Source of the DNA: a virus
Virus record (IMG/VR): IMGVR_UViG_3300045988_152778
Coordinates: 1 to 64,000 of that record
Strand: one strand, 5' to 3'
DNA: 64,000 nucleotides
This document shows, in pieces, positions 1 through 64,000 of the stretch (position 1 is the first letter of the stretch; the number at the start of each line of letters is the position of its first letter). A program made the position numbers and the translations under genes. The notes under the pieces were generated by a model. That model saw only the letters and a list, made by a program, of their open reading frames with translations, was not told the DNA's origin and ran no database searches.

Positions 1-92
1 TCGTGCTGACAATACTCGGAGGGCAGCCTCCCGGGAAGATAAGTCGACGCCGACACAAATTACCGCCCACTAATACTGGGCGGTAGTAACAT

Positions 93-168
93 TCCTCCTT
101 AGCTCAGTCGGTAGAGCATGCGGCTGTTAACCGCAGGGTCGTTGGTTCGAGTCCAACAGGGGGAGCCA
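93..168 (+). tRNA. tRNA-Asn (anticodon GTT), 76 nt with encoded CCA
   Basis: Cloverleaf read directly from sequence. Acceptor TCCTCCT/AGGGGGA (one G-U pair). D-arm GCTC-AGTCGGTA-GAGC. Anticodon stem TGCGG/CCGCA with loop CTGTTAA, giving anticodon GTT. T-arm GTTGG-TTCGAGT-CCAAC. Discriminator G then CCA. Confidence 0.9.
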
Positions 169-252
169 TCTCAGAAGCCTTGAGCCTCAACGGGTTCAGG
201 GCTTTTCCCTTTTCTAAAATAGCTCGAAATTCCCATGTGTCTAACATTTTGT

Positions 253-1407
253 CTAACACGCCCGAGCTAAAGTTTCGCGAATAATTTCAGAGGTCATCTT
301 TTTCCTCGACAAATCAAGGTGTCCATATATATTACAAGTCATCTTTATATCGGCGTGACCCATCCAATCTTGGACGTCCTTGAGCGAACAACCTTTGGCG
401 AGAAGAAGGCTCGCACAACTATGTCTCAGGTCGTGGAATCTTATATGCGGGAGATCATATTTTCTCAATAGGTCTCCGAATTTGTGCGATATATATGACG
501 GGTCATACATTGCGCCATTCGCCCATTTGAAGATATAATCATTCTCCACATAGGCGTCTCCAAAGAACTCTCTGTTCTTCTGTTCCTCTTCTTTGAGCTG
601 AAGCAGTAGCTCTCTAATTTCAGGAAACAGCGGAAACGACCGATAACTTGATTTGTTTTTGGTTTTGTCTTTTTCGACAACCTTGGTTGACATAGAGACC
701 GTGTGGCGTATAAGGATAGTATTTGTGTCAAAATCAATGCTTTGCCACTGTAGACCCAAAACCTCACTGCGCCGCAGTCCATACATGACTGTAGTTTGGA
801 TGAGTGGATGCAAAGGTTCGCCCTTTATGGTCTCAAGCAGAGTGTTAATTTCACTGGCGTTATACCACTCATACTCCCGTCTCTCAAGTTTTGGGAGTCT
901 CACGAGTTCACAAGGATTAGACCTTATGAGCTTATGCCGCATAGCCTCCTTAAAGGCAAGCTGAAGAACATTCTTGTGCAGACGAAGGGTTTTAGGTGAT
1001 AGACCGCCATTCCCATCTTTTCTGCCGTGGGTCGCCTTATAGTCAAAATATTGCTGTATATTGTCAAGGCTGGCATCCACTAATTTTATTTTGTGTTCCT
1101 CAAAATACGGTTGAACATGAGAATCGACTATAACCTTATAACCGTCCCACGTTACAGTGTCTATGAAGGGTTTCGTCTCCGTGAGCCACTGGTCTAAGTA
1201 GTCCGAGATAAGTATATTGGGTTCATAAATCAGCTGAGCACTTTCATACTCGCTAATTATTGACCGCATAGCCGCCTCAGCTTTACGCAGATTATTCTTT
1301 ACTTCATAACCTGTGTAAACCCACTTCTGCTTACGCTTTCCAGTGTTGTCTACGAAATTCAGAACGGCATAATATTTGCCGCGTTTTGCTTGCAAGCTTC
1401 CTGTCAA
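253..1407 (-). CDS. int: Tyrosine-type site-specific integrase (phage integrase family)
   Basis: 384 aa. C-terminal catalytic region HDLRHSCASLLL...GHADIKMTCNIYGHL carries the R..H..R..Y signature of tyrosine recombinases. Lies directly beside the tRNA with its 3' end facing the tRNA. Confidence 0.9.
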   Translation of the reverse strand: MTGSLQAKRGKYYAVLNFVDNTGKRKQKWVYTGYEVKNNLRKAEAAMRSIISEYESAQLIYEPNILISDYLDQWLTETKPFIDTVTWDGYKVIVDSHVQPYFEEHKIKLVDASLDNIQQYFDYKATHGRKDGNGGLSPKTLRLHKNVLQLAFKEAMRHKLIRSNPCELVRLPKLERREYEWYNASEINTLLETIKGEPLHPLIQTTVMYGLRRSEVLGLQWQSIDFDTNTILIRHTVSMSTKVVEKDKTKNKSSYRSFPLFPEIRELLLQLKEEEQKNREFFGDAYVENDYIFKWANGAMYDPSYISHKFGDLLRKYDLPHIRFHDLRHSCASLLLAKGCSLKDVQDWMGHADIKMTCNIYGHLDLSRKKMTSEIIRETLARAC

Positions 1408-1684
1408 TTAAATAATCTCCTTTCTGTAGTCCGCTTGCTGTTGTACGGTCATTTTAGCACAACAGCGCAAAATGTCAACTACCGGCAGAAAGAAAATTTT
1501 CAATACTCTTTTTAGTGATTAAGTAGCTTGTACCTATACGAACAGAGGGAATAGTGCCGTTATGTACAAGGTCATACGCAGCCTTTCTTCCTATTCGCAA
1601 CATTGTCTGCATCTCTTTAACAGTTACCACATCAGGATAATTGTCAAACAATCAAATCATTCCATTTCCTTTAAATTTTATCAA

Positions 1685-1834
1685 TCAATCAGTAACCACG
1701 AGCACAATAGAAGGTCCACTCGCTACAATTTCATCATCTCTATATGGCTCTACTATTGTCGCCTCTACACCCTCGCGCTTTTTAAGTTCTTCCACGAGGT
1801 CTTTTGTGGATATCTCAGTAAGAGAATAACTCAT
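1685..1834 (-). CDS. Small acidic hypothetical protein (49 aa) just upstream of int
   Basis: ATG preceded by AAAGGAG at 9 nt. Translation MSYSLTEISTKDLVEELKKREGVEATIVEPYRDDEIVASGPSIVLVVTD. Not in the ORF track (<60 aa). Position fits an excision-accessory gene, but its acidic composition is atypical for an excisionase. Confidence 0.4.
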   Translation of the reverse strand: MSYSLTEISTKDLVEELKKREGVEATIVEPYRDDEIVASGPSIVLVVTD

Positions 1835-2093
1835 TTAGCACACTCCTTTGCTTCGCACCATTTTGCCGATGTCGGCAATTTGGTTAATATAAGATTTTAT
1901 CAGTGCCCTGCGGGAACTGTCTACTCCTCATCAGTGGAGCGACTTTCTACCCGCAGGGTCTTTTAGTTCCCGCCGCGAGTTCACGGCTTCGTAAACCCTA
2001 CGACTCGTCTACCGCTTATGGTGCGGCGCATCCTCGTAGAGCGTAATCAGTAACTGCATAACCGCCATTATTGCAGTTTGCAAAAAAGTATCG

Positions 2094-2198
2094 TTATATC
2101 ACGCCGAGGCTCGCGAGCAGCTGGATAATTGCTACAATAGCAATACCACCAGTGAGAGCAAAGACGTTTAAAAAGTTGTAGATCAATGCAATCAGCAT
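2094..2198 (-). CDS. Possible small hydrophobic peptide (34 aa)
   Basis: ATG preceded by AAAGGAGAG. Translation MLIALIYNFLNVFALTGGIAIVAIIQLLASLGVI is a single predicted transmembrane helix. Speculative. Confidence 0.25.
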   Translation of the reverse strand: MLIALIYNFLNVFALTGGIAIVAIIQLLASLGVI

Positions 2199-2210
2199 AA
2201 TATCTCTCCT

Positions 2211-2501
2211 TTACAGGTCGGCGTAGTCGGGCTCAGTGCTCGGGAAGAACGCTACACCCGGCACGAACTTAATAACATCCGACGGCTCCGGCACACACAT
2301 CTCTCCCGTTACCGGGTGTCGGTAAGGCTTCGGCTTACGCCTAACCTTCTGAAATGTACCAAAACCATATATTGACAGCTTATCTCCATCGTTAACGACC
2401 TTGGAGATAGCGTTGCACACTGCATTAATGCAGAACTCTGAATCACCGAGGGTGAGAGAGTTATCTTTCGCCACAAGTCTTATAAGTTCCTTGCGATTCA
2501 A
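2211..2501 (-). CDS. HU/IHF-family histone-like DNA-binding protein (96 aa), TTG start
   Basis: Translation ..NRKELIRLVAKDNSLTLGDSEFCINAVCNAISKVVNDGDKLSIYGFGTFQKVRRKPKPYRHPVTGEMCVPEPSDVIKFVPG matches the HU fold consensus (GFGxF...R.GRNP.TGE...I.....V.F..G). The ORF-track ORF 2211..2627 overlaps the upstream gene. A TTG at 2501 preceded by AAAGGAAG gives a canonical HU length. Confidence 0.8.
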   Translation of the reverse strand: MNRKELIRLVAKDNSLTLGDSEFCINAVCNAISKVVNDGDKLSIYGFGTFQKVRRKPKPYRHPVTGEMCVPEPSDVIKFVPGVAFFPSTEPDYADL

Positions 2502-2520
2502 ATTATCTTCCTTTCTTTCC

Positions 2521-3504
2521 TCAAAAGGCGACAAGCTTCGTCGCCGACTCAATGTTATAACCATCTTTATCGAGACACACATAAATACAGCCCTGCTGCT
2601 GAGAGTTAACCAACGCGCCGTCACCATATCTCATTTTCTGTGTCTCACACGCCGCACCCTGCTCATACATAGTGGTGTTTCCGATTTTATACGAACCGAG
2701 CCTGTGCGTATGCGCCATTACAAGGCAGTTGAAATCATACCCTTCATTGCGGAACCACAGCACAGCTTTCTCCGCCGTCTTCATAGGTGAACTGCTAAAA
2801 GCCTTCGGGTGAACAAACATTACATGACCTATCTGCGAAAACCACTCGCCAGTATAAACGACTTCGATATCATCGAATGTCTCACGAAGCGGCTCAAACC
2901 ACGTCTTAATATGATTGCGACGGTCGTAATGATAGAAGCCATCAACGAAGATGTAGTCCAGTGCCGTCTCAGGCATAAGCTCCTGAAGGTCTGAATCGAG
3001 GTGGTTGGCGAGATATGCTCCGAGGCGAAGCTCATGGTTGCCGTAGTTTGCGATGACCTTCTTCGGTTTTATGTAGTCAATAAGGTCTATAATGTACTGC
3101 CGACCCTCAACCAGTTCCTCGATACACGGTATGCGATACGACTTCGAGAATTTGGATATCGACTGACAATCAAATATATCTCCGTTGAGCTGTAGGATGT
3201 CTACACGCCCGACATACTTTGAAAATGTCTCTATAGGCTTTGCGAACGGGAAGTGCAGGTCTGATATAGACAGAACCCTCGTCGCCACGCCGCGCTCAGC
3301 TATCTCACGTTCATAGTTGCGACCGCGATTGAAAGCGGCAAATTCTTTTCGATAAGCACTCTCGCCGAGCGTCTGACCGCTTTCTGTATTGAGCAACTCG
3401 GCTATCTGGTCGCAAGTGAGACCATAAATTTTCTTGTTGTCGAAGAGCCGAACGAAGTAGTCAACATAGGACTCTCCGCTCTGCTTCTTAGCGAAGTCTT
3501 CCAT
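2521..3504 (-). CDS. Calcineurin-like metallophosphoesterase (327 aa)
   Basis: Metallophosphatase motifs D-x-H (SISDLHFP), GDIFD and GNHE (VIANYGNHELR), plus a later AHTH. Lies between the HU-like gene and the putative RNA polymerase. Confidence 0.75.
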   Translation of the reverse strand: MEDFAKKQSGESYVDYFVRLFDNKKIYGLTCDQIAELLNTESGQTLGESAYRKEFAAFNRGRNYEREIAERGVATRVLSISDLHFPFAKPIETFSKYVGRVDILQLNGDIFDCQSISKFSKSYRIPCIEELVEGRQYIIDLIDYIKPKKVIANYGNHELRLGAYLANHLDSDLQELMPETALDYIFVDGFYHYDRRNHIKTWFEPLRETFDDIEVVYTGEWFSQIGHVMFVHPKAFSSSPMKTAEKAVLWFRNEGYDFNCLVMAHTHRLGSYKIGNTTMYEQGAACETQKMRYGDGALVNSQQQGCIYVCLDKDGYNIESATKLVAF

Positions 3505-3511
3505 CAGCGGC

Positions 3512-3691
3512 TCACCTCCACGGTTCGTGGCGAAGCTTCTTTAGGTAGCGCATCACCTTAAAGCCCTCGGTGCAGTAGTATGTTTTCTTTCGACTGGGAG
3601 CGTAGCGGTTCGTTACCGTTATATGCGTTCCCGGAAACTTCTTTCTAATCTTAAAAGCTTCCTCCTGCGAGATTTTAACTATATAAACCAT
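3512..3691 (-). CDS. Small basic hypothetical protein (59 aa)
   Basis: ATG with an adjacent AAAAAGGAA. Translation MVYIVKISQEEAFKIRKKFPGTHITVTNRYAPSRKKTYYCTEGFKVMRYLKKLRHEPWR. Fills the gap between the 893-aa gene and the phosphoesterase. Confidence 0.35.
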   Translation of the reverse strand: MVYIVKISQEEAFKIRKKFPGTHITVTNRYAPSRKKTYYCTEGFKVMRYLKKLRHEPWR

Positions 3692-3858
3692 TCCTTTTTA
3701 TTAATTTGGAGCGAGTTTTCTTACCCCTCTCCTATTGTAACCGCACGGGACGCCCCTAAAATTTGTCGCATAATACGGCTATTTTAGGGGGTCGTTTATC
3801 CCGTTTGGGTCGGATTTTAGCCTATTTTTTGTAAATTTTTGCGTGATTTGTTGTCAAT

Positions 3859-6540
3859 TTACGCGAAATATTTATATCGAGTGTATCTCTTTCCATATAG
3901 CTCAACATCACCCTCGTCGTCTTCTGCGAGCAGTCCGATAGGTTCTGCACCCGCTTCGAGAACCTCATAGAACGAGGTGTTGGGGTAGCCAAAGAGTATG
4001 TTAAATATCTTACGCTGAATCTGAGAATAACGAGGTTCTTCTATCTGGCGCAGGAGGTAGACCATATCGCTCTTGGTGAACGACATATTGCCCACATACT
4101 CTACGCACTCCTGCCTGATATCACAACACTGCATCTGTTTGACGGAAGATTCTATGTCCGAAGCATACACACTCTTTATCTCATTTGTCATGTCTGTTAC
4201 GGCATTGATGACGCGGATGACTTTCTCGTACTGTCTACGATGAACATCTATGCCGTTACCCACAAGAGCAGAGAAGGGAAGATACTCCTGCTTCTTTCCT
4301 ATCTCTTCTCTCTGAGCCCTGTACGAGTTAATACAAGTCTGCACATGATCCATGGTCGTCAAATGCTTCTTGTAATTCTTTCGCTTGCGGTCATAGTAAC
4401 CTTTGCCGATATCCTTCGCCTTGAAGAAGTTAGGTTTAATGGCTCTTCCGTCGTCGCCCTCAATCTTATATTTATCACGCAGTCGGCGAAGCTCCTTAGC
4501 ATTATTGATATTGAACTCTTTCTTTGCCTTGTCGATTTCAATGCCGCTCATAATATTCAAGATACATACATCTTTATATATTTCCTCAATATCACTATAA
4601 CTGCCGCCACGATTGAGGACATCCCATATGCGGGTATTGAGCTCCTGACTGAGGTTGATGATATCGCCTATAAGATTGTTGCTCGTTTTAACATCAAGGT
4701 CAACCTGCTCGTCGTGAGTATATCTGCGTTTTTTCTTAACGGACGAGACATCCGGAACTGCTATCAAAAACTTACCTTCGTTCTTAAGCGCGGCATTGAT
4801 AAGGTGAAGATTATCCGTAACAAGCGAGGTATCTGAATCAAAATCGCAGCCCGATAATTCGTTTAAGACATTTTCGCCAATACTGTTTATACAGACTATC
4901 TCGTTCGTCAGATTAAAGTAGCGGTCGATCTCGCTACACTCCACATTCGTCGGAACCCACACATTGCTCATTGAGATATGGGGGCTGCGCGAACCTACGA
5001 GCCTCTGCCCATACCCGAACCTCTTCGTATGTATGTTGCCAACACCCAGCACCGACACGCCGTCGAACTTGCCGATGCTCGCCTGTAACATCTCGATTGG
5101 ATTGCCAAACAAGGTTTCGTAATTACCCTCGACAAGCACATGACCGAGCCTAAGATTTTTTGTAAAAGACTTAAGAATATCTATCTTGAAGTCATGATAA
5201 AGCTTCGTCTGCGCAAATCTGTCATTGAGACCGAGAAGCTTATATACAACATCATTCTTCGACTCGGCAGGGGAGATATCAAATTCGTCTTCTATCGGAT
5301 ATTTGATATGGTAGCGCAGAACTGCGGGGTCTGTTCTGATAGCTGTCATATAGTCAAATGTCTCCTTAAGGAACGCCGCCGTCTCAGCCTTGTCCATCTG
5401 CAAGCTGTTGAGAAGCTGATAGTGCGTCTGCACCATGCGTCCATCAAAGAAGTGAGTTGGCTTATCATACTTAACAACGCCAAAAGTATTGTCGATGTGC
5501 TTCATCCAATCGTTTATCGTCCCGAACTTCAGATACTTGATGCTGCTCGGCGTGGTTACTATCTTTATATCTTCCACACGCTTCGCTTTAGTGTAGCCCT
5601 TTAGCTGGCTTACCTCTGTTATGCCGTGGTCGGCAAACCACTGCTGCAAGTTTGTATTGAAGCAACAGCATTTAAAGAAGAGGTTGCGGAGTAGTATCAT
5701 GCCCTTATCGCTGTATTTGCCCATAGCTGATATATCTATAAGCCCCTGTCCGTCCCAGATAGAGTTGGTTATCTGCTCGTCTTTTTCTTCGGCGATTAGG
5801 TGGTCGCCATCTTCGCTGACGGACATAACCTTATCGAAGAATTTGCTCTCGTAGTCGTCTATCACGAGAATGTTCTCGGGGTTTATTTCCAGTATATCAA
5901 TAATAGAGCTTGACGGCAGAGAGATATACGACTCAAGCGCAGCAAGGTCTACCTCCTCACCCTCGGCGACTTTCAGTCCACACATCTCCCACTTGTGCAT
6001 ACGAGCATACAGCTTCTCGTCAATAAAGAGACACTTGCCAACGCGAGAACTGCCGCTTGACCTCTTCCACCTGACATACCTTACTCCATTACACACAAAG
6101 CCGTCATTATACAGTGTCCTGCGCAGCTCCGCTGTGCTCTTCAGCGTCTTAGGTGTTTTGATAAGCGTGTATACGCCACCTTCAAAACCGAAGTATTTAC
6201 CGAGCACCTCGTCAGATACCGGATATTCCACAGGCTGTCCAAGTATTATTCCCACCAGCTCGCCGTCTTTTATAGCCACGCAGTCATTGAAGTTAAGGTC
6301 TGAGTCTTTATGTCCAAAGCGAATATACCTATTTCTGCCGGCTTTATTAAACTCCGCCACCGAGTATTTAAAGGTTACATTTATTACGCGCGAGGTATAC
6401 TCTTTCTTTCTTCCGTAAAAACTGAAGTTAGTGCGGCGGTACACTTTCTCATAAACCTCGCGCAGTTTTATCTGATCTAAACTGTAATCGAGTGTGTTGG
6501 CATATCGTCTATAATTGACCTTGCCGTCTTTATCCACCAA
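3859..6540 (-). CDS. Large (893 aa) protein; candidate YonO-like single-chain two-barrel RNA polymerase
   Basis: No Walker motifs. Contains RSPHISMSNVWVP...(about 35 aa)...CDFDSDTSLV. This resembles the beta-prime double-psi-beta-barrel segment RQPSLHRMSIQAFEP...NADFDGDQMAVH of multisubunit RNA polymerases and the DxDGD motif of YonO/QDE-1-type polymerases. An HU-like gene is adjacent, as yonN is to yonO in Bacillus prophage SPbeta. The assignment rests on motif resemblance only. Confidence 0.45.
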   Translation of the reverse strand: MVDKDGKVNYRRYANTLDYSLDQIKLREVYEKVYRRTNFSFYGRKKEYTSRVINVTFKYSVAEFNKAGRNRYIRFGHKDSDLNFNDCVAIKDGELVGIILGQPVEYPVSDEVLGKYFGFEGGVYTLIKTPKTLKSTAELRRTLYNDGFVCNGVRYVRWKRSSGSSRVGKCLFIDEKLYARMHKWEMCGLKVAEGEEVDLAALESYISLPSSSIIDILEINPENILVIDDYESKFFDKVMSVSEDGDHLIAEEKDEQITNSIWDGQGLIDISAMGKYSDKGMILLRNLFFKCCCFNTNLQQWFADHGITEVSQLKGYTKAKRVEDIKIVTTPSSIKYLKFGTINDWMKHIDNTFGVVKYDKPTHFFDGRMVQTHYQLLNSLQMDKAETAAFLKETFDYMTAIRTDPAVLRYHIKYPIEDEFDISPAESKNDVVYKLLGLNDRFAQTKLYHDFKIDILKSFTKNLRLGHVLVEGNYETLFGNPIEMLQASIGKFDGVSVLGVGNIHTKRFGYGQRLVGSRSPHISMSNVWVPTNVECSEIDRYFNLTNEIVCINSIGENVLNELSGCDFDSDTSLVTDNLHLINAALKNEGKFLIAVPDVSSVKKKRRYTHDEQVDLDVKTSNNLIGDIINLSQELNTRIWDVLNRGGSYSDIEEIYKDVCILNIMSGIEIDKAKKEFNINNAKELRRLRDKYKIEGDDGRAIKPNFFKAKDIGKGYYDRKRKNYKKHLTTMDHVQTCINSYRAQREEIGKKQEYLPFSALVGNGIDVHRRQYEKVIRVINAVTDMTNEIKSVYASDIESSVKQMQCCDIRQECVEYVGNMSFTKSDMVYLLRQIEEPRYSQIQRKIFNILFGYPNTSFYEVLEAGAEPIGLLAEDDEGDVELYGKRYTRYKYFA

Positions 6541-6940
6541 CGAATAACCTGCGTCGGGGTATAGCTCATTTGTTATGTATATATCCTTAGCGTCGATACC
6601 CGGTATATATATTGTATTACCTATAGTTAATTCTCCTCATCCATATCCGTATTTATGGCTTGATTTCCATAGTCTATGTAAGCGACCTCATCCCAACTGC
6701 CGTGGCAGGGGTAGTCGTTGTCGTCGTTGCCGCAGCAGTTAATCCACGGGCAACCCTCACAAAATCCTCTGTTCAACTTCTTTGTTTAATCCTTTCTTTA
6801 AAATGCCGTTCACACCTTTCCTTATATCAGCCATATCTCATTTCGTCCGAGTTTTGCTGTCTATATATTACAAACTTCGGTTTAAAGTGTCCCGGTAGGG
6901 TAGTTTATGCCCCGAGTTTCAATGTTTTATTTTTATGTAT

Positions 6941-7237
6941 TTAGCTTAGCCTTCTCCACTCTTCTCCATGATGAATGGTGCAGGTCTTTCCGCAAGTCGG
7001 ACAATCGTCAGCAATTACAACATGGTCGTCCTTAGACCACACCGCAACCCTCTTGCGTGAAGATATCCATTCTGTGTGGCAAGCGGAACACACGAAGCGC
7101 TCTTTATCGTTTACCATATCACTCTTCTTGGTTATGCGTCTGTGAGTGTGAGGCAGAGTTACTTCTAAAATAGAACCCACGATTGTACAAGACAGCAAAA
7201 TAAAAAAGACCAACATTGCTACCATCCCGTCTGTCAT
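6941..7237 (-). CDS. Small membrane-anchored zinc-ribbon protein
   Basis: 98 aa. N-terminal hydrophobic helix (MLVFFILLSCTIVGSIL) then CSAC....C..CGKTC Cys pairs. Confidence 0.5.
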   Translation of the reverse strand: MTDGMVAMLVFFILLSCTIVGSILEVTLPHTHRRITKKSDMVNDKERFVCSACHTEWISSRKRVAVWSKDDHVVIADDCPTCGKTCTIHHGEEWRRLS

Positions 7238-7452
7238 TATTTGTTGACCTCCTTATTAATAATACCATCTATCGTCTGCGCGACCTTAACGAAGTCTTCT
7301 TCCTTATAGCCCTTCGAGTATTTATTGGTTAAGCACGAACCAACCGCCTTTAGAACATTGTCACTAACAAAGCTCTCTAAAGCGATGAGTTCTATATTGT
7401 GGGCTTGTCTTTCTTCTTCATCTCTTATGTACTTAAATACTTTTGATCCCAT
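7237..7452 (-). CDS. Hypothetical protein (71 aa)
   Basis: ORF with codon usage like its neighbours; start/stop overlaps the neighbouring gene. Confidence 0.4.
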   Translation of the reverse strand: MGSKVFKYIRDEEERQAHNIELIALESFVSDNVLKAVGSCLTNKYSKGYKEEDFVKVAQTIDGIINKEVNK

Positions 7453-7470
7453 TCACTTAACCGCCTTTAT

Positions 7471-7809
7471 TTATTTTGTACTGTTTGATTTTCTTTCTTT
7501 TAACTTGCAATAATTTGGTGTGTCTTTAAGCATGTTAACCATATTTTCTTTACTAATTTCACACGGCTGTGGAAACGGCATCCAGTGTGTTACACAAATA
7601 GGCTGTCCTTCATCCCAATCATTTAAAGTATCAAAACCATATTCTCCATTTGCAGCTGGAATATAACCACCGCACCCTACAAGCCCTTCACATACTTTGA
7701 CACGCAGATCCGTCATTTTACCATGACTTTCATCTTCAAGTACCATAATCAAACAACTATCATTCGGAAATTCTGGCTTTTCATCAAATACACTAATCCA
7801 TTTATCCAT
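7471..7809 (-). CDS. DUF551-family phage protein
   Basis: 112 aa ending ...ICVTHWMPFPQPCE, which matches the W-x-P-L-P-x-P signature of DUF551 proteins common in prophage accessory regions. Confidence 0.6.
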   Translation of the reverse strand: MDKWISVFDEKPEFPNDSCLIMVLEDESHGKMTDLRVKVCEGLVGCGGYIPAANGEYGFDTLNDWDEGQPICVTHWMPFPQPCEISKENMVNMLKDTPNYCKLKERKSNSTK

Positions 7810-7822
7810 TAGTTCACCTCCC

Positions 7823-8588
7823 TCACGCGCATACCATAGGTGCGCCGATAAACCCCTTTTCTACAAGCTTCTTATGAAAGAATTGTTTGCCCTCCGGGGT
7901 GAAGAACACCCTTATCTTCACAATATCAGATTTCGTGTACCAGTCCTTGGTCTCGAATAAACCCTCGTTGCTCTTCTTGGCGTAAGGGCGAAGCTGCTGA
8001 GCGGGAGTACGGTATAGATATTTTTCATCTATCAGAAAGTTAACGAACTTACGCTCAGAGATACCAAGTTCTTTGGCGGTGTCTCGAAGCCCTGTACATT
8101 TATTAGGGGCTAACAAACGTATCATAGAAGTCCGCCTTGGGCTGAGCGACATCGAGCTTTGATTCCAAGACGTTCGTTTTGTCACGCAGCTTAAGAAGCT
8201 CTTCTGCAAACGCAAACATGACATTGGGGTCTTTCTGACATTTAGCGAGAAGCTCATCGGTCATGTAGCCGCCCGTCTTACGAATGGCGGGAAGGATATC
8301 TGCTGTAACCCAGCGTTTAAAAGCTTTGGCATTAGGGAGCTTGCTCGAAATGATGAGACTGTAAAGACCCGATTCATTGATAATAGCCATTTCCTGTGCT
8401 CCACCAAGGGTGTCACATTTCGTTACACCCTTATCCTCGGTGTCTACATGGTCTATCATTGCTTTGCGTGGATTACTATACCCGAGCACCGCAGCCACAT
8501 CTTTTCCCACAAACCACAGCTCGCCGTCAATAGTTATGGTGCGGATTTCTCCAAATTCCTCATTGTTAAATGCTGTCAGTTCATTCAT
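7823..8588 (-). pseudogene. Bro-N/KilA-C phage antirepressor disrupted by a +1 frameshift (Bro-N part 8103..8588; KilA-C remnant about 7823..8102)
   Basis: Frame 1 reads MNELTAFNNEEFGEIRTITIDGELWFVGKDVAAVLGYSNPRKAM... (Bro-N) and ends ...KADFYDTFVSP-TAA. A +1 frame continues NKCTGLRDTAKELGISERKFVNFLIDEKYLY... (KilA-C). The break lies at CCC TAA T after a C4 run. An intact paralog sits at 28903..29706. Confidence 0.75.
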
Positions 8589-8699
8589 TTCATTTTCTCC
8601 TTTATTTATAATGTTAAAATTTGCAAATGGGGGTAACTTTTCGTTACACCGCCTCTATCATTACGAGACTATCGGACATTTTTGTCCAATAGGTCTGCC

Positions 8700-9002
8700 T
8701 CACTTCTCCGCTCTGTACTTCGCTAACGCCGCCGTCGCCTTGCGTTTCTGTTCTTCGGAAATGCTTCGAGCGGCGTTCTTTCTTATAGTAACTGCGGAAG
8801 GGATAGCCTTTAGAATCATCCCGCACACAGTGCCGTCGTCGTAAACCGTCTGCTCTATAGGAGTCCAACCCTTACGCAGCGCGGCATTGAAGTCTTTCGG
8901 AACGGTGCTGTCCATTACCCAGCCGTCGCCACTTCTATATATGTGCGTCTCTCGCTCACTCACAGATATCTTACTCGTAATCGTCTTCGTCTTTATCGCC
9001 AT
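8700..9002 (-). CDS. Hypothetical protein (100 aa)
   Basis: ORF MAIKTKTITSKISVSERETHIYRSGDGWVMDSTVPKDFNAALRKGWTPIEQ...; overlaps the upstream gene end by about 30 nt. Confidence 0.4.
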   Translation of the reverse strand: MAIKTKTITSKISVSERETHIYRSGDGWVMDSTVPKDFNAALRKGWTPIEQTVYDDGTVCGMILKAIPSAVTIRKNAARSISEEQKRKATAALAKYRAEK

Positions 9003-10233
9003 TCTGAACCCTCTCCATCCAATCTTTTAAAAGTGTCCTCATTCTTCTGCTCGGCACATACAGCCATATCTCTTCTCCGCGTCTTATAGCCGATCTCCAT
9101 ATCCACTGCAACATAGTTGAAAGAGCGTACATATCTTGGTCTACCTCTACACCAAATTTCTCATACACACGCCTCTCCGCGACATTCATAAACAGGTTAA
9201 CGGCGTAGGCAAGATACCTCTTATTAATGTATGAATTAGTAGCCCTCTCGTTGAAGACGACGTAACTCTTGGTGTAACCTTTGCCCTTAACCTTGTTACA
9301 GGCGCTCTTATAGGTTCCCCACATACGCTCGTCCGCAGGTGAGTTCTTCCATATATGCTTGTAGCAGTTGGCTATATGATTCTTAACAGCCTTGAGCTCG
9401 CCATCCTCACCAGCCTTGCGTCTCTGATACCAATTCATAGACAGCGCATGGGGCGGGTCGCCTATACGGTTGAGCTTTGGCGACTCTACTATATGTATAA
9501 GGTCTTTGATGTGCTTGGTGTATTCCGGCACATAATCGGTATTATCCGAAAAACGGTAACCCCCGTCCTTTAGCGACACACCTATATATGTATAGGGGAT
9601 TTTATAAATCTTCATAAAATAGCAAAGCGCCTGTCCGGTAAACAAATACGTCAGCACGAACACCTCATCGAACGAGGTCAACAGCTCCTGCGGCAGAGCC
9701 CAGTAATAAAGCTTCTGCCCCTTTTGTCCATCAACACACAAAATATCGCGGGAGCGGAACATCTTCATCTCGTCCTCAAATTTACCTGAGTCGTACAGCT
9801 TGTCTGTCGCCCGATATGTCGTGCCGTCTGATTCTAAAAAGCCTGTAGCGACAAGCCCGCCGACATCATTGGTCTTCATTTGACTCTCGATAAGAATATC
9901 CAAGCTCTCGTCTATGATGAGGGTATAGCCAAGCTCTCTAATCATCGCCAGCGTATCACGGTTATAATTTCTGAAAGCCGCGTGGGTTGTCGTTATGTTG
10001 CGCCCCTCGCTTATAAGAGCTGCTGTGTGCTCTGTCTTTCTGAAATGGTATTCGCTCAGCTTGTTGCTCGGCTCGACGAAGTGCAGCTCCGGGCAACCCT
10101 CTTTGATACGATTGCTCTCCGCCAGATACGGCGTGATGTAAATGAATTTCTTCTCCTTGTGTTCGTTCATATAGGTAATGGCAGCTTCGGTTTTGCCGGT
10201 ACCCATAATCGCATCACATACTTTGACTTTGAT
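8971..10233 (-). CDS. P-loop NTPase of unknown function; probable non-AUG (ATC) start 27 nt upstream of the first ATG
   Basis: The first ATG gives MGTGKTEAA, which splits a Walker A. The in-frame upstream codons give ...AIMGTGKT = [AG]x4GK[ST]. A perfect AGGAGG lies 8 nt upstream of an in-frame ATC (10231..10233), with no ATG/GTG/TTG between. Walker B LIIDESLD is present. Confidence 0.55.
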   Translation of the reverse strand: MKVKVCDAIMGTGKTEAAITYMNEHKEKKFIYITPYLAESNRIKEGCPELHFVEPSNKLSEYHFRKTEHTAALISEGRNITTTHAAFRNYNRDTLAMIRELGYTLIIDESLDILIESQMKTNDVGGLVATGFLESDGTTYRATDKLYDSGKFEDEMKMFRSRDILCVDGQKGQKLYYWALPQELLTSFDEVFVLTYLFTGQALCYFMKIYKIPYTYIGVSLKDGGYRFSDNTDYVPEYTKHIKDLIHIVESPKLNRIGDPPHALSMNWYQRRKAGEDGELKAVKNHIANCYKHIWKNSPADERMWGTYKSACNKVKGKGYTKSYVVFNERATNSYINKRYLAYAVNLFMNVAERRVYEKFGVEVDQDMYALSTMLQWIWRSAIRRGEEIWLYVPSRRMRTLLKDWMERVQNGDKDEDDYE

Positions 10234-10339
10234 AGTGTTTTCCTCCTATTTTGAACTTATTTTTTTAAAATGGTTCCAAACTGGCTCACAGCCCTTGTGT
10301 ATCAAGGCATCTGAGCACCCCCTCTCTTAAAAAACAATT

Positions 10340-10700
10340 TTGTGTTATGTGAAGGTCACAAGTCCACTAACGTGTCCTTGCTCGCCACATAATTCCGCCT
10401 ACGGAGTAGGCGGGAGGCTACGCTATACCACCTCGGGAGAAGTTCTCTTCGCAAGCTTCGCTAACTTCTCTTCGGAGATACCGCTGACGCCTCCCTCAAA
10501 CATCTCCGTAGGCGGGTGGAAGGCTTCGCCTTATTTCTAAAGGAAGACTGCATCCTCGGTTCGCTCCATCTTGAGGCGAACTCAGCAAGCCTTTAACTGC
10601 GCTGCGCTCCGTTTCCGTTCGCCTTATTAGTGTCGCTCACCTCGGATTTGCCTTGAAACGGCTTACGCCGTAGCCTGTACCACCATGTTATGTATATACC
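10340..10700. ncRNA. GC-rich highly structured non-coding segment; candidate structured RNA of unknown class
   Basis: No credible ORF. Local hairpin CCGCCTAC-GGA-GTAGGCGG (10388..10406), whose 5' arm can instead pair with CTCCGTAGGCGG at 10504..10515. Long-range closing pair GGCTACG (10406..10412) / CGTAGCC (10667..10673). Internal direct repeat TTCTCTTCG x2. Strand not determined. Confidence 0.3.
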
Positions 10701-10797
10701 TTACACCCGAGGTTAGCCGATTTACCAAAATCTGAAGGTTAAATTTATGAATAAATTATTAACAGAAGTAGAGGGTAGAAGCTTGGCGCGTAGCGAT

Positions 10798-10831
10798 AAA
10801 CATAAATAAAAAAAACGCGCCCTTCGGCGCG
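10798..10831 (-). terminator. Rho-independent terminator for minus-strand transcription
   Basis: Minus-strand read gives CGCGCC-GAAG-GGCGCG followed by TTTTTTTTATTTATG (perfect 6-bp GC stem, tetraloop, U-tract). Confidence 0.7.
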
Positions 10832-11310
10832 TAAGACGATCGTATACATATAGAACTTGTAGAAGCTTTCTTCGAAGACGTCAGCCTGTTATAGGCTTAT
10901 ACCACGAACGAAAGACCGCTCGTAAGGTAGACTTTAGGGATTTTAGCCTGTACCACATCTTTATCTCGGATGCTCGTAGGGGTAACTTTGTGCGTAGAGC
11001 GGGCTTTTACCAGTTTTTTTAAAATTTTAAAAAGCACCAATCTACCTGACCCGTAGAAGATACCCTCCACTATGGGCGGGATTTGTGTAGTTCTGAGGGT
11101 CTATTTTGACGACGTGTGAGTGGGGTTGATTAACTAAGCGGTTTTTCACGATTATTTTTCTGCTATATGTTTAAAATAGCCCCCGTGGGGCTATAAATCC
11201 ATAAAGGCGTATTTTATGGATTATTATACCTATATAGTCGAGGTATACAAGCTATGATATTTTAGTGTTATATAAGCATTATTTTTTTGTTGTATTTACA
11301 ACGCCGTCTA

Positions 11311-11355
11311 CACGTCAACGTCAACACTGCATAATATCACCGTCAACACGTCAAT
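11311..11355. repeat. Iteron-like direct repeats (GTCAAC/GTCAAT x4)
   Basis: cACGTCAACGTCAACActg...ccGTCAACACGTCAATtac, beside a TTGTATTTACAA palindrome in an AT-rich tract. Confidence 0.5.
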
Positions 11356-11380
11356 TACATCTTATATGCTAAAATAAAAA

Positions 11381-11421
11381 AATACCTATACATCAAAAAG
11401 ATAAATTCCGTGTGTATAGGT
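11381..11421. promoter_or_regulatory. 12-bp perfect inverted repeat AATACCTATACA-N17-TGTATAGGTATT (candidate operator); a third TATAGGTAGGTA copy follows at 11428..11439
   Basis: Read directly from sequence. A dyad-symmetric site typical of dimeric repressor/regulator binding. Confidence 0.45.
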
Positions 11422-11543
11422 ATTATATTATATATTATATAGGTAGGTATATATCCTATAATGTCGGGACGGCTACACCGTCCCCATCGGCGGCACTTGT
11501 GCCGCCTAATAGACGCGCGAACATCTATTATTCTGCGCAAGAA

Positions 11544-11894
11544 TTATTTATCGTTGATTGGTAGGCGTAGAACGGCGCGGAGTGCATCGGGGGATATATG
11601 CGCGGCAGCGGCTACTACTGACACCGCCGTGTTCAGGTCAGGCGGCTCAGGTTCAGGGGTCGGGCGTTCGAGTAGAGCGTCTATAGATATATTTAAATAA
11701 TCGCATATACGGGCAAGCGTGATATAAGACGGCGCGCCGCCGTGCGTCATTTTAGTTAAAGCAGCATGATTGATGTTTAATTCTTGTAACATAGTTTTTA
11801 CCGTGATATTTTGTCTCGTGCATTCTTTTTTAATCTTTTCTGCAATAATAGTGGGGTCATAATTGTTAGTATTGCACAAGTTCATCAGCTCCAT
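11544..11894 (-). CDS. XRE/CI-like helix-turn-helix transcriptional repressor
   Basis: 116 aa. HTH_3-type segment ITVKTMLQELNINHAALTKMTHGGAPSYITLARICDYLNISIDALLE. Minus strand, divergent from the plus-strand early region; the usual lysogeny-switch position. Confidence 0.8.
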   Translation of the reverse strand: MELMNLCNTNNYDPTIIAEKIKKECTRQNITVKTMLQELNINHAALTKMTHGGAPSYITLARICDYLNISIDALLERPTPEPEPPDLNTAVSVVAAAAHISPDALRAVLRLPINDK

Positions 11895-11968
11895 TGCATA
11901 GGCTTATTGTGTATATGTTACGAAGATGTGTAAAATCTCTAAAAAGTTCATTATTTTTCTTTTTCGAG

Positions 11969-11997
11969 TATAACAATGCACTTTTTGGTGCTATAAT
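11969..11997 (+). promoter_or_regulatory. Candidate early (lytic) promoter with extended -10 (TGcTATAAT)
   Basis: TATAAT at 11992..11997 with TG at -15/-14 and ATAACA at -35 (16-nt spacer). Divergent from the repressor gene. The first convincing plus-strand gene starts about 900 nt downstream. Confidence 0.45.
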
Positions 11998-12009
11998 GTG
12001 CTTGCACTT

Positions 12010-12095
12010 GAGGGACAAGCCCCACGGACAAGCCGCCGACAACGAGCCGTTGAGCCGTGCGGACAAGGCGCGCGGGGTAAGCCCCAACAAGTACG
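12010..12095. repeat. Degenerate 9-11-mer direct repeats (GGACAAGCC / CGACAACGAGCC / GGACAAGGCGC / CCCAACAAG)
   Basis: GGGACAAGCCCCACGGACAAGCCGCCGACAACGAGCCGTTGAGCCGTGCGGACAAGGCGCGCGGGGTAAGCCCCAACAAG, immediately downstream of the candidate early promoter. Confidence 0.5.
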
Positions 12096-12913
12096 CAATA
12101 TATAAAATTATACACCAATGCCGCAAAAAGTCAAGCGGCGAAGGGCTTGCCCATAACAACAAGAAAGAGGGTGATTAATTTTTGCGCGGTTAGTCGGCTT
12201 TTAGCGGATTAATACGCGACAAGCGGAACACATAAATATTATTGTATGTCCTTGCAATACTTTGATATTGCTATCACGCTATGACGGCTTTATAGCTATC
12301 AGCCCGGGACGGCGCGCGCCGTTGCGCGTTTATCGTATGCAATAATATTGTAAAATATCGGTAACGGCGGCGGGACACTCTCATCCGTTACTATGCCGCA
12401 TAGGGGCGCTATGCGGGGCGAATAAAGGCATTTTATCACAAGTCCGTAAAAGGTCAAAGAAATAACTGCCATTTAAGCGGGTGTATTATCTGTTTAAATA
12501 CTTTGATTTTGTTGTGCTAAAGTGGAGAGTCCGGGGACGGTTGGAAGCCGTCCGAACCTTTTGAGTTCCTTTGCCGTTGGTGCTTGATATATACGCGATA
12601 AGTATATCGGCAATAAGAAAAAAATAAACCGTGCATTAATGCTATATTGATATTTTAGCTTTACACCGCCCGCGCTATTTCTCAGGAGATACGGACAACG
12701 GACGGTAATTTTTATTTTTAGGAATAAATATTTATTGTAAAGCGGGGATGTTAATGTTTCATTTTTGGAAAATGCACGGTGACGGGTAACAATTGATACG
12801 TTGGTACAATAGGACATTTTAACACATTCCGAGCGCGTGAGCTGTTATATGTTCGCGCGTTCTTTAATGTGCTAAAAGCATATAAAATATTTAAATAAGG
12901 ACGGTAAAAAATC

Positions 12914-14053
12914 ATGAAAAAGACAACAGAAAAGAAAGCATTACGGAATATTACGGAAATTAAAGCAGAGCTTGAAACACGCGCTAACGCCTACAACGCG
13001 GCAATAAATGCCGACGATACAAAGGCGGCAGAGCTCGAAAAGCTCGACAATGAAACATCAGAGCTTGAAAAAGAGTATGCCCGCGCCGCGTTTCATGCAA
13101 CGGCTCTCGAACTGCTCGACAACCCCGCGCCTATGCTTGCGGCGGCGACGGCTCTAACTTTCGAGACGCTGAAACACAAAGATAAAGAGGACGAAAACGG
13201 CATAAAATCGCGTGAACTCGTCGCGGCTGAACGCCCGCTTGATTTTGTCGCACTTGAATCATTCTTTGTCGAGCGCGGAAAGAAATTCGGCGCGGAATCT
13301 GCATGGGTTTACAAAGTCGCGGCTTTTAATCGTTTACTCTGCATGAGAACGGCGCAAAGTATCGGCGCGGATGTGAAAACAGTCGCGGAAAAGTTCGCTA
13401 CACCTACACAAGCCCGCGATATCAATCTCGGCAAAACTCCGACAAGCAACACACAATTACTCAAGCAATTACAGATGATAATTGACTCCATGCTTTATGT
13501 AGAGGGCGAAAAGGGCAATATCTATAAAGCAAATTCGCATGATGTCGGATATCTGTTATCCCTCTACGCGAAGAAGGGGCGCGGCGTTCTGAGTGTTGCC
13601 GCGGCACGCCCGAAGTATCTTGAAAAGCTCATAGCGGAAATACTTCACCGCATAGTCACCGAAAAGTCCTATAATATCGAGTTCAAGGAAAAGAAAGACC
13701 GCGCAAGCGGCAAGATAGATCCTAAACCCGCCGGGGCTGTTGAATCCGCGAGAAAATCCGCGAAAAAATCGAGCGCAAAGGCTCAGACGGAAATTGAACG
13801 CGCAAGACGCGCCGCCGATAAAGTTCGCAAAAAAGCAAAGGCGGAGGCGAAAAAAATTCAAGCTGAGAACGGCGGCGCGTCTGTAGCTGCGCCGTGGCTG
13901 CTCGACGCGATGCGTAAACTCGCCGAAGAGAAAAAAGCCGGAAAAATCACGGACGAAGAATTTAATAAATATCTTGAGTACGCCGAAAATAGAGACATCG
14001 AGGAAGGCGGCATAGGATTCTACGGTGTAAACAGCGAGGAAGAATCCGCATAA
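12914..14053 (+). CDS. Hypothetical early protein (379 aa); Ala/Lys-rich charged C-terminal region
   Basis: Long ORF with RBS AAGGACGG-N9-ATG. No recognisable catalytic motifs. Confidence 0.6.
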   Translation: MKKTTEKKALRNITEIKAELETRANAYNAAINADDTKAAELEKLDNETSELEKEYARAAFHATALELLDNPAPMLAAATALTFETLKHKDKEDENGIKSRELVAAERPLDFVALESFFVERGKKFGAESAWVYKVAAFNRLLCMRTAQSIGADVKTVAEKFATPTQARDINLGKTPTSNTQLLKQLQMIIDSMLYVEGEKGNIYKANSHDVGYLLSLYAKKGRGVLSVAAARPKYLEKLIAEILHRIVTEKSYNIEFKEKKDRASGKIDPKPAGAVESARKSAKKSSAKAQTEIERARRAADKVRKKAKAEAKKIQAENGGASVAAPWLLDAMRKLAEEKKAGKITDEEFNKYLEYAENRDIEEGGIGFYGVNSEEESA

Positions 14054-14090
14054 AAAATTTTACGCTCAAAAGTGAAATTAAATCAAAATT

Positions 14091-14141
14091 AAAAATCCCC
14101 GTCTGAAATGAAATGAAAATCAGTTTTGACGGGGATTTTAT
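14091..14141 (+). terminator. Possible rho-independent terminator (A-tract-CCCCGTC ... GACGGGG-ATTTTAT)
   Basis: 7-bp GC-rich stem with a large (24-nt) loop, flanked by A- and T-tracts. Confidence 0.4.
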
Positions 14142-14175
14142 ATCCAAAATCTAAATCAGAAAGGAATTGAAAATC

Positions 14176-14319
14176 ATGGATAAAAATCAGATTGAAATTT
14201 GGGATGCACTTTGCAATCTCGACGGCGAAACGGTTGCAAGGCTGTTTACAAATTACTATGGAAATCAGCTTTTAACCGACGATTTCCGCGAGTTTATGGA
14301 GGATGAAGGGGTAATATGA
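14176..14319 (+). CDS. Small hypothetical protein (47 aa)
   Basis: AGAAAGGAA RBS. MDKNQIEIWDALCNLDGETVARLFTNYYGNQLLTDDFREFMEDEGVI. Stop overlaps the next start (ATGA). Confidence 0.45.
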   Translation: MDKNQIEIWDALCNLDGETVARLFTNYYGNQLLTDDFREFMEDEGVI

Positions 14320-14495
14320 AAATCAAAAACGGAAACGAAACTGTATATGAAATCATAACTAATCACGATTTTACACTCGATGAAGCTATAGCCTTTGCGG
14401 GCGAGTACAGTAACGATGCTGCGATAAACGGCGAGCCGGAAATAACCATTGACGGCAAAAAATATTATTATGAGGAGTTGAGTTTAGAATGGTAA
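14316..14495 (+). CDS. Small hypothetical protein (59 aa)
   Basis: MKIKNGNETVYEIITNHDFTLDEAIAFAGEYSNDAAINGEPEITIDGKKYYYEELSLEW; translationally coupled to its neighbours. Confidence 0.45.
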   Translation: MKIKNGNETVYEIITNHDFTLDEAIAFAGEYSNDAAINGEPEITIDGKKYYYEELSLEW

Positions 14496-14929
14496 GTGCC
14501 TATGAGATAGAAGCCCGTGATTTTCTGATACGAAATAATATTAAAATGAGTATCATATTCAAAGACCGCGAAGCAAATCGACTTTGGCGCGACAACGCAA
14601 AACGAAATCGCTACTCGGTTTATATCAAAAACACCGATACCGGCGAGGTTGTGCACGTTACATTTTGGGATTCCATATATAACACAATACACAATATCAC
14701 GCCGACTTGCTATGACATTCTCGCGTGTTTGACGAAGTATGACCCCGGAAACTATGAGGATTTTTGTTCGGAATTTGGGTATGAAACCGAAACCGAAAAC
14801 GAATTCGGCAGACTAACGCGAAATCCGAACGCTTATAAGATTTGGGAGGCGTGTTGTCACGAATGGGAAGGAGTAAAGCGCGTATTCGACGAGGGCGAAA
14901 TACTCGAAGAATTGCGGGAAATAAACTAA
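14489..14929 (+). CDS. Hypothetical protein (146 aa)
   Basis: ORF-track ORF; overlaps the upstream stop. Confidence 0.5.
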   Translation: MVSAYEIEARDFLIRNNIKMSIIFKDREANRLWRDNAKRNRYSVYIKNTDTGEVVHVTFWDSIYNTIHNITPTCYDILACLTKYDPGNYEDFCSEFGYETETENEFGRLTRNPNAYKIWEACCHEWEGVKRVFDEGEILEELREIN

Positions 14930-15045
14930 AGAAAATCACTTCGGAAATTGGTAATGAAATTATATTCCCGAAGTGTTTCTATTCTCAAAACATAATCTAA
15001 ATACCACAAAATTAAAACGAAAATGAAAGGAGCGAATATTTTACT

Positions 15046-15252
15046 ATGTCATACGAAAAGTTTGTAAAGGGAGTGATATGGAAAGTCGGATTTGAAACGA
15101 AAATCCGTTTTGAAAACGACGGCGAAAAGTATACGGCATACATAACGGGCGGAATTATTATCTACGGAAATAGCATATCCGCTCTTGTATTGGTGCGCTG
15201 GGGCGACGGTCATTCGGCGCGAATAAAATTAGAGGAGGAAAGGAAATCATGA
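15046..15252 (+). CDS. Hypothetical protein (68 aa)
   Basis: RBS GAAAGGAG-N10-ATG. Confidence 0.45.
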   Translation: MSYEKFVKGVIWKVGFETKIRFENDGEKYTAYITGGIIIYGNSISALVLVRWGDGHSARIKLEEERKS

Positions 15253-15428
15253 GCTATAGTACCTATGGGGTCGAAGTTGAAAAGCAAAACGGTTTGGTAA
15301 TCGGAAAGCATTTCAACAATCTCGATGATGCTATGTGTGTAGCCGAACGGGCTGTATATGAGCGCGGCTGCGTGTGGTCGTGCGTATATATGCCTAACGG
15401 CGATATTTATGTTGAATACGAAGTATAG
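15249..15428 (+). CDS. Small hypothetical protein (59 aa)
   Basis: ATGA overlap with the upstream gene. MSYSTYGVEVEKQNGLVIGKHFNNLDDAMCVAERAVYERGCVWSCVYMPNGDIYVEYEV. Confidence 0.4.
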   Translation: MSYSTYGVEVEKQNGLVIGKHFNNLDDAMCVAERAVYERGCVWSCVYMPNGDIYVEYEV

Positions 15429-15568
15429 CTTTAGCTAATACGAAGAAAATGTGGCATAAAATTTTAAAAGATTTTTGGTAAATAACCGAAGTCGTGATAT
15501 AAGATAGAGCTGCCGTGAAAGGGAAAACAAACTCGGCTGCTAAATTTAAAATCAGAAAGGAAAACAAA

Positions 15569-15784
15569 ATGGAAATCAGAGAGGAAACGAAAGACTGGAT
15601 AGATTTTAACGAAATACGCTGCGGAGATGTGTTTCGTGCCGAGGACGACGATTACTATTACTATATGAGGGTAAGCGGGTCAGCAAAGTACAACGCTGTT
15701 GAAGTTGGTACTGGGCAGTTAGTCTGTTTTGGCGGCGAATTGGTGAGTCCAGTTCACAACGCGAAAATGGTGGTTAATTTCTGA
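15569..15784 (+). CDS. Hypothetical protein (71 aa)
   Basis: Internal ATG of ORF 15515..15784 preceded by the AATCAGAAAGGAAAACAAA RBS motif that recurs before neighbouring genes. Confidence 0.45.
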   Translation: MEIREETKDWIDFNEIRCGDVFRAEDDDYYYYMRVSGSAKYNAVEVGTGQLVCFGGELVSPVHNAKMVVNF

Positions 15785-15796
15785 AAGGAGATCAAA

Positions 15797-15991
15797 ATGA
15801 AAATCGAAATCAAAACCGGGAACGCCGCTTTTCATGACTGTGACGCGGAAAATGAATATGCCGACTACTACGCCACGGCGGCTGAGCTTGACCGAATTTT
15901 CGGGCAGATAAGCAGAGCTGTAGCCGAAGGGGGAACAGACGGCTTGGCGATAGACAGCAACGGAAACATATGCGGAGAGTGGAAAATCTGA
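15797..15991 (+). CDS. Hypothetical protein (64 aa)
   Basis: RBS GAAAGGAGATCAAA-ATG. Confidence 0.45.
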   Translation: MKIEIKTGNAAFHDCDAENEYADYYATAAELDRIFGQISRAVAEGGTDGLAIDSNGNICGEWKI

Positions 15992-15992
15992 A

Positions 15993-16202
15993 ATGAAAAT
16001 GATTTTTGTTGTGGTTGTCACTGCCGAAAACGGAAAGTATTTCGCCTTCGCCGACACGATAGCGACGGGTAATAACTTGATCGCCATACTTAAAAGATAC
16101 AACGCTGATATATGCCATTTATGCGAAAGCCGTAGAAAGGCGGAGGAACTGGCGCGAAAATGGAATGAGGCGTATAGACAAAACGGTACAAACTTATTTT
16201 AA
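15993..16202 (+). CDS. Hypothetical protein (69 aa)
   Basis: ORF-track ORF; compact spacing. Confidence 0.4.
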   Translation: MKMIFVVVVTAENGKYFAFADTIATGNNLIAILKRYNADICHLCESRRKAEELARKWNEAYRQNGTNLF

Positions 16203-16220
16203 ATCAGAAAGGGAATCAAA

Positions 16221-16424
16221 ATGGAATTGAGATTTGCAATCACAACTGTAATTGAAATTGCCTTCGTCGTCGCGTTTTTGTATGCGCTGTGGCACGAGGG
16301 TAAAATTATAGCTTTCGAGGAACGGATGGAGGATGCCGTAGCTCGATGGCTTGCGAAGAAAATCATAAACAGAAGGAGGAGAGCTGCGGTTGACAGAAGA
16401 AGACAGAATGAAAAGGTTCGTTAA
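16221..16424 (+). CDS. Small membrane protein (67 aa)
   Basis: RBS AGAAAGGGAATCAAA-ATG. Hydrophobic segment ITTVIEIAFVVAFLYALW then a basic tail. Confidence 0.45.
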   Translation: MELRFAITTVIEIAFVVAFLYALWHEGKIIAFEERMEDAVARWLAKKIINRRRRAAVDRRRQNEKVR

Positions 16425-16554
16425 ACACAAAATCAAAGTCCTAAAGGAATTGGGCGTGAGTTTGACAACCGAAGATGAAAAGCGTTTGGCGACGGCTTCC
16501 AGTTATATCGCTGTAGATAATATGGCGAGAACGATGATTCAGAAATTAAATTAA
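16408..16554 (+). CDS. Small hypothetical protein (48 aa; alternative TTG start at 16390) that contains the left copy of the 23-bp repeat
   Basis: MKRFVKHKIKVLKELGVSLTTEDEKRLATASSYIAVDNMARTMIQKLN. Low confidence. Confidence 0.3.
   Translation: MKRFVKHKIKVLKELGVSLTTEDEKRLATASSYIAVDNMARTMIQKLN
16478..16500. repeat. 23-bp exact direct repeat, copy 1 (AAAAGCGTTTGGCGACGGCTTCC)
   Basis: Identical 23-mer occurs again at 27432..27454. A chance match in 64 kb is expected at about 1e-4. Confidence 0.8.
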
Positions 16555-16573
16555 AATTCAGGAGGAAAATGAA

Positions 16574-16849
16574 ATGAACGAGGATTTTGAAATAGATACG
16601 GAGTTTGAGGAGGATAAGGGTTGTGAAAACACATTGCCTTGTTCGGAGTGCGTACATTATGTAGGGTGCTCAAAAATGATGTATGCGGAATATGGCTACG
16701 GGATTGCCCCTAACGAAGTTCTTGACCTCTGTAATTGTCCTCTACCGTTATCGGAAATTGAATTTGTTAATAATGAAACGAAGAAGAAGTTTTACAAGCA
16801 ACGCGAGAGGACAGCGCGGTTTGGTACGATCAGCATTTATTTTCGGTAA
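16574..16849 (+). CDS. Hypothetical Cys-containing protein (91 aa)
   Basis: RBS AGGAGGAAAATGAA-ATG. CSECVHYVGC...CNC. Confidence 0.45.
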   Translation: MNEDFEIDTEFEEDKGCENTLPCSECVHYVGCSKMMYAEYGYGIAPNEVLDLCNCPLPLSEIEFVNNETKKKFYKQRERTARFGTISIYFR

Positions 16850-16873
16850 AACTAAATTAAGGAGGAAAATGAA

Positions 16874-17140
16874 ATGATATTTAAAATAGGCGATAGAATT
16901 GTGTGCGGTGGTGAGGTTGACGGGCATTACAGCACCCGAGGCGAGCGCGGGGTGGTCATTGGTGATCCCAACAACGCCCTCATTCTTATACAGTTTGACA
17001 ACCTTATTCCGAACGCCCACGACGGCAACGGACGCGGTAGATACGGACATTGTTTGTGGGCAGACCCCAATATGCTTCAACTCGAAACGGCCGCGACCCC
17101 AATCATCCCCGCATCAGAACGCGAATATATTACACTTTGA
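16874..17140 (+). CDS. Hypothetical protein (88 aa)
   Basis: Same AAGGAGGAAAATGAA-ATG initiation motif. Confidence 0.45.
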   Translation: MIFKIGDRIVCGGEVDGHYSTRGERGVVIGDPNNALILIQFDNLIPNAHDGNGRGRYGHCLWADPNMLQLETAATPIIPASEREYITL

Positions 17141-17160
17141 AAATTAAGGAGGAAAATGAA

Positions 17161-18747
17161 ATGTGTTTCAAAAAGGAAAACGAAATCTTTAATGAAAACT
17201 ACCCGACGGACGCCGACGAGATAGAATATTACACCAATAAGGTAGAATACATCTTTCGAGAGATAGGTATAGATAATAGCTACACTCGTTACGGAATCGA
17301 GAGAAATGTCAAGGAGTGGTATAGCGCGAAGCAGCCTATATTCGAGATATTGCGGAAACACGAAAATTGGAATGAAGAAGCAAAAGCGGTTGTGTTTCTG
17401 CGCGACGAAGTTAGAAAGGCAAATGGAGGGGTTTTCAGACGAGATTTTATTGCGCTTCAGGATTATATAGCAAATGTGTTAGCGAAACACCAAGTTGTCG
17501 GAGATTACAGCGGACGTCGAGCACTTATATGTATACGGGACTCAGCCGATAAGGAAATCAGCGAGGACGAGGCTTGTGGAATAAATTCACTCGGGTATTA
17601 CAGAGAGATAAAAGCAGGAATGAAACGCAGTCGCGTTATAAATGCGATATACAAAGACTACCCCGTAAACGGTGACAAGAAAATCGATGCAACGAAGTTT
17701 GTTGATGAGCACGAAGAGGGGTCAAGAGATTATCAGAGCTATAACAAGCTGTTCGCGAAGGTAGCCGACGACACAAACCCGCTCAAAATAAAAAGGATTA
17801 CAGTTTTGAGTGCGAACATCTGCGACTACCTGCTGATGTCAAACGGAAATTCGTGGTCGAGTTGTCATTTCATAAACAGCAGCGGTGCGTATAACGGTTG
17901 CTATAAGGCTGGAACCCTGAGCTACTCTAACGACGGCACAAGTATGGTTTTCTATACGCTGTCGAGCGACTACAATGGAAATCAGTGGTTCTTTGAGCCG
18001 AAGATAACAAGACAGATGTTCTTCTATCAAAATGGAAATCTGCTACAGTCTCGTCTGTACCCGAAGGGTTGCGACGCGGAGGGCGAGGATTATAAAGACT
18101 ACCGCGCCGTGGTGCAGGATATAATATCGAATTGCCTCGGAGTGCCGAATCTGTGGAAGAAGCTTAACGGTGACGAGTGGCCCGATATCAATACATATGA
18201 TGACTCGTTCCACTACAAGGACTATGAAGAATTCCCGTTTGAGTGTGTTATGTCGTATAACAAGGAATTTAAAGATGAAATCAATGAAGGAATTGAAATC
18301 GGCGGCAGATCCTACTGCGTGGACTGCGGTGATGAGCGTTCTTATTACGGGGATGATGACTGTCGTGAGTTGCAGTGCAATTGTTGTGCAGCCTTTAATC
18401 GTTGTGAAAGATGCGGGTGTCATTACGACCAAGACGATATGCACGAAATAGACGGCGATTGGTACTGCGAGGATTGTTGCTTCTGGTGTGAAATTCACGA
18501 GGAGTGGGAGGTCAGATATAGCTACAGAGGTGAAGATTTTAAACAGGAAGTGGAAATAAACGGCGAGTGGTACACGATGTGTGAGGCAGCGTTTGATGAT
18601 GAAGTAGTTTATTGCGACAAGTGTGGAGATTATGAATGGAAAAACGAGGCTATGTATGTGGACGAGCTTGACGAGATTCTCTGCCGCGACTGCTACGAAG
18701 ATTTCATGAATAGAAAGGAAGAGGAAAACGAAGATGAAATTGCTTAA
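17161..18747 (+). CDS. Large hypothetical protein (528 aa) with C-terminal multi-CxxC (zinc-ribbon-like) region
   Basis: In-frame ATG after AAGGAGGAAAATGAA. C-terminal third holds at least six CxxC pairs (CVDCGDE, CNCCAAFNRCERCGC, CEDCCFWC, CDKCGD, CRDC). No known catalytic motif. Confidence 0.6.
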   Translation: MCFKKENEIFNENYPTDADEIEYYTNKVEYIFREIGIDNSYTRYGIERNVKEWYSAKQPIFEILRKHENWNEEAKAVVFLRDEVRKANGGVFRRDFIALQDYIANVLAKHQVVGDYSGRRALICIRDSADKEISEDEACGINSLGYYREIKAGMKRSRVINAIYKDYPVNGDKKIDATKFVDEHEEGSRDYQSYNKLFAKVADDTNPLKIKRITVLSANICDYLLMSNGNSWSSCHFINSSGAYNGCYKAGTLSYSNDGTSMVFYTLSSDYNGNQWFFEPKITRQMFFYQNGNLLQSRLYPKGCDAEGEDYKDYRAVVQDIISNCLGVPNLWKKLNGDEWPDINTYDDSFHYKDYEEFPFECVMSYNKEFKDEINEGIEIGGRSYCVDCGDERSYYGDDDCRELQCNCCAAFNRCERCGCHYDQDDMHEIDGDWYCEDCCFWCEIHEEWEVRYSYRGEDFKQEVEINGEWYTMCEAAFDDEVVYCDKCGDYEWKNEAMYVDELDEILCRDCYEDFMNRKEEENEDEIA

Positions 18748-19753
18748 TATATTCAAGTTTCCGCAGGAAAAGCTCAAGGCTGCGCTGGTGTGTAGCCTCA
18801 GAGATAGAGGGTATGACCCGGTGGCGCGAGACGGGTTTGTATACGCGGCGGGCGAGGTTCCGGTCTTGCTCGTCGCTCATATGGACACCGTACACAAACG
18901 GACTCCTGATATCATTTGTATGTCGGAAGATAAAAGTATAATGATGTCGCCGTATGGTATAGGTGGAGACGACAGGTGCGGTATCACTATGATTCTCGAA
19001 ATTATCAAAGAACTGCGGTGTCATGTGCTCTTTACGGAGGATGAGGAAATCGGCGGCGTGGGTGCGGGAAAGTTTTGCGCGAGTGGAATAAAACCAAAAA
19101 TCAATTTCATAATCGAATTTGACCGAGCGCACGAAAGGGACGCGGTTTATTATGAGCTTGATAACGAGGTGTTTGCTGAAACGGTAGAAAAATACGGATT
19201 TAAGCGAGACTACGGTTCTTATTCGGACATAGTGGATATAGCGCCGGTACTCGGGTGTGCTGCCGTTAATTTGTCGTGTGGATATTACAACGCTCACACT
19301 CAGCACGAATTTGTTTCTCTTCCCCAGATGTACGCGCAGATAGAAAGAGCAAAAGAGCTTATAACAAACGAGAACGGAAACTTTTTTGAATGGAAGGAGT
19401 TCGTGCGCGATAGAAGTTGGGATAGCGAAAATTGGTGCTACGGCGGATGGTACGATAATTATGACTACTATGACAGCAAAAACAAATCCAAATCTAAGAG
19501 TAAAGTCAAGCCTGTGTCCAAGGAAGTGTCACTTATACCAGACGACGCATACCTTCAATCGTCAGACGGTGACTGGATTGACGTCGGAGAGGAGATAGAT
19601 GATTTCTTTGTGGATGATTCGGGAACGGTATATGTATACGACTCCGAATACTTAATGGTAATTCCATTGTTTGAATATGTGGCGATAAGCGCAAATGGAG
19701 TGCCTTGTAAAATGGATCCGGACAACAGTTTTGTGGTTGAGGTTGAAGGATAA
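18734..19753 (+). CDS. M42/M20-like metallopeptidase family protein (339 aa)
   Basis: LLVAHMDTVH (H-x-D metal ligand), GIGGDDRCGI (Asp ligand), LFTEDEEIGGVGA (EE-G motif). Overlaps the upstream gene end by 14 nt. Confidence 0.55.
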   Translation: MKLLNIFKFPQEKLKAALVCSLRDRGYDPVARDGFVYAAGEVPVLLVAHMDTVHKRTPDIICMSEDKSIMMSPYGIGGDDRCGITMILEIIKELRCHVLFTEDEEIGGVGAGKFCASGIKPKINFIIEFDRAHERDAVYYELDNEVFAETVEKYGFKRDYGSYSDIVDIAPVLGCAAVNLSCGYYNAHTQHEFVSLPQMYAQIERAKELITNENGNFFEWKEFVRDRSWDSENWCYGGWYDNYDYYDSKNKSKSKSKVKPVSKEVSLIPDDAYLQSSDGDWIDVGEEIDDFFVDDSGTVYVYDSEYLMVIPLFEYVAISANGVPCKMDPDNSFVVEVEG

Positions 19754-19771
19754 AAGGAAAGGAGAGTTAAA

Positions 19772-20434
19772 ATGAATAACGGCTTAACAATCAAAGATGC
19801 AACTGAACGCTGGGTTCACGAAATGAACGCAATCCCGCAGGGCATGATCGAGAAGCTGATGAACATCGGCGACGGGGACATCCACGAGGTGACTGAACCT
19901 GTGGTTGGCGATAGTGTGTATTTTTACGCGGATCTCAAAGGAAGTGGAGACGGAGAAATTACAGGCGTAGATAATAAAGATGATGGTGTTGTGTATACGA
20001 TTGAACTTGAAACCTTTGAGACAGTTAAAGCTTACAGACAAGAGTTCGAAGTAGTATATGATGATGCTCTTCCAATGTGGGGTACAATGTGGTCGTTTGG
20101 CGACTCCGCAGATGATTGGTGGCTTGAAGACGGAGATGGAATCAAAATCATGTCGGAGTGCGGGTTTAGAATTTACGAATCTGACGAGTTCGGATATTTC
20201 TTTGGCATAGACGGAGCGGGTTATAATTTCTACGATGCACACTGGATTCCGCTCTATAAGGCAAGAGGACTTCAATGGCACGACCCAGTAGCGGAGCAGG
20301 AATACCAAATGTTAAGCAAAGGGTATAAGAAAGAAAAATTGGGCGCGAATACATACTGGATGGACAAAAACAATAATGTAATTGAAGAAGTAATCAAAGA
20401 CTATTTTAACATTTCTTACAAGGAGGAATTTTAA
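19772..20434 (+). CDS. Hypothetical protein (220 aa)
   Basis: RBS AGGAGAG-N7-ATG; acidic, Trp-rich. Confidence 0.5.
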   Translation: MNNGLTIKDATERWVHEMNAIPQGMIEKLMNIGDGDIHEVTEPVVGDSVYFYADLKGSGDGEITGVDNKDDGVVYTIELETFETVKAYRQEFEVVYDDALPMWGTMWSFGDSADDWWLEDGDGIKIMSECGFRIYESDEFGYFFGIDGAGYNFYDAHWIPLYKARGLQWHDPVAEQEYQMLSKGYKKEKLGANTYWMDKNNNVIEEVIKDYFNISYKEEF

Positions 20435-20435
20435 A

Positions 20436-21032
20436 ATGGGATGGACAAGTTATCATGCGTCGTTCTATAAGAACGGCAAAATAGATAGAAAAGCAGAGTG
20501 CGACAGCATAATGAATTGCGATATGGTAGGCAATAAGGGGAGATATGAAGTGCTCAAATCTGCTATGGTAGGCTCTACTTACTATGCTGCTGTAAAGAAA
20601 ACCATTTTCAAAACGGGAGCTAAGCCCGAAAAGGAAAGCGTTTTTGGAGTGGTGATGCTCACGTCCGTTAACAACAAAGACTATTTTAACTTTTCTTACA
20701 AGGATATGGATGAGAGCGCTGGTCCCGGTTACTATGATTGTCCGAAAGGAATACTTGATGTGCTTACCCCTACGGAGTATGAGTGGGCAAAGGAATGGCG
20801 AGAGCGCTGCTATGAGAATATAAAAAAGAAAAAGAGTCCAGACGCACTCAGCAATCTGCCAATCGGAAGTGAAATCAAATTTACTCTGTGGGACGGTACT
20901 GAAAAACGGTTAGTAAAGCATCCGGCTGCGTATCAGTTTAGTCGTCCGTTTTGGATGAACTTAAATGAATATACATATGTGCCGGTAAACAGAATCCCTA
21001 AAAACTATGAAGTGATAAGAAGAGGCGCGTAA
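20436..21032 (+). CDS. Hypothetical protein (198 aa)
   Basis: RBS AAGGAGGAATTTTAAA-ATG. Contains a near-identical 29-nt copy (20677..20705) of the 3' end of the previous gene (20397..20425). Confidence 0.5.
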   Translation: MGWTSYHASFYKNGKIDRKAECDSIMNCDMVGNKGRYEVLKSAMVGSTYYAAVKKTIFKTGAKPEKESVFGVVMLTSVNNKDYFNFSYKDMDESAGPGYYDCPKGILDVLTPTEYEWAKEWRERCYENIKKKKSPDALSNLPIGSEIKFTLWDGTEKRLVKHPAAYQFSRPFWMNLNEYTYVPVNRIPKNYEVIRRGA

Positions 21033-21078
21033 CCATGTTTGATTATCGATAATATTAATTCAAAAAAGGAGAATTAAA

Positions 21079-21651
21079 ATGCCAAATTGGGTAACAAATC
21101 GAATTGTGTTTCACGGAAATCAGGAGAATATAGACAGGGTTCTTCAGTACATAAAAGGAAATGGGTCTGAAATTGATTTCAACAAAATTATTCCAATGCC
21201 CGACAACATTTATCGCGGTGATTTAGACAAGAGAGCGATGGGGCTGTACGGCTCAAATAATTGGTATGATTGGAGTGTGGCGAATTGGGGCACGAAATGG
21301 AATGCGCAATACTCCTCACTCGACAACAAGAATACGCTGTGGTTTGATACGGCGTGGAGCTGCCCTATACCCGTACTCAATAAGCTTGCAGAGATATGTT
21401 GCATAAACGATATTAGGTTTGAAGGGGAATGGGCTGATGAGGATCGCGGTTGTAATGTTGGTGTGTTTTGGAGCGACAACTGTGTAGACAAAAACTATGA
21501 TTTTTATTATGAATCCATAGACGACAAGACAGACGAAGCATATGACATATATGTAAAACTCAAAGGCGAGAGTGATTGTATGGGTAAGGACAGCGATGGA
21601 CATTGGATCCGTTACGATTGTGATACTTGCCCAAACAAAGACAAATGCTGA
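21079..21651 (+). CDS. DUF1281/Api92-like family protein (190 aa)
   Basis: MPNWVTNRI... and the ANWGTKWNA...FDTAWSCP motif typical of this phage/plasmid family (from memory). Confidence 0.45.
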   Translation: MPNWVTNRIVFHGNQENIDRVLQYIKGNGSEIDFNKIIPMPDNIYRGDLDKRAMGLYGSNNWYDWSVANWGTKWNAQYSSLDNKNTLWFDTAWSCPIPVLNKLAEICCINDIRFEGEWADEDRGCNVGVFWSDNCVDKNYDFYYESIDDKTDEAYDIYVKLKGESDCMGKDSDGHWIRYDCDTCPNKDKC

Positions 21652-21686
21652 AACAAAAAAATAACAAACAGAAAGGAGAGGTAAAA

Positions 21687-22691
21687 GTGAAAGCATATAA
21701 AGGTTTTGACAAAGACTTAAAGTGTCGAAATTTTCAATACGAAGTGGGAAAAGCTTATGAAGAAAAAGACGCGCAGATTTGTAAAACTGGATTTCATGCT
21801 TGTGAGAATCCTTTAGAAGTATTTAGGTATTATCCTCCGTGTAACGGGCATCGATATTGCGAAGTAGAGCAGAGCGGAACGCTTTCCAAAAGCGGTGATA
21901 GCTTTAAAGTTGCTTCTACAAAAATAAAGGTTGGCGCCGAACTTGGACTTCAAGGACTTATACAGGCTGGCATTTCGTTTATCCTCAATAAAATCAACCA
22001 GAAAGATGATGCAGTCGCAAATATAGGTTTTCGGTCAGCCGTCATAGATACGATTGTCCAAACAGCAGCCGTAAATATGGACTGTCAGTCAGCGGCAATA
22101 AATTCAGGTGATCAATCAGCAGCAGTAAATACAGGTAGCCAATCGGTCGCAGAAAACACAGGAGAATTGTCAACAGCAACGAATACAGGTAGCCAGTCAG
22201 TTGCAGTAAATTCGGGTAGTTATTCAGCAGTAGTAAATACGGGTGAGAGTTCAGCAGCAATGAACACAGGCGACTTGTCAACAGCAACGAACACGGGCAT
22301 TTATTCAGCGGCAGTAAATACAGGCTATCAATCAGTCGCCGTAAATACAGGTAGTTGGTCAGCGGCTATGAGTATAGGCATTCACTCAGTAGCAACGAAT
22401 ACAGGTAAACTATCAATAGCAAAAAATACAGGTCGTCAGTCAGCAGCAATTAATGTAGGTGATGGCTCTGCAGCGGAAGTGACAAATAGAGGGTCCGTTG
22501 CGATAGCAACAGGTCGTTATTCTAAAGCAAAAGCCAGTCTTGGCTCAGCGATCGTCCTTGTGGAGCGTGGTGATTGGAACGGTCACGTATATCCACTAAA
22601 CAATATCAAGGCGGTAATCGTAGATGGAAAGGTAATTAAGGCTGATACTTGGTACACTCTTAGAAATGGCGAATTTGTTGAGTGTGATTAA
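21687..22691 (+). CDS. Repeat protein: N-terminal KAYKGF...GFHACENP domain plus about 15 tandem 9-residue repeats (NTGxxSxAx), GTG start
   Basis: GTG preceded by GAAAGGAGAGG. Middle region NTGSQSVAENTGELSTATNTGSQSVAVNSGSYSAVVNTGESSAAMNTGDLSTATNTGIYSAAVNTGYQSVAVNTGSWSAAM... has strict 9-aa periodicity, consistent with a beta-solenoid. Confidence 0.55.
   Translation: MKAYKGFDKDLKCRNFQYEVGKAYEEKDAQICKTGFHACENPLEVFRYYPPCNGHRYCEVEQSGTLSKSGDSFKVASTKIKVGAELGLQGLIQAGISFILNKINQKDDAVANIGFRSAVIDTIVQTAAVNMDCQSAAINSGDQSAAVNTGSQSVAENTGELSTATNTGSQSVAVNSGSYSAVVNTGESSAAMNTGDLSTATNTGIYSAAVNTGYQSVAVNTGSWSAAMSIGIHSVATNTGKLSIAKNTGRQSAAINVGDGSAAEVTNRGSVAIATGRYSKAKASLGSAIVLVERGDWNGHVYPLNNIKAVIVDGKVIKADTWYTLRNGEFVECD
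22000..22480 (+). repeat. Tandem 27-nt coding repeats (about 15 copies) inside gene 21687..22691
   Basis: 27-nt periodicity under the 9-residue protein repeat. The antisense ORF 22042..22287 is a repeat artefact. Confidence 0.7.
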
Positions 22692-22712
22692 CAGAGAGGA
22701 ATTGAATTTGGA

Positions 22713-23000
22713 ATGGAATTGAAATTTGATTTAGGAATGCAGGTCATGACGCAGGGTATAGCAAATATACTCGGCGACGGTAAAATTTGCGAGGAGCTGC
22801 TCGACGCTTTCGGGCGATACACAAAGTGCGATTGGGGTGATATCCCCGAAGAGGACAAGGCTTTAAACGACGAGGCGGTTCGGGTAGGCGATGGACAAAC
22901 GCTCGCCGCATATAACACAAGTAAGGGCGAGATTTGGATAATCACAGACTTCGGCGACGAGGGTAATGTGACGACCATGCTGTTGCCGGAGGAGTATTGA
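22713..23000 (+). CDS. Hypothetical protein (95 aa)
   Basis: RBS AGAGAGGAATTGAATTTGGA-ATG. Confidence 0.45.
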   Translation: MELKFDLGMQVMTQGIANILGDGKICEELLDAFGRYTKCDWGDIPEEDKALNDEAVRVGDGQTLAAYNTSKGEIWIITDFGDEGNVTTMLLPEEY

Positions 23001-23001
23001 A

Positions 23002-23382
23002 ATGAGAATAGTTTGTACAGTAAGCGAGCTGAGTAATTATCTCGGAGAAAGGGCGCGTAGATGTATTCGTGAGGGTAGTCGATTTCCGGATTGTGACTTC
23101 GCTGTAATAGACTCTGAGAACGCGAACAAAAGCTTTGACGAGTTGCGCGATGATAATTGTGGCTGGTATGGAATAAAGGCTGTAGATACGGGGTTTAACT
23201 CCGCAGACCTAATACTGTTCTCAGATTATTATGGCGGAGGGTGCGCGTCATTTTGCTCGATATGGGAAGATTCGTGGTGCTATCAAGACGCAGGCGAAGC
23301 TATTGAGAAAACGATATTAGACACACTAAGGTGCTCTGATGTGGTTATGGGTGACAGTATGCTCATAGTAGATTTTATTTAA
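23002..23382 (+). CDS. Hypothetical protein (126 aa)
   Basis: ORF-track ORF, closely spaced. Confidence 0.45.
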   Translation: MRIVCTVSELSNYLGERARRCIREGSRFPDCDFAVIDSENANKSFDELRDDNCGWYGIKAVDTGFNSADLILFSDYYGGGCASFCSIWEDSWCYQDAGEAIEKTILDTLRCSDVVMGDSMLIVDFI

Positions 23383-23396
23383 GAAAGGGAAACGAA

Positions 23397-23624
23397 ATGG
23401 AGTATCTTGTACAGTTCAACTATTCAGGACGAGTTACATATGAGATTGAAGCAGACAACGAAGAGATGGCGAAGAGAGAAGCTGCTAATAGGTGGTTGGT
23501 TTGGGTATCGGCGGATGCGGTGGGACACAATCCCGAGTTTGCGTGTGCGGGTATTAAGTATGACACTATGACGGCTGAACGGCTAATAGACGGTGATATA
23601 AAGGAGGTAAATGAAAATGTATAA
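23397..23624 (+). CDS. Hypothetical protein (75 aa)
   Basis: RBS AGAAAGGGAAACGAA-ATG. Confidence 0.45.
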   Translation: MEYLVQFNYSGRVTYEIEADNEEMAKREAANRWLVWVSADAVGHNPEFACAGIKYDTMTAERLIDGDIKEVNENV

Positions 23625-23949
23625 ACTTGACTTTTACACAGCGATATCTAACAGAAACGACCCTAAGACCCTTAATCACTTTGAGCGGGTTAGCGGTTAT
23701 GGACAGGTAGTAAGAACTCCACGAGGAAGAGAAATCGAATTTGGTTTTGATAAGCGGAGTGACGGATGGTATGTAACCGATGTTGCTTCCGGTATGAGGA
23801 TTCCTAAAAAATATGACACAAGGATGAAAGCACTCGCCGCTCTTAACGCAGAGCTGCTTAGTAAGGTTGATAAGGCAGTAGAGAACGATACATACAAAGC
23901 TGTAGTGAAAGCTCTTAGCGAATTTAAAACAAATTCGGAGGTAGCGTGA
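23611..23949 (+). CDS. Hypothetical protein (112 aa)
   Basis: RBS AAAGGAGGTAAATGAAA-ATG. Confidence 0.45.
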   Translation: MKMYKLDFYTAISNRNDPKTLNHFERVSGYGQVVRTPRGREIEFGFDKRSDGWYVTDVASGMRIPKKYDTRMKALAALNAELLSKVDKAVENDTYKAVVKALSEFKTNSEVA

Positions 23950-23950
23950 T

Positions 23951-24088
23951 ATGACGGTGTATGAAGTGTTGGGAACATATTGCAAAAACTGCGCACACAA
24001 CGGTAATTGTTGGAAGCCGTGTGCGGCGGCGATATCGGCGGTAATGAGCGACAAGGATAAGTATAAAGAGGAGGTAATAAAGATATGA
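23951..24088 (+). CDS. Small Cys-rich protein (45 aa)
   Basis: MTVYEVLGTYCKNCAHNGNCWKPCAAAISAVMSDKDKYKEEVIKI (4 Cys). Confidence 0.35.
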   Translation: MTVYEVLGTYCKNCAHNGNCWKPCAAAISAVMSDKDKYKEEVIKI

Positions 24089-24498
24089 TACAGAGAGGCG
24101 AGTTTTATACACATTCGGACGATGATGACTTTGAGCAGAAGATGAGAGATTTGCTTTTGTTCCATAAAGTGGTTAAGGTCGAAGGAGACGATCAAAACGC
24201 CGAGTTAACCCTCGATAACGGAGTGAAGCTCTACACGGAAGGAAATCTTGGTTGCGGTGGGTGTGGCAATGGTTGGTATTATCTCGTAGCCTTGAATAAT
24301 TGCGATAATGTTATTACTAATGTCGAGGCTTGTATAGACTATAGCGACAATTCGTGTTGCGATATATACCGTCTATTCGTTTATGCGGAGGACAAAAAGA
24401 TAAATCTTGTCCAGTACGAGGGTGAAGATAATGGGTATTATGGAACGGGGTATAATGTGTATGTGAATATCCCGAAGGAAACGAAGGCGGAAATATGA
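24085..24498 (+). CDS. Hypothetical protein (137 aa), Cys/Gly-rich centre
   Basis: RBS AAGAGGAGG-N9-ATG. ...GNLGCGGCGNGWYY... Confidence 0.45.
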   Translation: MIQRGEFYTHSDDDDFEQKMRDLLLFHKVVKVEGDDQNAELTLDNGVKLYTEGNLGCGGCGNGWYYLVALNNCDNVITNVEACIDYSDNSCCDIYRLFVYAEDKKINLVQYEGEDNGYYGTGYNVYVNIPKETKAEI

Positions 24499-24531
24499 GA
24501 ACAATTATAGCAAAGTTAAAGGAGAATATAA

Positions 24532-24696
24532 ATGAATATCAAAGTAAAAATCTGTGATAAAGCTATCGAGCTTATTGATCTGTTGGCTAATATGTCGCTC
24601 GCTGATGATGAATTTGTTGATGAGATAATAGACGGTATTCGGTACAACGAGCCGTACCGAATAGAAGCAATTAGAGATGAGGTACAGAATGGCTGA
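24532..24696 (+). CDS. Small hypothetical protein (54 aa)
   Basis: RBS AAAGGAGAATATAA-ATG. Confidence 0.4.
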   Translation: MNIKVKICDKAIELIDLLANMSLADDEFVDEIIDGIRYNEPYRIEAIRDEVQNG

Positions 24697-24850
24697 AGAA
24701 ATATACTATTACATAATGGACAAGCATGGAGTAATCTATGGTAGAAGTACAAGTAAAACTCGACTTCAGGAGAAAATGAAAAACAATTTCACCGAAGCTG
24801 TTATACGGAAGTTAGGAATAGAAATCGTTGAGGTGTATGATAGCATCTGA
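24689..24850 (+). CDS. Small hypothetical protein (53 aa) directly upstream of the MazF-like gene; possible cognate antitoxin
   Basis: MAEEIYYYIMDKHGVIYGRSTSKTRLQEKMKNNFTEAVIRKLGIEIVEVYDSI. No recognisable antitoxin fold; position only. Confidence 0.3.
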   Translation: MAEEIYYYIMDKHGVIYGRSTSKTRLQEKMKNNFTEAVIRKLGIEIVEVYDSI

Positions 24851-24915
24851 GCTATCGTAAGTAAAAAATAATATGGGAGAGGAAGATTAAAATAATTAAG
24901 AGAGGAGAAATCTAC

Positions 24916-25227
24916 TTGGTTTCGCTGGACGGAGTGGGGTCTGAGCAACGGAACACAAGACCTGCGATTATAGTGCAAAACGATGTGGGAAATGCCCACT
25001 CGCCGACGACGGTTATCGTGCCTTTATCGACAAAAATAAAACCGTCTATGGCGACGACGCACGTCAAAATAACAAGTAAGCAGGGCGTAAGAGATGAATC
25101 AGAGGCGTTATGTGAGCAGTTGAGAGTTGTGGACAAATCGAGATTAGGAAGGAGAGTGGGTAAAATCACCGACGAATCGGTTATGACGGATATAACAAGA
25201 AAAATAAAAGTAGTGTGCGGCTGTTAA
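24916..25227 (+). CDS. MazF/PemK-family endoribonuclease toxin (TTG start)
   Basis: ...GSEQRNTRPAIIVQNDVGNAHSPTTVIVPLSTKIK...THVKI...LCEQLRVVDKSRL matches the PemK/MazF core (GsEq.G.RPalVvs.d.fN...tvivaPlTs). TTG preceded by AGAGGAGAAA at 8 nt. Confidence 0.7.
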   Translation: MVSLDGVGSEQRNTRPAIIVQNDVGNAHSPTTVIVPLSTKIKPSMATTHVKITSKQGVRDESEALCEQLRVVDKSRLGRRVGKITDESVMTDITRKIKVVCGC

Positions 25228-25239
25228 TTGGAGGGAAAA

Positions 25240-25494
25240 ATGGAACATCAAACAGTAGTGGCAAAAACGAAAAATGGAAATGAGTTTGTGGCTTGTTCCG
25301 GTATCGGAAGCAAGCTCTGCTCAATACATAGCTGCGAGTCGTGTCCTAAGATGAAATCAATTCGGGACAGCGCAAATAAGCTTGGATATGCTGGAAAAGG
25401 AAATGACTTTGCAGAGCTATTAAATTATCTATTCGATAAGGAGTGTGAACAGTTTGGAAATTATGCTGTTGTGGAGGTGTGTATGTCAGATTGA
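25240..25494 (+). CDS. Putative HicB-like antitoxin (85 aa, no C-terminal DNA-binding domain evident)
   Basis: MEHQTVVAKTKNGNEFVACSGIGSKLCSIHSCESCPKMKSIRDSANKLGYAGK... follows the HicB N-domain pattern (y.a..e.dedG.yva.vPdlpGC...G.T.eEA..n..eAi). Directly upstream of, and overlapping, the HicA-like gene. Confidence 0.4.
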   Translation: MEHQTVVAKTKNGNEFVACSGIGSKLCSIHSCESCPKMKSIRDSANKLGYAGKGNDFAELLNYLFDKECEQFGNYAVVEVCMSD

Positions 25495-25676
25495 CTCAAT
25501 TCAAAGTAAAAGAGTTCAAGAGAATTTTACGGGATAACGGCTATAAGGAGGTGAGGTGTTGCGGTAGCCATCAAACTTGGAGCAATGGTGCAAGCAAAAT
25601 TACTTTGCCGACGGTTAAGCTAAGTCCTGTCATAGCGGCTCGCCTCATAAAGGAAAATGATTTGAGTGTCCGATAA
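25479..25676 (+). CDS. HicA-family mRNA interferase toxin (GTG at 25479 or TTG at 25491)
   Basis: (M)TQFKVKEFKRILRDNGYKEVRCCGSHQTWSNGASKITLPTVKLSPVIAARLIKENDL matches the HicA/YcfA consensus (k.kelik.L.k.Gw..vrq.GSH..f..). Confidence 0.7.
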   Translation: MYVRLTQFKVKEFKRILRDNGYKEVRCCGSHQTWSNGASKITLPTVKLSPVIAARLIKENDLSVR

Positions 25677-25709
25677 AAGTGACAACTTACAACTGGAAAA
25701 AATTCCCTG

Positions 25710-25738
25710 TTGACAAGAGAATTTTTTAGGACTATAAT
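25710..25738 (+). promoter_or_regulatory. Consensus sigma-70-type promoter TTGACA-N17-TATAAT
   Basis: TTGACA (25710..25715), 17-nt spacer, TATAAT (25733..25738). Upstream of the membrane-protein and recombinase genes. Confidence 0.7.
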
Positions 25739-25801
25739 AAAAAATGTAAACGGAACAAATGTTCGACTAAAGTTCGATTAATGAAAGGAGAAATTTGTAA
25801 A

Positions 25802-26176
25802 ATGGGATTTTTGGGTTCATTTCTTGGTCTGATTGGTGCTTCGGCGGTGTTTGTTGGAGCCGATGTTAAAGAGCGTTGGGACGAAATAGATAGAGAGCGG
25901 CAGCGCATTGCGGCAAATCCCGCACCGCCTCCGGAGATGAGGGGAAATTTAAGAGATAAATATGAATCTGAATGGCACAGAGGCGATAACACTCACTTCC
26001 CGGAAGAATATCTTCCAGCTCTTGAGAGCGATCCAGAGGTACTTTACTGGTGGATTGAGCTTCTTGCAGAGCGTGAGATAAGGCGTCAGGGTTACCGCGG
26101 TTATCCTATCAGTATTCAGGGCAATTTCAATCGAGTGTATAATGCTTGGAAGGAGCGTCAGAATTGGGTCAGATAA
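25802..26176 (+). CDS. Small membrane protein (124 aa)
   Basis: ATG after GAAAGGAG-N10. N-terminal TM MGFLGSFLGLIGASAVFVGA. Confidence 0.5.
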   Translation: MGFLGSFLGLIGASAVFVGADVKERWDEIDRERQRIAANPAPPPEMRGNLRDKYESEWHRGDNTHFPEEYLPALESDPEVLYWWIELLAEREIRRQGYRGYPISIQGNFNRVYNAWKERQNWVR

Positions 26177-27117
26177 CCAGTGTTGATGTTAATAAAGACA
26201 TACTTATTGATAGTCTGAAAGCCCAGAACGCAAGACTAAAAAAGCTCCTCCGCGAAACAGCAGAAGAGCGAGATAGATATAAATCCTTGTGGGAAACAAA
26301 TCGGATTCAAAATGAATTTTCAGAAAAGGAGCGAAAAGCAAATCGGCGATTAGAACAAGAGAAAAAGCAAGAGCGGCTGTTGTCCGGTGTAAAATCGGAT
26401 GGCGTTCCGGTAGCTCATGCGGCGGATTCGATTCGTTCCTATGATGAAATGTGTGTTGTACTGGATAAGCTCAAAAACACAGGACGAATGGGAATACGAA
26501 ACTGGGCTATGTTCCGTTGCGGCATTTGCTTCGGTCTTAGAGCAAGCGACCTCGTTAAATTAAAATGGGGTTGGATCATGGACGACGACGGCGAGTTCAG
26601 AGACCGTATACCCGTAGTCGAGAGCAAGACATCTAAAATCAATCGGTGTTTCATATCCGATGCGATAAAGGAAACGCTTACAGAATATCGCAAGTGGCTC
26701 GGCGGACGCAACTGTTCTCCCGATGATTATATCTTCTCGAAGAACAACGGCGGGAGACTACAGGAGCAAAGCTATTCACGATATCTCAAAAGCGCGGGAA
26801 AGGAAGCGGGGTTGCCGATACACATCTCGTCTCACACCATGAGGAAATCATTTGCCAATATAGTGCTGTGTTGTCACGACGGCGGTGCGAATGATTATGC
26901 TATGAGAGACTTACAGGGTATGCTCGGACATTCAGATGTAAGAATTACGATGAGCTACCTCAAAGACACAATCCTCAGATACGACGAAGCGAGAAAGGCG
27001 GTGTCAGATTTCGTCCTCGGAAAGACAGATATAAACGAGCTGGTTACTTCAAAACAGGTCTCCAATAATGAAATTTACGAGCTTTGCAAAGAAATGTTTG
27101 AAAAACAAGTTGCGTAA
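26164..27117 (+). CDS. Second tyrosine recombinase (phage-integrase/Xer-like), TTG start (alternative TTG at 26146)
   Basis: RASDLVKLKW (Arg I box), HISSHTMRKSFA (H-x-x-R box II), LGHSDVRITMSYL (catalytic Tyr region). N-terminal coiled-coil. GGAAGGAG-N8-TTG. Confidence 0.8.
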   Translation: MGQITSVDVNKDILIDSLKAQNARLKKLLRETAEERDRYKSLWETNRIQNEFSEKERKANRRLEQEKKQERLLSGVKSDGVPVAHAADSIRSYDEMCVVLDKLKNTGRMGIRNWAMFRCGICFGLRASDLVKLKWGWIMDDDGEFRDRIPVVESKTSKINRCFISDAIKETLTEYRKWLGGRNCSPDDYIFSKNNGGRLQEQSYSRYLKSAGKEAGLPIHISSHTMRKSFANIVLCCHDGGANDYAMRDLQGMLGHSDVRITMSYLKDTILRYDEARKAVSDFVLGKTDINELVTSKQVSNNEIYELCKEMFEKQVA

Positions 27118-27163
27118 ATTATTTTCATAGTTTTTGGTAAATCAACAAAGTGAGGTGATATAC

Positions 27164-27403
27164 TTGACTCGTAAGAACAAGAGAGCACTCGCGAGAGCTG
27201 CTCGATACATAAACGATAGGGTCGAATTTGCAAACGACATCTTAGATGACGAAGAGGATCGACTCGATGGTTGGGCGGAGAATCTGAAAGGTTCTCAAAA
27301 ACACATGGACGCAGAAGACTTTGTTGAAGATGTCCGCGAACAGTTTGATATAATAACTGATGCGGTAGAAGAAATACGGTCTTTGTGCGGAATAGAAGAC
27401 TAA
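27164..27403 (+). CDS. Small acidic hypothetical protein (79 aa) downstream of the recombinase
   Basis: TTG after GTGAGGTG. (M)TRKNKRALARAARYINDRVEFANDILDDEEDRLDGWAENLKGSQKHMDAEDF... Confidence 0.4.
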   Translation: MTRKNKRALARAARYINDRVEFANDILDDEEDRLDGWAENLKGSQKHMDAEDFVEDVREQFDIITDAVEEIRSLCGIED

Positions 27404-27431
27404 AAAAAAAGAAGACTCCCCACGAAAGGGT

Positions 27432-27454
27432 AAAAGCGTTTGGCGACGGCTTCC
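27432..27454. repeat. 23-bp exact direct repeat, copy 2 (AAAAGCGTTTGGCGACGGCTTCC)
   Basis: Identical to 16478..16500; lies 29 nt after the recombinase-associated small gene. Confidence 0.8.
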
Positions 27455-27590
27455 CAATTCGATGAGGAGGAACGACATTCGTATGCTCTTATACTAAACA
27501 CTGGCGTGTTTTTATAGGGGCATAGTCCTGCCATTGTCATTATAACACAAGGGCGGTTGAATGTCAACGAGAAAATAGGAGGAACTTATT

Positions 27591-27863
27591 GTGCAGAAAC
27601 CTAAAATTGTTTACATTGCCGTTGACGACGACGATTATGAGCTTCCGTTTGCTATGGGCGACACAATGCGAGAGCTCGCCGAAGAGATTGGCGTCTCTAC
27701 TTGGGATATATGGAACTGCGTTAAGAATCGCGGACGCAGTACAACGCCTTTCGATCATACATATCGTGTCGAGAAAGTTAGACTTGCCTCTGACATAGAG
27801 GACATACTCGACTTTGGCACGGACAGAGACATTTACAACATAACAATTAATGCCTATGTATAA
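27591..27863 (+). CDS. Small putative HTH DNA-binding protein (90 aa)
   Basis: GTG after AGGAGG-N8. ...MRELAEEIGVSTWDIWNCVKNRGRS... resembles a helix-turn-helix. Confidence 0.4.
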   Translation: MQKPKIVYIAVDDDDYELPFAMGDTMRELAEEIGVSTWDIWNCVKNRGRSTTPFDHTYRVEKVRLASDIEDILDFGTDRDIYNITINAYV

Positions 27864-28473
27864 GTCAAATTCAAAAATAATAAAAGGTCTTTCGTTTGCT
27901 CTGGTGCTGAGCATAGGAGCGTTTCTTATGGTCGGTAATGCCTTGCCGGTAGAAGCTCCGAGCGCAGAGGTAATTGAAATCGAAACTGAAAACGAATCGG
28001 TTTTGGATTTGAAAACGGAAATTGAATCCGGAACAGAAATCGCCTCTACCACAGAGCAACAAAGACCCACCGATTCAAAGACAAAATACGACGAAATAAT
28101 TGCCGAGATTGCCGAGAAGTACGGTGTCCCGGCGGCTCTTATCAAGGCGGTTATCAAAACGGAAAGCAATTTTAATCCGACTTTGATTAGCGCAACCAAC
28201 GACTACGGTTTGATGCAAATCAACGCTTGTAATGTATCGTGGCTTACAGACGAGTTGGGTATCACAGATTTATTCGATCCAGCACAGAACATCGAAAGCG
28301 GCGTGTACATCCTTAGCGGGTATCTGAAGCGCTATTCACTTGCAGATGCGCTGATGGCTTACAACTGCGGCGAGGGTGGAGCAAAACGCCTATGGAAACA
28401 GGATATTCACTCTACTCACTACACGAAAAGGGTATTGAAAAACTTGGATGAATTTGGAGGACTTTATGAATAG
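27850..28473 (+). CDS. Secreted or membrane-anchored lytic transglycosylase (SLT domain)
   Basis: N-terminal hydrophobic anchor. SLT signature ...IKTESNFNPTLISATNDYGLMQIN... (E-S-x-F-N-P ... G-L-M-Q-I). Confidence 0.75.
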   Translation: MPMYKSNSKIIKGLSFALVLSIGAFLMVGNALPVEAPSAEVIEIETENESVLDLKTEIESGTEIASTTEQQRPTDSKTKYDEIIAEIAEKYGVPAALIKAVIKTESNFNPTLISATNDYGLMQINACNVSWLTDELGITDLFDPAQNIESGVYILSGYLKRYSLADALMAYNCGEGGAKRLWKQDIHSTHYTKRVLKNLDEFGGLYE

Positions 28474-28702
28474 ACATAAATGTTTTGCGGACAGAGGAAG
28501 CTGTTGTGCTGTGCTTACAGAAAAGCTGTGCGAATATGGCGGGTGCCGGTTCTACAAGACCGAACAGCAACTCTACAACGAAAGGCAGTTTGTAGACAGA
28601 TACATACAGAAGAAATACGGAGTTAGCCGTAGGGAATATGTGAGAAGCAAATATGGCAGTGAGCTTTTGAAGTATAGGAGGAGAAGAAATGAGGAAGTCT
28701 AA
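28466..28702 (+). CDS. Small Cys-rich basic protein (78 aa)
   Basis: ATG after GGAGGA-N6. MNRHKCFADRGSCCAVLTEKLCEYGGCRFYKTEQ... Confidence 0.45.
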   Translation: MNRHKCFADRGSCCAVLTEKLCEYGGCRFYKTEQQLYNERQFVDRYIQKKYGVSRREYVRSKYGSELLKYRRRRNEEV

Positions 28703-28925
28703 GCTTCTCACTCTAATAGCTCACGAGGTTGTGTCTCGGAAATGTGTAAACAACATAGAGTTTGTCGGCTATGTTGCTCGGTGCAGTCAGTGTGGCGAAC
28801 CAATAGCAATCTACTATAAACTCGACGACGAGCTGAGGGTTTCGATTTTGCCGAGATTCAAAAGATATAAGGAACAGATAGAAAACAAATTAAGGAAAGG
28901 AAATGATTTATCAAGTGGAAAATAA
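28689..28925 (+). CDS. Small protein with CxxC zinc-ribbon (78 aa)
   Basis: ...VSRKCVNN...ARCSQCGEPIAIYY... Confidence 0.4.
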   Translation: MRKSKLLTLIAHEVVSRKCVNNIEFVGYVARCSQCGEPIAIYYKLDDELRVSILPRFKRYKEQIENKLRKGNDLSSGK

Positions 28926-29706
28926 AATGACATTATTTACGAACGAAGAGCTTGGAAATGTTAGGGCTTTGGAGATCGACGGCGAGCCGTATTTCGTCGG
29001 CAAGGATGTCGCCGAGATACTCGGATATAGTAATCCGCGAAAAGCAATCGGCGACCACGTAGACGATGAAGATAAAACCGATGGGGTAACGATTCGTGAC
29101 TCCATCGGTAGGGAGCAAAAACCCATAATCATCAACGAGTCAGGTCTTTACAGCCTTATCCTCTCAAGCAAACTCCCGAAAGCCAAAGAGTTCAAGCGCT
29201 GGGTAACGGCGGAAGTGCTTCCAGCAATCCGCAAAACAGGCGGCTATGTAAACGATACGAAACAGTTCGTCGATTACTACTTTGCGGACTGCAATACATA
29301 TGGGCGAGAAGCTATTACGCTTATGCTCAACGAAACAAAACGAATGGCAAATCAGCTAAAGGCTCAGGCTCCGAAGGTGCTGTTTGCCGAAGCAGTAGAA
29401 GGCTCGAAGACATCTATTCCAGTCGGCGACCTTGCGAAGATTATAAAGCAGAACGGCGTCGATATTGAACAGAATCGTCTCTTCTCGTGGCTGAGAATGA
29501 ACGACTATCTGATAAAGTCGGGTGACAGACGAAATATGCCAACACAGAAATCTATGGATTTGGGGTTATTTGAGGTTAAGATATCAACCTATTATCGACC
29601 CGACGGCACGGTAGATATTACGAAGACTCCAAAGGTTACGGGCAAGGGTCAGACCTACCTTATTAATAAGTTTTTGTCAAGCGCGAGAGGAGTAGAGTCG
29701 GCATAA
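28903..29706 (+). CDS. Intact Bro-N/KilA-C phage antirepressor
   Basis: Bro-N: FTNEELGNVRALEIDGEPYFVGKDVAEILGYSNPRKAIGDHV...KRWVTAEVLPAIRKTGGY. KilA-C: ...KVLFAEAVEGSKTSIPVGDLAKIIKQNGVDIEQNRLFSWLRMNDYLIK...YYRPDGTVDITKTPKVTGKGQTYL. Paralog of the frameshifted copy at 7823..8588. Confidence 0.85.
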   Translation: MIYQVENKMTLFTNEELGNVRALEIDGEPYFVGKDVAEILGYSNPRKAIGDHVDDEDKTDGVTIRDSIGREQKPIIINESGLYSLILSSKLPKAKEFKRWVTAEVLPAIRKTGGYVNDTKQFVDYYFADCNTYGREAITLMLNETKRMANQLKAQAPKVLFAEAVEGSKTSIPVGDLAKIIKQNGVDIEQNRLFSWLRMNDYLIKSGDRRNMPTQKSMDLGLFEVKISTYYRPDGTVDITKTPKVTGKGQTYLINKFLSSARGVESA

Positions 29707-29774
29707 TTAAAATTCTTATAGGCGGTAGTCCTTGTACTAAGTGGAGTATCGCTCAGAAAAACGGAAGAGAAGTT

Positions 29775-30845
29775 TTGCCTGAAGGTGTCGGTTGGGAGCT
29801 GTTCGAGAACTATCGGATAGCGAAAGATAAATTCCAGCCCGACATCTTTTTATATGAGAATAACAAGTCGGCGGCTCAGTCGATAAAAGACGCGATTTAC
29901 TCTGCTCTTGGTGGGGGCAAAGACTCATCAGTCCGGCTTACGCATATAAATAGCGCGTTGGTTTCGGCACAACATCGTGAGAGGTTTTATGTTACGAATT
30001 TTGGCGACATAGAACAACCGAAAGACAGAGGAATTTTGTTACGCACTGTACTTGAGACTGACCGGGCTACCGACCAGTTTAATTATTATAGGCTTGAATC
30101 GGTTGTACCAATCAACACTACCGCCGGCGGCAAAGCAAGGACTGTTAAGGCTCAATATCATCATAGCTCTATGGCTAACTTTGTTACAAATGGAGGTTAT
30201 CCCGCAACTGCGGTTGCAATGCCGATACGCATAGGAACTATAGAGAGCAATGTAGAAAATAAGTCGCACGACAGCAAACAATATCGTGTATATAGTCCCG
30301 ACGGAAAAGCAACTACGCTTTGTGGACAAGGCGGCGGAGTCGGCGCAAAAACTGGATTGTATGCTGTTCCTGTTGGCGGTAAAGGAAAGGAACTCCCCGT
30401 TTATGAGGTTAGAGATGGGCTTATAACTATCAAGGACAAACAATACCCGATTGAGCTCGCCGATGGCTATTACCTTATACGAAAGCTTACACCGTTAGAA
30501 TGTGAAAGACTGCAAACTCTTCCGGACGGTTATACGAGCGGAGTTAGTGATACTCAGCGATATCGTGCTATCGGCAACGGGTGGACGGCAGAGGTTATTA
30601 TACATATCTTGAATCATGCTCTTAAAGACATCCCGAGAGACGAAGAGCTTGTAGTCTTGTCACTTTACGACGGTATAGCAACCGGTCGGTATTGCTTGGA
30701 TAAAATGGGCTTTACGAATGTCAAGTATTATGCTTATGAAATAGACCCTTATGCGCAAAAAATAGCGATGTCAAATTACCCGGATATCGTGTGGTGCGGA
30801 GATGCGTTTCGGGTTAGGGATGATGATTGGAAAATTCCAGACTAA
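29775..30845 (+). CDS. DNA (cytosine-5)-methyltransferase with circularly permuted motif order (IV-VI-VIII-TRD-IX-X-I-II-III); possibly rearranged or non-functional
   Basis: Reading frame opens at 29670 just after the antirepressor stop. The catalytic IGGSPCTKWSIAQK (motif IV, PC dipeptide) is at 29721..29760 with no ATG/GTG/TTG upstream. The first canonical start, TTG 29775, lies after the PC motif. Then LYENN (VI), QHRERFYV (VIII), RKLTPLECERLQTLPDGYT (IX), QRYRAIGNGWTAEVI (X). The same ORF ends with VVLSLYDGIATG (I), YAYEID (II), GDAFRV (III)...DDWKIPD-stop. Confidence 0.55.
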   Translation: MPEGVGWELFENYRIAKDKFQPDIFLYENNKSAAQSIKDAIYSALGGGKDSSVRLTHINSALVSAQHRERFYVTNFGDIEQPKDRGILLRTVLETDRATDQFNYYRLESVVPINTTAGGKARTVKAQYHHSSMANFVTNGGYPATAVAMPIRIGTIESNVENKSHDSKQYRVYSPDGKATTLCGQGGGVGAKTGLYAVPVGGKGKELPVYEVRDGLITIKDKQYPIELADGYYLIRKLTPLECERLQTLPDGYTSGVSDTQRYRAIGNGWTAEVIIHILNHALKDIPRDEELVVLSLYDGIATGRYCLDKMGFTNVKYYAYEIDPYAQKIAMSNYPDIVWCGDAFRVRDDDWKIPD

Positions 30846-30894
30846 AAGGAATCGGGTTTTGATTTGAAAAATGAAAATGAAAAGGGGAGATGAA

Positions 30895-31497
30895 ATGGCT
30901 CAGGATTGGAGCGGCGATGCAAACTCTGTGTACAAAATTATCGGGGCGTCTAACCACTCAAACGAAAACAGGGCAGACGACGACTACTACGCGACTGACC
31001 CGAAGGCAGTTGAAGAGCTGCTGAAAAGAGAGAAATTTTCTCACTATGTGTGGGAACCTTGTTGTGGTGGAGGACACATATCAAAAGTGTTGGAAGCTCA
31101 TGGCTACGACGTTCTGTCGAGTGACATTGTGGATAGGGGTTGTCCAAATACATATGTGGCGGACTTCTTAAGTGTTGCTCCCCCTGTTGAGTGTATATCA
31201 CGCGATATAATCACAAACCCGCCGTACAAACGTGCCAAGAAATTCATAGAGAAAGCTTTGGAGATATCTATGGATTCAACTAAGATAGCGATGTTCCTAA
31301 AAACTACTTTTCTCGAAAGCAAAGGACGAAGAGAGTTTTTTCGTGAGAATCCGCCAAAATATGTATATGTTTTTTCAGACAGAATGAAGTGTGCCCCAAA
31401 CGGCGATTTTAGCAAAATAAAGTCGAGCGCAATATCGTATGCGTGGTTTATTTGGGAAAAGGGGTTCAAGGGCGAACCGAAAATTAGATGGATATAA
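30895..31497 (+). CDS. N6-adenine (or N4-cytosine) DNA methyltransferase, small type
   Basis: VWEPCCGGGHIS (SAM-binding motif I) and IITNPPYK ((D/N)PPY catalytic motif IV). ATG after AAAGGGGAGATGAA. Confidence 0.75.
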   Translation: MAQDWSGDANSVYKIIGASNHSNENRADDDYYATDPKAVEELLKREKFSHYVWEPCCGGGHISKVLEAHGYDVLSSDIVDRGCPNTYVADFLSVAPPVECISRDIITNPPYKRAKKFIEKALEISMDSTKIAMFLKTTFLESKGRREFFRENPPKYVYVFSDRMKCAPNGDFSKIKSSAISYAWFIWEKGFKGEPKIRWI

Positions 31498-31515
31498 AAT
31501 CAGGGAGGAAATCAA

Positions 31516-32412
31516 ATGATATTTAATATTGTAATGATGGTTATAGCTGCGGTTCTTGCGGCTGTAGGTGTGATTTTAGCTTACAAAGAGATAGAATACG
31601 GAGACGACATTCCGGTGGCAATTCCTATAGTAAGTTTTGTGTTGGCGATATGTCTGTTTGTACTCTCAGCTTCAGCGGCTATTGTGCCGACCGGATATAC
31701 GGGAGTGAGAACGACGCTCGGTCAGATAAGCGACCAGCCTGTACATAGTGGTTTCAACTGGAAAGTGCCCATTGTTCAGAGCATAAAGCTCGTAAATAAC
31801 AAACAGCAGGACGCGCAGTTCGGCGGCGACAAAATCTGGTCGGAGACTGAAAGCAGAACAGCAATTTACTACGCAGACGTGACCGTTACTTATCAGATTA
31901 ACCCCGACAGGTCGGCGTGGATCTACGCTAATGTCTCGGATTACAAAAAATCTCTGGTGTCCGAAAACATAGTTGCTTCGGCTATTAAATCCAGTAGCAA
32001 AGTGCTTAGCGATACCGACGCGACGAACCGCTCGATAGTTGAGCCTCTGATAATGAAAAATCTTCAGGCTTCTATAGACGAGAAGTACGGCGAGGATGTT
32101 GTTGCGATACTCAAAGTGACGGTAAACGACATTGACTTTGACGAGTCATATCAGGCGGCGATAGCAGCAAAACAGCAGGCTCAGCTTGCGGCAGAACAGC
32201 AGGAAATCGAAAATAAAAAGGCTGTGGATAAGGCAAAGGCAGACGCAGAGGCGAAGCTTATAAAATCTAAGGCTGAAGCTGAAGCAAATGACACTCTTGA
32301 GAAGTCTCTGACGGATAAGATTCTTAAAGAAAAATACATAGAGAGGTGGGACGGAAAGCTCCCGAGTGTGATGACCGGCGACGATGGAAGTTCGATAATG
32401 ATTCAAAAGTAA
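31516..32412 (+). CDS. SPFH/Band-7 (stomatin/prohibitin/HflC-like) membrane protein
   Basis: Two N-terminal TM helices, then VPTGYTGVRTTLGQISDQPVHSGFNWKVPIVQSIKLVNNKQQD (SPFH core), then a long Ala/Glu/Lys coiled-coil. Confidence 0.7.
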   Translation: MIFNIVMMVIAAVLAAVGVILAYKEIEYGDDIPVAIPIVSFVLAICLFVLSASAAIVPTGYTGVRTTLGQISDQPVHSGFNWKVPIVQSIKLVNNKQQDAQFGGDKIWSETESRTAIYYADVTVTYQINPDRSAWIYANVSDYKKSLVSENIVASAIKSSSKVLSDTDATNRSIVEPLIMKNLQASIDEKYGEDVVAILKVTVNDIDFDESYQAAIAAKQQAQLAAEQQEIENKKAVDKAKADAEAKLIKSKAEAEANDTLEKSLTDKILKEKYIERWDGKLPSVMTGDDGSSIMIQK

Positions 32413-32423
32413 GGAGGGAATGA

Positions 32424-34658
32424 ATGAGGGTATTACTGTTGTTGCGCGGTAGTGCTGGGTGTGGTAAGTCAACATGGATTGAACAAAATGGACTTGAACC
32501 CTATACACTATCCGCCGACGAGATAAGGTTGATGTACGCTTCGCCCACTTTAAATGTTTGTGGTGAAGAGTGTATAAGTCAGTTAAATGACACTAAGGTC
32601 TGGAAGACACTCTTTCAGATTCTTGAGTCTCGAATGGAGCGAGGAGAGTTCACCGTTATTGACGCGACGAACTCCAAAACTTCCGAGATGAAGCGCTATG
32701 CGGAGCTTTGTAACCGTTATCGCTATAGGATTTATTGTGTAGACTTTACCGACATTCCTATTGAGGAAACCAAAAGGCGAAATAAAATGCGACCTATAGT
32801 TAAACAGGTTCCTGAAACGGCAATCGACAATATGTACGCTCGTTTCGCTACTCAGAAAATTCCGTCGGGGATAACCGTTATAAAACCGGATGAACTTTCA
32901 AGAGTGTGGTTCAAACCTATGGATGTTTCGAAATACGATGCGGTTCACTTTGTTGGAGATGTTCATGGCTGCTATACGGCACTCAAAGAAGCAATCGGGG
33001 ATGTAACTGAGAAACCTAATGAGCTGTTTGTGTTCTGCGGAGACTATACTGACAGAGGAGTTGAAAATGCAGAGGTAGTAAAGGAGCTTCTTCGCATCTA
33101 TAAAGAACCGAATGTATATCTCATAGAGGGAAATCATGAGAAACATATGTGGGTTTGGGCTAATGACGGAACTACCGGGTCAAAAGAGTTTGAGATGCAT
33201 ACAAGAGCTCAGCTTGAAAGCGCTTCTTTTACTAAAAAGGATGTTCGCAAACTTTACAGAAGTTTCGGGCAATGCGCCTATTATATATATCGTGGCAAAA
33301 CTATATTGGCTACACACGGTGGTCTTAGTACGCTGCCCAACAATCTCACGCTGGTAGCTACCGACCAAATGATTAAAGGCTCCGGGAATTATAGCGACGC
33401 CGATGTTGTTGATCAGTCTTTCTGTGAAAACACTGACGCTTATCAGGTGCATGGGCACAGAAATCTTAAAGGAAATCCCATTCAGGCTTGCAGAGCCTTC
33501 AATCTTGAGGGGAATGTTGAGTTTGGAGGCTCTATAAGAGTTGTTAGTTTTGTTGGCAATGAGATAAAGGTGAGCGAGTTTAAAAACAATATATATTTAC
33601 CGACTGAAGAGAGAATTGATTATACTGCAAAGATAAAAAAGAACGAGTCTGTTGCAGATGCTATTCTGGCTCTGAGAGGTAATAAGCAGGTAGTCGAGAA
33701 GCAGTTCGGTGATATCTCGTCTTTTAACTTCTCAAAACAGGCTTTCTTTGACAAGATATGGGATGAGCAGACGATTAGGGCACGAGGTTTGTATATCAAC
33801 ATTCCCAAAGGAAAAATAGTCGCAAGAGGCTATACAAAGTTCTTTAATGTAAACGAGCGACCGGAGACAAAATTTGATATGTTACAGCACAAGCTTAAGT
33901 TTCCTGTAACTGCGTATGTTAAAGAAAACGGGTTTCTCGGGTTAGTTTCATATAACGAGATAGATGATTCGCTGTTTGTTACAACGAAATCTAATCCGGA
34001 TGGTAATTATGCATCGTGGCTTAAAGAGATGATAGATAAGAAAATCCCTGTTGATACACAGCAGAAAATGAAAGAATTTTCAAGGGAGAACAATGTAACA
34101 TTTGTGTTTGAGTGTATTGATATGCAGAGAGATCCACACATAATTGATTATCCGGAAAATCATCTTTTCTTGCTTGATATTGTTTACAACGAGTTGAAGT
34201 TCAAAAAGTTCAGTTATGACGAGCTTATAAGTGTTGCAGACAAGTTCGGGCTCGAACACAAAGAGCGAGCTGTCGTAATTAACGATTGGCAGACATTCTT
34301 CGATTGGTATTACACAGTCACAGCACCTGATTATCTGTATAACAACAGGCATATAGAGGGATTTGTCGTCGAAGATGCCGACGGTTATATGGTTAAGCTT
34401 AAACTTGCTTACTATAATCTCTGGAAATACCTTCGCGGCGTTTCCTACAAGGTTCTTAGACGCGGACATCTTGATGGCAAGGAAACTTCGTCTCTTACAA
34501 CGTCATTAATGAATCAGTATTATGCGTGGCTTAAACGAATTTACGCAGAAACAGAGGATAAAGAGTCGATACCGCGTGATATCTGCTCGCTTAGAAAACT
34601 ATTCTACGCATCGGACGAAGGAAGAAATTTTACAAAGGAGGAAAGCAATAATGATTGA
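32424..34658 (+). CDS. Pnkp-like trifunctional RNA repair enzyme: P-loop polynucleotide kinase + calcineurin-type phosphoesterase + ATP-dependent ligase-like nucleotidyltransferase
   Basis: N-terminus LLLRGSAGCGKST (Walker A). Middle HFVGDVHGCY...FCGDYTDRG...IEGNHE...ATHGG...HGH (binuclear metallophosphoesterase set). C-terminal domain with a ligase motif-I-like AYVKENGFLG (K-x-N-G). Same domain order as the Clostridium thermocellum Pnkp RNA-repair protein (from memory). Confidence 0.6.
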   Translation: MRVLLLLRGSAGCGKSTWIEQNGLEPYTLSADEIRLMYASPTLNVCGEECISQLNDTKVWKTLFQILESRMERGEFTVIDATNSKTSEMKRYAELCNRYRYRIYCVDFTDIPIEETKRRNKMRPIVKQVPETAIDNMYARFATQKIPSGITVIKPDELSRVWFKPMDVSKYDAVHFVGDVHGCYTALKEAIGDVTEKPNELFVFCGDYTDRGVENAEVVKELLRIYKEPNVYLIEGNHEKHMWVWANDGTTGSKEFEMHTRAQLESASFTKKDVRKLYRSFGQCAYYIYRGKTILATHGGLSTLPNNLTLVATDQMIKGSGNYSDADVVDQSFCENTDAYQVHGHRNLKGNPIQACRAFNLEGNVEFGGSIRVVSFVGNEIKVSEFKNNIYLPTEERIDYTAKIKKNESVADAILALRGNKQVVEKQFGDISSFNFSKQAFFDKIWDEQTIRARGLYINIPKGKIVARGYTKFFNVNERPETKFDMLQHKLKFPVTAYVKENGFLGLVSYNEIDDSLFVTTKSNPDGNYASWLKEMIDKKIPVDTQQKMKEFSRENNVTFVFECIDMQRDPHIIDYPENHLFLLDIVYNELKFKKFSYDELISVADKFGLEHKERAVVINDWQTFFDWYYTVTAPDYLYNNRHIEGFVVEDADGYMVKLKLAYYNLWKYLRGVSYKVLRRGHLDGKETSSLTTSLMNQYYAWLKRIYAETEDKESIPRDICSLRKLFYASDEGRNFTKEESNND

Positions 34659-34755
34659 CGCATTTCTTTTTAACATTCTTAATCTGATTGGTCTTTATGG
34701 TAAAGCAATTCTTGTGTTCATCGAGAAAATACTTGGACTGTAAGGTGGTGAAACT

Positions 34756-35748
34756 ATGCAGGGCAAAAACATTAAAGTACACCTTAAAAGAAAAATAGGT
34801 GATTGGGTGTCGAGTGTTGATGACGAAGCCATAAAAGATGCTATTAGCGACAATGCTATTATAACTGGCGGTGCGATTGTGTCACTTCTTCAAGACGAGA
34901 AACCGCATGATTATGACGTATATTTCAGAAACGAAAAAGCGTTAATACAGGTGGCGGAATATTATGTCAAAAAATATACTGAATTTGTCAAGGATAAACT
35001 TGATGATAAAGGCGTAAAACCTACTGTACAGAGGTGCTATTGGAACAAATCGTCAGAGAGATGGACTGTATTAAAAGAAAACGATAAGAAACGAGACGAT
35101 GAGAGGGTGCGTGTTTTCGTTCGTAGTGTCGGAGCAGTTGGCGTTGACTATATTCCTCACGAGGAAACTGATGCCCAATATCGCAGAGCGATGGCGTTAA
35201 TAGGCAACGAGTTGAAGAAGAGCACTAAAATTTCGGTTGACGACTTACCGCCATACAGTCCGATATTTATTACAAATAATGCTATTACACTAAAAAATGG
35301 AGTTCAGATTGTACTTAGATTTTACGGAGAACCCGAAGAGATACATAAGAACTATGATTTCGTCCATTGTACTTCATATTGGACGAGCTGGAATAACGCA
35401 TTAGTTATGCCGCCGAGAGCTCTTGAGGCTATTATTAACAAAGAACTCTATTACATCGGTAGTAAATATCCGCTTTGCTCGGTAATTCGTGCGCGAAAGT
35501 TTTTAAAGCGCGGATGGAATATAAATGCAGGACAATATGTCAAAATGATACTACAGCTTAACGCTCTCGATCTTACTAATCTTCATGTTTTTGAAGAACA
35601 GCTTATCGGGGTTGATAGCGCGTATTTTGGCGCTGTTATTAATAAGGTAAACACACTACGAGAGGAAGGACAAAAGGTTGATGAGACTTATCTAATAAAC
35701 CTCATTAACGAAGTGTTTGATGAAGGCGTTGAGGAGAATTACGGTTAA
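34756..35748 (+). CDS. Pol-beta-superfamily nucleotidyltransferase (330 aa)
   Basis: ITGGAIVSLLQDEKPHDYDVYF fits hG[GS]-x(9-13)-D-x-D. Immediately downstream of the Pnkp-like gene. Confidence 0.45.
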   Translation: MQGKNIKVHLKRKIGDWVSSVDDEAIKDAISDNAIITGGAIVSLLQDEKPHDYDVYFRNEKALIQVAEYYVKKYTEFVKDKLDDKGVKPTVQRCYWNKSSERWTVLKENDKKRDDERVRVFVRSVGAVGVDYIPHEETDAQYRRAMALIGNELKKSTKISVDDLPPYSPIFITNNAITLKNGVQIVLRFYGEPEEIHKNYDFVHCTSYWTSWNNALVMPPRALEAIINKELYYIGSKYPLCSVIRARKFLKRGWNINAGQYVKMILQLNALDLTNLHVFEEQLIGVDSAYFGAVINKVNTLREEGQKVDETYLINLINEVFDEGVEENYG

Positions 35749-35793
35749 AATCCGAAATGGTTTTAATAATAAAAATGAAAAGGAGTAAAACAA

Positions 35794-36735
35794 ATGGGAT
35801 TTCAGAAAGCAAAAAGAGAACAGATTTGGCTTAAGGTGCTACTCGCGGGTCCAAGTGGAAGCGGTAAGACTTTTTCGGCGCTGAGACTGGCGAAGGGCAT
35901 AGCCGCCGCTGCGGGTGGTAGAGTTGCCGCAATCGACACGGAGAATGGTCGTATAAGATATTACGCAAATGAGTTCGACTTCGACGACCTTCAGCTTCAG
36001 GCTCCGTATACTCCCGAGAAATACATTCAGGCTATTGAGGATGCGGTTGACGGCGGATATAAGGCTCTTGTTATCGACAGCATAACTCATGAGTGGGATT
36101 ACTGTGTTGATTATCACGACAAGATGCCGGGCAATTCTTATACCAACTGGGGTAAGGTAACTCCGAGACATGACGCCTTTATGGAAAAGGTTCTTCAGTC
36201 TCCTATACATATTATATCCACCGTTAGAGGCAAGGACACTTATGTTCTTGAGGATAGAAACGGAAAACAGGTTCCTAAGAAAGTCGGTATGGGCTACAAG
36301 CAGAGAGATAACACGGAGTACAACTACACTCTAACCTTTAATATCGCGCAGGACACCCACATAGCGGAAGCTCAGAAAGATAATACACACCTCTTCGAGG
36401 GCAGATACGATGTGCTGACCGAGCGCGACGGCAAGGCTCTGTTTGACTGGGCAAACGCTGGCGACGCCCCCGCTCCGAAGCCGGTTAATAAATCCACCGC
36501 AGAGGAAGAGCCGGTTGCAGATGTTCCTGTGGCTGAGAAGTCTAAGATAGAAATGGCTATAGACAGCATTAACAAAATCGCTAAAGAACTTGCAGACCGT
36601 GGTGTGGCGAAGAAAATAATTTCAGATATAATCAAGTCGGTTTCGGGCAGTGCAAACTATAATAAGATAACTGACCTTGAGGTAGCGACAGATGTTTATA
36701 AGGAGCTTGTAGCCCTTAAAAATAAGGAGGATTAA
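35794..36735 (+). CDS. Sak4-like (AAA_24) phage recombination/ssDNA-annealing ATPase
   Basis: KVLLAGPSGSGKTFSAL Walker A, ALVIDSITHEW Walker B/sensor. Typical position ahead of SSB. Confidence 0.7.
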   Translation: MGFQKAKREQIWLKVLLAGPSGSGKTFSALRLAKGIAAAAGGRVAAIDTENGRIRYYANEFDFDDLQLQAPYTPEKYIQAIEDAVDGGYKALVIDSITHEWDYCVDYHDKMPGNSYTNWGKVTPRHDAFMEKVLQSPIHIISTVRGKDTYVLEDRNGKQVPKKVGMGYKQRDNTEYNYTLTFNIAQDTHIAEAQKDNTHLFEGRYDVLTERDGKALFDWANAGDAPAPKPVNKSTAEEEPVADVPVAEKSKIEMAIDSINKIAKELADRGVAKKIISDIIKSVSGSANYNKITDLEVATDVYKELVALKNKED

Positions 36736-36741
36736 TTATTT

Positions 36742-37158
36742 ATGGTAGAGAATAATGTAACAATCATCGGTAGACTTACGGGCGACGTAGAAATAAGAAC
36801 CGCCGGTAACACAGACAACAGAGTGGCGAATTTCACTGTAGCTGTTAATCGTCCCAAAAGAAAGGACGCAGAAGACGAAGCAGATTTCATCCGTGTCAGG
36901 GCGTGGAACTCAACCGCCGATTTTATCGAAAAGTATTTCGGCAAGGGTTCCAAGATAGGTGTCAGAGGTTCCATTCGTACAGACTCGTATAAAAACAAGG
37001 ACGGCGAGAACAGAAGCGTGACATATGTCCTTGCTGATGAGGTCTGCTTTATCGAGTCTAAGTCAACTTCCAACGGCAGTTCTGAACCGAAAGCAAAGGC
37101 GAGCACAAAGAAAGCAAATGTTGATGTCACTGCTGACGATGACGATCTGCCGTTCTGA
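36742..37158 (+). CDS. ssb: Single-stranded DNA-binding protein
   Basis: OB-fold start MVENNVTIIGRLTGDVEIRTAGN...ANFTVAVNR and the acidic C-terminal tail DDDDLPF characteristic of bacterial/phage SSB. Confidence 0.85.
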   Translation: MVENNVTIIGRLTGDVEIRTAGNTDNRVANFTVAVNRPKRKDAEDEADFIRVRAWNSTADFIEKYFGKGSKIGVRGSIRTDSYKNKDGENRSVTYVLADEVCFIESKSTSNGSSEPKAKASTKKANVDVTADDDDLPF

Positions 37159-37166
37159 TAAGGTAT

Positions 37167-37919
37167 ATGGAAAAATACAGCTTTTCTAAGTTGTCTTCTT
37201 TCCATCAGTGTCCGTTGCAATATTGGTATACATATATAGCTCGTGAGCAGGGAGAAAATAATGCTTTCGCACAGTACGGAAGTTTCGTTCACTCCCTGCT
37301 CGAACGCTGGGGCAAAGATGAACTTGCCGAGTATGAGTTGCTGGGTGAATATGAAGATAAGTTCTTCGACCGCGTAACTCAGGAATTTCCACCCAACAAA
37401 TACACCGACTTGAGTAAGAAATATTACGACGACGGCGTACAGTTTTTGTCAAACTTCGAGGGCGTGGATGCGAAAGAGATACTCGGTGTAGAAGAACACT
37501 TCGAGGAGCCAATTGCGGCGGCGGACGGAAGAGACAGCTTCATCATTCAGGGCTTTATAGACCTTATATACATAGACTCGGCGGGACGGTTGGTAGTTCA
37601 CGACTGGAAATCAAAAGCAAAATTTAAAAACCCCGCCGAGCAGAAGAAGTATGCGAGACAGTTATACATATATTCAATTTATGTCAAGCTGAGATATGGT
37701 AAGTTCCCCGATCTACTGAGATTCCATATGTTCCGTAACAGCAAAGATGTAGATATCAAGTTCAACATTGACGACTATTACGAAGCAATAAACTGGATGC
37801 AGGAGACGGTAAAGGAAATCCGGGATTGCGGTGAGTTTGAAAGCCGACCGGATGATTTTTATTGCCAATATCTGTGCGACATGAGACTAAAATGCTGTGG
37901 GGAGACGGCAACGAAGTAG
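37167..37919 (+). CDS. PD-(D/E)XK nuclease, Cas4/RecB-like exonuclease with Fe-S Cys cluster
   Basis: N-terminus YSFSKLSSFHQCPLQYWYTY (Cas4/RecB-type). Core DLIY...HDWKSK (D...E-x-K). C-terminal CQYLCDMRLKCCGE cysteines. Confidence 0.65.
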   Translation: MEKYSFSKLSSFHQCPLQYWYTYIAREQGENNAFAQYGSFVHSLLERWGKDELAEYELLGEYEDKFFDRVTQEFPPNKYTDLSKKYYDDGVQFLSNFEGVDAKEILGVEEHFEEPIAAADGRDSFIIQGFIDLIYIDSAGRLVVHDWKSKAKFKNPAEQKKYARQLYIYSIYVKLRYGKFPDLLRFHMFRNSKDVDIKFNIDDYYEAINWMQETVKEIRDCGEFESRPDDFYCQYLCDMRLKCCGETATK

Positions 37920-38011
37920 CATAAAGTAAAGGAGGTTGATGATTTATACAGGTATTAAAAAGCGATATTCAAAGAGCGAAAGAGAAATTAGGGGATAGAA
38001 ATGCTGAGATT

Positions 38012-39892
38012 ATGGTTAAGTTGCTCGGTATTACGAACTGGAATCCCTCAAGAAGAGTCGGGTGTTGCCCGAACCCCGAACACATAGACAAGAATCCGTC
38101 GTGCTCGTATAACCCCAAGACTTATTCTTTTCATTGCTTTGCGTGTGGCTTTACCTGTGACATCATAGATGCCTATATCACATCCAAGAAGTGTACTTTT
38201 CTTGAAGCGTGTGAGATGCTTTTTGATGAGGCGGGTATACAGTATTCATTCGCAGAGCGCGGAACAAAAGACAGGGCATACAAATACCCCAAGCCCAAGT
38301 ACGCCGACAACAAAGAAGAGGTGTATAAGTATTGGCGGAAGAGAAAAATATCACCTGAAACAATAGATTATCTGAATATACAGCAGGACGAAAAAGGAAA
38401 CACCTTGTTCCAGTATTTCGACCTGAATGACGTGCTCGTAATGTGTAAAGTCCGCAAGTCACGCGCAGTGCCTCACGGTGAACTTAAGATATGGTATCTC
38501 GAAAACAGCGATTGCTGTAATGTCCTTTACAACATCAATAAAATAAATACCACTCAGCCGTTGATAATATGTACCGGCGAAGGCGACTGTGCCGCACTCA
38601 TTGAGTGCGGTTTTTACAACTCCGTAAGCATTAACGGCGGCGACCAGAATACGAAGTGGATTGAAGAGTGCTGGGATTTTCTGCAAGAGTTTGAAGAAAT
38701 CATCCTCGTCCACGACAACGACAGAAGCGGCGAGGAATACATAAAGAAAGTTGCTCCGAGGTTGGGCGAATATCGTGTCAAGGTTGCGGAAATCCCATTG
38801 TCTCACACCAATACAGACGGTGAGAAAGTTCGCATAAAAGACATAAACGAACTGCTGTTCTTTGAGGGGAAAGAGGCGGTCAGAGATGTAATCAATAACG
38901 CGAAAGAGTCTGAGATTCCCGCGATAGTCGATTACACCGAAGTAAAGAGATTTGATATGTCGGATGTCGAGGGATTTACAACGGGCTTTGAAGATTTGGA
39001 CGCTGCGCTCGGCAAGAACTATATGGGTTCTACAACGCTCATAACCGGAATAGCTTCTGCGGGTAAAAGCTCTCTGATATCGACGCTTGTATGCCGATCT
39101 ATAGAGCAGGGTTATCCTTGTTTTATATACAGCGGAGAGCTTTCAAACCCGTCGTTGAAAAACTGGATTGACTTTGTTCACGCAGGACAGCGGGGGCTTG
39201 AAGAAGTGCAGGGCGAACACGGCAAGTATTACAGAATCAAGTCTGATGTGTACAGAAAAATCAATTCCTATTATCGCGGACAGCTTTACTTCTACAAAGA
39301 TTCGTTCTCGCATAAGACCGAAGACCTCCTCGCGACGGCGGAGAGTGCGGTAAGAAGGCTTGGAGTAAAAACGGTATTCTTCGACAATCTCACATCTGTG
39401 GATCTGTCGTGCGACGATAACTCAAAGTGGACTAAGCAGGAAGATTTTATAAGACAAATCATTGACTTTGCAAAACGATGGAATGTAGCTTGCTTTGTGG
39501 TTATTCACCCGAAGAAAATGGAGCAGGTACGCAAGATGAGCATCTTTGACCTACAGGGCGTCGCTGCTGCTGCCAACCTTGCACAGCGTGTTATATCGCT
39601 GTACCGAGTATCACCTAAAGATAAAAAGGGTGTTGTTGGCAGAAACGGCAAGTTCATTACGCCGCCCATGAAAGGCAGTGTTGTCCTTGAAGTTCTCAAA
39701 GACCGATATGGTAGTGCGAACAACAAGGAATTTGCTCTGTACTACGACAACCCGAGTAAGAGATTCTACACAACGCCGCAGAATCTTGCCCATGCTTATG
39801 GGTGGGAAGTCGCCGACGGCGTGACAAGTGCGGAGTTGCCTTATGGCACTCCTGCTTATGACGAAGATATGGACGAGGAGGTGTTTGGTTGA
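38012..39892 (+). CDS. Bifunctional DNA primase/helicase (zinc-ribbon + TOPRIM primase fused to DnaB-family helicase)
   Basis: Zinc-binding CCPNPEHIDKNPSCSYN...FHCFACG. TOPRIM LIICTGEGDCAALIECGFYNSVSINGG and ILVHDNDRSGEE. Helicase Walker A TLITGIASAGKSSLIS and Walker B VFFDNLTS. Confidence 0.8.
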   Translation: MVKLLGITNWNPSRRVGCCPNPEHIDKNPSCSYNPKTYSFHCFACGFTCDIIDAYITSKKCTFLEACEMLFDEAGIQYSFAERGTKDRAYKYPKPKYADNKEEVYKYWRKRKISPETIDYLNIQQDEKGNTLFQYFDLNDVLVMCKVRKSRAVPHGELKIWYLENSDCCNVLYNINKINTTQPLIICTGEGDCAALIECGFYNSVSINGGDQNTKWIEECWDFLQEFEEIILVHDNDRSGEEYIKKVAPRLGEYRVKVAEIPLSHTNTDGEKVRIKDINELLFFEGKEAVRDVINNAKESEIPAIVDYTEVKRFDMSDVEGFTTGFEDLDAALGKNYMGSTTLITGIASAGKSSLISTLVCRSIEQGYPCFIYSGELSNPSLKNWIDFVHAGQRGLEEVQGEHGKYYRIKSDVYRKINSYYRGQLYFYKDSFSHKTEDLLATAESAVRRLGVKTVFFDNLTSVDLSCDDNSKWTKQEDFIRQIIDFAKRWNVACFVVIHPKKMEQVRKMSIFDLQGVAAAANLAQRVISLYRVSPKDKKGVVGRNGKFITPPMKGSVVLEVLKDRYGSANNKEFALYYDNPSKRFYTTPQNLAHAYGWEVADGVTSAELPYGTPAYDEDMDEEVFG

Positions 39893-42800
39893 CAGACAAC
39901 TTAGTAATTTATCATCTACATAGTGATAACAGTCTGCTGGATAGTTGCACGGGCTACAAGCTGTATATCGACAGAGCCGCTGAACTTGGACAACCAGCTA
40001 TAGCGTTCAGCGAACACGGAAAACCACTCAACTGGGTCAAGAAAAAGATGTATTGTGACGAAAAAGGAATTAAATACATTCACGGCGTTGAGATATATTT
40101 AACCGAAAGCCTTGACGAAAGGGTTAGGGATAACTACCACACGGTGCTTTTGGCTCGGAACGAACAGGGCGTGAAAGAACTCAACCTTGCAGTGTCGAAA
40201 TCATGCGATAAAGACCACTTTTATTATGTAAATAGATTGAGTTTTGACGAGTTTCTGAAGCTGTCCAACAACATTATCACGACGAGCGCGTGTCTTGCAA
40301 GTCCTCTAAATAAGCTTCCTATAGACCATCCGATGTACGAGAGTCTTGTCAAGCGATATGACTTCCTTGAGATACAGGCACATGACTGTCAGGAGCAGAG
40401 AGACTTTAATGTGCATTTGGCGGAGCTTGCGAAGAAGTACAGTAAACCGCTGATAGCAGGAACCGATACTCACTCGCTTGACAAATATAAAGCCGAGTGC
40501 CGCAAGATATTGCTTAAATATAAAAACAAGTCCTACGGCGACGAAGATACATACGACCTTACATATAAGTCCCGCGAAGAGTTGGACGCTGCATTTGCAA
40601 GGCAAGGCGTTCTACCTCCCGAGCTTTACAGACAGGCTATGGACAACACGCTTGTAATGGCTGACATGGTAGAACCGTTCGAGCTTGATACATCTATTAA
40701 ATACCCGATACTGTACGGGTCGGCTGAAGAGGATAGCCGAATAGAAGCTGAGCGTGTTGACCGAATGTTCAAAGAGAAGCTTGAGACAGGGGTTATACCG
40801 CCTGAGCAGGAAGATGGTTTTAGGTCGGCGTTAGTGGAAGAAAGACGAGTTTTTGAGAAGCTTGGTATGAGTGGTTTTATGCTCTGTATGAGCGAGTTGA
40901 TATGTTGGTGCAAAGAAAATGATGTACCGGTTGGTCCCGGGCGAGGTTCTGCGGGTGGTTCGAGAACCGCTTTTGTTACAGATATAATTGACTGTAATCC
41001 GGAGCAGTGGCATACAGTATTCTCTCGTTTTGCAAACGAAGATAGGAAAGAAATTGGGGACATCGACGTCGATGTTAAGAAGACCGACCAACCCAAAGTC
41101 TTTAATTACATATATAAGCGTTTCGGGGCTCGTAAGACGTCGAGAGTCCCGTCGTTCGGAACTTTACAGAAAAGCGCTGTTATAAAATGTGTCGGCAACG
41201 CTCTTGCAAAATATTGGGAAGAAGAGAGAACCGGCAAACCTTTTAGACCCGCTGATAAATTTTCGCCAGACAATCCGTATTCTCTGTCTAATGTGGATAA
41301 GATTGCAAGTCAGTTCGCAACGGACGAGGGCGGTACAAGGACTAAATTTCCTAAACTTTTTTACTATTACGATGGGCTTTTAGATACGAAAGTTTCTCAG
41401 TCGATTCATGCTGCGGGTATAGTAATCAGCCCGTTAACCCTCGATGATACATATGGGGTCTTCGATAAGGATGGCGACCCGTGCCTTTTTATAGATATGG
41501 ACGAGTTGCACGAAGTCGGAGCGGCAAAGTTTGACTTTCTCCCGCTTAGTAATGTTGGAATTATTAGCGATACCTGTAAACTCGCGGGTATACATTATCC
41601 GCGTATGAATGAGATTAATTTTGACGACCAAGCAGTATGGAAAGATATGCTAAGAAGTCCCGTAGGAATTTTTCAGATGGAATCATCTTTTGCGTTCTCG
41701 CTGTTAAAGACGTTTGAGCCCCATTCAATTTTTGATATGGCTTTGGTGACAGCCGCTATTCGACCGTCGGGAGCTTCGTATAGAGATAGGCTAATGAAAA
41801 AGATTCCTAATAAAAACCCGTCAAAGGAAATAGACGAGCTCCTTAAGAATAACTTGGGGTATCTAATATTTCAGGAGGATATTATAGCGTTTCTTCAGCA
41901 AATGTGTGGGTTGTCAGGTAGTGAGGCTGATAATGTTAGACGGGCTATAGGGCGTAAAGACGCCGAGAGGTTAGAGAAAGCAATACCAAAGATACTTAAC
42001 GGGTATTGTGAGCATTCGAGTAAACCAAGAAAAGAAGCAGAAGAGGATGCGAAGGCTTTCTTAAAGGTAATCGAGGACGCATCTGAGTACAGTTTTGGTT
42101 ACAACCACGCTGTAGAATATTGTCTTACGGGGTATTTGTGTGCATATCTTCGCAAATATTATCCCTGTGAATTTATTACGACTTATCTGAACAGAGCTGC
42201 CAAAGAAGAGGATGTCGTCAACGGTACTACGCTTGCCGCCGAATATGGGTTTAAGGTAACACCTCCTCGTTTCGGCGCGTCGAGAGATGTCTTCTATTTT
42301 AACAAGGAGAAAAAAGAAATAGCAAAGGGGTTGACGAGTGTTAAGTATATGTCCGCTGCTCTTGCAAATGAGCTGTATGACATATACGACGAGGTAAAAG
42401 GGAAGCCGTTTATGGAAGTTCTCAAAGCTCTCTCGAAAACCTCTATTGATGCGCGTCAGCTCGATATCCTGATTAAAATTGGCTACTTTGAAGAGTTCGG
42501 GAACATGGGAGAGCTATTGAAGCTTGTGCAAGTGTACTCGTTCTTCAAAAACGGAACTGCAAAATCTGTTAGCAAGTCCAAGGTTGTAGGTTTCCTTACG
42601 GATATCATCTCAGATTATGCGACGGATAAGGGTGTCAAGGGGAACGAGCTTAAGTCCTATACAATAACCGATATGGATGGGCTTTTAGCTACCTGTGAAG
42701 AGCAAATCAGAAAATCAGATGTTCCGGACTTAACCCTTAAAGTCAAAATACAGAATAGTATCGAGTATCTTGGCTATGTTGGTATTCAGACCGGACTGCC

Positions 42801-43038
42801 CGAAGACAGGAGAAGGCTTTTGATAACAGAAGTATTCCCCATGCGTGGACAGAATGGCGTACCGTGGGGATATAAAGTGAATACGCAGAGTCTGGGTACA
42901 GGTAAGCAGTCGTCGTTGACGATACCGGTGAGAATATATGCCGAGAATCAGGTAGCAAAGGGCGATATTGTTTACGCCGAAAACTGCTACAAGAATCCAA
43001 AAGGATATTGGTATCTTAATTCCTATAGAAAGATATGA
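39889..43038 (+). CDS. DNA polymerase III alpha-subunit-like replicative polymerase (DnaE/PolC family, PHP domain N-terminal)
   Basis: PHP motif IYHLHSDNSLLDSCTGYK...AFSEHG. Polymerase core GPGRGSAGGSRTAFVTDI and IGDIDVDV (PDX-type acidic motif). 1049 aa. Confidence 0.8.
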   Translation: MTDNLVIYHLHSDNSLLDSCTGYKLYIDRAAELGQPAIAFSEHGKPLNWVKKKMYCDEKGIKYIHGVEIYLTESLDERVRDNYHTVLLARNEQGVKELNLAVSKSCDKDHFYYVNRLSFDEFLKLSNNIITTSACLASPLNKLPIDHPMYESLVKRYDFLEIQAHDCQEQRDFNVHLAELAKKYSKPLIAGTDTHSLDKYKAECRKILLKYKNKSYGDEDTYDLTYKSREELDAAFARQGVLPPELYRQAMDNTLVMADMVEPFELDTSIKYPILYGSAEEDSRIEAERVDRMFKEKLETGVIPPEQEDGFRSALVEERRVFEKLGMSGFMLCMSELICWCKENDVPVGPGRGSAGGSRTAFVTDIIDCNPEQWHTVFSRFANEDRKEIGDIDVDVKKTDQPKVFNYIYKRFGARKTSRVPSFGTLQKSAVIKCVGNALAKYWEEERTGKPFRPADKFSPDNPYSLSNVDKIASQFATDEGGTRTKFPKLFYYYDGLLDTKVSQSIHAAGIVISPLTLDDTYGVFDKDGDPCLFIDMDELHEVGAAKFDFLPLSNVGIISDTCKLAGIHYPRMNEINFDDQAVWKDMLRSPVGIFQMESSFAFSLLKTFEPHSIFDMALVTAAIRPSGASYRDRLMKKIPNKNPSKEIDELLKNNLGYLIFQEDIIAFLQQMCGLSGSEADNVRRAIGRKDAERLEKAIPKILNGYCEHSSKPRKEAEEDAKAFLKVIEDASEYSFGYNHAVEYCLTGYLCAYLRKYYPCEFITTYLNRAAKEEDVVNGTTLAAEYGFKVTPPRFGASRDVFYFNKEKKEIAKGLTSVKYMSAALANELYDIYDEVKGKPFMEVLKALSKTSIDARQLDILIKIGYFEEFGNMGELLKLVQVYSFFKNGTAKSVSKSKVVGFLTDIISDYATDKGVKGNELKSYTITDMDGLLATCEEQIRKSDVPDLTLKVKIQNSIEYLGYVGIQTGLPEDRRRLLITEVFPMRGQNGVPWGYKVNTQSLGTGKQSSLTIPVRIYAENQVAKGDIVYAENCYKNPKGYWYLNSYRKI

Positions 43039-43226
43039 GGTGCAAAATGAAGCCACAATCCAAGAGAGATAAAAGAGCTCAGATTCTTTACGATGAATTA
43101 CAGTATTGGGGTTTAATTAGTTATGAGTCGGATATGAGAGCTGTAAAAGCTATTGCTAATGAGTTGCCTCAAAGAATGTTAGTAAGGGTCATTTCGAAAT
43201 TAAGAAGGATGCGCGGCGCTTCGTGA
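43035..43226 (+). CDS. Hypothetical protein (63 aa)
   Basis: ORF-track ORF overlapping the polymerase stop. Confidence 0.4.
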   Translation: MRCKMKPQSKRDKRAQILYDELQYWGLISYESDMRAVKAIANELPQRMLVRVISKLRRMRGAS

Positions 43227-43230
43227 GGTA

Positions 43231-43491
43231 TTGAATCGAGTTTATCGAAACACAGATGATTGCGAAATGCGTCTTGTTCATAATGCGGGCGAGGGTTGGA
43301 TAATGGATATTGAGAAGCCAGTTAAGGTAGCGCTTGATAGCGCGGTTATGGTTGTAGGTGGTGCGCGTGGCACCATTGATGTAAGTGCTGCGACATTAAC
43401 AGATATGGTTGAGTCGGTTAAGGCAGTTAATGATAAGCTTTATGAGATTGCTTATAAAGACGGTAATCTTGAAATGAAAGAAATAAAATGA
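43231..43491 (+). CDS. Hypothetical protein (86 aa)
   Basis: ORF-track ORF. Confidence 0.4.
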   Translation: MNRVYRNTDDCEMRLVHNAGEGWIMDIEKPVKVALDSAVMVVGGARGTIDVSAATLTDMVESVKAVNDKLYEIAYKDGNLEMKEIK

Positions 43492-43528
43492 TGGTTGCGC
43501 GCAACTGTAGGAAAGGAGATTAGGTAGC

Positions 43529-43816
43529 ATGATGATTTATGTGATACCTAAAGACGATGATAAACCTATTAAAATCGTTTTTGAGGGTGGGAAAGGGTCT
43601 AATCCCATAGTAGAGGATGATCAGGTATATTTTATTGATGAGCACCCAAGTCCTGAAGAAGTTGGAAAAGCGTTTAGAACATTATATGAAAGATTAATGT
43701 CTATAGAAGAAGGAGTTTTCGAGAAGCAGATACCAAAGAAGCCGATAAACGAAGGGTGCTATTACTTATGTCCTTGTTGCGGACGTGCGCTTGACTGGTC
43801 GGAGGTAAAAAAATGA
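43529..43816 (+). CDS. Hypothetical protein with C-terminal CxxC pair (95 aa)
   Basis: RBS GGAAAGGAGATTAGGTAGC-ATG. ...CYYLCPCCGRALDW. Confidence 0.45.
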   Translation: MMIYVIPKDDDKPIKIVFEGGKGSNPIVEDDQVYFIDEHPSPEEVGKAFRTLYERLMSIEEGVFEKQIPKKPINEGCYYLCPCCGRALDWSEVKK

Positions 43817-44205
43817 GTGATTATATTGACCGCGATGAATTGATAAAACACGTCAAAGATTTACCGACATGGTGGGAAGACGGCGGTGGCGTGTATGGAC
43901 CGCCCATGAAATATCCAGAGGGTCTTTTCTATCCGGAAGATGTGATAGCGAGTATTGAGAACGCTCCTGCTGCTGATGTACAAGAGATTAAACACGGCGA
44001 GTGGATTGAGGACGGCTATTACGATATTCCTTGCGTGTGTTCGTGCTGTGGAGCGGAAGCGCAATATATAAGCACCTTTAAAGAAACATTTGACTATGAC
44101 TGGGAAGAAAACTTATGCCCTACAGGGTACGAAGAAATAAGAGAATATATTAAAACACCGTTTTGCTCTAACTGCGGCGCAAAAATGGACGGAGGCAAAA
44201 AATGA
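43813..44205 (+). CDS. Hypothetical protein with zinc-ribbon (130 aa)
   Basis: ...CVCSCCGAEA...CSNCGAKMDGG. Confidence 0.45.
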   Translation: MSDYIDRDELIKHVKDLPTWWEDGGGVYGPPMKYPEGLFYPEDVIASIENAPAADVQEIKHGEWIEDGYYDIPCVCSCCGAEAQYISTFKETFDYDWEENLCPTGYEEIREYIKTPFCSNCGAKMDGGKK

Positions 44206-44426
44206 GCTTAGGAAGCGATTATTTAGCTGAATATGCGTTTGAGCGGGATTATCCACACGGGGTCAACGGCGACGAGTGGAGAGATACTTGTGGCGTAGTA
44301 CACAAGCTTAAAGATATGTCGGAGTCATATATTAAAAATGTGATGAGGTTCATTGGTGAAGATGACGACTTTTGGTATGCGTGTGAGGCTGAGCTAAATA
44401 GGAGACTGGACTATGACAGACATTAA
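44202..44426 (+). CDS. Hypothetical protein (74 aa)
   Basis: ORF-track ORF, overlapping stops and starts. Confidence 0.4.
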   Translation: MSLGSDYLAEYAFERDYPHGVNGDEWRDTCGVVHKLKDMSESYIKNVMRFIGEDDDFWYACEAELNRRLDYDRH

Positions 44427-44730
44427 TGTGGTAAAAGAAAGAGTGATTGAAGAATTAAAAAAGCAGGGTATAGATGTGTACTTCATCGACTTCTATGTTG
44501 ACGACGGCGGCGAGCCGTATTTTGTTTACACCTTCGACGAGTTGATGATAGAAGAAGCGACTGAGTATTATAAAAACAATTGGATAATCGAAGGTGCGTT
44601 TGACGATTGGTCTTTTTGGTATGCAGATGAACCGGACGATTGGCTTGTCGCAGATATATGTGACACAATCAAACACAGAAACAGGAGGGAACAACAATGC
44701 GTGAAAACAAATACACACCGGAAGATTTAA
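44413..44730 (+). CDS. Hypothetical acidic protein (105 aa)
   Basis: ORF-track ORF. Confidence 0.4.
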   Translation: MTDINVVKERVIEELKKQGIDVYFIDFYVDDGGEPYFVYTFDELMIEEATEYYKNNWIIEGAFDDWSFWYADEPDDWLVADICDTIKHRNRREQQCVKTNTHRKI

Positions 44731-45698
44731 AGACAATGCAAGCGTGGTCGCTTGAAAGAAAAATACAGGTCACACAAACAAGGCTTATTGAATGGTATCA
44801 GAAGTTCAAGGGTAAGGTGTATGTCAGCTTTAGCGGAGGCAAGGATAGCACGGTACTGTTACATATTGCCCGACAGCTTTATCCTGACATAGAAGCTGTG
44901 TTTGTAGACACAGGTCTTGAGTACCCTGAAATCAGGAACTTTGTTAAGACTTTTGACAACGTGACTTGGCTTAGACCGGAAATGAATTTCCATGATGTTA
45001 TAAAAACTTACGGCTATCCAATGATAAGCAAAGAAGTATCACGATACATTTCAGTGGCACGCAGATGCCCGAACGGCAAAACAGCAATAAAATTTAACGC
45101 CAATAATCCTCACGATGCTAAATATGGCGGACGATATTCGGTTGTCAAATGGAAAAAGCTAATCGGTTCCAAAATCCCCATAAGCCACCAATGTTGTGAT
45201 GTTATGAAAAAGAAGCCTGTAAAAAAATACGAGAAGGCGAGCAGAAATAAGGCTATACTTGCTACTATGGTTACTGAGAGTAATTTGAGGAAAAACGGTT
45301 GGATGGCAAACGGCTGCAATGCTTTTGGCGCTAAACGCCCCACCTCTCAACCTATGTCGTTTTGGACAGAGCAGGACGTATTTGAATATTTACGCAGATA
45401 TAAAGTGCCTTATGCGTCTGTCTACGGCGATATCGTTGAAGAAAACGGTAAGCTTAAAACCACAAGGTGCGACCGCACAGGCTGTGTTTTCTGCGGATTT
45501 GGAGCGCACCTTGAAAAAGAGCCAACAAGGTTTCAGCGGCTCAAGGAAACGCACCCGAGGCTTTATAGTTACTGCCTGAACGGCGGAAAGTACGACGATG
45601 AGGGTTTGTGGAAGCCCACAAAAGACGGGCTGGGTATGCGTCATGTGTTCGACGAGTTAAACCGTCTGTATGGCGACGGATTTATAAAATATGAATAA
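44697..45698 (+). CDS. PAPS-reductase-like PP-loop ATP pyrophosphatase family protein (DndC/SspD/CysH-like fold)
   Basis: PP-loop VSFSGGKDS. C-terminal CDRTGCVFCGFG Cys cluster. 333 aa. Confidence 0.6.
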   Translation: MRENKYTPEDLKTMQAWSLERKIQVTQTRLIEWYQKFKGKVYVSFSGGKDSTVLLHIARQLYPDIEAVFVDTGLEYPEIRNFVKTFDNVTWLRPEMNFHDVIKTYGYPMISKEVSRYISVARRCPNGKTAIKFNANNPHDAKYGGRYSVVKWKKLIGSKIPISHQCCDVMKKKPVKKYEKASRNKAILATMVTESNLRKNGWMANGCNAFGAKRPTSQPMSFWTEQDVFEYLRRYKVPYASVYGDIVEENGKLKTTRCDRTGCVFCGFGAHLEKEPTRFQRLKETHPRLYSYCLNGGKYDDEGLWKPTKDGLGMRHVFDELNRLYGDGFIKYE

Positions 45699-45713
45699 GG
45701 AGGTAGAAGAATA

Positions 45714-46115
45714 ATGCGTGATATTGAATTTCGTGGCAAAACAATAGGCAACGGTGAATGGGTTGAGGGATATTATTATAAAGCTAAGTATTGCAGAACT
45801 GACGACGAGCTTTGTGATTATATTACTGTTCCGCACCCAAAAGAATACAACGAGCCGAGTTCGCACTATATTGTAAACCCTGAAACCGTAGGACAGTACA
45901 CAGGTCTCAAAGATAAAAACGGCACAAAGATTTTTGAGGGCGATATAGTAAAGAGAGTTTGGTTCGGCAAAAAGAGCATTTATCAAGTTGTCTATGACAA
46001 CGATCTCACGAGTTTTATCGGGCGAGCGGGTGTGAGATTTACAACATTTGACTATGGTTCAACCGAATTTGAGGTCATCGGCAATATCTACGATAATAAG
46101 TTGGAGGATTTTTAA
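45714..46115 (+). CDS. YopX-family phage protein
   Basis: MRDIEFRGKTIGNGEWVEGYY...FEVIGNIYDN matches the YopX consensus (MREIKFRaW...vIGNIyeNpELL). Confidence 0.6.
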   Translation: MRDIEFRGKTIGNGEWVEGYYYKAKYCRTDDELCDYITVPHPKEYNEPSSHYIVNPETVGQYTGLKDKNGTKIFEGDIVKRVWFGKKSIYQVVYDNDLTSFIGRAGVRFTTFDYGSTEFEVIGNIYDNKLEDF

Positions 46116-46116
46116 A

Positions 46117-46482
46117 ATGGATTATAGCGATTGTTTAGGATATCAGTTTGGATTTTGTCGGTTTAGCAGAGAACGACTGGTTTATTTGATTATCCATGCT
46201 AAAAAATCAGCCCCCGAAACAGGAAGCTTTACTGAGTACCTTGCCGAATATCTTCTTGAACATGGAGTCATCGTGCCTCCCTTAAAAGTGGGGGACACAA
46301 TCTATCAAATCGACGGTGTAAGGATATACACAAGCACAATCCATGAAATTACATATACCGAAAACAAAGTGATTTTTGTGTCTGAAAATGTCGTTTTTGA
46401 TGAGCGAGCAATAAATAATTCAATTTTCCTCATCCGTGAAAAGGCAGAACGAGCATTAAAGGAGCGTAAAAACAATGGCTGA
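46117..46482 (+). CDS. Hypothetical protein (122 aa)
   Basis: Internal ATG of ORF 46048..46482 preceded by TTGGAGGATTTTTAAA. Confidence 0.45.
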   Translation: MDYSDCLGYQFGFCRFSRERLVYLIIHAKKSAPETGSFTEYLAEYLLEHGVIVPPLKVGDTIYQIDGVRIYTSTIHEITYTENKVIFVSENVVFDERAINNSIFLIREKAERALKERKNNG

Positions 46483-46765
46483 TGCAGATAGATGTGTTTG
46501 TTGCGGAGAAAAAATTCCCGAGGGACGGCAGGTATGCCCGCAGTGTGAGATTGAATTACAGTCTAAACCAGATGTAGGAGCAGTCTTAGGCATTGAAGGA
46601 AAAATAGACGAGAATTTAATAAGTGAAGATTGGATAAAATTTTATAAAGTATGTCCTATTGCATTTTATGAGCTATGTGGACTTCGCCTTACTTTTACTC
46701 AAAAAATAATTCTGCGTACCATGTGCCTTTATGAGAGAACAAAAGATAGGAGAAGATTAAAATGA
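46475..46765 (+). CDS. Hypothetical zinc-ribbon protein (96 aa)
   Basis: MADADRCVCCGEKIPEGRQVCPQCE... Confidence 0.45.
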   Translation: MADADRCVCCGEKIPEGRQVCPQCEIELQSKPDVGAVLGIEGKIDENLISEDWIKFYKVCPIAFYELCGLRLTFTQKIILRTMCLYERTKDRRRLK

Positions 46766-46938
46766 ATTGTCCAATATGTGGTAAAGAAGTGCCATTAGAC
46801 CTTACTCAAAAAAGTAATATGGACTTCATGGGGCAAGGAAGTTTGTTGTGCAAGTCACTCCAAAGAGCAATGCACTCTGATGGATTTTATTTAGAGGACG
46901 GTGACTCCGAGCAGTTTATTAAGGAGATGTTTAAGTGA
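46762..46938 (+). CDS. Small zinc-ribbon protein (58 aa)
   Basis: MNCPICGKEVPLD...; ATGA overlap with the upstream gene. Confidence 0.35.
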   Translation: MNCPICGKEVPLDLTQKSNMDFMGQGSLLCKSLQRAMHSDGFYLEDGDSEQFIKEMFK

Positions 46939-47135
46939 AAAAAGAGTTTAATGAGTGCGTCGGATGTCCGCCTGAACTTGGGTGTATCGGTGACTCGTGT
47001 CCACATAGGCGTGTTACTCGATACTTCTGCGACAGGTGCGGTGAAGAGGAGACACTTTATTATGTGGACGGCGACGAGCTGTGTGCAGAGTGTGTGCTTG
47101 ACGGACTCGATGTTGTCGAGGGTTCGGACGAATAG
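46935..47135 (+). CDS. Small Cys-rich protein (66 aa), GTG start
   Basis: CVGCPPELGCIGDSCPHRR...CDRCGEE...CAEC. Confidence 0.4.
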   Translation: MKKEFNECVGCPPELGCIGDSCPHRRVTRYFCDRCGEEETLYYVDGDELCAECVLDGLDVVEGSDE

Positions 47136-47149
47136 AGAGGAGAGGTTCA

Positions 47150-47908
47150 ATGATAAAAATTGAGAATGTTGTAGCACCTTCTACTGAACAGTGGGAGGCG
47201 ATTATTAGGGGCTGCCGAAATCCAATGAATAGCTGGAGTAAGAGTGATAGTTTTTATCCCGAAGAGTATCGTTACGGCGATCTTCCCAGTGATGCCGTTG
47301 ATATCGGCGACAACGACCTTAATCTTATGAAGCGTCTTTGTAGCGCGGGTACTGACCATCGTAAGTTTATGAGAATGATCCCTGTTTACTTAGACATTAT
47401 TGCTCCTTTGTATTTTTGGAAAGAATTTTCGACTTACAAGGTGGGCACCGTTGCCAATTCCTGTTCTACCATGCACAAGATTCATGCGAAGGAATTTACG
47501 TTGGAGGATTTTTCACACGAACACCTATTGAGTGGAAAAGGGTTTAAGCTTGTTTATGATGATTGTAATCCAGATAGAGAAGTTGACTTTCACCTTAAAA
47601 TGGCAAGTCACCAACTTCTTGAACTAATCATTAATACATTAAATTATTACCGTAAGATATTTCTCGAAACCAAAGACAAAAAATACTGGTGGCAACTTAT
47701 TCAGTTGCTTCCATCCTCCTATAACCAGCGCCGCACTGTAATGTTGAATTATGAAGTGCTTGCCAACATTTATAAGTCTCGAAAAGGGCATCGTTTGGAC
47801 GAATGGAAGACCATGCTTGATTGGATCAAAACCCTTCCATATTCAGAGTTGATAACAGGGGAGTCCAAAGACAAGAATGAAACCGAGGGCGAGGACGAGG
47901 AGGACTAA
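47150..47908 (+). CDS. Hypothetical protein (252 aa) with weak ThyX (flavin-dependent thymidylate synthase)-like pattern; catalytic RHR motif not conserved
   Basis: MIKIENVVAPSTEQWEAIIRGCRNP and ...IIAPLYFWKEFSTYK... loosely parallel the ThyX MKIdIL....AaRvSf and APIFVARQWFRHR segments, but RHR is replaced by STY. Weak. Confidence 0.3.
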   Translation: MIKIENVVAPSTEQWEAIIRGCRNPMNSWSKSDSFYPEEYRYGDLPSDAVDIGDNDLNLMKRLCSAGTDHRKFMRMIPVYLDIIAPLYFWKEFSTYKVGTVANSCSTMHKIHAKEFTLEDFSHEHLLSGKGFKLVYDDCNPDREVDFHLKMASHQLLELIINTLNYYRKIFLETKDKKYWWQLIQLLPSSYNQRRTVMLNYEVLANIYKSRKGHRLDEWKTMLDWIKTLPYSELITGESKDKNETEGEDEED

Positions 47909-47909
47909 T

Positions 47910-48362
47910 ATGGACGCAGTAGATTACCTTAAGACAAAAGAACGAATGTGTGGAAAGTCATCTGGTTGCTCCATGTGTCCGCTTGCTATGGGCGAACCCT
48001 TTGGCTGTGAGACCGTTGAATCTCAGCACCCCGAAGAGGCTGTAGAGATGGTTGAGAAGTGGGGTGTGGAACATCCGGTAGAAACATACATGAGTGACTT
48101 CCTCAAGAAGTTCCCGAACGCGATATTTAGCAATGATGGCTATCCCTCTGATTGCGTGAGATACCTTTACGGCAACGACCATGCTCCACTCGGCGACCGT
48201 GGGTGCGTCGGTGTTTCTTGCTCAACTTGTTGGAATAGACCCATAAAGAAAGAGAAGTGTGGATATTATAAGGCTGAACACGGAGCAAAAGTGTGCATCG
48301 GTCAAAAGGGTGAGCCGTCGTGTAAGTGTGGCGGCGACGTGAATTGCTGTGAGAGAGACTAA
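47910..48362 (+). CDS. Hypothetical Cys-rich protein (150 aa)
   Basis: ATG after GAGGAGGA-N6. Multiple Cys (CGKSSGCSMCP...CVGVSCSTCWN...CKCGGDVNCCE). Confidence 0.5.
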   Translation: MDAVDYLKTKERMCGKSSGCSMCPLAMGEPFGCETVESQHPEEAVEMVEKWGVEHPVETYMSDFLKKFPNAIFSNDGYPSDCVRYLYGNDHAPLGDRGCVGVSCSTCWNRPIKKEKCGYYKAEHGAKVCIGQKGEPSCKCGGDVNCCERD

Positions 48363-48375
48363 AAGGAGAAGATAA

Positions 48376-48723
48376 ATGGGTTATTACTTTAACAGAGAAG
48401 ATATTTTAAATGGCGCAAAAGACTGCGTTTGCAGGAGCAGGGAGGCGGAATACAGCTCGCCTGAGAACAGCTTTACCGCGATAGCAAATTTGTGGACGAG
48501 CTATCTCGATGCGGCATTCCCGGACGAAAAGGTTTTGCTGACCTGTAAAGATGTCGCCGCTATGATGGTGCTTTTTAAAATGGCAAGGGTGGCGACCGGT
48601 AGAGGCAAGGCTGATAACTGGATAGACGCGGCGGGGTATGCGGCGTGTGGTGGTGAGACCGAGAAGATAATTCGACCCGACACAGAAGCCTCGAAGGACA
48701 CTGACTGTGTGGTGGTTGTGTGA
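48376..48723 (+). CDS. Hypothetical protein (115 aa)
   Basis: RBS AAAGGAGAAGATAA-ATG. Confidence 0.45.
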   Translation: MGYYFNREDILNGAKDCVCRSREAEYSSPENSFTAIANLWTSYLDAAFPDEKVLLTCKDVAAMMVLFKMARVATGRGKADNWIDAAGYAACGGETEKIIRPDTEASKDTDCVVVV

Positions 48724-49064
48724 GAAAGAAAAAGCTAAAACGGGAGCTAAATTCTCTACGCACCGACCTCGAAGCCGCTAAGAGCAATGCTGATTTTTGG
48801 AAGGGATATGCAGAGTTCAGTCAAGAAAAATTAGAAGATAACAAACAACTCCGCGAGGAGAACTTAAGACTAAGCAGGCTGCTCGCAGAGGTGACAAGTG
48901 ACCTTAACGCACTTCGCCGAAGTAGTGGATTCGCTCATGCTTACTGCGCTTACGATGAGTGGTTAGACAAAGAATACTGTGACCGTTGCAGAGAGAACGG
49001 ATATAACGATTGGAAATGGAGAGGAGTTTTAAAAAATGAAGAGAATCATTGGCGAGATATTTGA
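48720..49064 (+). CDS. Hypothetical coiled-coil protein (114 aa)
   Basis: ORF-track ORF (GTG start). Confidence 0.4.
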   Translation: MRKKKLKRELNSLRTDLEAAKSNADFWKGYAEFSQEKLEDNKQLREENLRLSRLLAEVTSDLNALRRSSGFAHAYCAYDEWLDKEYCDRCRENGYNDWKWRGVLKNEENHWRDI

Positions 49065-49464
49065 CTGGATTACAGCAATAGATGAGGCGATAGAAATAAC
49101 TGCCAAAGATGAGGCTCATAGCGACCACAAGGGTGACGAGCCACAGATACATACGTGTCCCGCAGACTGCAAGGGAGCACCCGGTGCCAACTGGCACTCA
49201 ATAGAAACTGTCGGCGACCTGCCCGAGTACAGTGGCAAATTTATCGTGACGATTGAGGAGATTTTCTATTCAATCAATTGTATGCACTCGGGACCCCGCA
49301 ACGAGAGAGCGACCGTTACAGCGTGGTACGACGCCGACTCGATGACTTGGGAGATTGACGGCGTGGACGAACCTATAGACGCAGTTGAGGGTGGAAGTGT
49401 TGACGGTGTGCTCACCTTTGTGGTGGCATGGCAGATACTTCCTGAACCTTACGAGGAGGACTGA
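49036..49464 (+). CDS. Hypothetical protein (142 aa)
   Basis: RBS GGAGAGGAG-N9-ATG. Confidence 0.45.
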   Translation: MKRIIGEIFDWITAIDEAIEITAKDEAHSDHKGDEPQIHTCPADCKGAPGANWHSIETVGDLPEYSGKFIVTIEEIFYSINCMHSGPRNERATVTAWYDADSMTWEIDGVDEPIDAVEGGSVDGVLTFVVAWQILPEPYEED

Positions 49465-49468
49465 TAGG

Positions 49469-49681
49469 ATGATTAATATTCTTAGAAATGGAGCAAGCAA
49501 AACACTTGAGTTTAAGTGTTCGACCTGCGGGTGCGTTTTCGAAGCAGACATAAATAGCTATGTTCTGACGGGAGAGGAGATCGTTCGTGAGTCATACGAT
49601 GGGGCGCACAAAGTTGTTGTGTATGCACCTTATACAATGTCAAAATGCCCGTGCTGCGGACGAGTAGCATACGAGGCTTAA
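49469..49681 (+). CDS. Small zinc-ribbon protein (70 aa)
   Basis: ATG after GAGGAGGA-N8. FKCSTCGC...SKCPCCGR. Confidence 0.45.
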   Translation: MINILRNGASKTLEFKCSTCGCVFEADINSYVLTGEEIVRESYDGAHKVVVYAPYTMSKCPCCGRVAYEA

Positions 49682-49707
49682 CTTATATATACGGAGGTTT
49701 ACAAAAC

Positions 49708-49911
49708 ATGAAAGTAATACTTTATACAACGCATTGCCCTAAATGCAATGTACTGACGACCAAACTGAAATCGAAGGGAGTGGACTACGAAGAAATTACC
49801 GACGTGGATGTTATGAGAGACAAGGGTTTTATGTCGGCTCCTATGCTTGAGGTTGACGGAAAGACAATGACTTTCGTCGAAGCAATTAAATGGGTTAACG
49901 AGGTGATGTGA
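49708..49911 (+). CDS. nrdH: NrdH-like glutaredoxin (thioredoxin fold, CPKC active site)
   Basis: MKVILYTTHCPKCNVLTTKLKSKGVDYEEI... Redoxin CxxC at the helix-1 N-terminus. Immediately upstream of nrdD. Confidence 0.65.
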   Translation: MKVILYTTHCPKCNVLTTKLKSKGVDYEEITDVDVMRDKGFMSAPMLEVDGKTMTFVEAIKWVNEVM

Positions 49912-49914
49912 TAT

Positions 49915-51843
49915 ATGAAGTTCAATATAGATAGTCTCGATAGAAGTTTTGTAATTGAATATAATCGTCTGCAAAATGCTTACCCAGAGAGGCTGGGCGA
50001 GCTCAATGGTTTTGGAGATAAACAGCTCAACTATACCGATTTCATCGACAATTTTGTTGATAAGCAAACCATAGCAGACGCGAGTATAGATGGCAACGCG
50101 AATGTTGCACACAAGGATATTGTTTCGCTCATAAACGAAATGTCGAAGCCCCATTCAAAACTTTTGGCGTTCAACAAGATATTTCATGAGCTGACTAAGA
50201 AGTATGGACACGAGGATGCCACTGAGTGGCTGAAGGGCGAGTGGGACGGACACTTTTATCTGCACGACGCTCATAGCTCGTCTTGGGTTCCGTATTGCTT
50301 CGCTTATGATATAGACGAACTGGTGAAGCGCGGACTCTATTTCATAGATAACTTTAATGCGGCTCCGCCTCAGCACCTCAATACATATACTGATTTTGTC
50401 AGCGAATTTGTGTCGTGGACGTGCAATAGGTCTTCAGGCGCGGTTGGGCTTCCGAGTTTTCTCGTCTATTCGTATTACTTCTGGAAGAAAGATTGCGACG
50501 AGGGTTACTTTGTAAAGTCTCCTGAATATTACAGAGATCAGTCTTTTCAGGAGATAATATATCGACTTAATCAGCCCTATCTGAGGGGCGGAATCCAGTC
50601 GGCTTTTACCAACTTCTCAATATTTGATAAGCCATATCTTGAAGCGCTCTTCGGCGGTAAAGAGTTCCCCGACGGCACATTCATTATAGATTATATCGAC
50701 GAGATTAAAGAATATCAGAAGGCGTTTATGAAAGTGCTTTCAGATACAAGAAGAGAGAACCTTATGACATTTCCGGTTGTTTCGTTCGCTCTTCTCAGAC
50801 AGAACGGTAAGTTCGTAGATGAGGATTTTGCAAAGTGGTGTTGCCGTCATAACATGAAGTGGGCGGATAGTAACATTTTCGTATCAGAGGATGTTACAAG
50901 CTTGAGTAACTGCTGTCGCCTGAAAAGCAACATAAAGGAGCTTGGTTACTTCAATAGTATCGGCGGGTCGGCGCTTGAGGTTGGATCTATTAAGGTAAAC
51001 ACAATAAACCTTGCCCGTCTTGCCTACGAGACAACATCAAAGGAAGAGTATCTTGAAGCTCTTAAGGGTCGAGTAATTACCTGTGCAAAAACTCTTGATG
51101 TTATTAGAGATATTATGAAGCGAAACACAGAAAAGGGGCTGCTTCCCAACTACGCGCTCGGTATTATTAACATGAAGTCACAGTACAACACCGTTGGCAT
51201 CATTGGTGTGTACGAAGCGTTGCAGAAGTTTGGCTACACTTACCACGACGAGTTCGGCAATACATACTATAAAGACGAGGGCGTAGAGTTTGCCAAGAAG
51301 ATACTCGCGACAATCACCGAGATTAAAGACGAGTTCGTCAAGGACAAGGACTACATGATGAACATCGAACAGGTTCCCGGAGAGAGAGCTGCGGCTGTTC
51401 TTATGGAAAAAGACAAGCTATTCTTTCCCGATGAGAAATACGACCTTCCTCTGTACGGCAACCAGTGGATTCCGCTCGGCATAAAGACAACCATAGCTGA
51501 AAAGGTTAGAGTGAGTGCTATCCTTGACAAGGCTTGTTCAGGCGGCAGTATAGTCCATATTAACATCAGTTCTCCATTCAACAGTTTCGATGAAGCTTGG
51601 TATATGATGAATTATGTTGCGGACGCGGGTGTTAACTACTTTGCTTTTAATCTTCGCATATCGGCTTGTGACAACAATCATGGATTCTTTGGAGATACTT
51701 GTCCCGAGTGTGGACACCCCGTTGAGACGACATATCAGCGTATAGTCGGTTTCCTTACGCCTACTAAGACCTACTCTGAGGCTCGTAAGAAAGAGTTTGC
51801 TATGCGTGACTGGTTTGACCTTAACAATATAGGAGAACTTTAA
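49915..51843 (+). CDS. nrdD: Anaerobic ribonucleoside-triphosphate reductase (class III RNR large subunit)
   Basis: 642 aa. C-terminal zinc ribbon CDNNHGFFGDTCPECGH and glycyl-radical-type motif YQRIVGFLTP (R-x-x-G-[YF]). Followed by an NrdG-like gene. Confidence 0.75.
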   Translation: MKFNIDSLDRSFVIEYNRLQNAYPERLGELNGFGDKQLNYTDFIDNFVDKQTIADASIDGNANVAHKDIVSLINEMSKPHSKLLAFNKIFHELTKKYGHEDATEWLKGEWDGHFYLHDAHSSSWVPYCFAYDIDELVKRGLYFIDNFNAAPPQHLNTYTDFVSEFVSWTCNRSSGAVGLPSFLVYSYYFWKKDCDEGYFVKSPEYYRDQSFQEIIYRLNQPYLRGGIQSAFTNFSIFDKPYLEALFGGKEFPDGTFIIDYIDEIKEYQKAFMKVLSDTRRENLMTFPVVSFALLRQNGKFVDEDFAKWCCRHNMKWADSNIFVSEDVTSLSNCCRLKSNIKELGYFNSIGGSALEVGSIKVNTINLARLAYETTSKEEYLEALKGRVITCAKTLDVIRDIMKRNTEKGLLPNYALGIINMKSQYNTVGIIGVYEALQKFGYTYHDEFGNTYYKDEGVEFAKKILATITEIKDEFVKDKDYMMNIEQVPGERAAAVLMEKDKLFFPDEKYDLPLYGNQWIPLGIKTTIAEKVRVSAILDKACSGGSIVHINISSPFNSFDEAWYMMNYVADAGVNYFAFNLRISACDNNHGFFGDTCPECGHPVETTYQRIVGFLTPTKTYSEARKKEFAMRDWFDLNNIGEL

Positions 51844-52316
51844 TGCGAGTAAAAGCAATCGAAGTAGAGGCGTTTGGGGACTATAAATATCCTGCAATGC
51901 TTATAGGTGCTAACGGTTGCGACTGGAAATGCGAGAGAGATTGCGGGGAGAAGCTGTGTCAAAACTCTTCCCTTGCAACTTCTCCCACTATCGAGGTTGC
52001 TCCGCATAGACTGTTTGAGCTTTATCAGTCGAGCACTGTGACGAAAGCAGTTGTGTTTGGCGGGTTGGAGCCCATACTTCAAATAGAAGAGATTCTTGAA
52101 GTTATTGATTATTTTCGTCAGCGCACAGACGACCCTATCATAATTTACACGGGGTATATACCCGATGAAATTGAGTCTAAACTAAACGAGCTCAGACGAT
52201 ACAAAAACATTATCGTAAAGTTCGGGCGGTTTATCCCAAACCAAGAGCCCCACAGAGACGATGTTCTTGGGGTGATGTTAGCAAGTAACAACCAGTATGC
52301 GAAAAAGATAAGCTAA
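51843..52316 (+). CDS. nrdG: Anaerobic RNR activating protein (radical-SAM, NrdG-like)
   Basis: Cys cluster GANGCDWKCERDCGEKLC near the N-terminus, VVFGGLEP (GGEP-type motif), 157 aa. ATGA overlap with nrdD. Confidence 0.6.
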   Translation: MRVKAIEVEAFGDYKYPAMLIGANGCDWKCERDCGEKLCQNSSLATSPTIEVAPHRLFELYQSSTVTKAVVFGGLEPILQIEEILEVIDYFRQRTDDPIIIYTGYIPDEIESKLNELRRYKNIIVKFGRFIPNQEPHRDDVLGVMLASNNQYAKKIS

Positions 52317-52325
52317 GGAGGTAAT

Positions 52326-52595
52326 ATGGAAGATAGACTTACAATTAAGTTTGAATTAAAGACCCAGAAAGGGTATCAATCTACAAAGTCTATATCTACT
52401 CAACCACCTAATAAAGGCTCAAATGTTCAGCCGGCAAAAAACGATAATATCTTCCTTGTGCAGTGTGGTTATTCGAGACGAGACAATATTTTTATGGAGT
52501 CTCTTACAGACGACGAGCTTGAGGCGGTAGCTTACTTTCTTGAGGATTATAGACTGGCTAAGAAGAATAAGGAGAAGAATAATGAAGAAGATTAA
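52326..52595 (+). CDS. Hypothetical protein (89 aa)
   Basis: RBS AAGGAGGTAAT-ATG. Confidence 0.45.
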
Positions 52596-53013
52596 AATAA
52601 AGTATCATGACGCGAATATGGAGCGTCTTCAGAAAATATCACAGGGCGACTGGATAGATCTCAGGGCTGCTGAAACTGTAGAACTTAAGAGGGGAGAGTT
52701 TAAGATTATATCCCTCGGCGTATCTATGAAGCTTCCCGACGGTTACGAGGCTCATGTTGTACCGAGAAGCAGTACATACAAGAACTTCAAGGTCATACAG
52801 GCTAACAGCATGGGAATTATAGATAACAGCTACAGCGGTGACAACGATGTGTGGATGTTCCCTGCGATAGCTCTTGAAGATACAAAAATTGAAAAGGGTG
52901 ACAGAATATGCCAGTTTCGCATAGTGAAATCTATGCCTAAAGTGCGTCTCGACGAAGTAGACCATCTCGATGACCAGTCCAGAGGCGGGTTCGGTTCTAC
53001 GGGAGTGAAGTAA
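52582..53013 (+). CDS. dut: dUTP diphosphatase (trimeric dUTPase)
   Basis: dUTPase motifs [11 protein letters not shown] (M1), PRSS (M2), [12 protein letters not shown] (M3), RICQFRIV (M4), [11 protein letters not shown] (M5). ATG after AAGGAGAAGAATA. Confidence 0.85.
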
Positions 53014-53037
53014 TGAAGAATAACAAGCTTTTGTTTT

Positions 53038-53445
53038 ATGTCTTGTCGTTCACTTGGGGTTTTGCCTATGACGCTTGTCGGCGTGGTTGCCGCCGCAGTT
53101 ATGCTGTTGCTCTTCAGGAAGCCGGAGCTGTGTGGCTATTGTATAAGGTTTAGGATTGGCAACGGCTGGGGTGGTGTGTCGCTTGGACTAACGATAATTA
53201 CAGACAACCAGTCAGAGAGCGAGATTACATACCACGAACACGGTCATGCAATTCAGAACACGCTCTATGGTTTCTTTATGCCGGTTTTCGTATGTATTCC
53301 CTCGATGATACGATATTGGCACAGAGAATACCTTGTGCGGATAAAAGGGTATAGATATAGCTCTTTACCCGCTTACGACGACGCATGGTATGAGGGACAG
53401 GCGACCAGATGGGGCACAGAATTTATGGCAAATCTCGGACGGTAA
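53038..53445 (+). CDS. Putative membrane protein with HExxH motif (possible zincin-like metallopeptidase); start uncertain
   Basis: TM segments then ...ITYHEHGHAIQN... An alternative short ORF in another frame starts at 53012 ([19 protein letters not shown]...). Confidence 0.4.
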   Translation: MSCRSLGVLPMTLVGVVAAAVMLLLFRKPELCGYCIRFRIGNGWGGVSLGLTIITDNQSESEITYHEHGHAIQNTLYGFFMPVFVCIPSMIRYWHREYLVRIKGYRYSSLPAYDDAWYEGQATRWGTEFMANLGR

Positions 53446-53535
53446 TTTTAGCCTACAAGTTAACTCGTGAGATATTTAAACTTCAAGTTTATAATCTAAA
53501 AACAGTAAAAAGTGAGCTAAAATAAAGAATAACGG

Positions 53536-53563
53536 TTGACTTCCTTTATTAATGTGGTATAAT
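53536..53563 (+). promoter_or_regulatory. Consensus promoter TTGACT-N16-TGgTATAAT
   Basis: TTGACT (53536..53541), TATAAT (53558..53563) with TGn extension. Confidence 0.65.
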
Positions 53564-53600
53564 TCCAGTAGAGAACCTCTCGGTTCCTATACACCTATTT

Positions 53601-53632
53601 AAGAGCGGTTTTGCTTAAGCAAAACCGCTCTT
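53601..53632. promoter_or_regulatory. Perfect 14-bp-arm palindrome AAGAGCGGTTTTGC-TTAA-GCAAAACCGCTCTT between two promoters
   Basis: Exact inverted repeat. Could be an operator or attenuator hairpin. Confidence 0.5.
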
Positions 53633-53647
53633 GTCCTATAAAAGGTA

Positions 53648-53675
53648 TTGACAATATATTTCTATAAGTTATAAT
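53648..53675 (+). promoter_or_regulatory. Second consensus promoter TTGACA-N16-TATAAT
   Basis: TTGACA (53648..53653), TATAAT (53670..53675). Confidence 0.65.
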
Positions 53676-53712
53676 TAGCCTGTAGATAAAACAAACGGTA
53701 AGGAGGAGCTTT

Positions 53713-53958
53713 ATGACTTTAGAGAAGTATTTCGAAAAGACCGGCAAAATTTATGGCGTTTCAAGTAAGTTTGATTTCGGTAAGTGGCATCACCGATTAG
53801 CCGAGTTTGACAGCTTAGAAGAAGCTTATAAGTGGCTTAACACTGAAGAGGGCGACTTCCGCACAAGAGAGATTGGGTCAAAGACTCACATTGCTAAGAT
53901 TGCCGGTATAACCCCTCAAAAGTTAGACGAAGAACTAAAGCCTTATTTTATGAGATAA
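53713..53958 (+). CDS. Small hypothetical protein (81 aa) in a single-gene transcription unit
   Basis: RBS AAGGAGGAGCTTT-ATG. MTLEKYFEKTGKIYGVSSKFDFGKWHHRLAEFDSLEEAYKWLNTEEGDFRTREIGSKTHIAKIAGITPQKLDEELKPYFMR. Two strong promoters upstream, terminator directly downstream. Confidence 0.55.
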   Translation: MTLEKYFEKTGKIYGVSSKFDFGKWHHRLAEFDSLEEAYKWLNTEEGDFRTREIGSKTHIAKIAGITPQKLDEELKPYFMR

Positions 53959-53964
53959 TTTAGG

Positions 53965-54006
53965 TAAAAAAAACGGGTAGGGAGAAATCCCTACCCGTTT
54001 TTTTTA
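53965..54006. terminator. Bidirectional rho-independent terminator separating convergent plus-strand (early/replication) and minus-strand (late/lysis) transcription
   Basis: AAAAAAAACGGGTAGGGA-GAAA-TCCCTACCCGTTTTTTTTT: 11-bp perfect stem, GAAA loop, A-tract upstream and T-tract downstream. Confidence 0.85.
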
Positions 54007-54007
54007 C

Positions 54008-54331
54008 TTAGCCTTCTTCGTTCTCGTTTGCGTCTTCGTCGGGCTTTACTTCACTCTGTTCTTTAGCATTGCCCTGAGCATGAAGAAACTCGTCCGCCGC
54101 CTGAGCTGCCGCAGTGAAGCTGTTATTCTTCCAGTAGCTGACGACGCCAGTTACGATGGCGAGCACGACACTGACTATTGCGTACAGCTGATTCTCATCA
54201 AAACTGATGCCCGCAACGCCAAATGCGCCGAGTGTGAGGTTGACAAGAGAGCCTACCATAAGAATAAGGCGAACCCAAGTACCAACCGATACATTACTAA
54301 GATTCTCAATAATGTCTTTGAATTTTTGCAT
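54008..54331 (-). CDS. Holin
   Basis: ATG after GGGAGGTAAGATT. MQKFKDIIENLSNVSVGTWVRLILMVGSLVNLTLGAFGVAGISF...LYAIVSVVLAIVTGVVSYW gives two TM helices and a charged C-terminal tail. Adjacent to the endolysin. Confidence 0.7.
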   Translation of the reverse strand: MQKFKDIIENLSNVSVGTWVRLILMVGSLVNLTLGAFGVAGISFDENQLYAIVSVVLAIVTGVVSYWKNNSFTAAAQAADEFLHAQGNAKEQSEVKPDEDANENEEG

Positions 54332-54335
54332 AATC

Positions 54336-54620
54336 TTACCTCCCAAATATAAATGCGATAAAGGCTGTCATAGCAGCACCGATAAGAGCAGACACAATGG
54401 TCTCCCAACGCTTGCTGGGGCGGTCTTTTAAATCGTCTATTGCTTGCTGAAGCTTTCCGAGGGTTTCAATAACCGTGTTAAGCTTAGAAGTAACAACGCC
54501 CTGAGTTTTATCTATATCGTCAACCTCTTTATCAAGAGTGGTGTACTCTTTTTCAAGCACCTCGACGCGCCTTTTGAGGTTCTTTATCTCTGTCTCTAAG
54601 GCGTCCATACTGATTGCCAT
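54336..54620 (-). CDS. XhlA-like lysis-associated protein (coiled-coil + C-terminal TM)
   Basis: 94 aa. Coiled-coil ETEIKNLKRRVEVLEKEYTTLDKEVDD..., C-terminal TM WETIVSALIGAAMTAFIAFIF. Architecture of XhlA family proteins in Firmicutes phage lysis cassettes. Confidence 0.55.
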   Translation of the reverse strand: MAISMDALETEIKNLKRRVEVLEKEYTTLDKEVDDIDKTQGVVTSKLNTVIETLGKLQQAIDDLKDRPSKRWETIVSALIGAAMTAFIAFIFGR

Positions 54621-55633
54621 TACGATACCTCCTTAAGATATTTAACGGCAACCCATGACATGATATCCGAAAGCAGAGCCTCCTTCACGCCACGGTTTAT
54701 TTGAATTTTTGAGACCTTGTGTTTTGTGGGCGCAAGCTGAGCTTTAGGCACAGCCTTACCTCTCGTATTAGAGAGTCCACCGTAAACCGCCCCAGTCTTA
54801 ATTGTTACTGTGGAGCCTACACCTATTTTTTTTGACGTACTCTTAACCAACGAAAGGTCTACCGCGTACACCCATGAGTTAATCTCCTTAAGCAAAACTT
54901 TGTTTCCACTCACAGACTTAACTGTGTGTTTACGGAGCTTAACCCATACAGGAATACTCTGTCCTGTGGCATACTTCTTGCCCGTAATCTTAACGATATC
55001 TCCCGCCTTTATGGCAGAAGCGGGCTGGGTAGGAGTGGATGGCGTTGTCGGCGTAACAGCTGGCGCACTCGCTGTTCTATTCTTAAGTTTATATACAGAG
55101 GCAACCGCGTCGGCTATTGCAATACCGCACTGTTTCTGCCCAGATGCGTTCTCAACGTGTTTACGATCAGAGGTTGTATCAATAAAAACGGTCTCGACGA
55201 GGAGGCTCTGACATTTGACCTCTCTAACGAAACCAAAGTAGTTTGTGTTATTTTGTACCTTAACTTTTGCGCCACGATTTGGGATGCCGAACTTTGTAGC
55301 AATACTCTTACTAATCGCACCGGCTATTGTCTTGCCGGCGTTGTTGCCTACTTTATAGTAAACCTCAGAGCCCATGCCGTGTGCGGCGTTAAGATGTATC
55401 TCCATAGCAAGGTCATACTTGCCAGCGTTTATAGTCTTAATACGACTATAAAGACTCTTGTCTGCGTCGTAATTTATCAGCGTTACATTACAGCCGTACT
55501 CACGAAGGGCTGCCGCCGCGTACTTACCGATTTCTCGACCTATCTTAAATTCTTGAAAACCGCCGCCACACGCTCCGCTGTCGTAGCCGCCCCTTTCATT
55601 TTTACCGTGTCCGATAGACATAGCTATGTTCAT
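54620..55633 (-). CDS. N-acetylmuramoyl-L-alanine amidase endolysin (Amidase_3/CwlA-type catalytic domain + C-terminal cell-wall-binding repeats)
   Basis: MNIAMSIGHGKNERGGYDSGACGGGFQEFKIGREI...AMEIHLNA... (Amidase_3 zinc-ligand pattern). C-terminal duplicated about 45-aa modules (IKAGDIVKITGKKYATGQSIPVWV / VGSTVTIKTGAVYGGLSNTRGKAVP). ATG after AGAAAGAGAGG. Confidence 0.8.
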   Translation of the reverse strand: MNIAMSIGHGKNERGGYDSGACGGGFQEFKIGREIGKYAAAALREYGCNVTLINYDADKSLYSRIKTINAGKYDLAMEIHLNAAHGMGSEVYYKVGNNAGKTIAGAISKSIATKFGIPNRGAKVKVQNNTNYFGFVREVKCQSLLVETVFIDTTSDRKHVENASGQKQCGIAIADAVASVYKLKNRTASAPAVTPTTPSTPTQPASAIKAGDIVKITGKKYATGQSIPVWVKLRKHTVKSVSGNKVLLKEINSWVYAVDLSLVKSTSKKIGVGSTVTIKTGAVYGGLSNTRGKAVPKAQLAPTKHKVSKIQINRGVKEALLSDIMSWVAVKYLKEVS

Positions 55634-55665
55634 GTTTAATCCTCTCTTTCTATGCCGTCTCAAAA

Positions 55666-55989
55666 TTATTTATCTTTAGGCGCGAATATCTTTCCGTAGA
55701 CAATAGGTGATTTAACAATAAATTTATCGTTCCCCGCTAAAACCTGTATGGATATCTCACCGTCTTTCTTTGTTAAAATAGAAGGAACGATATATGATAA
55801 AAACTCGTCATCTACTTTAATATCGCTAACACTTTTTACAGTGTCGCCCACAAGAAAATCTATAGAATAAAAGCTCGCACCTTGTAAATCTGGTGTAAGT
55901 TGAAAAATAAGCTTAGTCGCCTCATTTTCTCCGACATAACCCATATTAAAGCGAGAGCTTCTCCATAAATCAATTATTACTTCTCGCAT
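55666..55989 (-). CDS. Small tail-associated protein (107 aa); founding member of an MREVxIDL N-terminal domain shared with two downstream tail-fiber-like genes
   Basis: MREVIIDLWRSSRFNMGYVGENEATKLIFQLTPDLQG... is homologous to the N-termini of the genes at 57714..58529 and 58526..59104. Confidence 0.5.
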   Translation of the reverse strand: MREVIIDLWRSSRFNMGYVGENEATKLIFQLTPDLQGASFYSIDFLVGDTVKSVSDIKVDDEFLSYIVPSILTKKDGEISIQVLAGNDKFIVKSPIVYGKIFAPKDK

Positions 55990-56417
55990 TAGCTCAATTC
56001 CTCAAAATATACTCCGACGAGCTGCGACGGCAGATAGTGCAGTATAGTACCTTGACCGTTGCTGTCGTCGCGTATGCATCTGTAAATTTTGCCGCCGTCG
56101 AGATAATACTTGTCCTTGAAATACCGCATACCGGCAGCGGCGGTTATCGGATTATCAATCGTGCCGTCCTCGCCGACCGTGATAGGCTCCCAATGCGCGG
56201 CGGTGTTTTCCGGCAACCATGTAGGATTTGCCGATATTGCGTTGTAACACTTATACAGCCCGCTCGGTCTGCGGACTATACTGCCGACGGCATAATCGAC
56301 ATACCCGCTCCAAAGCGGATAAAGCTCTGCATACTCCAAAGCTTCTGCGTCCGTAGTGACCTTCGTCAACACGCCATCTATCTTGTTGCGATAAGCTTTT
56401 GCTTCTGCTCGCGTCAT
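55989..56417 (-). CDS. Hypothetical tail-region protein (142 aa)
   Basis: ORF-track ORF; start overlaps the upstream stop. Confidence 0.45.
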   Translation of the reverse strand: MTRAEAKAYRNKIDGVLTKVTTDAEALEYAELYPLWSGYVDYAVGSIVRRPSGLYKCYNAISANPTWLPENTAAHWEPITVGEDGTIDNPITAAAGMRYFKDKYYLDGGKIYRCIRDDSNGQGTILHYLPSQLVGVYFEELS

Positions 56418-56620
56418 ATATCTGCACCTCCTGTAATTATTTCTAATGCTTCGGAATCGGATATTTCCTCGTCAGATTTGTCGATTTCCGTCCAGTTACC
56501 TGCACTGTCGTTGACTCCGAGGTGGACGGTTGCCGCGATAACATCGCCTTTTTGCAGTGCCTTACCGTCGTCTGCCGTGAGTATGTTACCGTTAATTGTC
56601 ATGCCGTCACCACCGTCCAT
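56414..56620 (-). CDS. Hypothetical protein (68 aa)
   Basis: ORF-track ORF. Confidence 0.35.
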   Translation of the reverse strand: MDGGDGMTINGNILTADDGKALQKGDVIAATVHLGVNDSAGNWTEIDKSDEEISDSEALEIITGGADI

Positions 56621-57714
56621 CCCTTATTTGTTGCTATTGCAAGAGTCTCATCGGGTATGCCGACCGCCGTCGCGGGCGTTATCGCGAGTTTTATAGTTCT
56701 CGCAGTGCCTCCCGAAATATCAGGCAGAGAATTAAACATTTCTGTAACCGCCGCAACGGAAAGATTTGTTTTGCTAAAGTTGATATTACCGGGAAACGCG
56801 GTCATATTTTCCGTTCCGCTAAAAACGACTTTGCGGAGCGACCTTAAGCTGGCGTTGATTCCGTTAGCTGTGAACTCCGATATATCAACAACTAACTCCT
56901 CAAGTAAATCAGAAGCGACTATCTTTCCAACTTTCGGACAACCCGTCAAACGTCTAAGTTCCGGAGCAACGTCAAGCCTGCCGTACCCCGTTCCTGCGTT
57001 GCTGTTGGTGGGCGACACGCCCAACCCTTCAAGACCATATGCTCTGTTGAGAGCAGGAAAGCCTTCTATCAAATAGATGTATTTAATGCCGTAAAAATAT
57101 AGGTCAGCGGCGTAAAAGTCACTGGCGCTTACATTATATATCACATCTCGGATTATCGTCGGGCAATAATAGCTGTAGGTGTTGTTAAACCCGATGTTGC
57201 GGTAAGGCGTTGTAAGAGTGATTCTGACAACTATTTGTTTTTTCCCGTTCGACAGCGATTTCGCCCAATCAAACTCATTAAAATCGTAGTCAAGCGTAAT
57301 GGTTGCGTCATTATTAATACCATTCCCCGCGATTGTCCTGCTTGCCTTTGAAACAAAAGCACCATTAACCACGATTCCCTCGTCCACGGTTGCAGAGGTA
57401 GCGCGAAACGTGAATTTTCCCTTGTTAGGATAATTCTCTTTCAGCTCGACAAGCAAATACATAGTATTCTGTTCGACCTTGTCATAATCCGGCAACCTTA
57501 GCCACTCGGCGGGGCGTGTGCCGCCATAAACTTCGCGCGGGTCAGACTCCGGCGCAGAAGAGCCACCTGTTATAGTGTCAACTGCATCACCAAAGCCTTT
57601 GGCAGAATCCCATGCTATCTGGTCTGTACCACCTGTCTTGTTGCGGATGCGACCAGCTGTATAAGTCATAGCTGCGTCAAGCATAGCGGAGTCAACTACC
57701 TTATCATATGCCAT
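56599..57714 (-). CDS. Tail/baseplate structural protein (371 aa), putative receptor-binding component
   Basis: Long ORF in the tail module with a Gly/Thr/Asn-rich beta-rich composition. Confidence 0.5.
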   Translation of the reverse strand: MAYDKVVDSAMLDAAMTYTAGRIRNKTGGTDQIAWDSAKGFGDAVDTITGGSSAPESDPREVYGGTRPAEWLRLPDYDKVEQNTMYLLVELKENYPNKGKFTFRATSATVDEGIVVNGAFVSKASRTIAGNGINNDATITLDYDFNEFDWAKSLSNGKKQIVVRITLTTPYRNIGFNNTYSYYCPTIIRDVIYNVSASDFYAADLYFYGIKYIYLIEGFPALNRAYGLEGLGVSPTNSNAGTGYGRLDVAPELRRLTGCPKVGKIVASDLLEELVVDISEFTANGINASLRSLRKVVFSGTENMTAFPGNINFSKTNLSVAAVTEMFNSLPDISGGTARTIKLAITPATAVGIPDETLAIATNKGWTVVTA

Positions 57715-58529
57715 TAGTAACTACCTCCTGTCCATGTCGGCAGAGCGGCGAGCGTGTCCGCTACTATTTCCTCTTTGTCTGCCGTCGTCCAGTAGTCTGT
57801 ACCTTTGACAGGCGTTTTGCCGTCTTTGCCGTCCGCACCTTTATCACCTTCGAGTCCGACATCGGAGCCGTTGTATTGGAGTTTGCCGTTCGAGACAGAG
57901 AGCTTGTCGAGTGTGTCTTTGTTATCGTGGCTGTGAGATTTGGGAACAAGCTCGTCGAGTGCCGTCTCAACATTTTTGACATTCGGCAACTGCGTGTTGG
58001 TATAACTGACGTTTTCAGCGGTTGACGCCCCGCCGGTACCACCGCTACCAATAGCTATGCCGTCATAGGTTGGCTTGCCGTCTTTTGACTCAGCAAACTT
58101 ATCCAAGACAGCCTTATTGCTGTGGCTGTGTTTAGCCGCCATCAGTTGTTCAACTTTTGTCGAGATATCTGTGGGGGTATTAGAAGCTACTTCAGTAGAA
58201 TCCAGCAAGCTACTTCCAATATAAGCCTCTACTATTGGGGATTTAATAATGTTCTCTCCGTTGTTTCCTATAACCTGAATACCCATAACGGACTCTATTA
58301 TAGGCATTAGTGTGATGTCCTGCGGAATGGCATAGTTAATTACGCCGTTACTTGCAGTTACTGTGTTCGACGCGATTACCTTTCCGCAGGTACTAAACTC
58401 TATCTTGTAAGAGATTGCGTCTTTGAGGTCGGGCGATAAAGCGATTATAAGCTTGGTGGCTTTATGCTCGCCAATATATCCTATGTTTACTTTAACAGGA
58501 CGCTGTAAATCTATATATACTTCTCTCAG
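57714..58529 (-). CDS. Tail fiber protein with short collagen-like (G-x-y) stretch; probable CTG start (or N-terminally degraded)
   Basis: The ORF-track ORF starts at ATG 58307. The frame is open upstream and encodes (L)REVYIDLQRPVKVNIGYIGEHKATKLIIALSPDLKD..., homologous to the MREV(I/Y)IDL N-domains of the neighbouring genes. The position where the paralogs have ATG is CTG, overlapping the upstream stop as CTGA. Contains GDKGADGKDGKTP and an internal duplication (HSHSNKAVLDKF.../SHSHDNKDTLDKL...). Confidence 0.5.
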   Translation of the reverse strand: MREVYIDLQRPVKVNIGYIGEHKATKLIIALSPDLKDAISYKIEFSTCGKVIASNTVTASNGVINYAIPQDITLMPIIESVMGIQVIGNNGENIIKSPIVEAYIGSSLLDSTEVASNTPTDISTKVEQLMAAKHSHSNKAVLDKFAESKDGKPTYDGIAIGSGGTGGASTAENVSYTNTQLPNVKNVETALDELVPKSHSHDNKDTLDKLSVSNGKLQYNGSDVGLEGDKGADGKDGKTPVKGTDYWTTADKEEIVADTLAALPTWTGGSY

Positions 58530-59104
58530 ATTAAGTCACCATCCTTACTTTTAATTATTAAAATCAAGACGGGCGTCTTGACTACTTGTTCATTTGCAAC
58601 GAGTAGAACGCTATCAGTTGCAACCCACTCCACCCCATACTTAGCTTCTACGGCATATGCCCCGTCATTAATCTTGAATTTGAGCGTCCATATATCATAA
58701 TTTTCAAACTCATCAACAGATAGAACCCTTGAGTCATTTTTCGCCAAAGTGATAGTTTGCGAGCCTATCACAAGTCTGATTTTCTCTGCTGACTTAGGGG
58801 CTTTTACTTTATACACACCCGTCGTCGCCGTCTTAGGGCTAACTCCGACGACCTGTATTTTCAGTCGTCCGCCAACAGCTAAACTTTTTGTAAGCAACAC
58901 AGAACACACACCGTCGGTTGCCGTCGCACCAACAGATGACTCTTTGTTGAAGGCGTCTTTAAAATGAACCGTGTAATTGAACTTCTCCCCGACCATAAAA
59001 TCGGGGAGTTTTATTTTTAGGTCTGCACTATTGTTTTCGCCATCGTACCCCCACACCACTTCTTGCGTGTTGGGATATTCGGCGTTTATGTAGATTTCAC
59101 GCAA
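58526..59104 (-). CDS. Tail fiber/receptor-binding-like protein (192 aa) with MREIYIN... N-terminal domain
   Basis: MREIYINAEYPNTQEVVWGYDGENNSADLKIKLPDFMVG..., a paralogous N-domain; the C-terminal part is unrelated. Confidence 0.5.
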   Translation of the reverse strand: MREIYINAEYPNTQEVVWGYDGENNSADLKIKLPDFMVGEKFNYTVHFKDAFNKESSVGATATDGVCSVLLTKSLAVGGRLKIQVVGVSPKTATTGVYKVKAPKSAEKIRLVIGSQTITLAKNDSRVLSVDEFENYDIWTLKFKINDGAYAVEAKYGVEWVATDSVLLVANEQVVKTPVLILIIKSKDGDLI

Positions 59105-59110
59105 ATAGCA

Positions 59111-59485
59111 TCAATCCTCTTCAATAAAGTCATAGATCGCGGCTATGTCGTCGGGGGAGAGCTCAACGTTATCAAGCTCCGACAAATAAATCTTTGTGTC
59201 GGGCGTAGTAGCCTCTATCCCACTAAGCTCTTTAATAGCAGCGGCACACTCATCCGTCTTATCTTCTTGGATTTTGTAGCCGTTACCACTTATGACGGGT
59301 TCGCCATTTTCGTCTTTTTCTCCGTACTGTTCAATTATTTGAGAGAGACGCTCTGTGTAAAAATTCGCGTCGTCCTTCAGGAAGTTAGACAGCTTTGAGA
59401 TTTTGTATGCCGTTTTGGCGGGCATAGCATTACAACTTATTTTATTAAGAGCCGCACGGGCTCTGTAAGCATTTTCTATTGTCAT
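59111..59485 (-). CDS. Hypothetical tail-region protein (124 aa)
   Basis: ORF-track ORF. Confidence 0.45.
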   Translation of the reverse strand: MTIENAYRARAALNKISCNAMPAKTAYKISKLSNFLKDDANFYTERLSQIIEQYGEKDENGEPVISGNGYKIQEDKTDECAAAIKELSGIEATTPDTKIYLSELDNVELSPDDIAAIYDFIEED

Positions 59486-59514
59486 TTATATAAGCTCCTT
59501 TTATTCGTGTTGGG

Positions 59515-62500
59515 TTATACACCTATAATCTTGCGCAGAACAAACTTTTGGGGTGCAGACTGTATGCCGCCAATAGTGGCGTCGGCAGTATTTAGCGAGA
59601 TTCCCAAAACCTCGTTATCCCAAACATATATATATTTAAGTGCTACATATTTAAAGCTTGCACTTCCGGCAAGAAATACCGACACGCCATCTCCATTTCG
59701 ATTTTTAACGTGTTCTTTAGGAATGAAAGTGTAATTCCAGCAATAATCTTCTGCTTTGTCTGTATACGCACTCCACACAAGAACAATCCCGTTAGGCATA
59801 GCTGAAACATTTTGGGCTAAGGAAGCTCTTTGGTCTCCGCCCATAAATGATCCAGAACTCGTCCAAAGCTCAGGGTACGAACCTATTTCTACCCCCTTAA
59901 CATAAACACCCGATGTCGCTTTCAGAACCCCCGTTTTGATAGCGGGGTTAATCTCCCACAAGGCATTAATTTTATTATAATTAATTTTTCCTGTATTGGC
60001 TGTGGTTTCGCCTTCGCAAGTTACATTAAAACCGTTAGGACAAGAAATTGTTACCCTTCCACCCTTTGCGGTTTTATTACTCGTAAATCCGAGAGATTGA
60101 ATTACTATATTATTTGTCGCCTGTATACTTAAATAACCTGTACTCTGTAATAATAGATTATTAGCAAAATTACTATCGCTGCTTGTTGCGCCGATTACTA
60201 TTGTTTCCCCGGCTATAGCTACGCAAGTATCTCCGGAGGTATCTTCATAAAGGACAACTCTGCCATTAGTATCTGAACCATCTGTCTTGGTTAAATAAAG
60301 ACCAACCTCGGTTTCTCCATCTGCCGTTTCACTCTTCAGCCACACGTCGTAGTTAGTGCCTTTAACTCTAACCGTACCCGTGAGCTGCGCGTCACCGGTA
60401 TCAAGGTTAATATAAGTCTCGCCGTCTTTTGATTTAAGCAGACCCGCAGTTATTTCACCCGCAGAAGCTCTACGAACTTCAAGGTTGTTAACTGCGTACC
60501 AACCCGCAGTAACATTAGTCTTAGTAGAGGTGTCTTTGACAAATGTAGCTATGGCAATAGAGAAATTAACCGGAGTAAGTGCGGTGCTTTCAAGGCTTTT
60601 AGTGTCGATAGTGACGGTGCTGTTGAGCGTCGTATAGCCGCCGTTTGAAGGCGGTACTTTATCGGAATATATGTTTTTCTTACTCTCTACGCCCTGGGCG
60701 TTACGCACGGTAATAACAAGAGCAATCTTAACATCCAACGAATTATTGTGATACGCTCGGCTATACACGTTACCTGTAATTCTGAATGAGTCGCCAATCT
60801 TACACGGATATGATTTACTGATGTAAGTGAAATATGGCGAAGCGGTAGGGTAGGAGATAGGGGTAAGCCAACGCTCATTTATATACGGCTTGTGAGCTGC
60901 TTCAGCGGCATACTCGGCGGCGGATTTGAATCCGTACACATCAGCAGTTTCTTCGCTTAGGTTAATATAGTTTGTGTAGTCGCCGACCGCAATAGAGTCT
61001 ATAGACAAACTGCCAGTAGCTACAATACTGCCATCCAAATACATCTGCCCGTCTTCAACACCGAACACTTTTTTGCCGTTCGGGTCCTTAATAAGGATAT
61101 CGCCGTTGTTAATCGTAAGTCCTTTATCATCTATAGTTACGCTGTAGTCTCCGTTTTCTTCAGATCCGCCAGCTATAATGAGGTTGTTACCGGCTATAAT
61201 CTTACCTATAATGACATCTCCGGCTACGCCGTACTTGTAAACATCATTGCCGCTTTTGTCTTTCCCGAGATACAGTTTGCCGACAGCTGTTTTAGCCGTC
61301 TCCCACCCATCGTCAGTAAAGACTATGCAATTGTTAACAATGCGGAGCTGTTCGCCGTCGTATATAGGATTACCCTGTGAATCCGTAAGAAAGATAGGGT
61401 TGCCGTCGGCGTCGAGAGCATCCATACCCTGCGCGTCCTTTTGTGTTTTACGCAAGCGACCGAGATATCCGCCGTCGTCTATGATAACTTCTTGATTTTT
61501 AGCCGAGAGAGCTTTGTCTTTTGTAAGTATCAGAGCCTCGTCGATCCACTTGGAAGCATCGCTGACCCGCTTAGACATATCTTCGACTATACCTGTGACA
61601 TACTGCAAGGTAGCCTTTGACTTTGATACATCGCCGAACACATCATCAAACAACGACCTTAGGTCATACTGATTGTATTTGTTACCAAAGGTTAGAGATA
61701 TGGTTTTGGACTCAAAATCTATGTCTATAGTGAGCAAGTGCAGTTGCTCAAATTGGTCGTCGTCTACTTCTGCGGTCACTATACAGCCGCTCTCAAGTTG
61801 CGAAGTAAATGAGGCAAATTGCTGCGAAAAAATAAACGAACGAGTTGTGACTTCAAACTTTCTGTTGGGTGTTGAAATTTTAGAAAGCTGAGTTTTGGCT
61901 CGTTTCATAAGCTCAACACACCAGTCAAATATCTCATCCTGAGACATAATATCCGTCTTAGTGATATTGTCGTCGGTGTAGTCGGCTTGCTTTATATAGG
62001 CAGACAACTCGCGAAGAAGCTCGTCCGTAAATATGACTTTGCCGTTGACGTCTCTTGCGGTTGTAGACAAGCTACACGTCGCCTGAATGGCATCTATCTG
62101 AGCTTTAGTTGCGTCTGCTTGTGATTTTTGAGAATTATATAGCGTCTGCTTCTGCGCCTTAGTTATAGATAATTCTGCGATTTTGGCATTAACAGTCGCG
62201 AGAGCGACGGGCACAGCATCCGTAGTCGCGTCGTCGCCAACCGCGCCACTCTTTTTGAGCTGGCTAAGCAACGATGTCTTCTTTGAACTTATCGTGCCGG
62301 AAAGAATACAATCACGACAGGTGTAATAGATATCAATCTGAGTATTCAGCTTGTCTATATCCATCTGCGTTTCGCTCATAGCGAGATACTGGTTGTAATA
62401 CTCTCTGTTGAGGGCTACATAACTTTCTTCCACAGAGGCAATTTTTGCTTCCCAGCGCGTAACCGCGTCCTGTAACTCAGGAGACATCCAATGTTTATGG

Positions 62501-63303
62501 TATGTGAAGTCGTAAATAACGGTTGTACCGATAGGGTTAACTCGGCGAATACTCATATTCTCGTCACCGGTAACACTTAACGCCGTGTAGAGGTCGTCGT
62601 AGTCCTGCGAAATATCAAGCCCTTCAATAATATTATTCCTTGCAAGATGAATACTTGTAAGGTGTTGGTCGGCGTAGGCAGCTCTATCATATACAGATAT
62701 CTTGCGGTTAATTATGTCATAGCAGAACACACAATCGAACTTGTCCTGCAAGTCGTTCATAAAGAACTCGTATATGCTCGTAGACTCTGCGATCTCAAAA
62801 TATCTACTGCGAGCCTTAACCTTGTCGTCTATATGGTCGAGAGACCACGACGGACATTTAGCTATAGCAAGGGTTAACACGCCGTCTTTGGTATCATTAG
62901 ATATCAGCGGATAAACACCCGCCTTATAGAACGGCGCTTCAAGCTCCTCAAGCTCACGCTCAACGGACACACAGGATATCTCTTTTACTCGCCCCTCTTG
63001 GGAGAACGAGTCTTCAACACTGTCTATTATGAAATATCCAATATCCGAGGCGTATATATATCTTCCAGTTTCGAGGTCACTATAGGTATTACGCACCTTT
63101 TCGTCGATAAGCGGAAGAGTAAAGGCTAACTCAGAGAGAGAGCCAAAATTGAGGGTAGCATCTATATCTTTGGCATACGGCAACGCGCACACCGAATTGG
63201 TGAGTAAATTATCTGAAGCCACATAACTGCCGGGGTTGCACACCGTGAGCAGGGGAGTCTCGAAGCGTTTGAATTTGTCAAACCTTGCTATCACGTCATC
63301 CAC
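59515..63303 (-). CDS. Large tail tip / tail-associated lysin-like protein (Tal-like, 1262 aa)
   Basis: Size and position (between the Dit-like gene and the fiber genes) are typical of siphovirus Tal/minor structural proteins of Firmicutes prophages. Long coiled-coil centre and Gly/Thr/Asn-rich beta-rich C-terminus. Confidence 0.65.
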   Translation of the reverse strand: MDDVIARFDKFKRFETPLLTVCNPGSYVASDNLLTNSVCALPYAKDIDATLNFGSLSELAFTLPLIDEKVRNTYSDLETGRYIYASDIGYFIIDSVEDSFSQEGRVKEISCVSVERELEELEAPFYKAGVYPLISNDTKDGVLTLAIAKCPSWSLDHIDDKVKARSRYFEIAESTSIYEFFMNDLQDKFDCVFCYDIINRKISVYDRAAYADQHLTSIHLARNNIIEGLDISQDYDDLYTALSVTGDENMSIRRVNPIGTTVIYDFTYHKHWMSPELQDAVTRWEAKIASVEESYVALNREYYNQYLAMSETQMDIDKLNTQIDIYYTCRDCILSGTISSKKTSLLSQLKKSGAVGDDATTDAVPVALATVNAKIAELSITKAQKQTLYNSQKSQADATKAQIDAIQATCSLSTTARDVNGKVIFTDELLRELSAYIKQADYTDDNITKTDIMSQDEIFDWCVELMKRAKTQLSKISTPNRKFEVTTRSFIFSQQFASFTSQLESGCIVTAEVDDDQFEQLHLLTIDIDFESKTISLTFGNKYNQYDLRSLFDDVFGDVSKSKATLQYVTGIVEDMSKRVSDASKWIDEALILTKDKALSAKNQEVIIDDGGYLGRLRKTQKDAQGMDALDADGNPIFLTDSQGNPIYDGEQLRIVNNCIVFTDDGWETAKTAVGKLYLGKDKSGNDVYKYGVAGDVIIGKIIAGNNLIIAGGSEENGDYSVTIDDKGLTINNGDILIKDPNGKKVFGVEDGQMYLDGSIVATGSLSIDSIAVGDYTNYINLSEETADVYGFKSAAEYAAEAAHKPYINERWLTPISYPTASPYFTYISKSYPCKIGDSFRITGNVYSRAYHNNSLDVKIALVITVRNAQGVESKKNIYSDKVPPSNGGYTTLNSTVTIDTKSLESTALTPVNFSIAIATFVKDTSTKTNVTAGWYAVNNLEVRRASAGEITAGLLKSKDGETYINLDTGDAQLTGTVRVKGTNYDVWLKSETADGETEVGLYLTKTDGSDTNGRVVLYEDTSGDTCVAIAGETIVIGATSSDSNFANNLLLQSTGYLSIQATNNIVIQSLGFTSNKTAKGGRVTISCPNGFNVTCEGETTANTGKINYNKINALWEINPAIKTGVLKATSGVYVKGVEIGSYPELWTSSGSFMGGDQRASLAQNVSAMPNGIVLVWSAYTDKAEDYCWNYTFIPKEHVKNRNGDGVSVFLAGSASFKYVALKYIYVWDNEVLGISLNTADATIGGIQSAPQKFVLRKIIGV

Positions 63304-63992
63304 CTCGCATTATTCCAAGTAAACTTTACCGACGACACACCGCCGGTAACAGAGATGATATTCTCGCCCGGAACAAGCCTCAAGAAATGCTGATTGATAA
63401 GCTTGTTGTAATACTCGGCATTGGCGTCATTCACAATCGTTCCTATAGCACAATCGGCGTACAACACAGCCTTTGCCGTTGCATCTTTAATCTGCATAGC
63501 ACGGTTGTTATCGCTTTTGTTCGTTATAGTCACATTCGCTTTTGTGTTGCCGCAGGTGATAACAAGATACGGATAGACGTAATCCTGTATGTCCGTATCA
63601 ACATTAAGCGTTATATCCGAGCTGAAAGAGGTGGCTGTGACCTCCACTTTTTCCTGTATAGCCATTGTGGATGAGCACATACAAGTACAACGCCAGCCGA
63701 CAGTGCCCTCGGCATATTCAATTTTCTCAGGGTTACAGAATACGCACTCAAGATATTGTCTTTTTATTGTACCGCTCACATACTCGGCTTCTTTGTCGTC
63801 CTCGGGGTCTATATAAAGCTCTTTGAAGGTAGGGGAGTTGAAGAGCCAATTCTTTATAGCTCGCTCATGTACAGAGCAATACCCCTCTTCGCCGATTATC
63901 TCGACCTCGAACTCAAGCGGAGCGCTCTCGCGGGAGACTCCTGTAATATATCTTTTATTCTGCGCAGGAAAGAACGACGACGAGTATTCCAC
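63291..63992 (-). CDS. Distal tail protein (Dit-like); start within 8 nt of the window edge
   Basis: 233-aa ORF directly upstream of and overlapping the Tal-like gene. Position and size fit Dit. The tape-measure gene is expected beyond the window. Confidence 0.5.
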   Translation of the reverse strand: MEYSSSFFPAQNKRYITGVSRESAPLEFEVEIIGEEGYCSVHERAIKNWLFNSPTFKELYIDPEDDKEAEYVSGTIKRQYLECVFCNPEKIEYAEGTVGWRCTCMCSSTMAIQEKVEVTATSFSSDITLNVDTDIQDYVYPYLVITCGNTKANVTITNKSDNNRAMQIKDATAKAVLYADCAIGTIVNDANAEYYNKLINQHFLRLVPGENIISVTGGVSSVKFTWNNARWMT

Positions 63993-64000
63993 AGAACCCT

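Follow-up and report, generated by a model that had tools for sequence, protein, structure and literature searches.

Within a 64,000-nt stretch of virus DNA (positions 1 to 64,000 of the IMG/VR record IMGVR_UViG_3300045988_152778; hereafter the window), a protein with kinase, phosphatase and ligase domains is encoded close to a Pol-beta-type nucleotidyltransferase, and the locus raises the question of whether these genes form one tRNA-repair system. The first-pass annotation had named an N6-adenine methyltransferase, an SPFH protein, a 744-aa kinase-phosphatase-ligase and a nucleotidyltransferase, and all four genes are present as described. Its interpretation is supported in part: a predicted RNA-repair enzyme stands, while the two-gene tRNA-repair module and the role given to the SPFH protein do not. 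The best explanation, with a probability of about 0.7 as a whole, is that a temperate phage of roughly 90 kb, integrated at a tRNA-Asn gene of an anaerobic gut bacterium, carries here a mosaic accessory slot in its early operon, filled with separate single-gene cassettes, mostly for counter-defence, rather than one system. What is directly observed comprises the genes present, the identity of their domains, their intact catalytic motifs and their families, as well as the independent presence or absence of genes and their recurrent neighbours. The annotated features are, in window coordinates:

29703..30845, + strand, C5-cytosine DNA methyltransferase with permuted motifs (Pfam DNA_methylase 7e-14, profile positions 95-320)
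30871..31497, + strand, small amino-methyltransferase (PHROG 799 'DNA methyltransferase' 1e-69; NPPY and EPCCGGG motifs)
31516..32412, + strand, membrane-anchored SPFH/band-7 protein (Pfam Band_7 1e-19; PHROG 200 3e-41; hydrophobic N-terminus)
32424..34658, + strand, KPL (kinase, phosphatase, ligase), predicted trifunctional RNA heal-and-seal enzyme of 744 aa (PHROG 8238 'RNA ligase' 1e-220 over the full length; three Pfam domains)
32433..32849, + strand, KPL kinase domain, P-loop polynucleotide 5'-kinase, residues 4-142 (AAA_33 1e-18)
32946..33458, + strand, KPL phosphatase domain, binuclear metallophosphoesterase, residues 175-345 (Metallophos 1e-16)
33765..34634, + strand, KPL ligase domain, Rnl1/Trl1-type ATP-dependent RNA ligase with a helical C-terminal module, residues 448-737 (RNA_lig_T4_1 2.5e-44)
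34651..34743, + strand, hydrophobic small ORF of 30 aa (MIDAFLFNILNLIGLYGKAILVFIEKILGL), retained in 31/31 close-relative matches with mostly conservative changes
34756..35748, + strand, NT330, Gad2-family Pol-beta nucleotidyltransferase of 330 aa
35794..37919, + strand, recombination module just downstream of NT330 (Pfam and PHROG matches)
35794-36735, + strand, Sak4-like AAA_24 ATPase (Pfam/PHROG)
36742-37158, + strand, SSB (Pfam/PHROG)
37167-37919, + strand, PD-(D/E)XK exonuclease (Pfam/PHROG)

Signs of a prophage are found in an integrase that adjoins tRNA-Asn; an anaerobic ribonucleotide reductase is also encoded. KPL homologues cluster in genomes of Lachnospiraceae and other Clostridia, and the host is probably clostridial. 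The accessory slot lies between an antirepressor gene on one side and the recombination/replication module on the other, and the C5-cytosine methyltransferase gene forms its upstream boundary. In comparisons of close relatives, its mosaicism is seen in methyltransferase alleles, a TnpB insertion and an exchanged annealing-protein module.

The composition of the 744-aa protein as a kinase, a binuclear metallophosphoesterase and a ligase-like domain is borne out by Pfam matches, profile searches, fold comparison and invariant motifs. No catalytic residue varies among 37 sequences, those of Twort, SPbeta-like and Alicyclobacillus phages included. The residues concerned are G14, K15, S16, D32, R35, R119 and R123 in the kinase; GDxHG, GDxxDRG, GNH, H298 and HGH343-345, that is all five metal and phosphate motifs, in the phosphatase; and K500, N502, G503, E563, E645, G646, K658 and K660 in the ligase, whose nucleotidyltransferase motifs are I (K500-E-N-G503), IV (E645-G646) and V (K658-L-K660). 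An AF2 model was obtained with a pLDDT of 78.7. The kinase matches the Clostridium thermocellum Pnk structures 4gp7, 4jst and 4jt2 by profile (3e-10) and by fold (TM 0.70-0.75, 25% identity), and the phosphatase matches lambda phosphatase 1g5b (profile 5e-12, fold TM 0.67-0.71). The ligase belongs to Pfam PF09511 (RNA_lig_T4_1), scoring 152 bits (cut-off 28.3) with profile positions 2-227 of 227 covered. Structure prediction also places a nucleotidyltransferase fold in the C-terminal domain, for which Foldseek ranks Trl1-LIG (E 1e-15, TM 0.68) above T4 Rnl1 (5e-12, TM 0.50) and Rnl3. The architecture is already catalogued as PHROG 8238 and is very common, with more than 3000 metagenomic proteins, 113 phages deposited in GenBank (Twort and SPbeta-like phages among them) and many Lachnospiraceae prophages. 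A literature search found no biochemical study of the family.

The order of N-terminal P-loop 5'-kinase, central binuclear metallophosphoesterase and C-terminal ligase is shared with bacterial Pnkp, the architecture to which the protein had been assigned at first. The likeness is confined to the two healing domains, of which the kinase has its nearest solved structure in C. thermocellum Pnkp (TM 0.75). Only kinase and phosphatase match the Pnkp model TIGR04075 (62 bits, the cut-off being 750), with KPL residues 4-301 aligned to profile positions 10-323 of 851, and the assignment as a bacterial Pnkp was rejected. The KPL ligase lies outside the Pnkp-specific ligase family. Unlike Pnkp, whose sealing requires the methyltransferase/activator Hen1 (a ligase activator and 2'-O-methyltransferase; PMC3675462), KPL is a phage protein that stands by itself: no Hen1-type match was found among the eight flanking proteins with Pfam, PHROG and TIGRFAM-type profiles, and its neighbours are the SPFH protein, the 30-aa ORF and the Gad2-like transferase. 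The kinase and metallophosphoesterase of C. thermocellum Pnkp heal tRNA ends, which T4 Rnl1 then seals, and an H189D exchange in its GDxHG motif leads to a 2'-PO4 product (PMC1920235). The phosphatase motifs are conserved in KPL, including this histidine that sets the 2'-OH product chemistry (PMC1920235). Since its counterpart H181 is retained, the expected healing product of KPL is a 2'-OH,3'-OH end.

In predicted chemistry and logic, that of a phage undoing the damage done by a host anticodon nuclease, KPL resembles T4 Pnkp together with Rnl1 (gp63). These two T4 enzymes reverse tRNA cleavage by PrrC. The KPL ligase shares PF09511 with T4 Rnl1, matches PHROG 562 (5e-30) and finds the T4 Rnl1 structure with an E value of 5e-12. 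Differences are that KPL is one polypeptide where T4 uses two proteins, that its 3'-phosphatase is a metallophosphoesterase and not a DxDxT acylphosphatase, and that its C-terminal module is Trl1-like and not the tRNA-specificity domain of Rnl1. As a T4 RnlA equivalog (TIGR02308) the ligase was rejected, as it scores 28 bits where 242 are required.

The nearest solved relative of the KPL ligase is fungal/plant Trl1 (9qw7, 6n0v, 6n67, 8rbj; TM 0.68). Residues 448-737 align by profile to the fungal enzymes (9qw7 3e-25; 6n0v and 6n67 about 1e-17), and this alignment extends through the C-terminal module. Like Trl1, KPL is a predicted trifunctional heal-and-seal enzyme, but the domain order is opposite, Trl1 being arranged as ligase, kinase and cyclic phosphodiesterase. 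Trl1 heals 3' ends with a 2H phosphodiesterase that leaves the 2'-PO4 needed by its ligase, whereas the KPL phosphatase is predicted to leave a 2'-OH. The end chemistry of KPL is thus uncertain, because Trl1 ligases need a junction 2'-PO4 that the predicted phosphatase chemistry would remove. Whether the junction carries a 2'-OH or a 2'-PO4 bears on the origin of eukaryotic Trl1.

From domain identities, motifs and gene context we infer every biochemical activity and in vivo target at the locus. The P-loop kinase of KPL would phosphorylate 5'-OH ends, 2',3'-cyclic phosphates or 3'-phosphates would be taken off by the lambda-phosphatase-like metallophosphoesterase, and the Rnl1/Trl1-type ligase, by way of a Lys500-AMP intermediate, would join the 3'-OH to the 5'-phosphate. 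KPL would probably serve to undo the cleavage of tRNA or other RNA by host ribotoxin-type defences, and the KPL family may be the chief single-protein tRNA-repair device in Firmicutes phages.

The 330-aa protein is a GG...DxD nucleotidyltransferase as first described, judging from its invariant motif and its fold. It carries the Pol-beta active-site motif hGGx(9-13)DxD; G38, G39, D52 and D54 do not vary among 52 sequences and are aligned to GGAITSLFNNKEINDVD in Gad2. A precomputed match to PF26128 'Gad2' is present in all 120 best homologues, one of them 99% identical, and also in the 77%-identical gene of the relative L109, where the match bears the name 'Gad2'; NT330 itself has no PF26128 match in a direct Pfam search, and the assignment rests on the precomputed annotation of its homologues. 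In a direct comparison with SPbetaL7 Gad2, BLASTP aligns residues 24-82 to 16-85 (36% identity, E 1e-7) and, in a second colinear segment, residues 185-286 to 90-192 (E 5e-8); hhalign gives a probability of 97.3%. NT330 shares with Gad2 the motif in its hGGx(12)DxD form, the head/neck region that follows it and a phage- or prophage-borne position in a variable accessory locus. Compared with Gad2 (400 aa), it carries about 95 additional residues (roughly 85-180) as an insertion, and the last 200 or so residues of Gad2 have no counterpart in it; only Gad2 residues 16-193 align, and identity over the two segments is only about 18-36%. Because of the low identity, the insertion and the missing C-terminal part, anti-Gabija activity may not be retained.

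The fold of NT330 most resembles the head and neck of class II CCA-adding enzymes and of poly(A) polymerases. The part that can be superposed on CCA-type enzymes (344-517 aa) amounts to only about 175 residues; in contrast to these enzymes, NT330 lacks the tRNA-binding body and tail domains, and the remaining helices at its C-terminus (residues 288-322) are short, with lower model confidence. The base-templating EDxxR motif of CCA enzymes is presumably replaced (SKYPLCSVIR). No Pfam match to PolyA_pol (PF01743) was found even at E values up to 10, and no PDB sequence match was obtained with either the single sequence or a profile. Some GenBank depositors have labelled homologues 'tRNA nucleotidyltransferase' or 'pcnB'; the proper annotation is 'Gad2-family nucleotidyltransferase'. 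The first-pass concept of a Pol-beta transferase adjoining an RNA ligase is that of RlaP, which extends damaged RNA by 1-2 nucleotides ahead of sealing (PMC12776372; PMC7824862). NT330 has no Pfam match to RlaP (PF10127) and, unlike RlaP, does not follow RNA ligase genes from genome to genome, the linkage being confined to one lineage.

A dedicated tRNA-repair module, in which KPL would reseal tRNA and a CCA-adding-like NT330 would rebuild 3' ends or fill in lost nucleotides before ligation, could draw on the depositors' labels, on the nearest solved folds, on the precedents of RlaP cooperating with RNA ligases (PMC12776372) and of CCA-adding enzymes in jumbo phages (PMC7824862), and on gene order: the two genes are adjacent and co-oriented here and in L109 (67-77% identity). 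It is nevertheless distinctly unlikely, since each gene comes and goes independently in near-identical phages. Of 24 distinct contigs whose genes share 93-100% identity, both genes occur in 8, KPL only in 14 and NT330 only in 2, with gene-precise junctions that delimit two cassettes:

32418..34634, no strand, KPL presence/absence cassette (in L012 and L019 homology ends at 32417 and restarts at 34635)
34744..35764, no strand, NT330 presence/absence cassette (in 10 close relatives homology ends at 34743 and restarts at about 35765)

In L012 and L019, the SPFH stop codon and a ribosome-binding site are followed directly by the 30-aa ORF, and in the 10 relatives without NT330 this ORF lies directly 5' of the Sak4-like gene. 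The ORF overlaps the KPL stop codon, is present with or without KPL and with or without NT330, and in L109 has a protein identity of 75%, against 67-77% for the flanking proteins; it is part of the backbone, outside both cassettes. The two families also fail to co-occur at a distance, with a KPL homologue near NT330 homologues in 0/70 distant loci and an NT330 homologue near KPL homologues in 0/142 (62 viral and 80 bacterial). Further points against the module are the lack of PF01743 and PF10127 matches, the superposition limited to head and neck, the recombination genes as recurrent neighbours of NT330, and anti-Gabija activity as the sole tested function of its family. For the same reason of family membership, and in view of the missing body and tail, an anti-Gabija role is better founded for NT330 than the rebuilding of tRNA 3'/CCA ends. 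Given the adjacency here and in L109, some lineage-specific cooperation may exist.

In view of the neighbouring recombination genes, DNA was also considered as the substrate of either protein. For KPL, a role as a DNA-end repair enzyme for nicked or broken phage DNA, serving that module rather than RNA, is highly improbable. Its gene lies about 1.1 kb 5' of the recombination genes, and polynucleotide kinase-phosphatases such as T4 Pnkp work on DNA as well as RNA; yet its sealing domain falls by sequence and fold in the Rnl1/Trl1 RNA-ligase clade and not with DNA ligases, Sak4 and SSB occur near its homologues in only 1/62 distant viral and 0/80 bacterial loci, and genes for Thg1-like tRNA 5'-end repair lie within six genes of them in 13/67 loci. 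For NT330, recombination neighbours are recurrent: SSB, an SMC-like ATPase, DUF1351, RecT/Sak4 or an exonuclease is found within six genes in 65/78 viral loci, often directly adjacent and across 8 of 17 lineages (defined at 70% identity), and Sulfitobacter phage NYA-2014a has the same arrangement around its homologue. NT330 could thus be mainly part of the recombination/replication module, perhaps working as a terminal transferase at the 3' ends of DNA or on recombination intermediates, with any anti-defence effect a by-product and the subfamily perhaps not a Gabija inhibitor at all. Gabija itself reportedly acts at the ends of phage DNA and keeps watch on RecBCD (PMC12904381), which makes DNA-end chemistry a plausible arena. 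This reading is unlikely: at least 10 near-identical phages keep Sak4, SSB and exonuclease without NT330, which is therefore not a core component, and homologues are located elsewhere in large Bacillus and Lysinibacillus phages. In SPbeta-like phages gad2 lies in a dedicated anti-Gabija locus, its knockout renders SPbetaL7 sensitive to Gabija, and a Brevibacillus Gad2 homologue blocks Gabija (bioRxiv 10.1101/2023.05.01.538930). Most likely, NT330 would neutralise a Gabija-like, DNA-end-sensing defence enzymatically. Its subfamily offers a minimal and abundant version of Gad2, a CCA-enzyme-like head and neck encoded among recombination genes, for a substrate search.

Both proteins come from known families, and the locus is ordinary phage biology. 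A joint reading, which we consider very doubtful, is that CCA-fold Gad2-family transferases defeat Toprim nucleases of the Gabija/OLD type through the 3' end of a nucleic acid (tRNA or phage DNA) and not by binding the nuclease, that here NT330 and KPL would be complementary arms of one RNA-damage response, and that the KPL ligase would represent the viral lineage behind the eukaryotic tRNA ligase domain. A tRNA connection is kept open by P2-OLD, a GajA relative that cuts tRNA anticodon stems (PMC12445682).

The genes upstream of KPL vary as well. The SPFH protein had been taken as a pointer to an anti-restriction locus, but no evidence links it to defence. Its gene is immediately 5' of the KPL homologue in L110, gives way to a TnpB insertion in both L097 and L098, and is within range of KPL homologues in only 9/147 distant loci. 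The small amino-methyltransferase, with two allelic forms among relatives (about 84% and 98% identity), is by its motifs probably an N6-adenine DNA methyltransferase, for which the Pfam Dam match is weak (0.0078). Together with the C5-cytosine enzyme it may serve the self-methylation of phage DNA against restriction. In relatives with flanking genes of 97-100% identity, the C5-cytosine methyltransferase gene is either missing or 65-96% identical. The motifs of its product run in the order IV, VI, VIII, X, I and II/III; its last 64 aa find their match in the motif I region at the N-terminus of PHROG 363, and the catalytic GGSPCTKWS motif lies 5' of the first canonical start codon.

The four genes that the first-pass annotation grouped at this locus (an N6A methyltransferase, an SPFH protein, a Pnkp-like protein and a nucleotidyltransferase) are real open reading frames, co-oriented and closely packed on the plus strand, and all motifs quoted for them are found in the translations. 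They are flanked upstream by an antirepressor gene and on the other side by a recombination and replication block (Sak4-like AAA_24 ATPase, SSB, PD-(D/E)XK exonuclease, primase-helicase and PolIII alpha subunit). Tail genes are also encoded in the window.

Features of the locus and its prophage setting
93-168, tRNA-Asn(GTT)
253-1407, minus strand, tyrosine integrase, directly after tRNA-Asn
26146-27117, plus strand, second Phage_integrase-family gene, within the early region
28903-29706, antirepressor (Bro-N/ANT)
30871-31497, plus strand, methyltransferase-like protein of 208 aa (the earlier start at 30895 is an internal Met)
31516-32412, plus strand, SPFH/band-7 protein of 298 aa (Pfam Band_7, 1e-19)
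32424-34658, plus strand, kinase, phosphatase and ligase protein of 744 aa (KPL)
34651-34743, hydrophobic small ORF of 30 aa
34756-35748, plus strand, Pol-beta nucleotidyltransferase of 330 aa (NT330)
49915-51843, anaerobic ribonucleotide reductase

A tRNA gene beside an integrase is a classic boundary of an integrated prophage, and the order of tRNA-Asn and tyrosine integrase thus marks the start of the window as the left end of such a prophage. IMG/VR contigs with genes 93-100% identical to those of the window reach 95 kb. Megablast against 50,697 phage records gave no match to the region, and relatives are seen at the protein level only. In bacterial genomes, KPL homologues are found overwhelmingly in Lachnospiraceae and other Clostridia, including Acetatifactor, Coprococcus, Hungatella and Flintibacter, from which we infer that the host is likely a gut clostridial bacterium (Clostridia/Lachnospiraceae). 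The assignment is indirect because the species-representative genomes gave no close prophage relative of the phage (best KPL match 61%). Between 26 and 39 kb, predicted promoters and terminators were no more numerous than in shuffled sequence.

The proposed kinase, phosphatase and ligase make-up of KPL was confirmed by three Pfam domains, namely AAA_33 (residues 4-142, 1e-18), Metallophos (residues 175-345, 1e-16) and RNA_lig_T4_1 (residues 453-664, 2.5e-44, profile covered whole). PHROG 8238 ('RNA ligase') matches the protein over its full length (1e-220). The same architecture is found at 38-44% identity in 113 GenBank phage records, including SPbeta-like Bacillus phages, the Staphylococcus phages Twort and Sep1-like and one Alicyclobacillus phage, where the homologues are variously labeled RNA ligase, polynucleotide kinase, phosphatase or hypothetical, and over 3000 metagenomic proteins share it as well. 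When these distant phages are included in the alignment, all catalytic residues are invariant: the P-loop G14-K15-S16, D32 and R35 in the kinase; G178-D179-x-H181, G206-D207-x-x-D210-R211-G212, G236-N237-H238, H298 and H343-G-H345 in the phosphoesterase; and K500-x-N502-G503, E563, E645-G646 and K658-x-K660 in the ligase.

Profile searches against PDB sequences aligned KPL residues 448-737 to fungal Trl1 ligase domains (9qw7, 3e-25; 6n0v and 6n67, ~1e-17), the kinase to that of C. thermocellum Pnkp (CthPnkp; 4gp7, 3e-10) and the phosphatase to lambda phosphatase (1g5b, 5e-12). The AlphaFold model (pLDDT 78.7) agrees with these matches by fold. For the ligase, Trl1-LIG (E 1e-15, TM 0.68) ranks ahead of T4 Rnl1 (5e-12, TM 0.50) and Rnl3, and the other two domains match CthPnk (TM 0.75) and lambda phosphatase (TM 0.71). 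In KPL, Pnkp-like healing domains, arranged as in Pnkp, are joined to a Trl1-like sealing domain.

The earlier identification of KPL as a bacterial Pnkp is rejected. It scores 62 bits against TIGR04075 (cut-off 750), aligning with the kinase and phosphatase portion only; the ligase is of another family, and the Hen1 partner is absent. No Hen1 gene is found at the KPL locus; Pnkp sealing depends on Hen1 (PMC3675462). Status as a T4 RnlA equivalog was likewise ruled out (28 bits vs 242), and KPL is assignable to the broad Rnl1/Trl1 ligase family only. It is predicted to work like T4 Pnkp together with Rnl1, like bacterial Pnkp and like eukaryotic Trl1. The kinase and metallophosphoesterase of CthPnkp heal tRNA ends that are then sealed by T4 Rnl1, and the His of its GDxHG motif, which KPL retains as H181, determines whether a 2'-OH or a 2'-PO4 end is formed (PMC1920235). 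A 2'-PO4 might be required by the Trl1-like ligase of KPL, and the predicted phosphatase would take this group away. In the literature searched, no biochemical study of Pnkp-like healing combined with Trl1-like sealing turned up. The architecture itself is already known, with an entry in PHROGs and annotations in many phage records. It is probably also listed in the 2016 RNA-repair survey of Burroughs and Aravind. As a general idea, cooperation of phage RNA ligases with kinases, calcineurin-like phosphoesterases and Pol-beta transferases has been published (PMC7824862).

For NT330, local searches of Pfam, NCBIfam and PDB sequences gave no usable match, and its PHROG (4400) is a group without assigned function. 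It was identified from its precomputed Pfam label, from comparing it directly with Gad2 of Bacillus phage SPbetaL7 and from a fold search. The precomputed domain PF26128, named 'Gad2' in the locus table, is present on every homologue among the matches listed (4487 homologues in total); a literature search on 'PF26128' found nothing. Gad2 is a Gabija anti-defence protein of 400 aa and a predicted nucleotidyltransferase; its deletion renders SPbetaL7 Gabija-sensitive, and Gabija is also blocked by a homologue from Brevibacillus (bioRxiv 10.1101/2023.05.01.538930). As of February 2026, how Gad2 works was still given as unknown (PMC12904381). BLASTP aligned NT330 24-82 with Gad2 16-85 (36% identity, E 1e-7), including IITGGAIVSLLQDEKPHDYDVYF vs IIAGGAITSLFNNKEINDVDIYF, and, colinear with this segment, NT330 185-286 with Gad2 90-192 (E 5e-8). 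A probability of 97% was obtained with hhalign. In comparison to SPbetaL7 Gad2, NT330 has an insertion of ~95 residues and lacks the C-terminal half. As judged from these alignments, NT330 is a short Gad2-family member, and this short subfamily may fail to inhibit Gabija. Membership in RlaP was ruled out by the absence of a PF10127 match and of linkage to ligases.

KPL and NT330 had been proposed to act together as a two-gene tRNA-repair module. This was not borne out, as each gene is present or absent independently in close relatives and the two do not co-occur at a distance. The close relatives comprise 24 distinct IMG/VR contigs with genes 93-100% identical to the window, eight of which carry both genes, 14 KPL only and two NT330 only. 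The junctions are gene-precise, with homology gaps between 32417 and 34635 in contigs without KPL and between 34743 and ~35765 in contigs without NT330. No KPL homologue was found within 8 kb of NT330 homologues of 41-53% identity (0/70 viral loci), and no NT330 homologue near KPL homologues of 50-62% identity (0/62 viral and 0/80 bacterial loci). The sole other adjacency is in L109, a related phage (67-77% identity). Recurrent neighbors of NT330 are instead recombination genes, i.e. SSB, an SMC/AAA_23-type ATPase, DUF1351, RecT or Sak4, and exonucleases (65/78 loci; 8/17 lineages after dereplication at 70% identity), and its homologue in Sulfitobacter phage NYA-2014a likewise lies among recombination genes. 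It is regarded as improbable that Gad2-type enzymes target 3' ends, of tRNA or otherwise, and so complement KPL here; what keeps this reading in play is that GajA has a relative in P2, its OLD-family nuclease, which cleaves tRNA anticodon stems (PMC12445682).

The genomic neighborhood of KPL homologues is variable and includes Dam-type methyltransferases, MazF toxins and Thg1-like tRNA 5'-end repair enzymes. Clustering of the neighbors revealed no conserved partner, with no cluster in more than 14 of the 67 loci. Thg1-like genes (tRNA-His guanylyltransferase family, 3'-5' polymerase) are located at most six genes from KPL in 13/67 loci, not dereplicated, namely at 13146-13967 of L110, a 119-kb contig, and in 12 further loci among L112-L173. 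This association favors an RNA role of KPL over a DNA role. L110 additionally encodes an ATP-dependent DNA ligase, a Macro-domain protein and an NAD synthase near its KPL homologue, and the region in this and similar ~120-kb phages is reminiscent of a larger region for RNA repair and NAD counter-defence. PemK/MazF-type endoribonuclease toxin genes are found near KPL homologues in the related phage L109 (427-738) and in nine loci among L112-L173.

SPFH and KPL were considered as a conserved pair, for which the linkage is too weak: an SPFH homologue is in range in 7/67 viral and 2/80 bacterial loci, and directly beside KPL in L110 only. In this contig, otherwise unrelated to the window, an SPFH/Band_7 gene (5731-6687, 61% identical) lies directly upstream of the KPL homologue (7001-9226, 61% identical); more distant SPFH genes are located ~2 kb upstream of KPL in four other loci (L114, L136, L139 and L140). 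A weak SPFH-ligase association (9/147 loci) is possible.

The stretch from the antirepressor to the recombination genes is highly mosaic among close relatives, the pattern expected of an accessory-cassette hot spot. The C5 methyltransferase either has 65-96% identity or is missing, and the small amino-methyltransferase exists as two alleles. A TnpB (IS605 OrfB) gene precedes the SPFH gene in some contigs and takes its place in others.

TnpB genes (367 aa) in close-relative contigs
L009 3501-4604, also L092, L094, L095 and L102: inserted between the small methyltransferase and SPFH genes
L097 3803-4906, also L098: SPFH gene replaced

The domains of this TnpB are HTH_OrfB_IS605, OrfB_IS605 and Cas12f1-like TNB, and its distribution suggests that an IS605-type element is active in this phage population. 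In two relatives (L087, 10361-11511, and L094), NT330 and the Sak4-like ATPase are swapped for Siphovirus Gp157 and a 221-aa annealing protein. The latter has no Pfam match; its last ~70 residues and the C-terminus of the window's Sak4-like protein are almost identical. It looks like the annealing-protein module was exchanged and the common tail kept; this tail is possibly a binder of SSB or the replisome. The label 'counter-defence style island' is reasonable, but for a different reason than proposed: methyltransferases, an RNA-repair enzyme and a Gad2-family gene lie side by side, each independently exchangeable.

The 30-aa ORF MIDAFLFNILNLIGLYGKAILVFIEKILGL, which shares an ATGA-type overlap with the KPL stop codon, is retained in all close relatives, whichever flanking cassette is present. 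It is 75% identical in L109, where the neighboring proteins are 67-77% identical, and is probably a real single-helix membrane peptide.

The C5-cytosine methyltransferase (29670-30845) appears circularly permuted, with the motif order IV, VI (ENN), VIII (QHRER), X (GNG), followed C-terminally by I (LSLYDGIATG) and II/III. The first ATG/GTG/TTG comes only after its catalytic GGSPCTKWS motif, so that a product with the catalytic Cys would require initiation at ATA (29703) or ATT (29706). These candidate starts are located 10-13 nt past a GAGAGGAG ribosome-binding site and overlap the antirepressor gene stop.

Three further large ORFs, none with an assigned function, are located near the prophage end, a region that in prophages often houses defence or moron genes.

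ORFs near the prophage end
12914-14053, plus strand, 379-aa protein, no PHROG match
17050-18747, plus strand, 565-aa protein, no PHROG match
3859-6540, minus strand, 893-aa protein, PHROG 8308 (unknown function) as sole match
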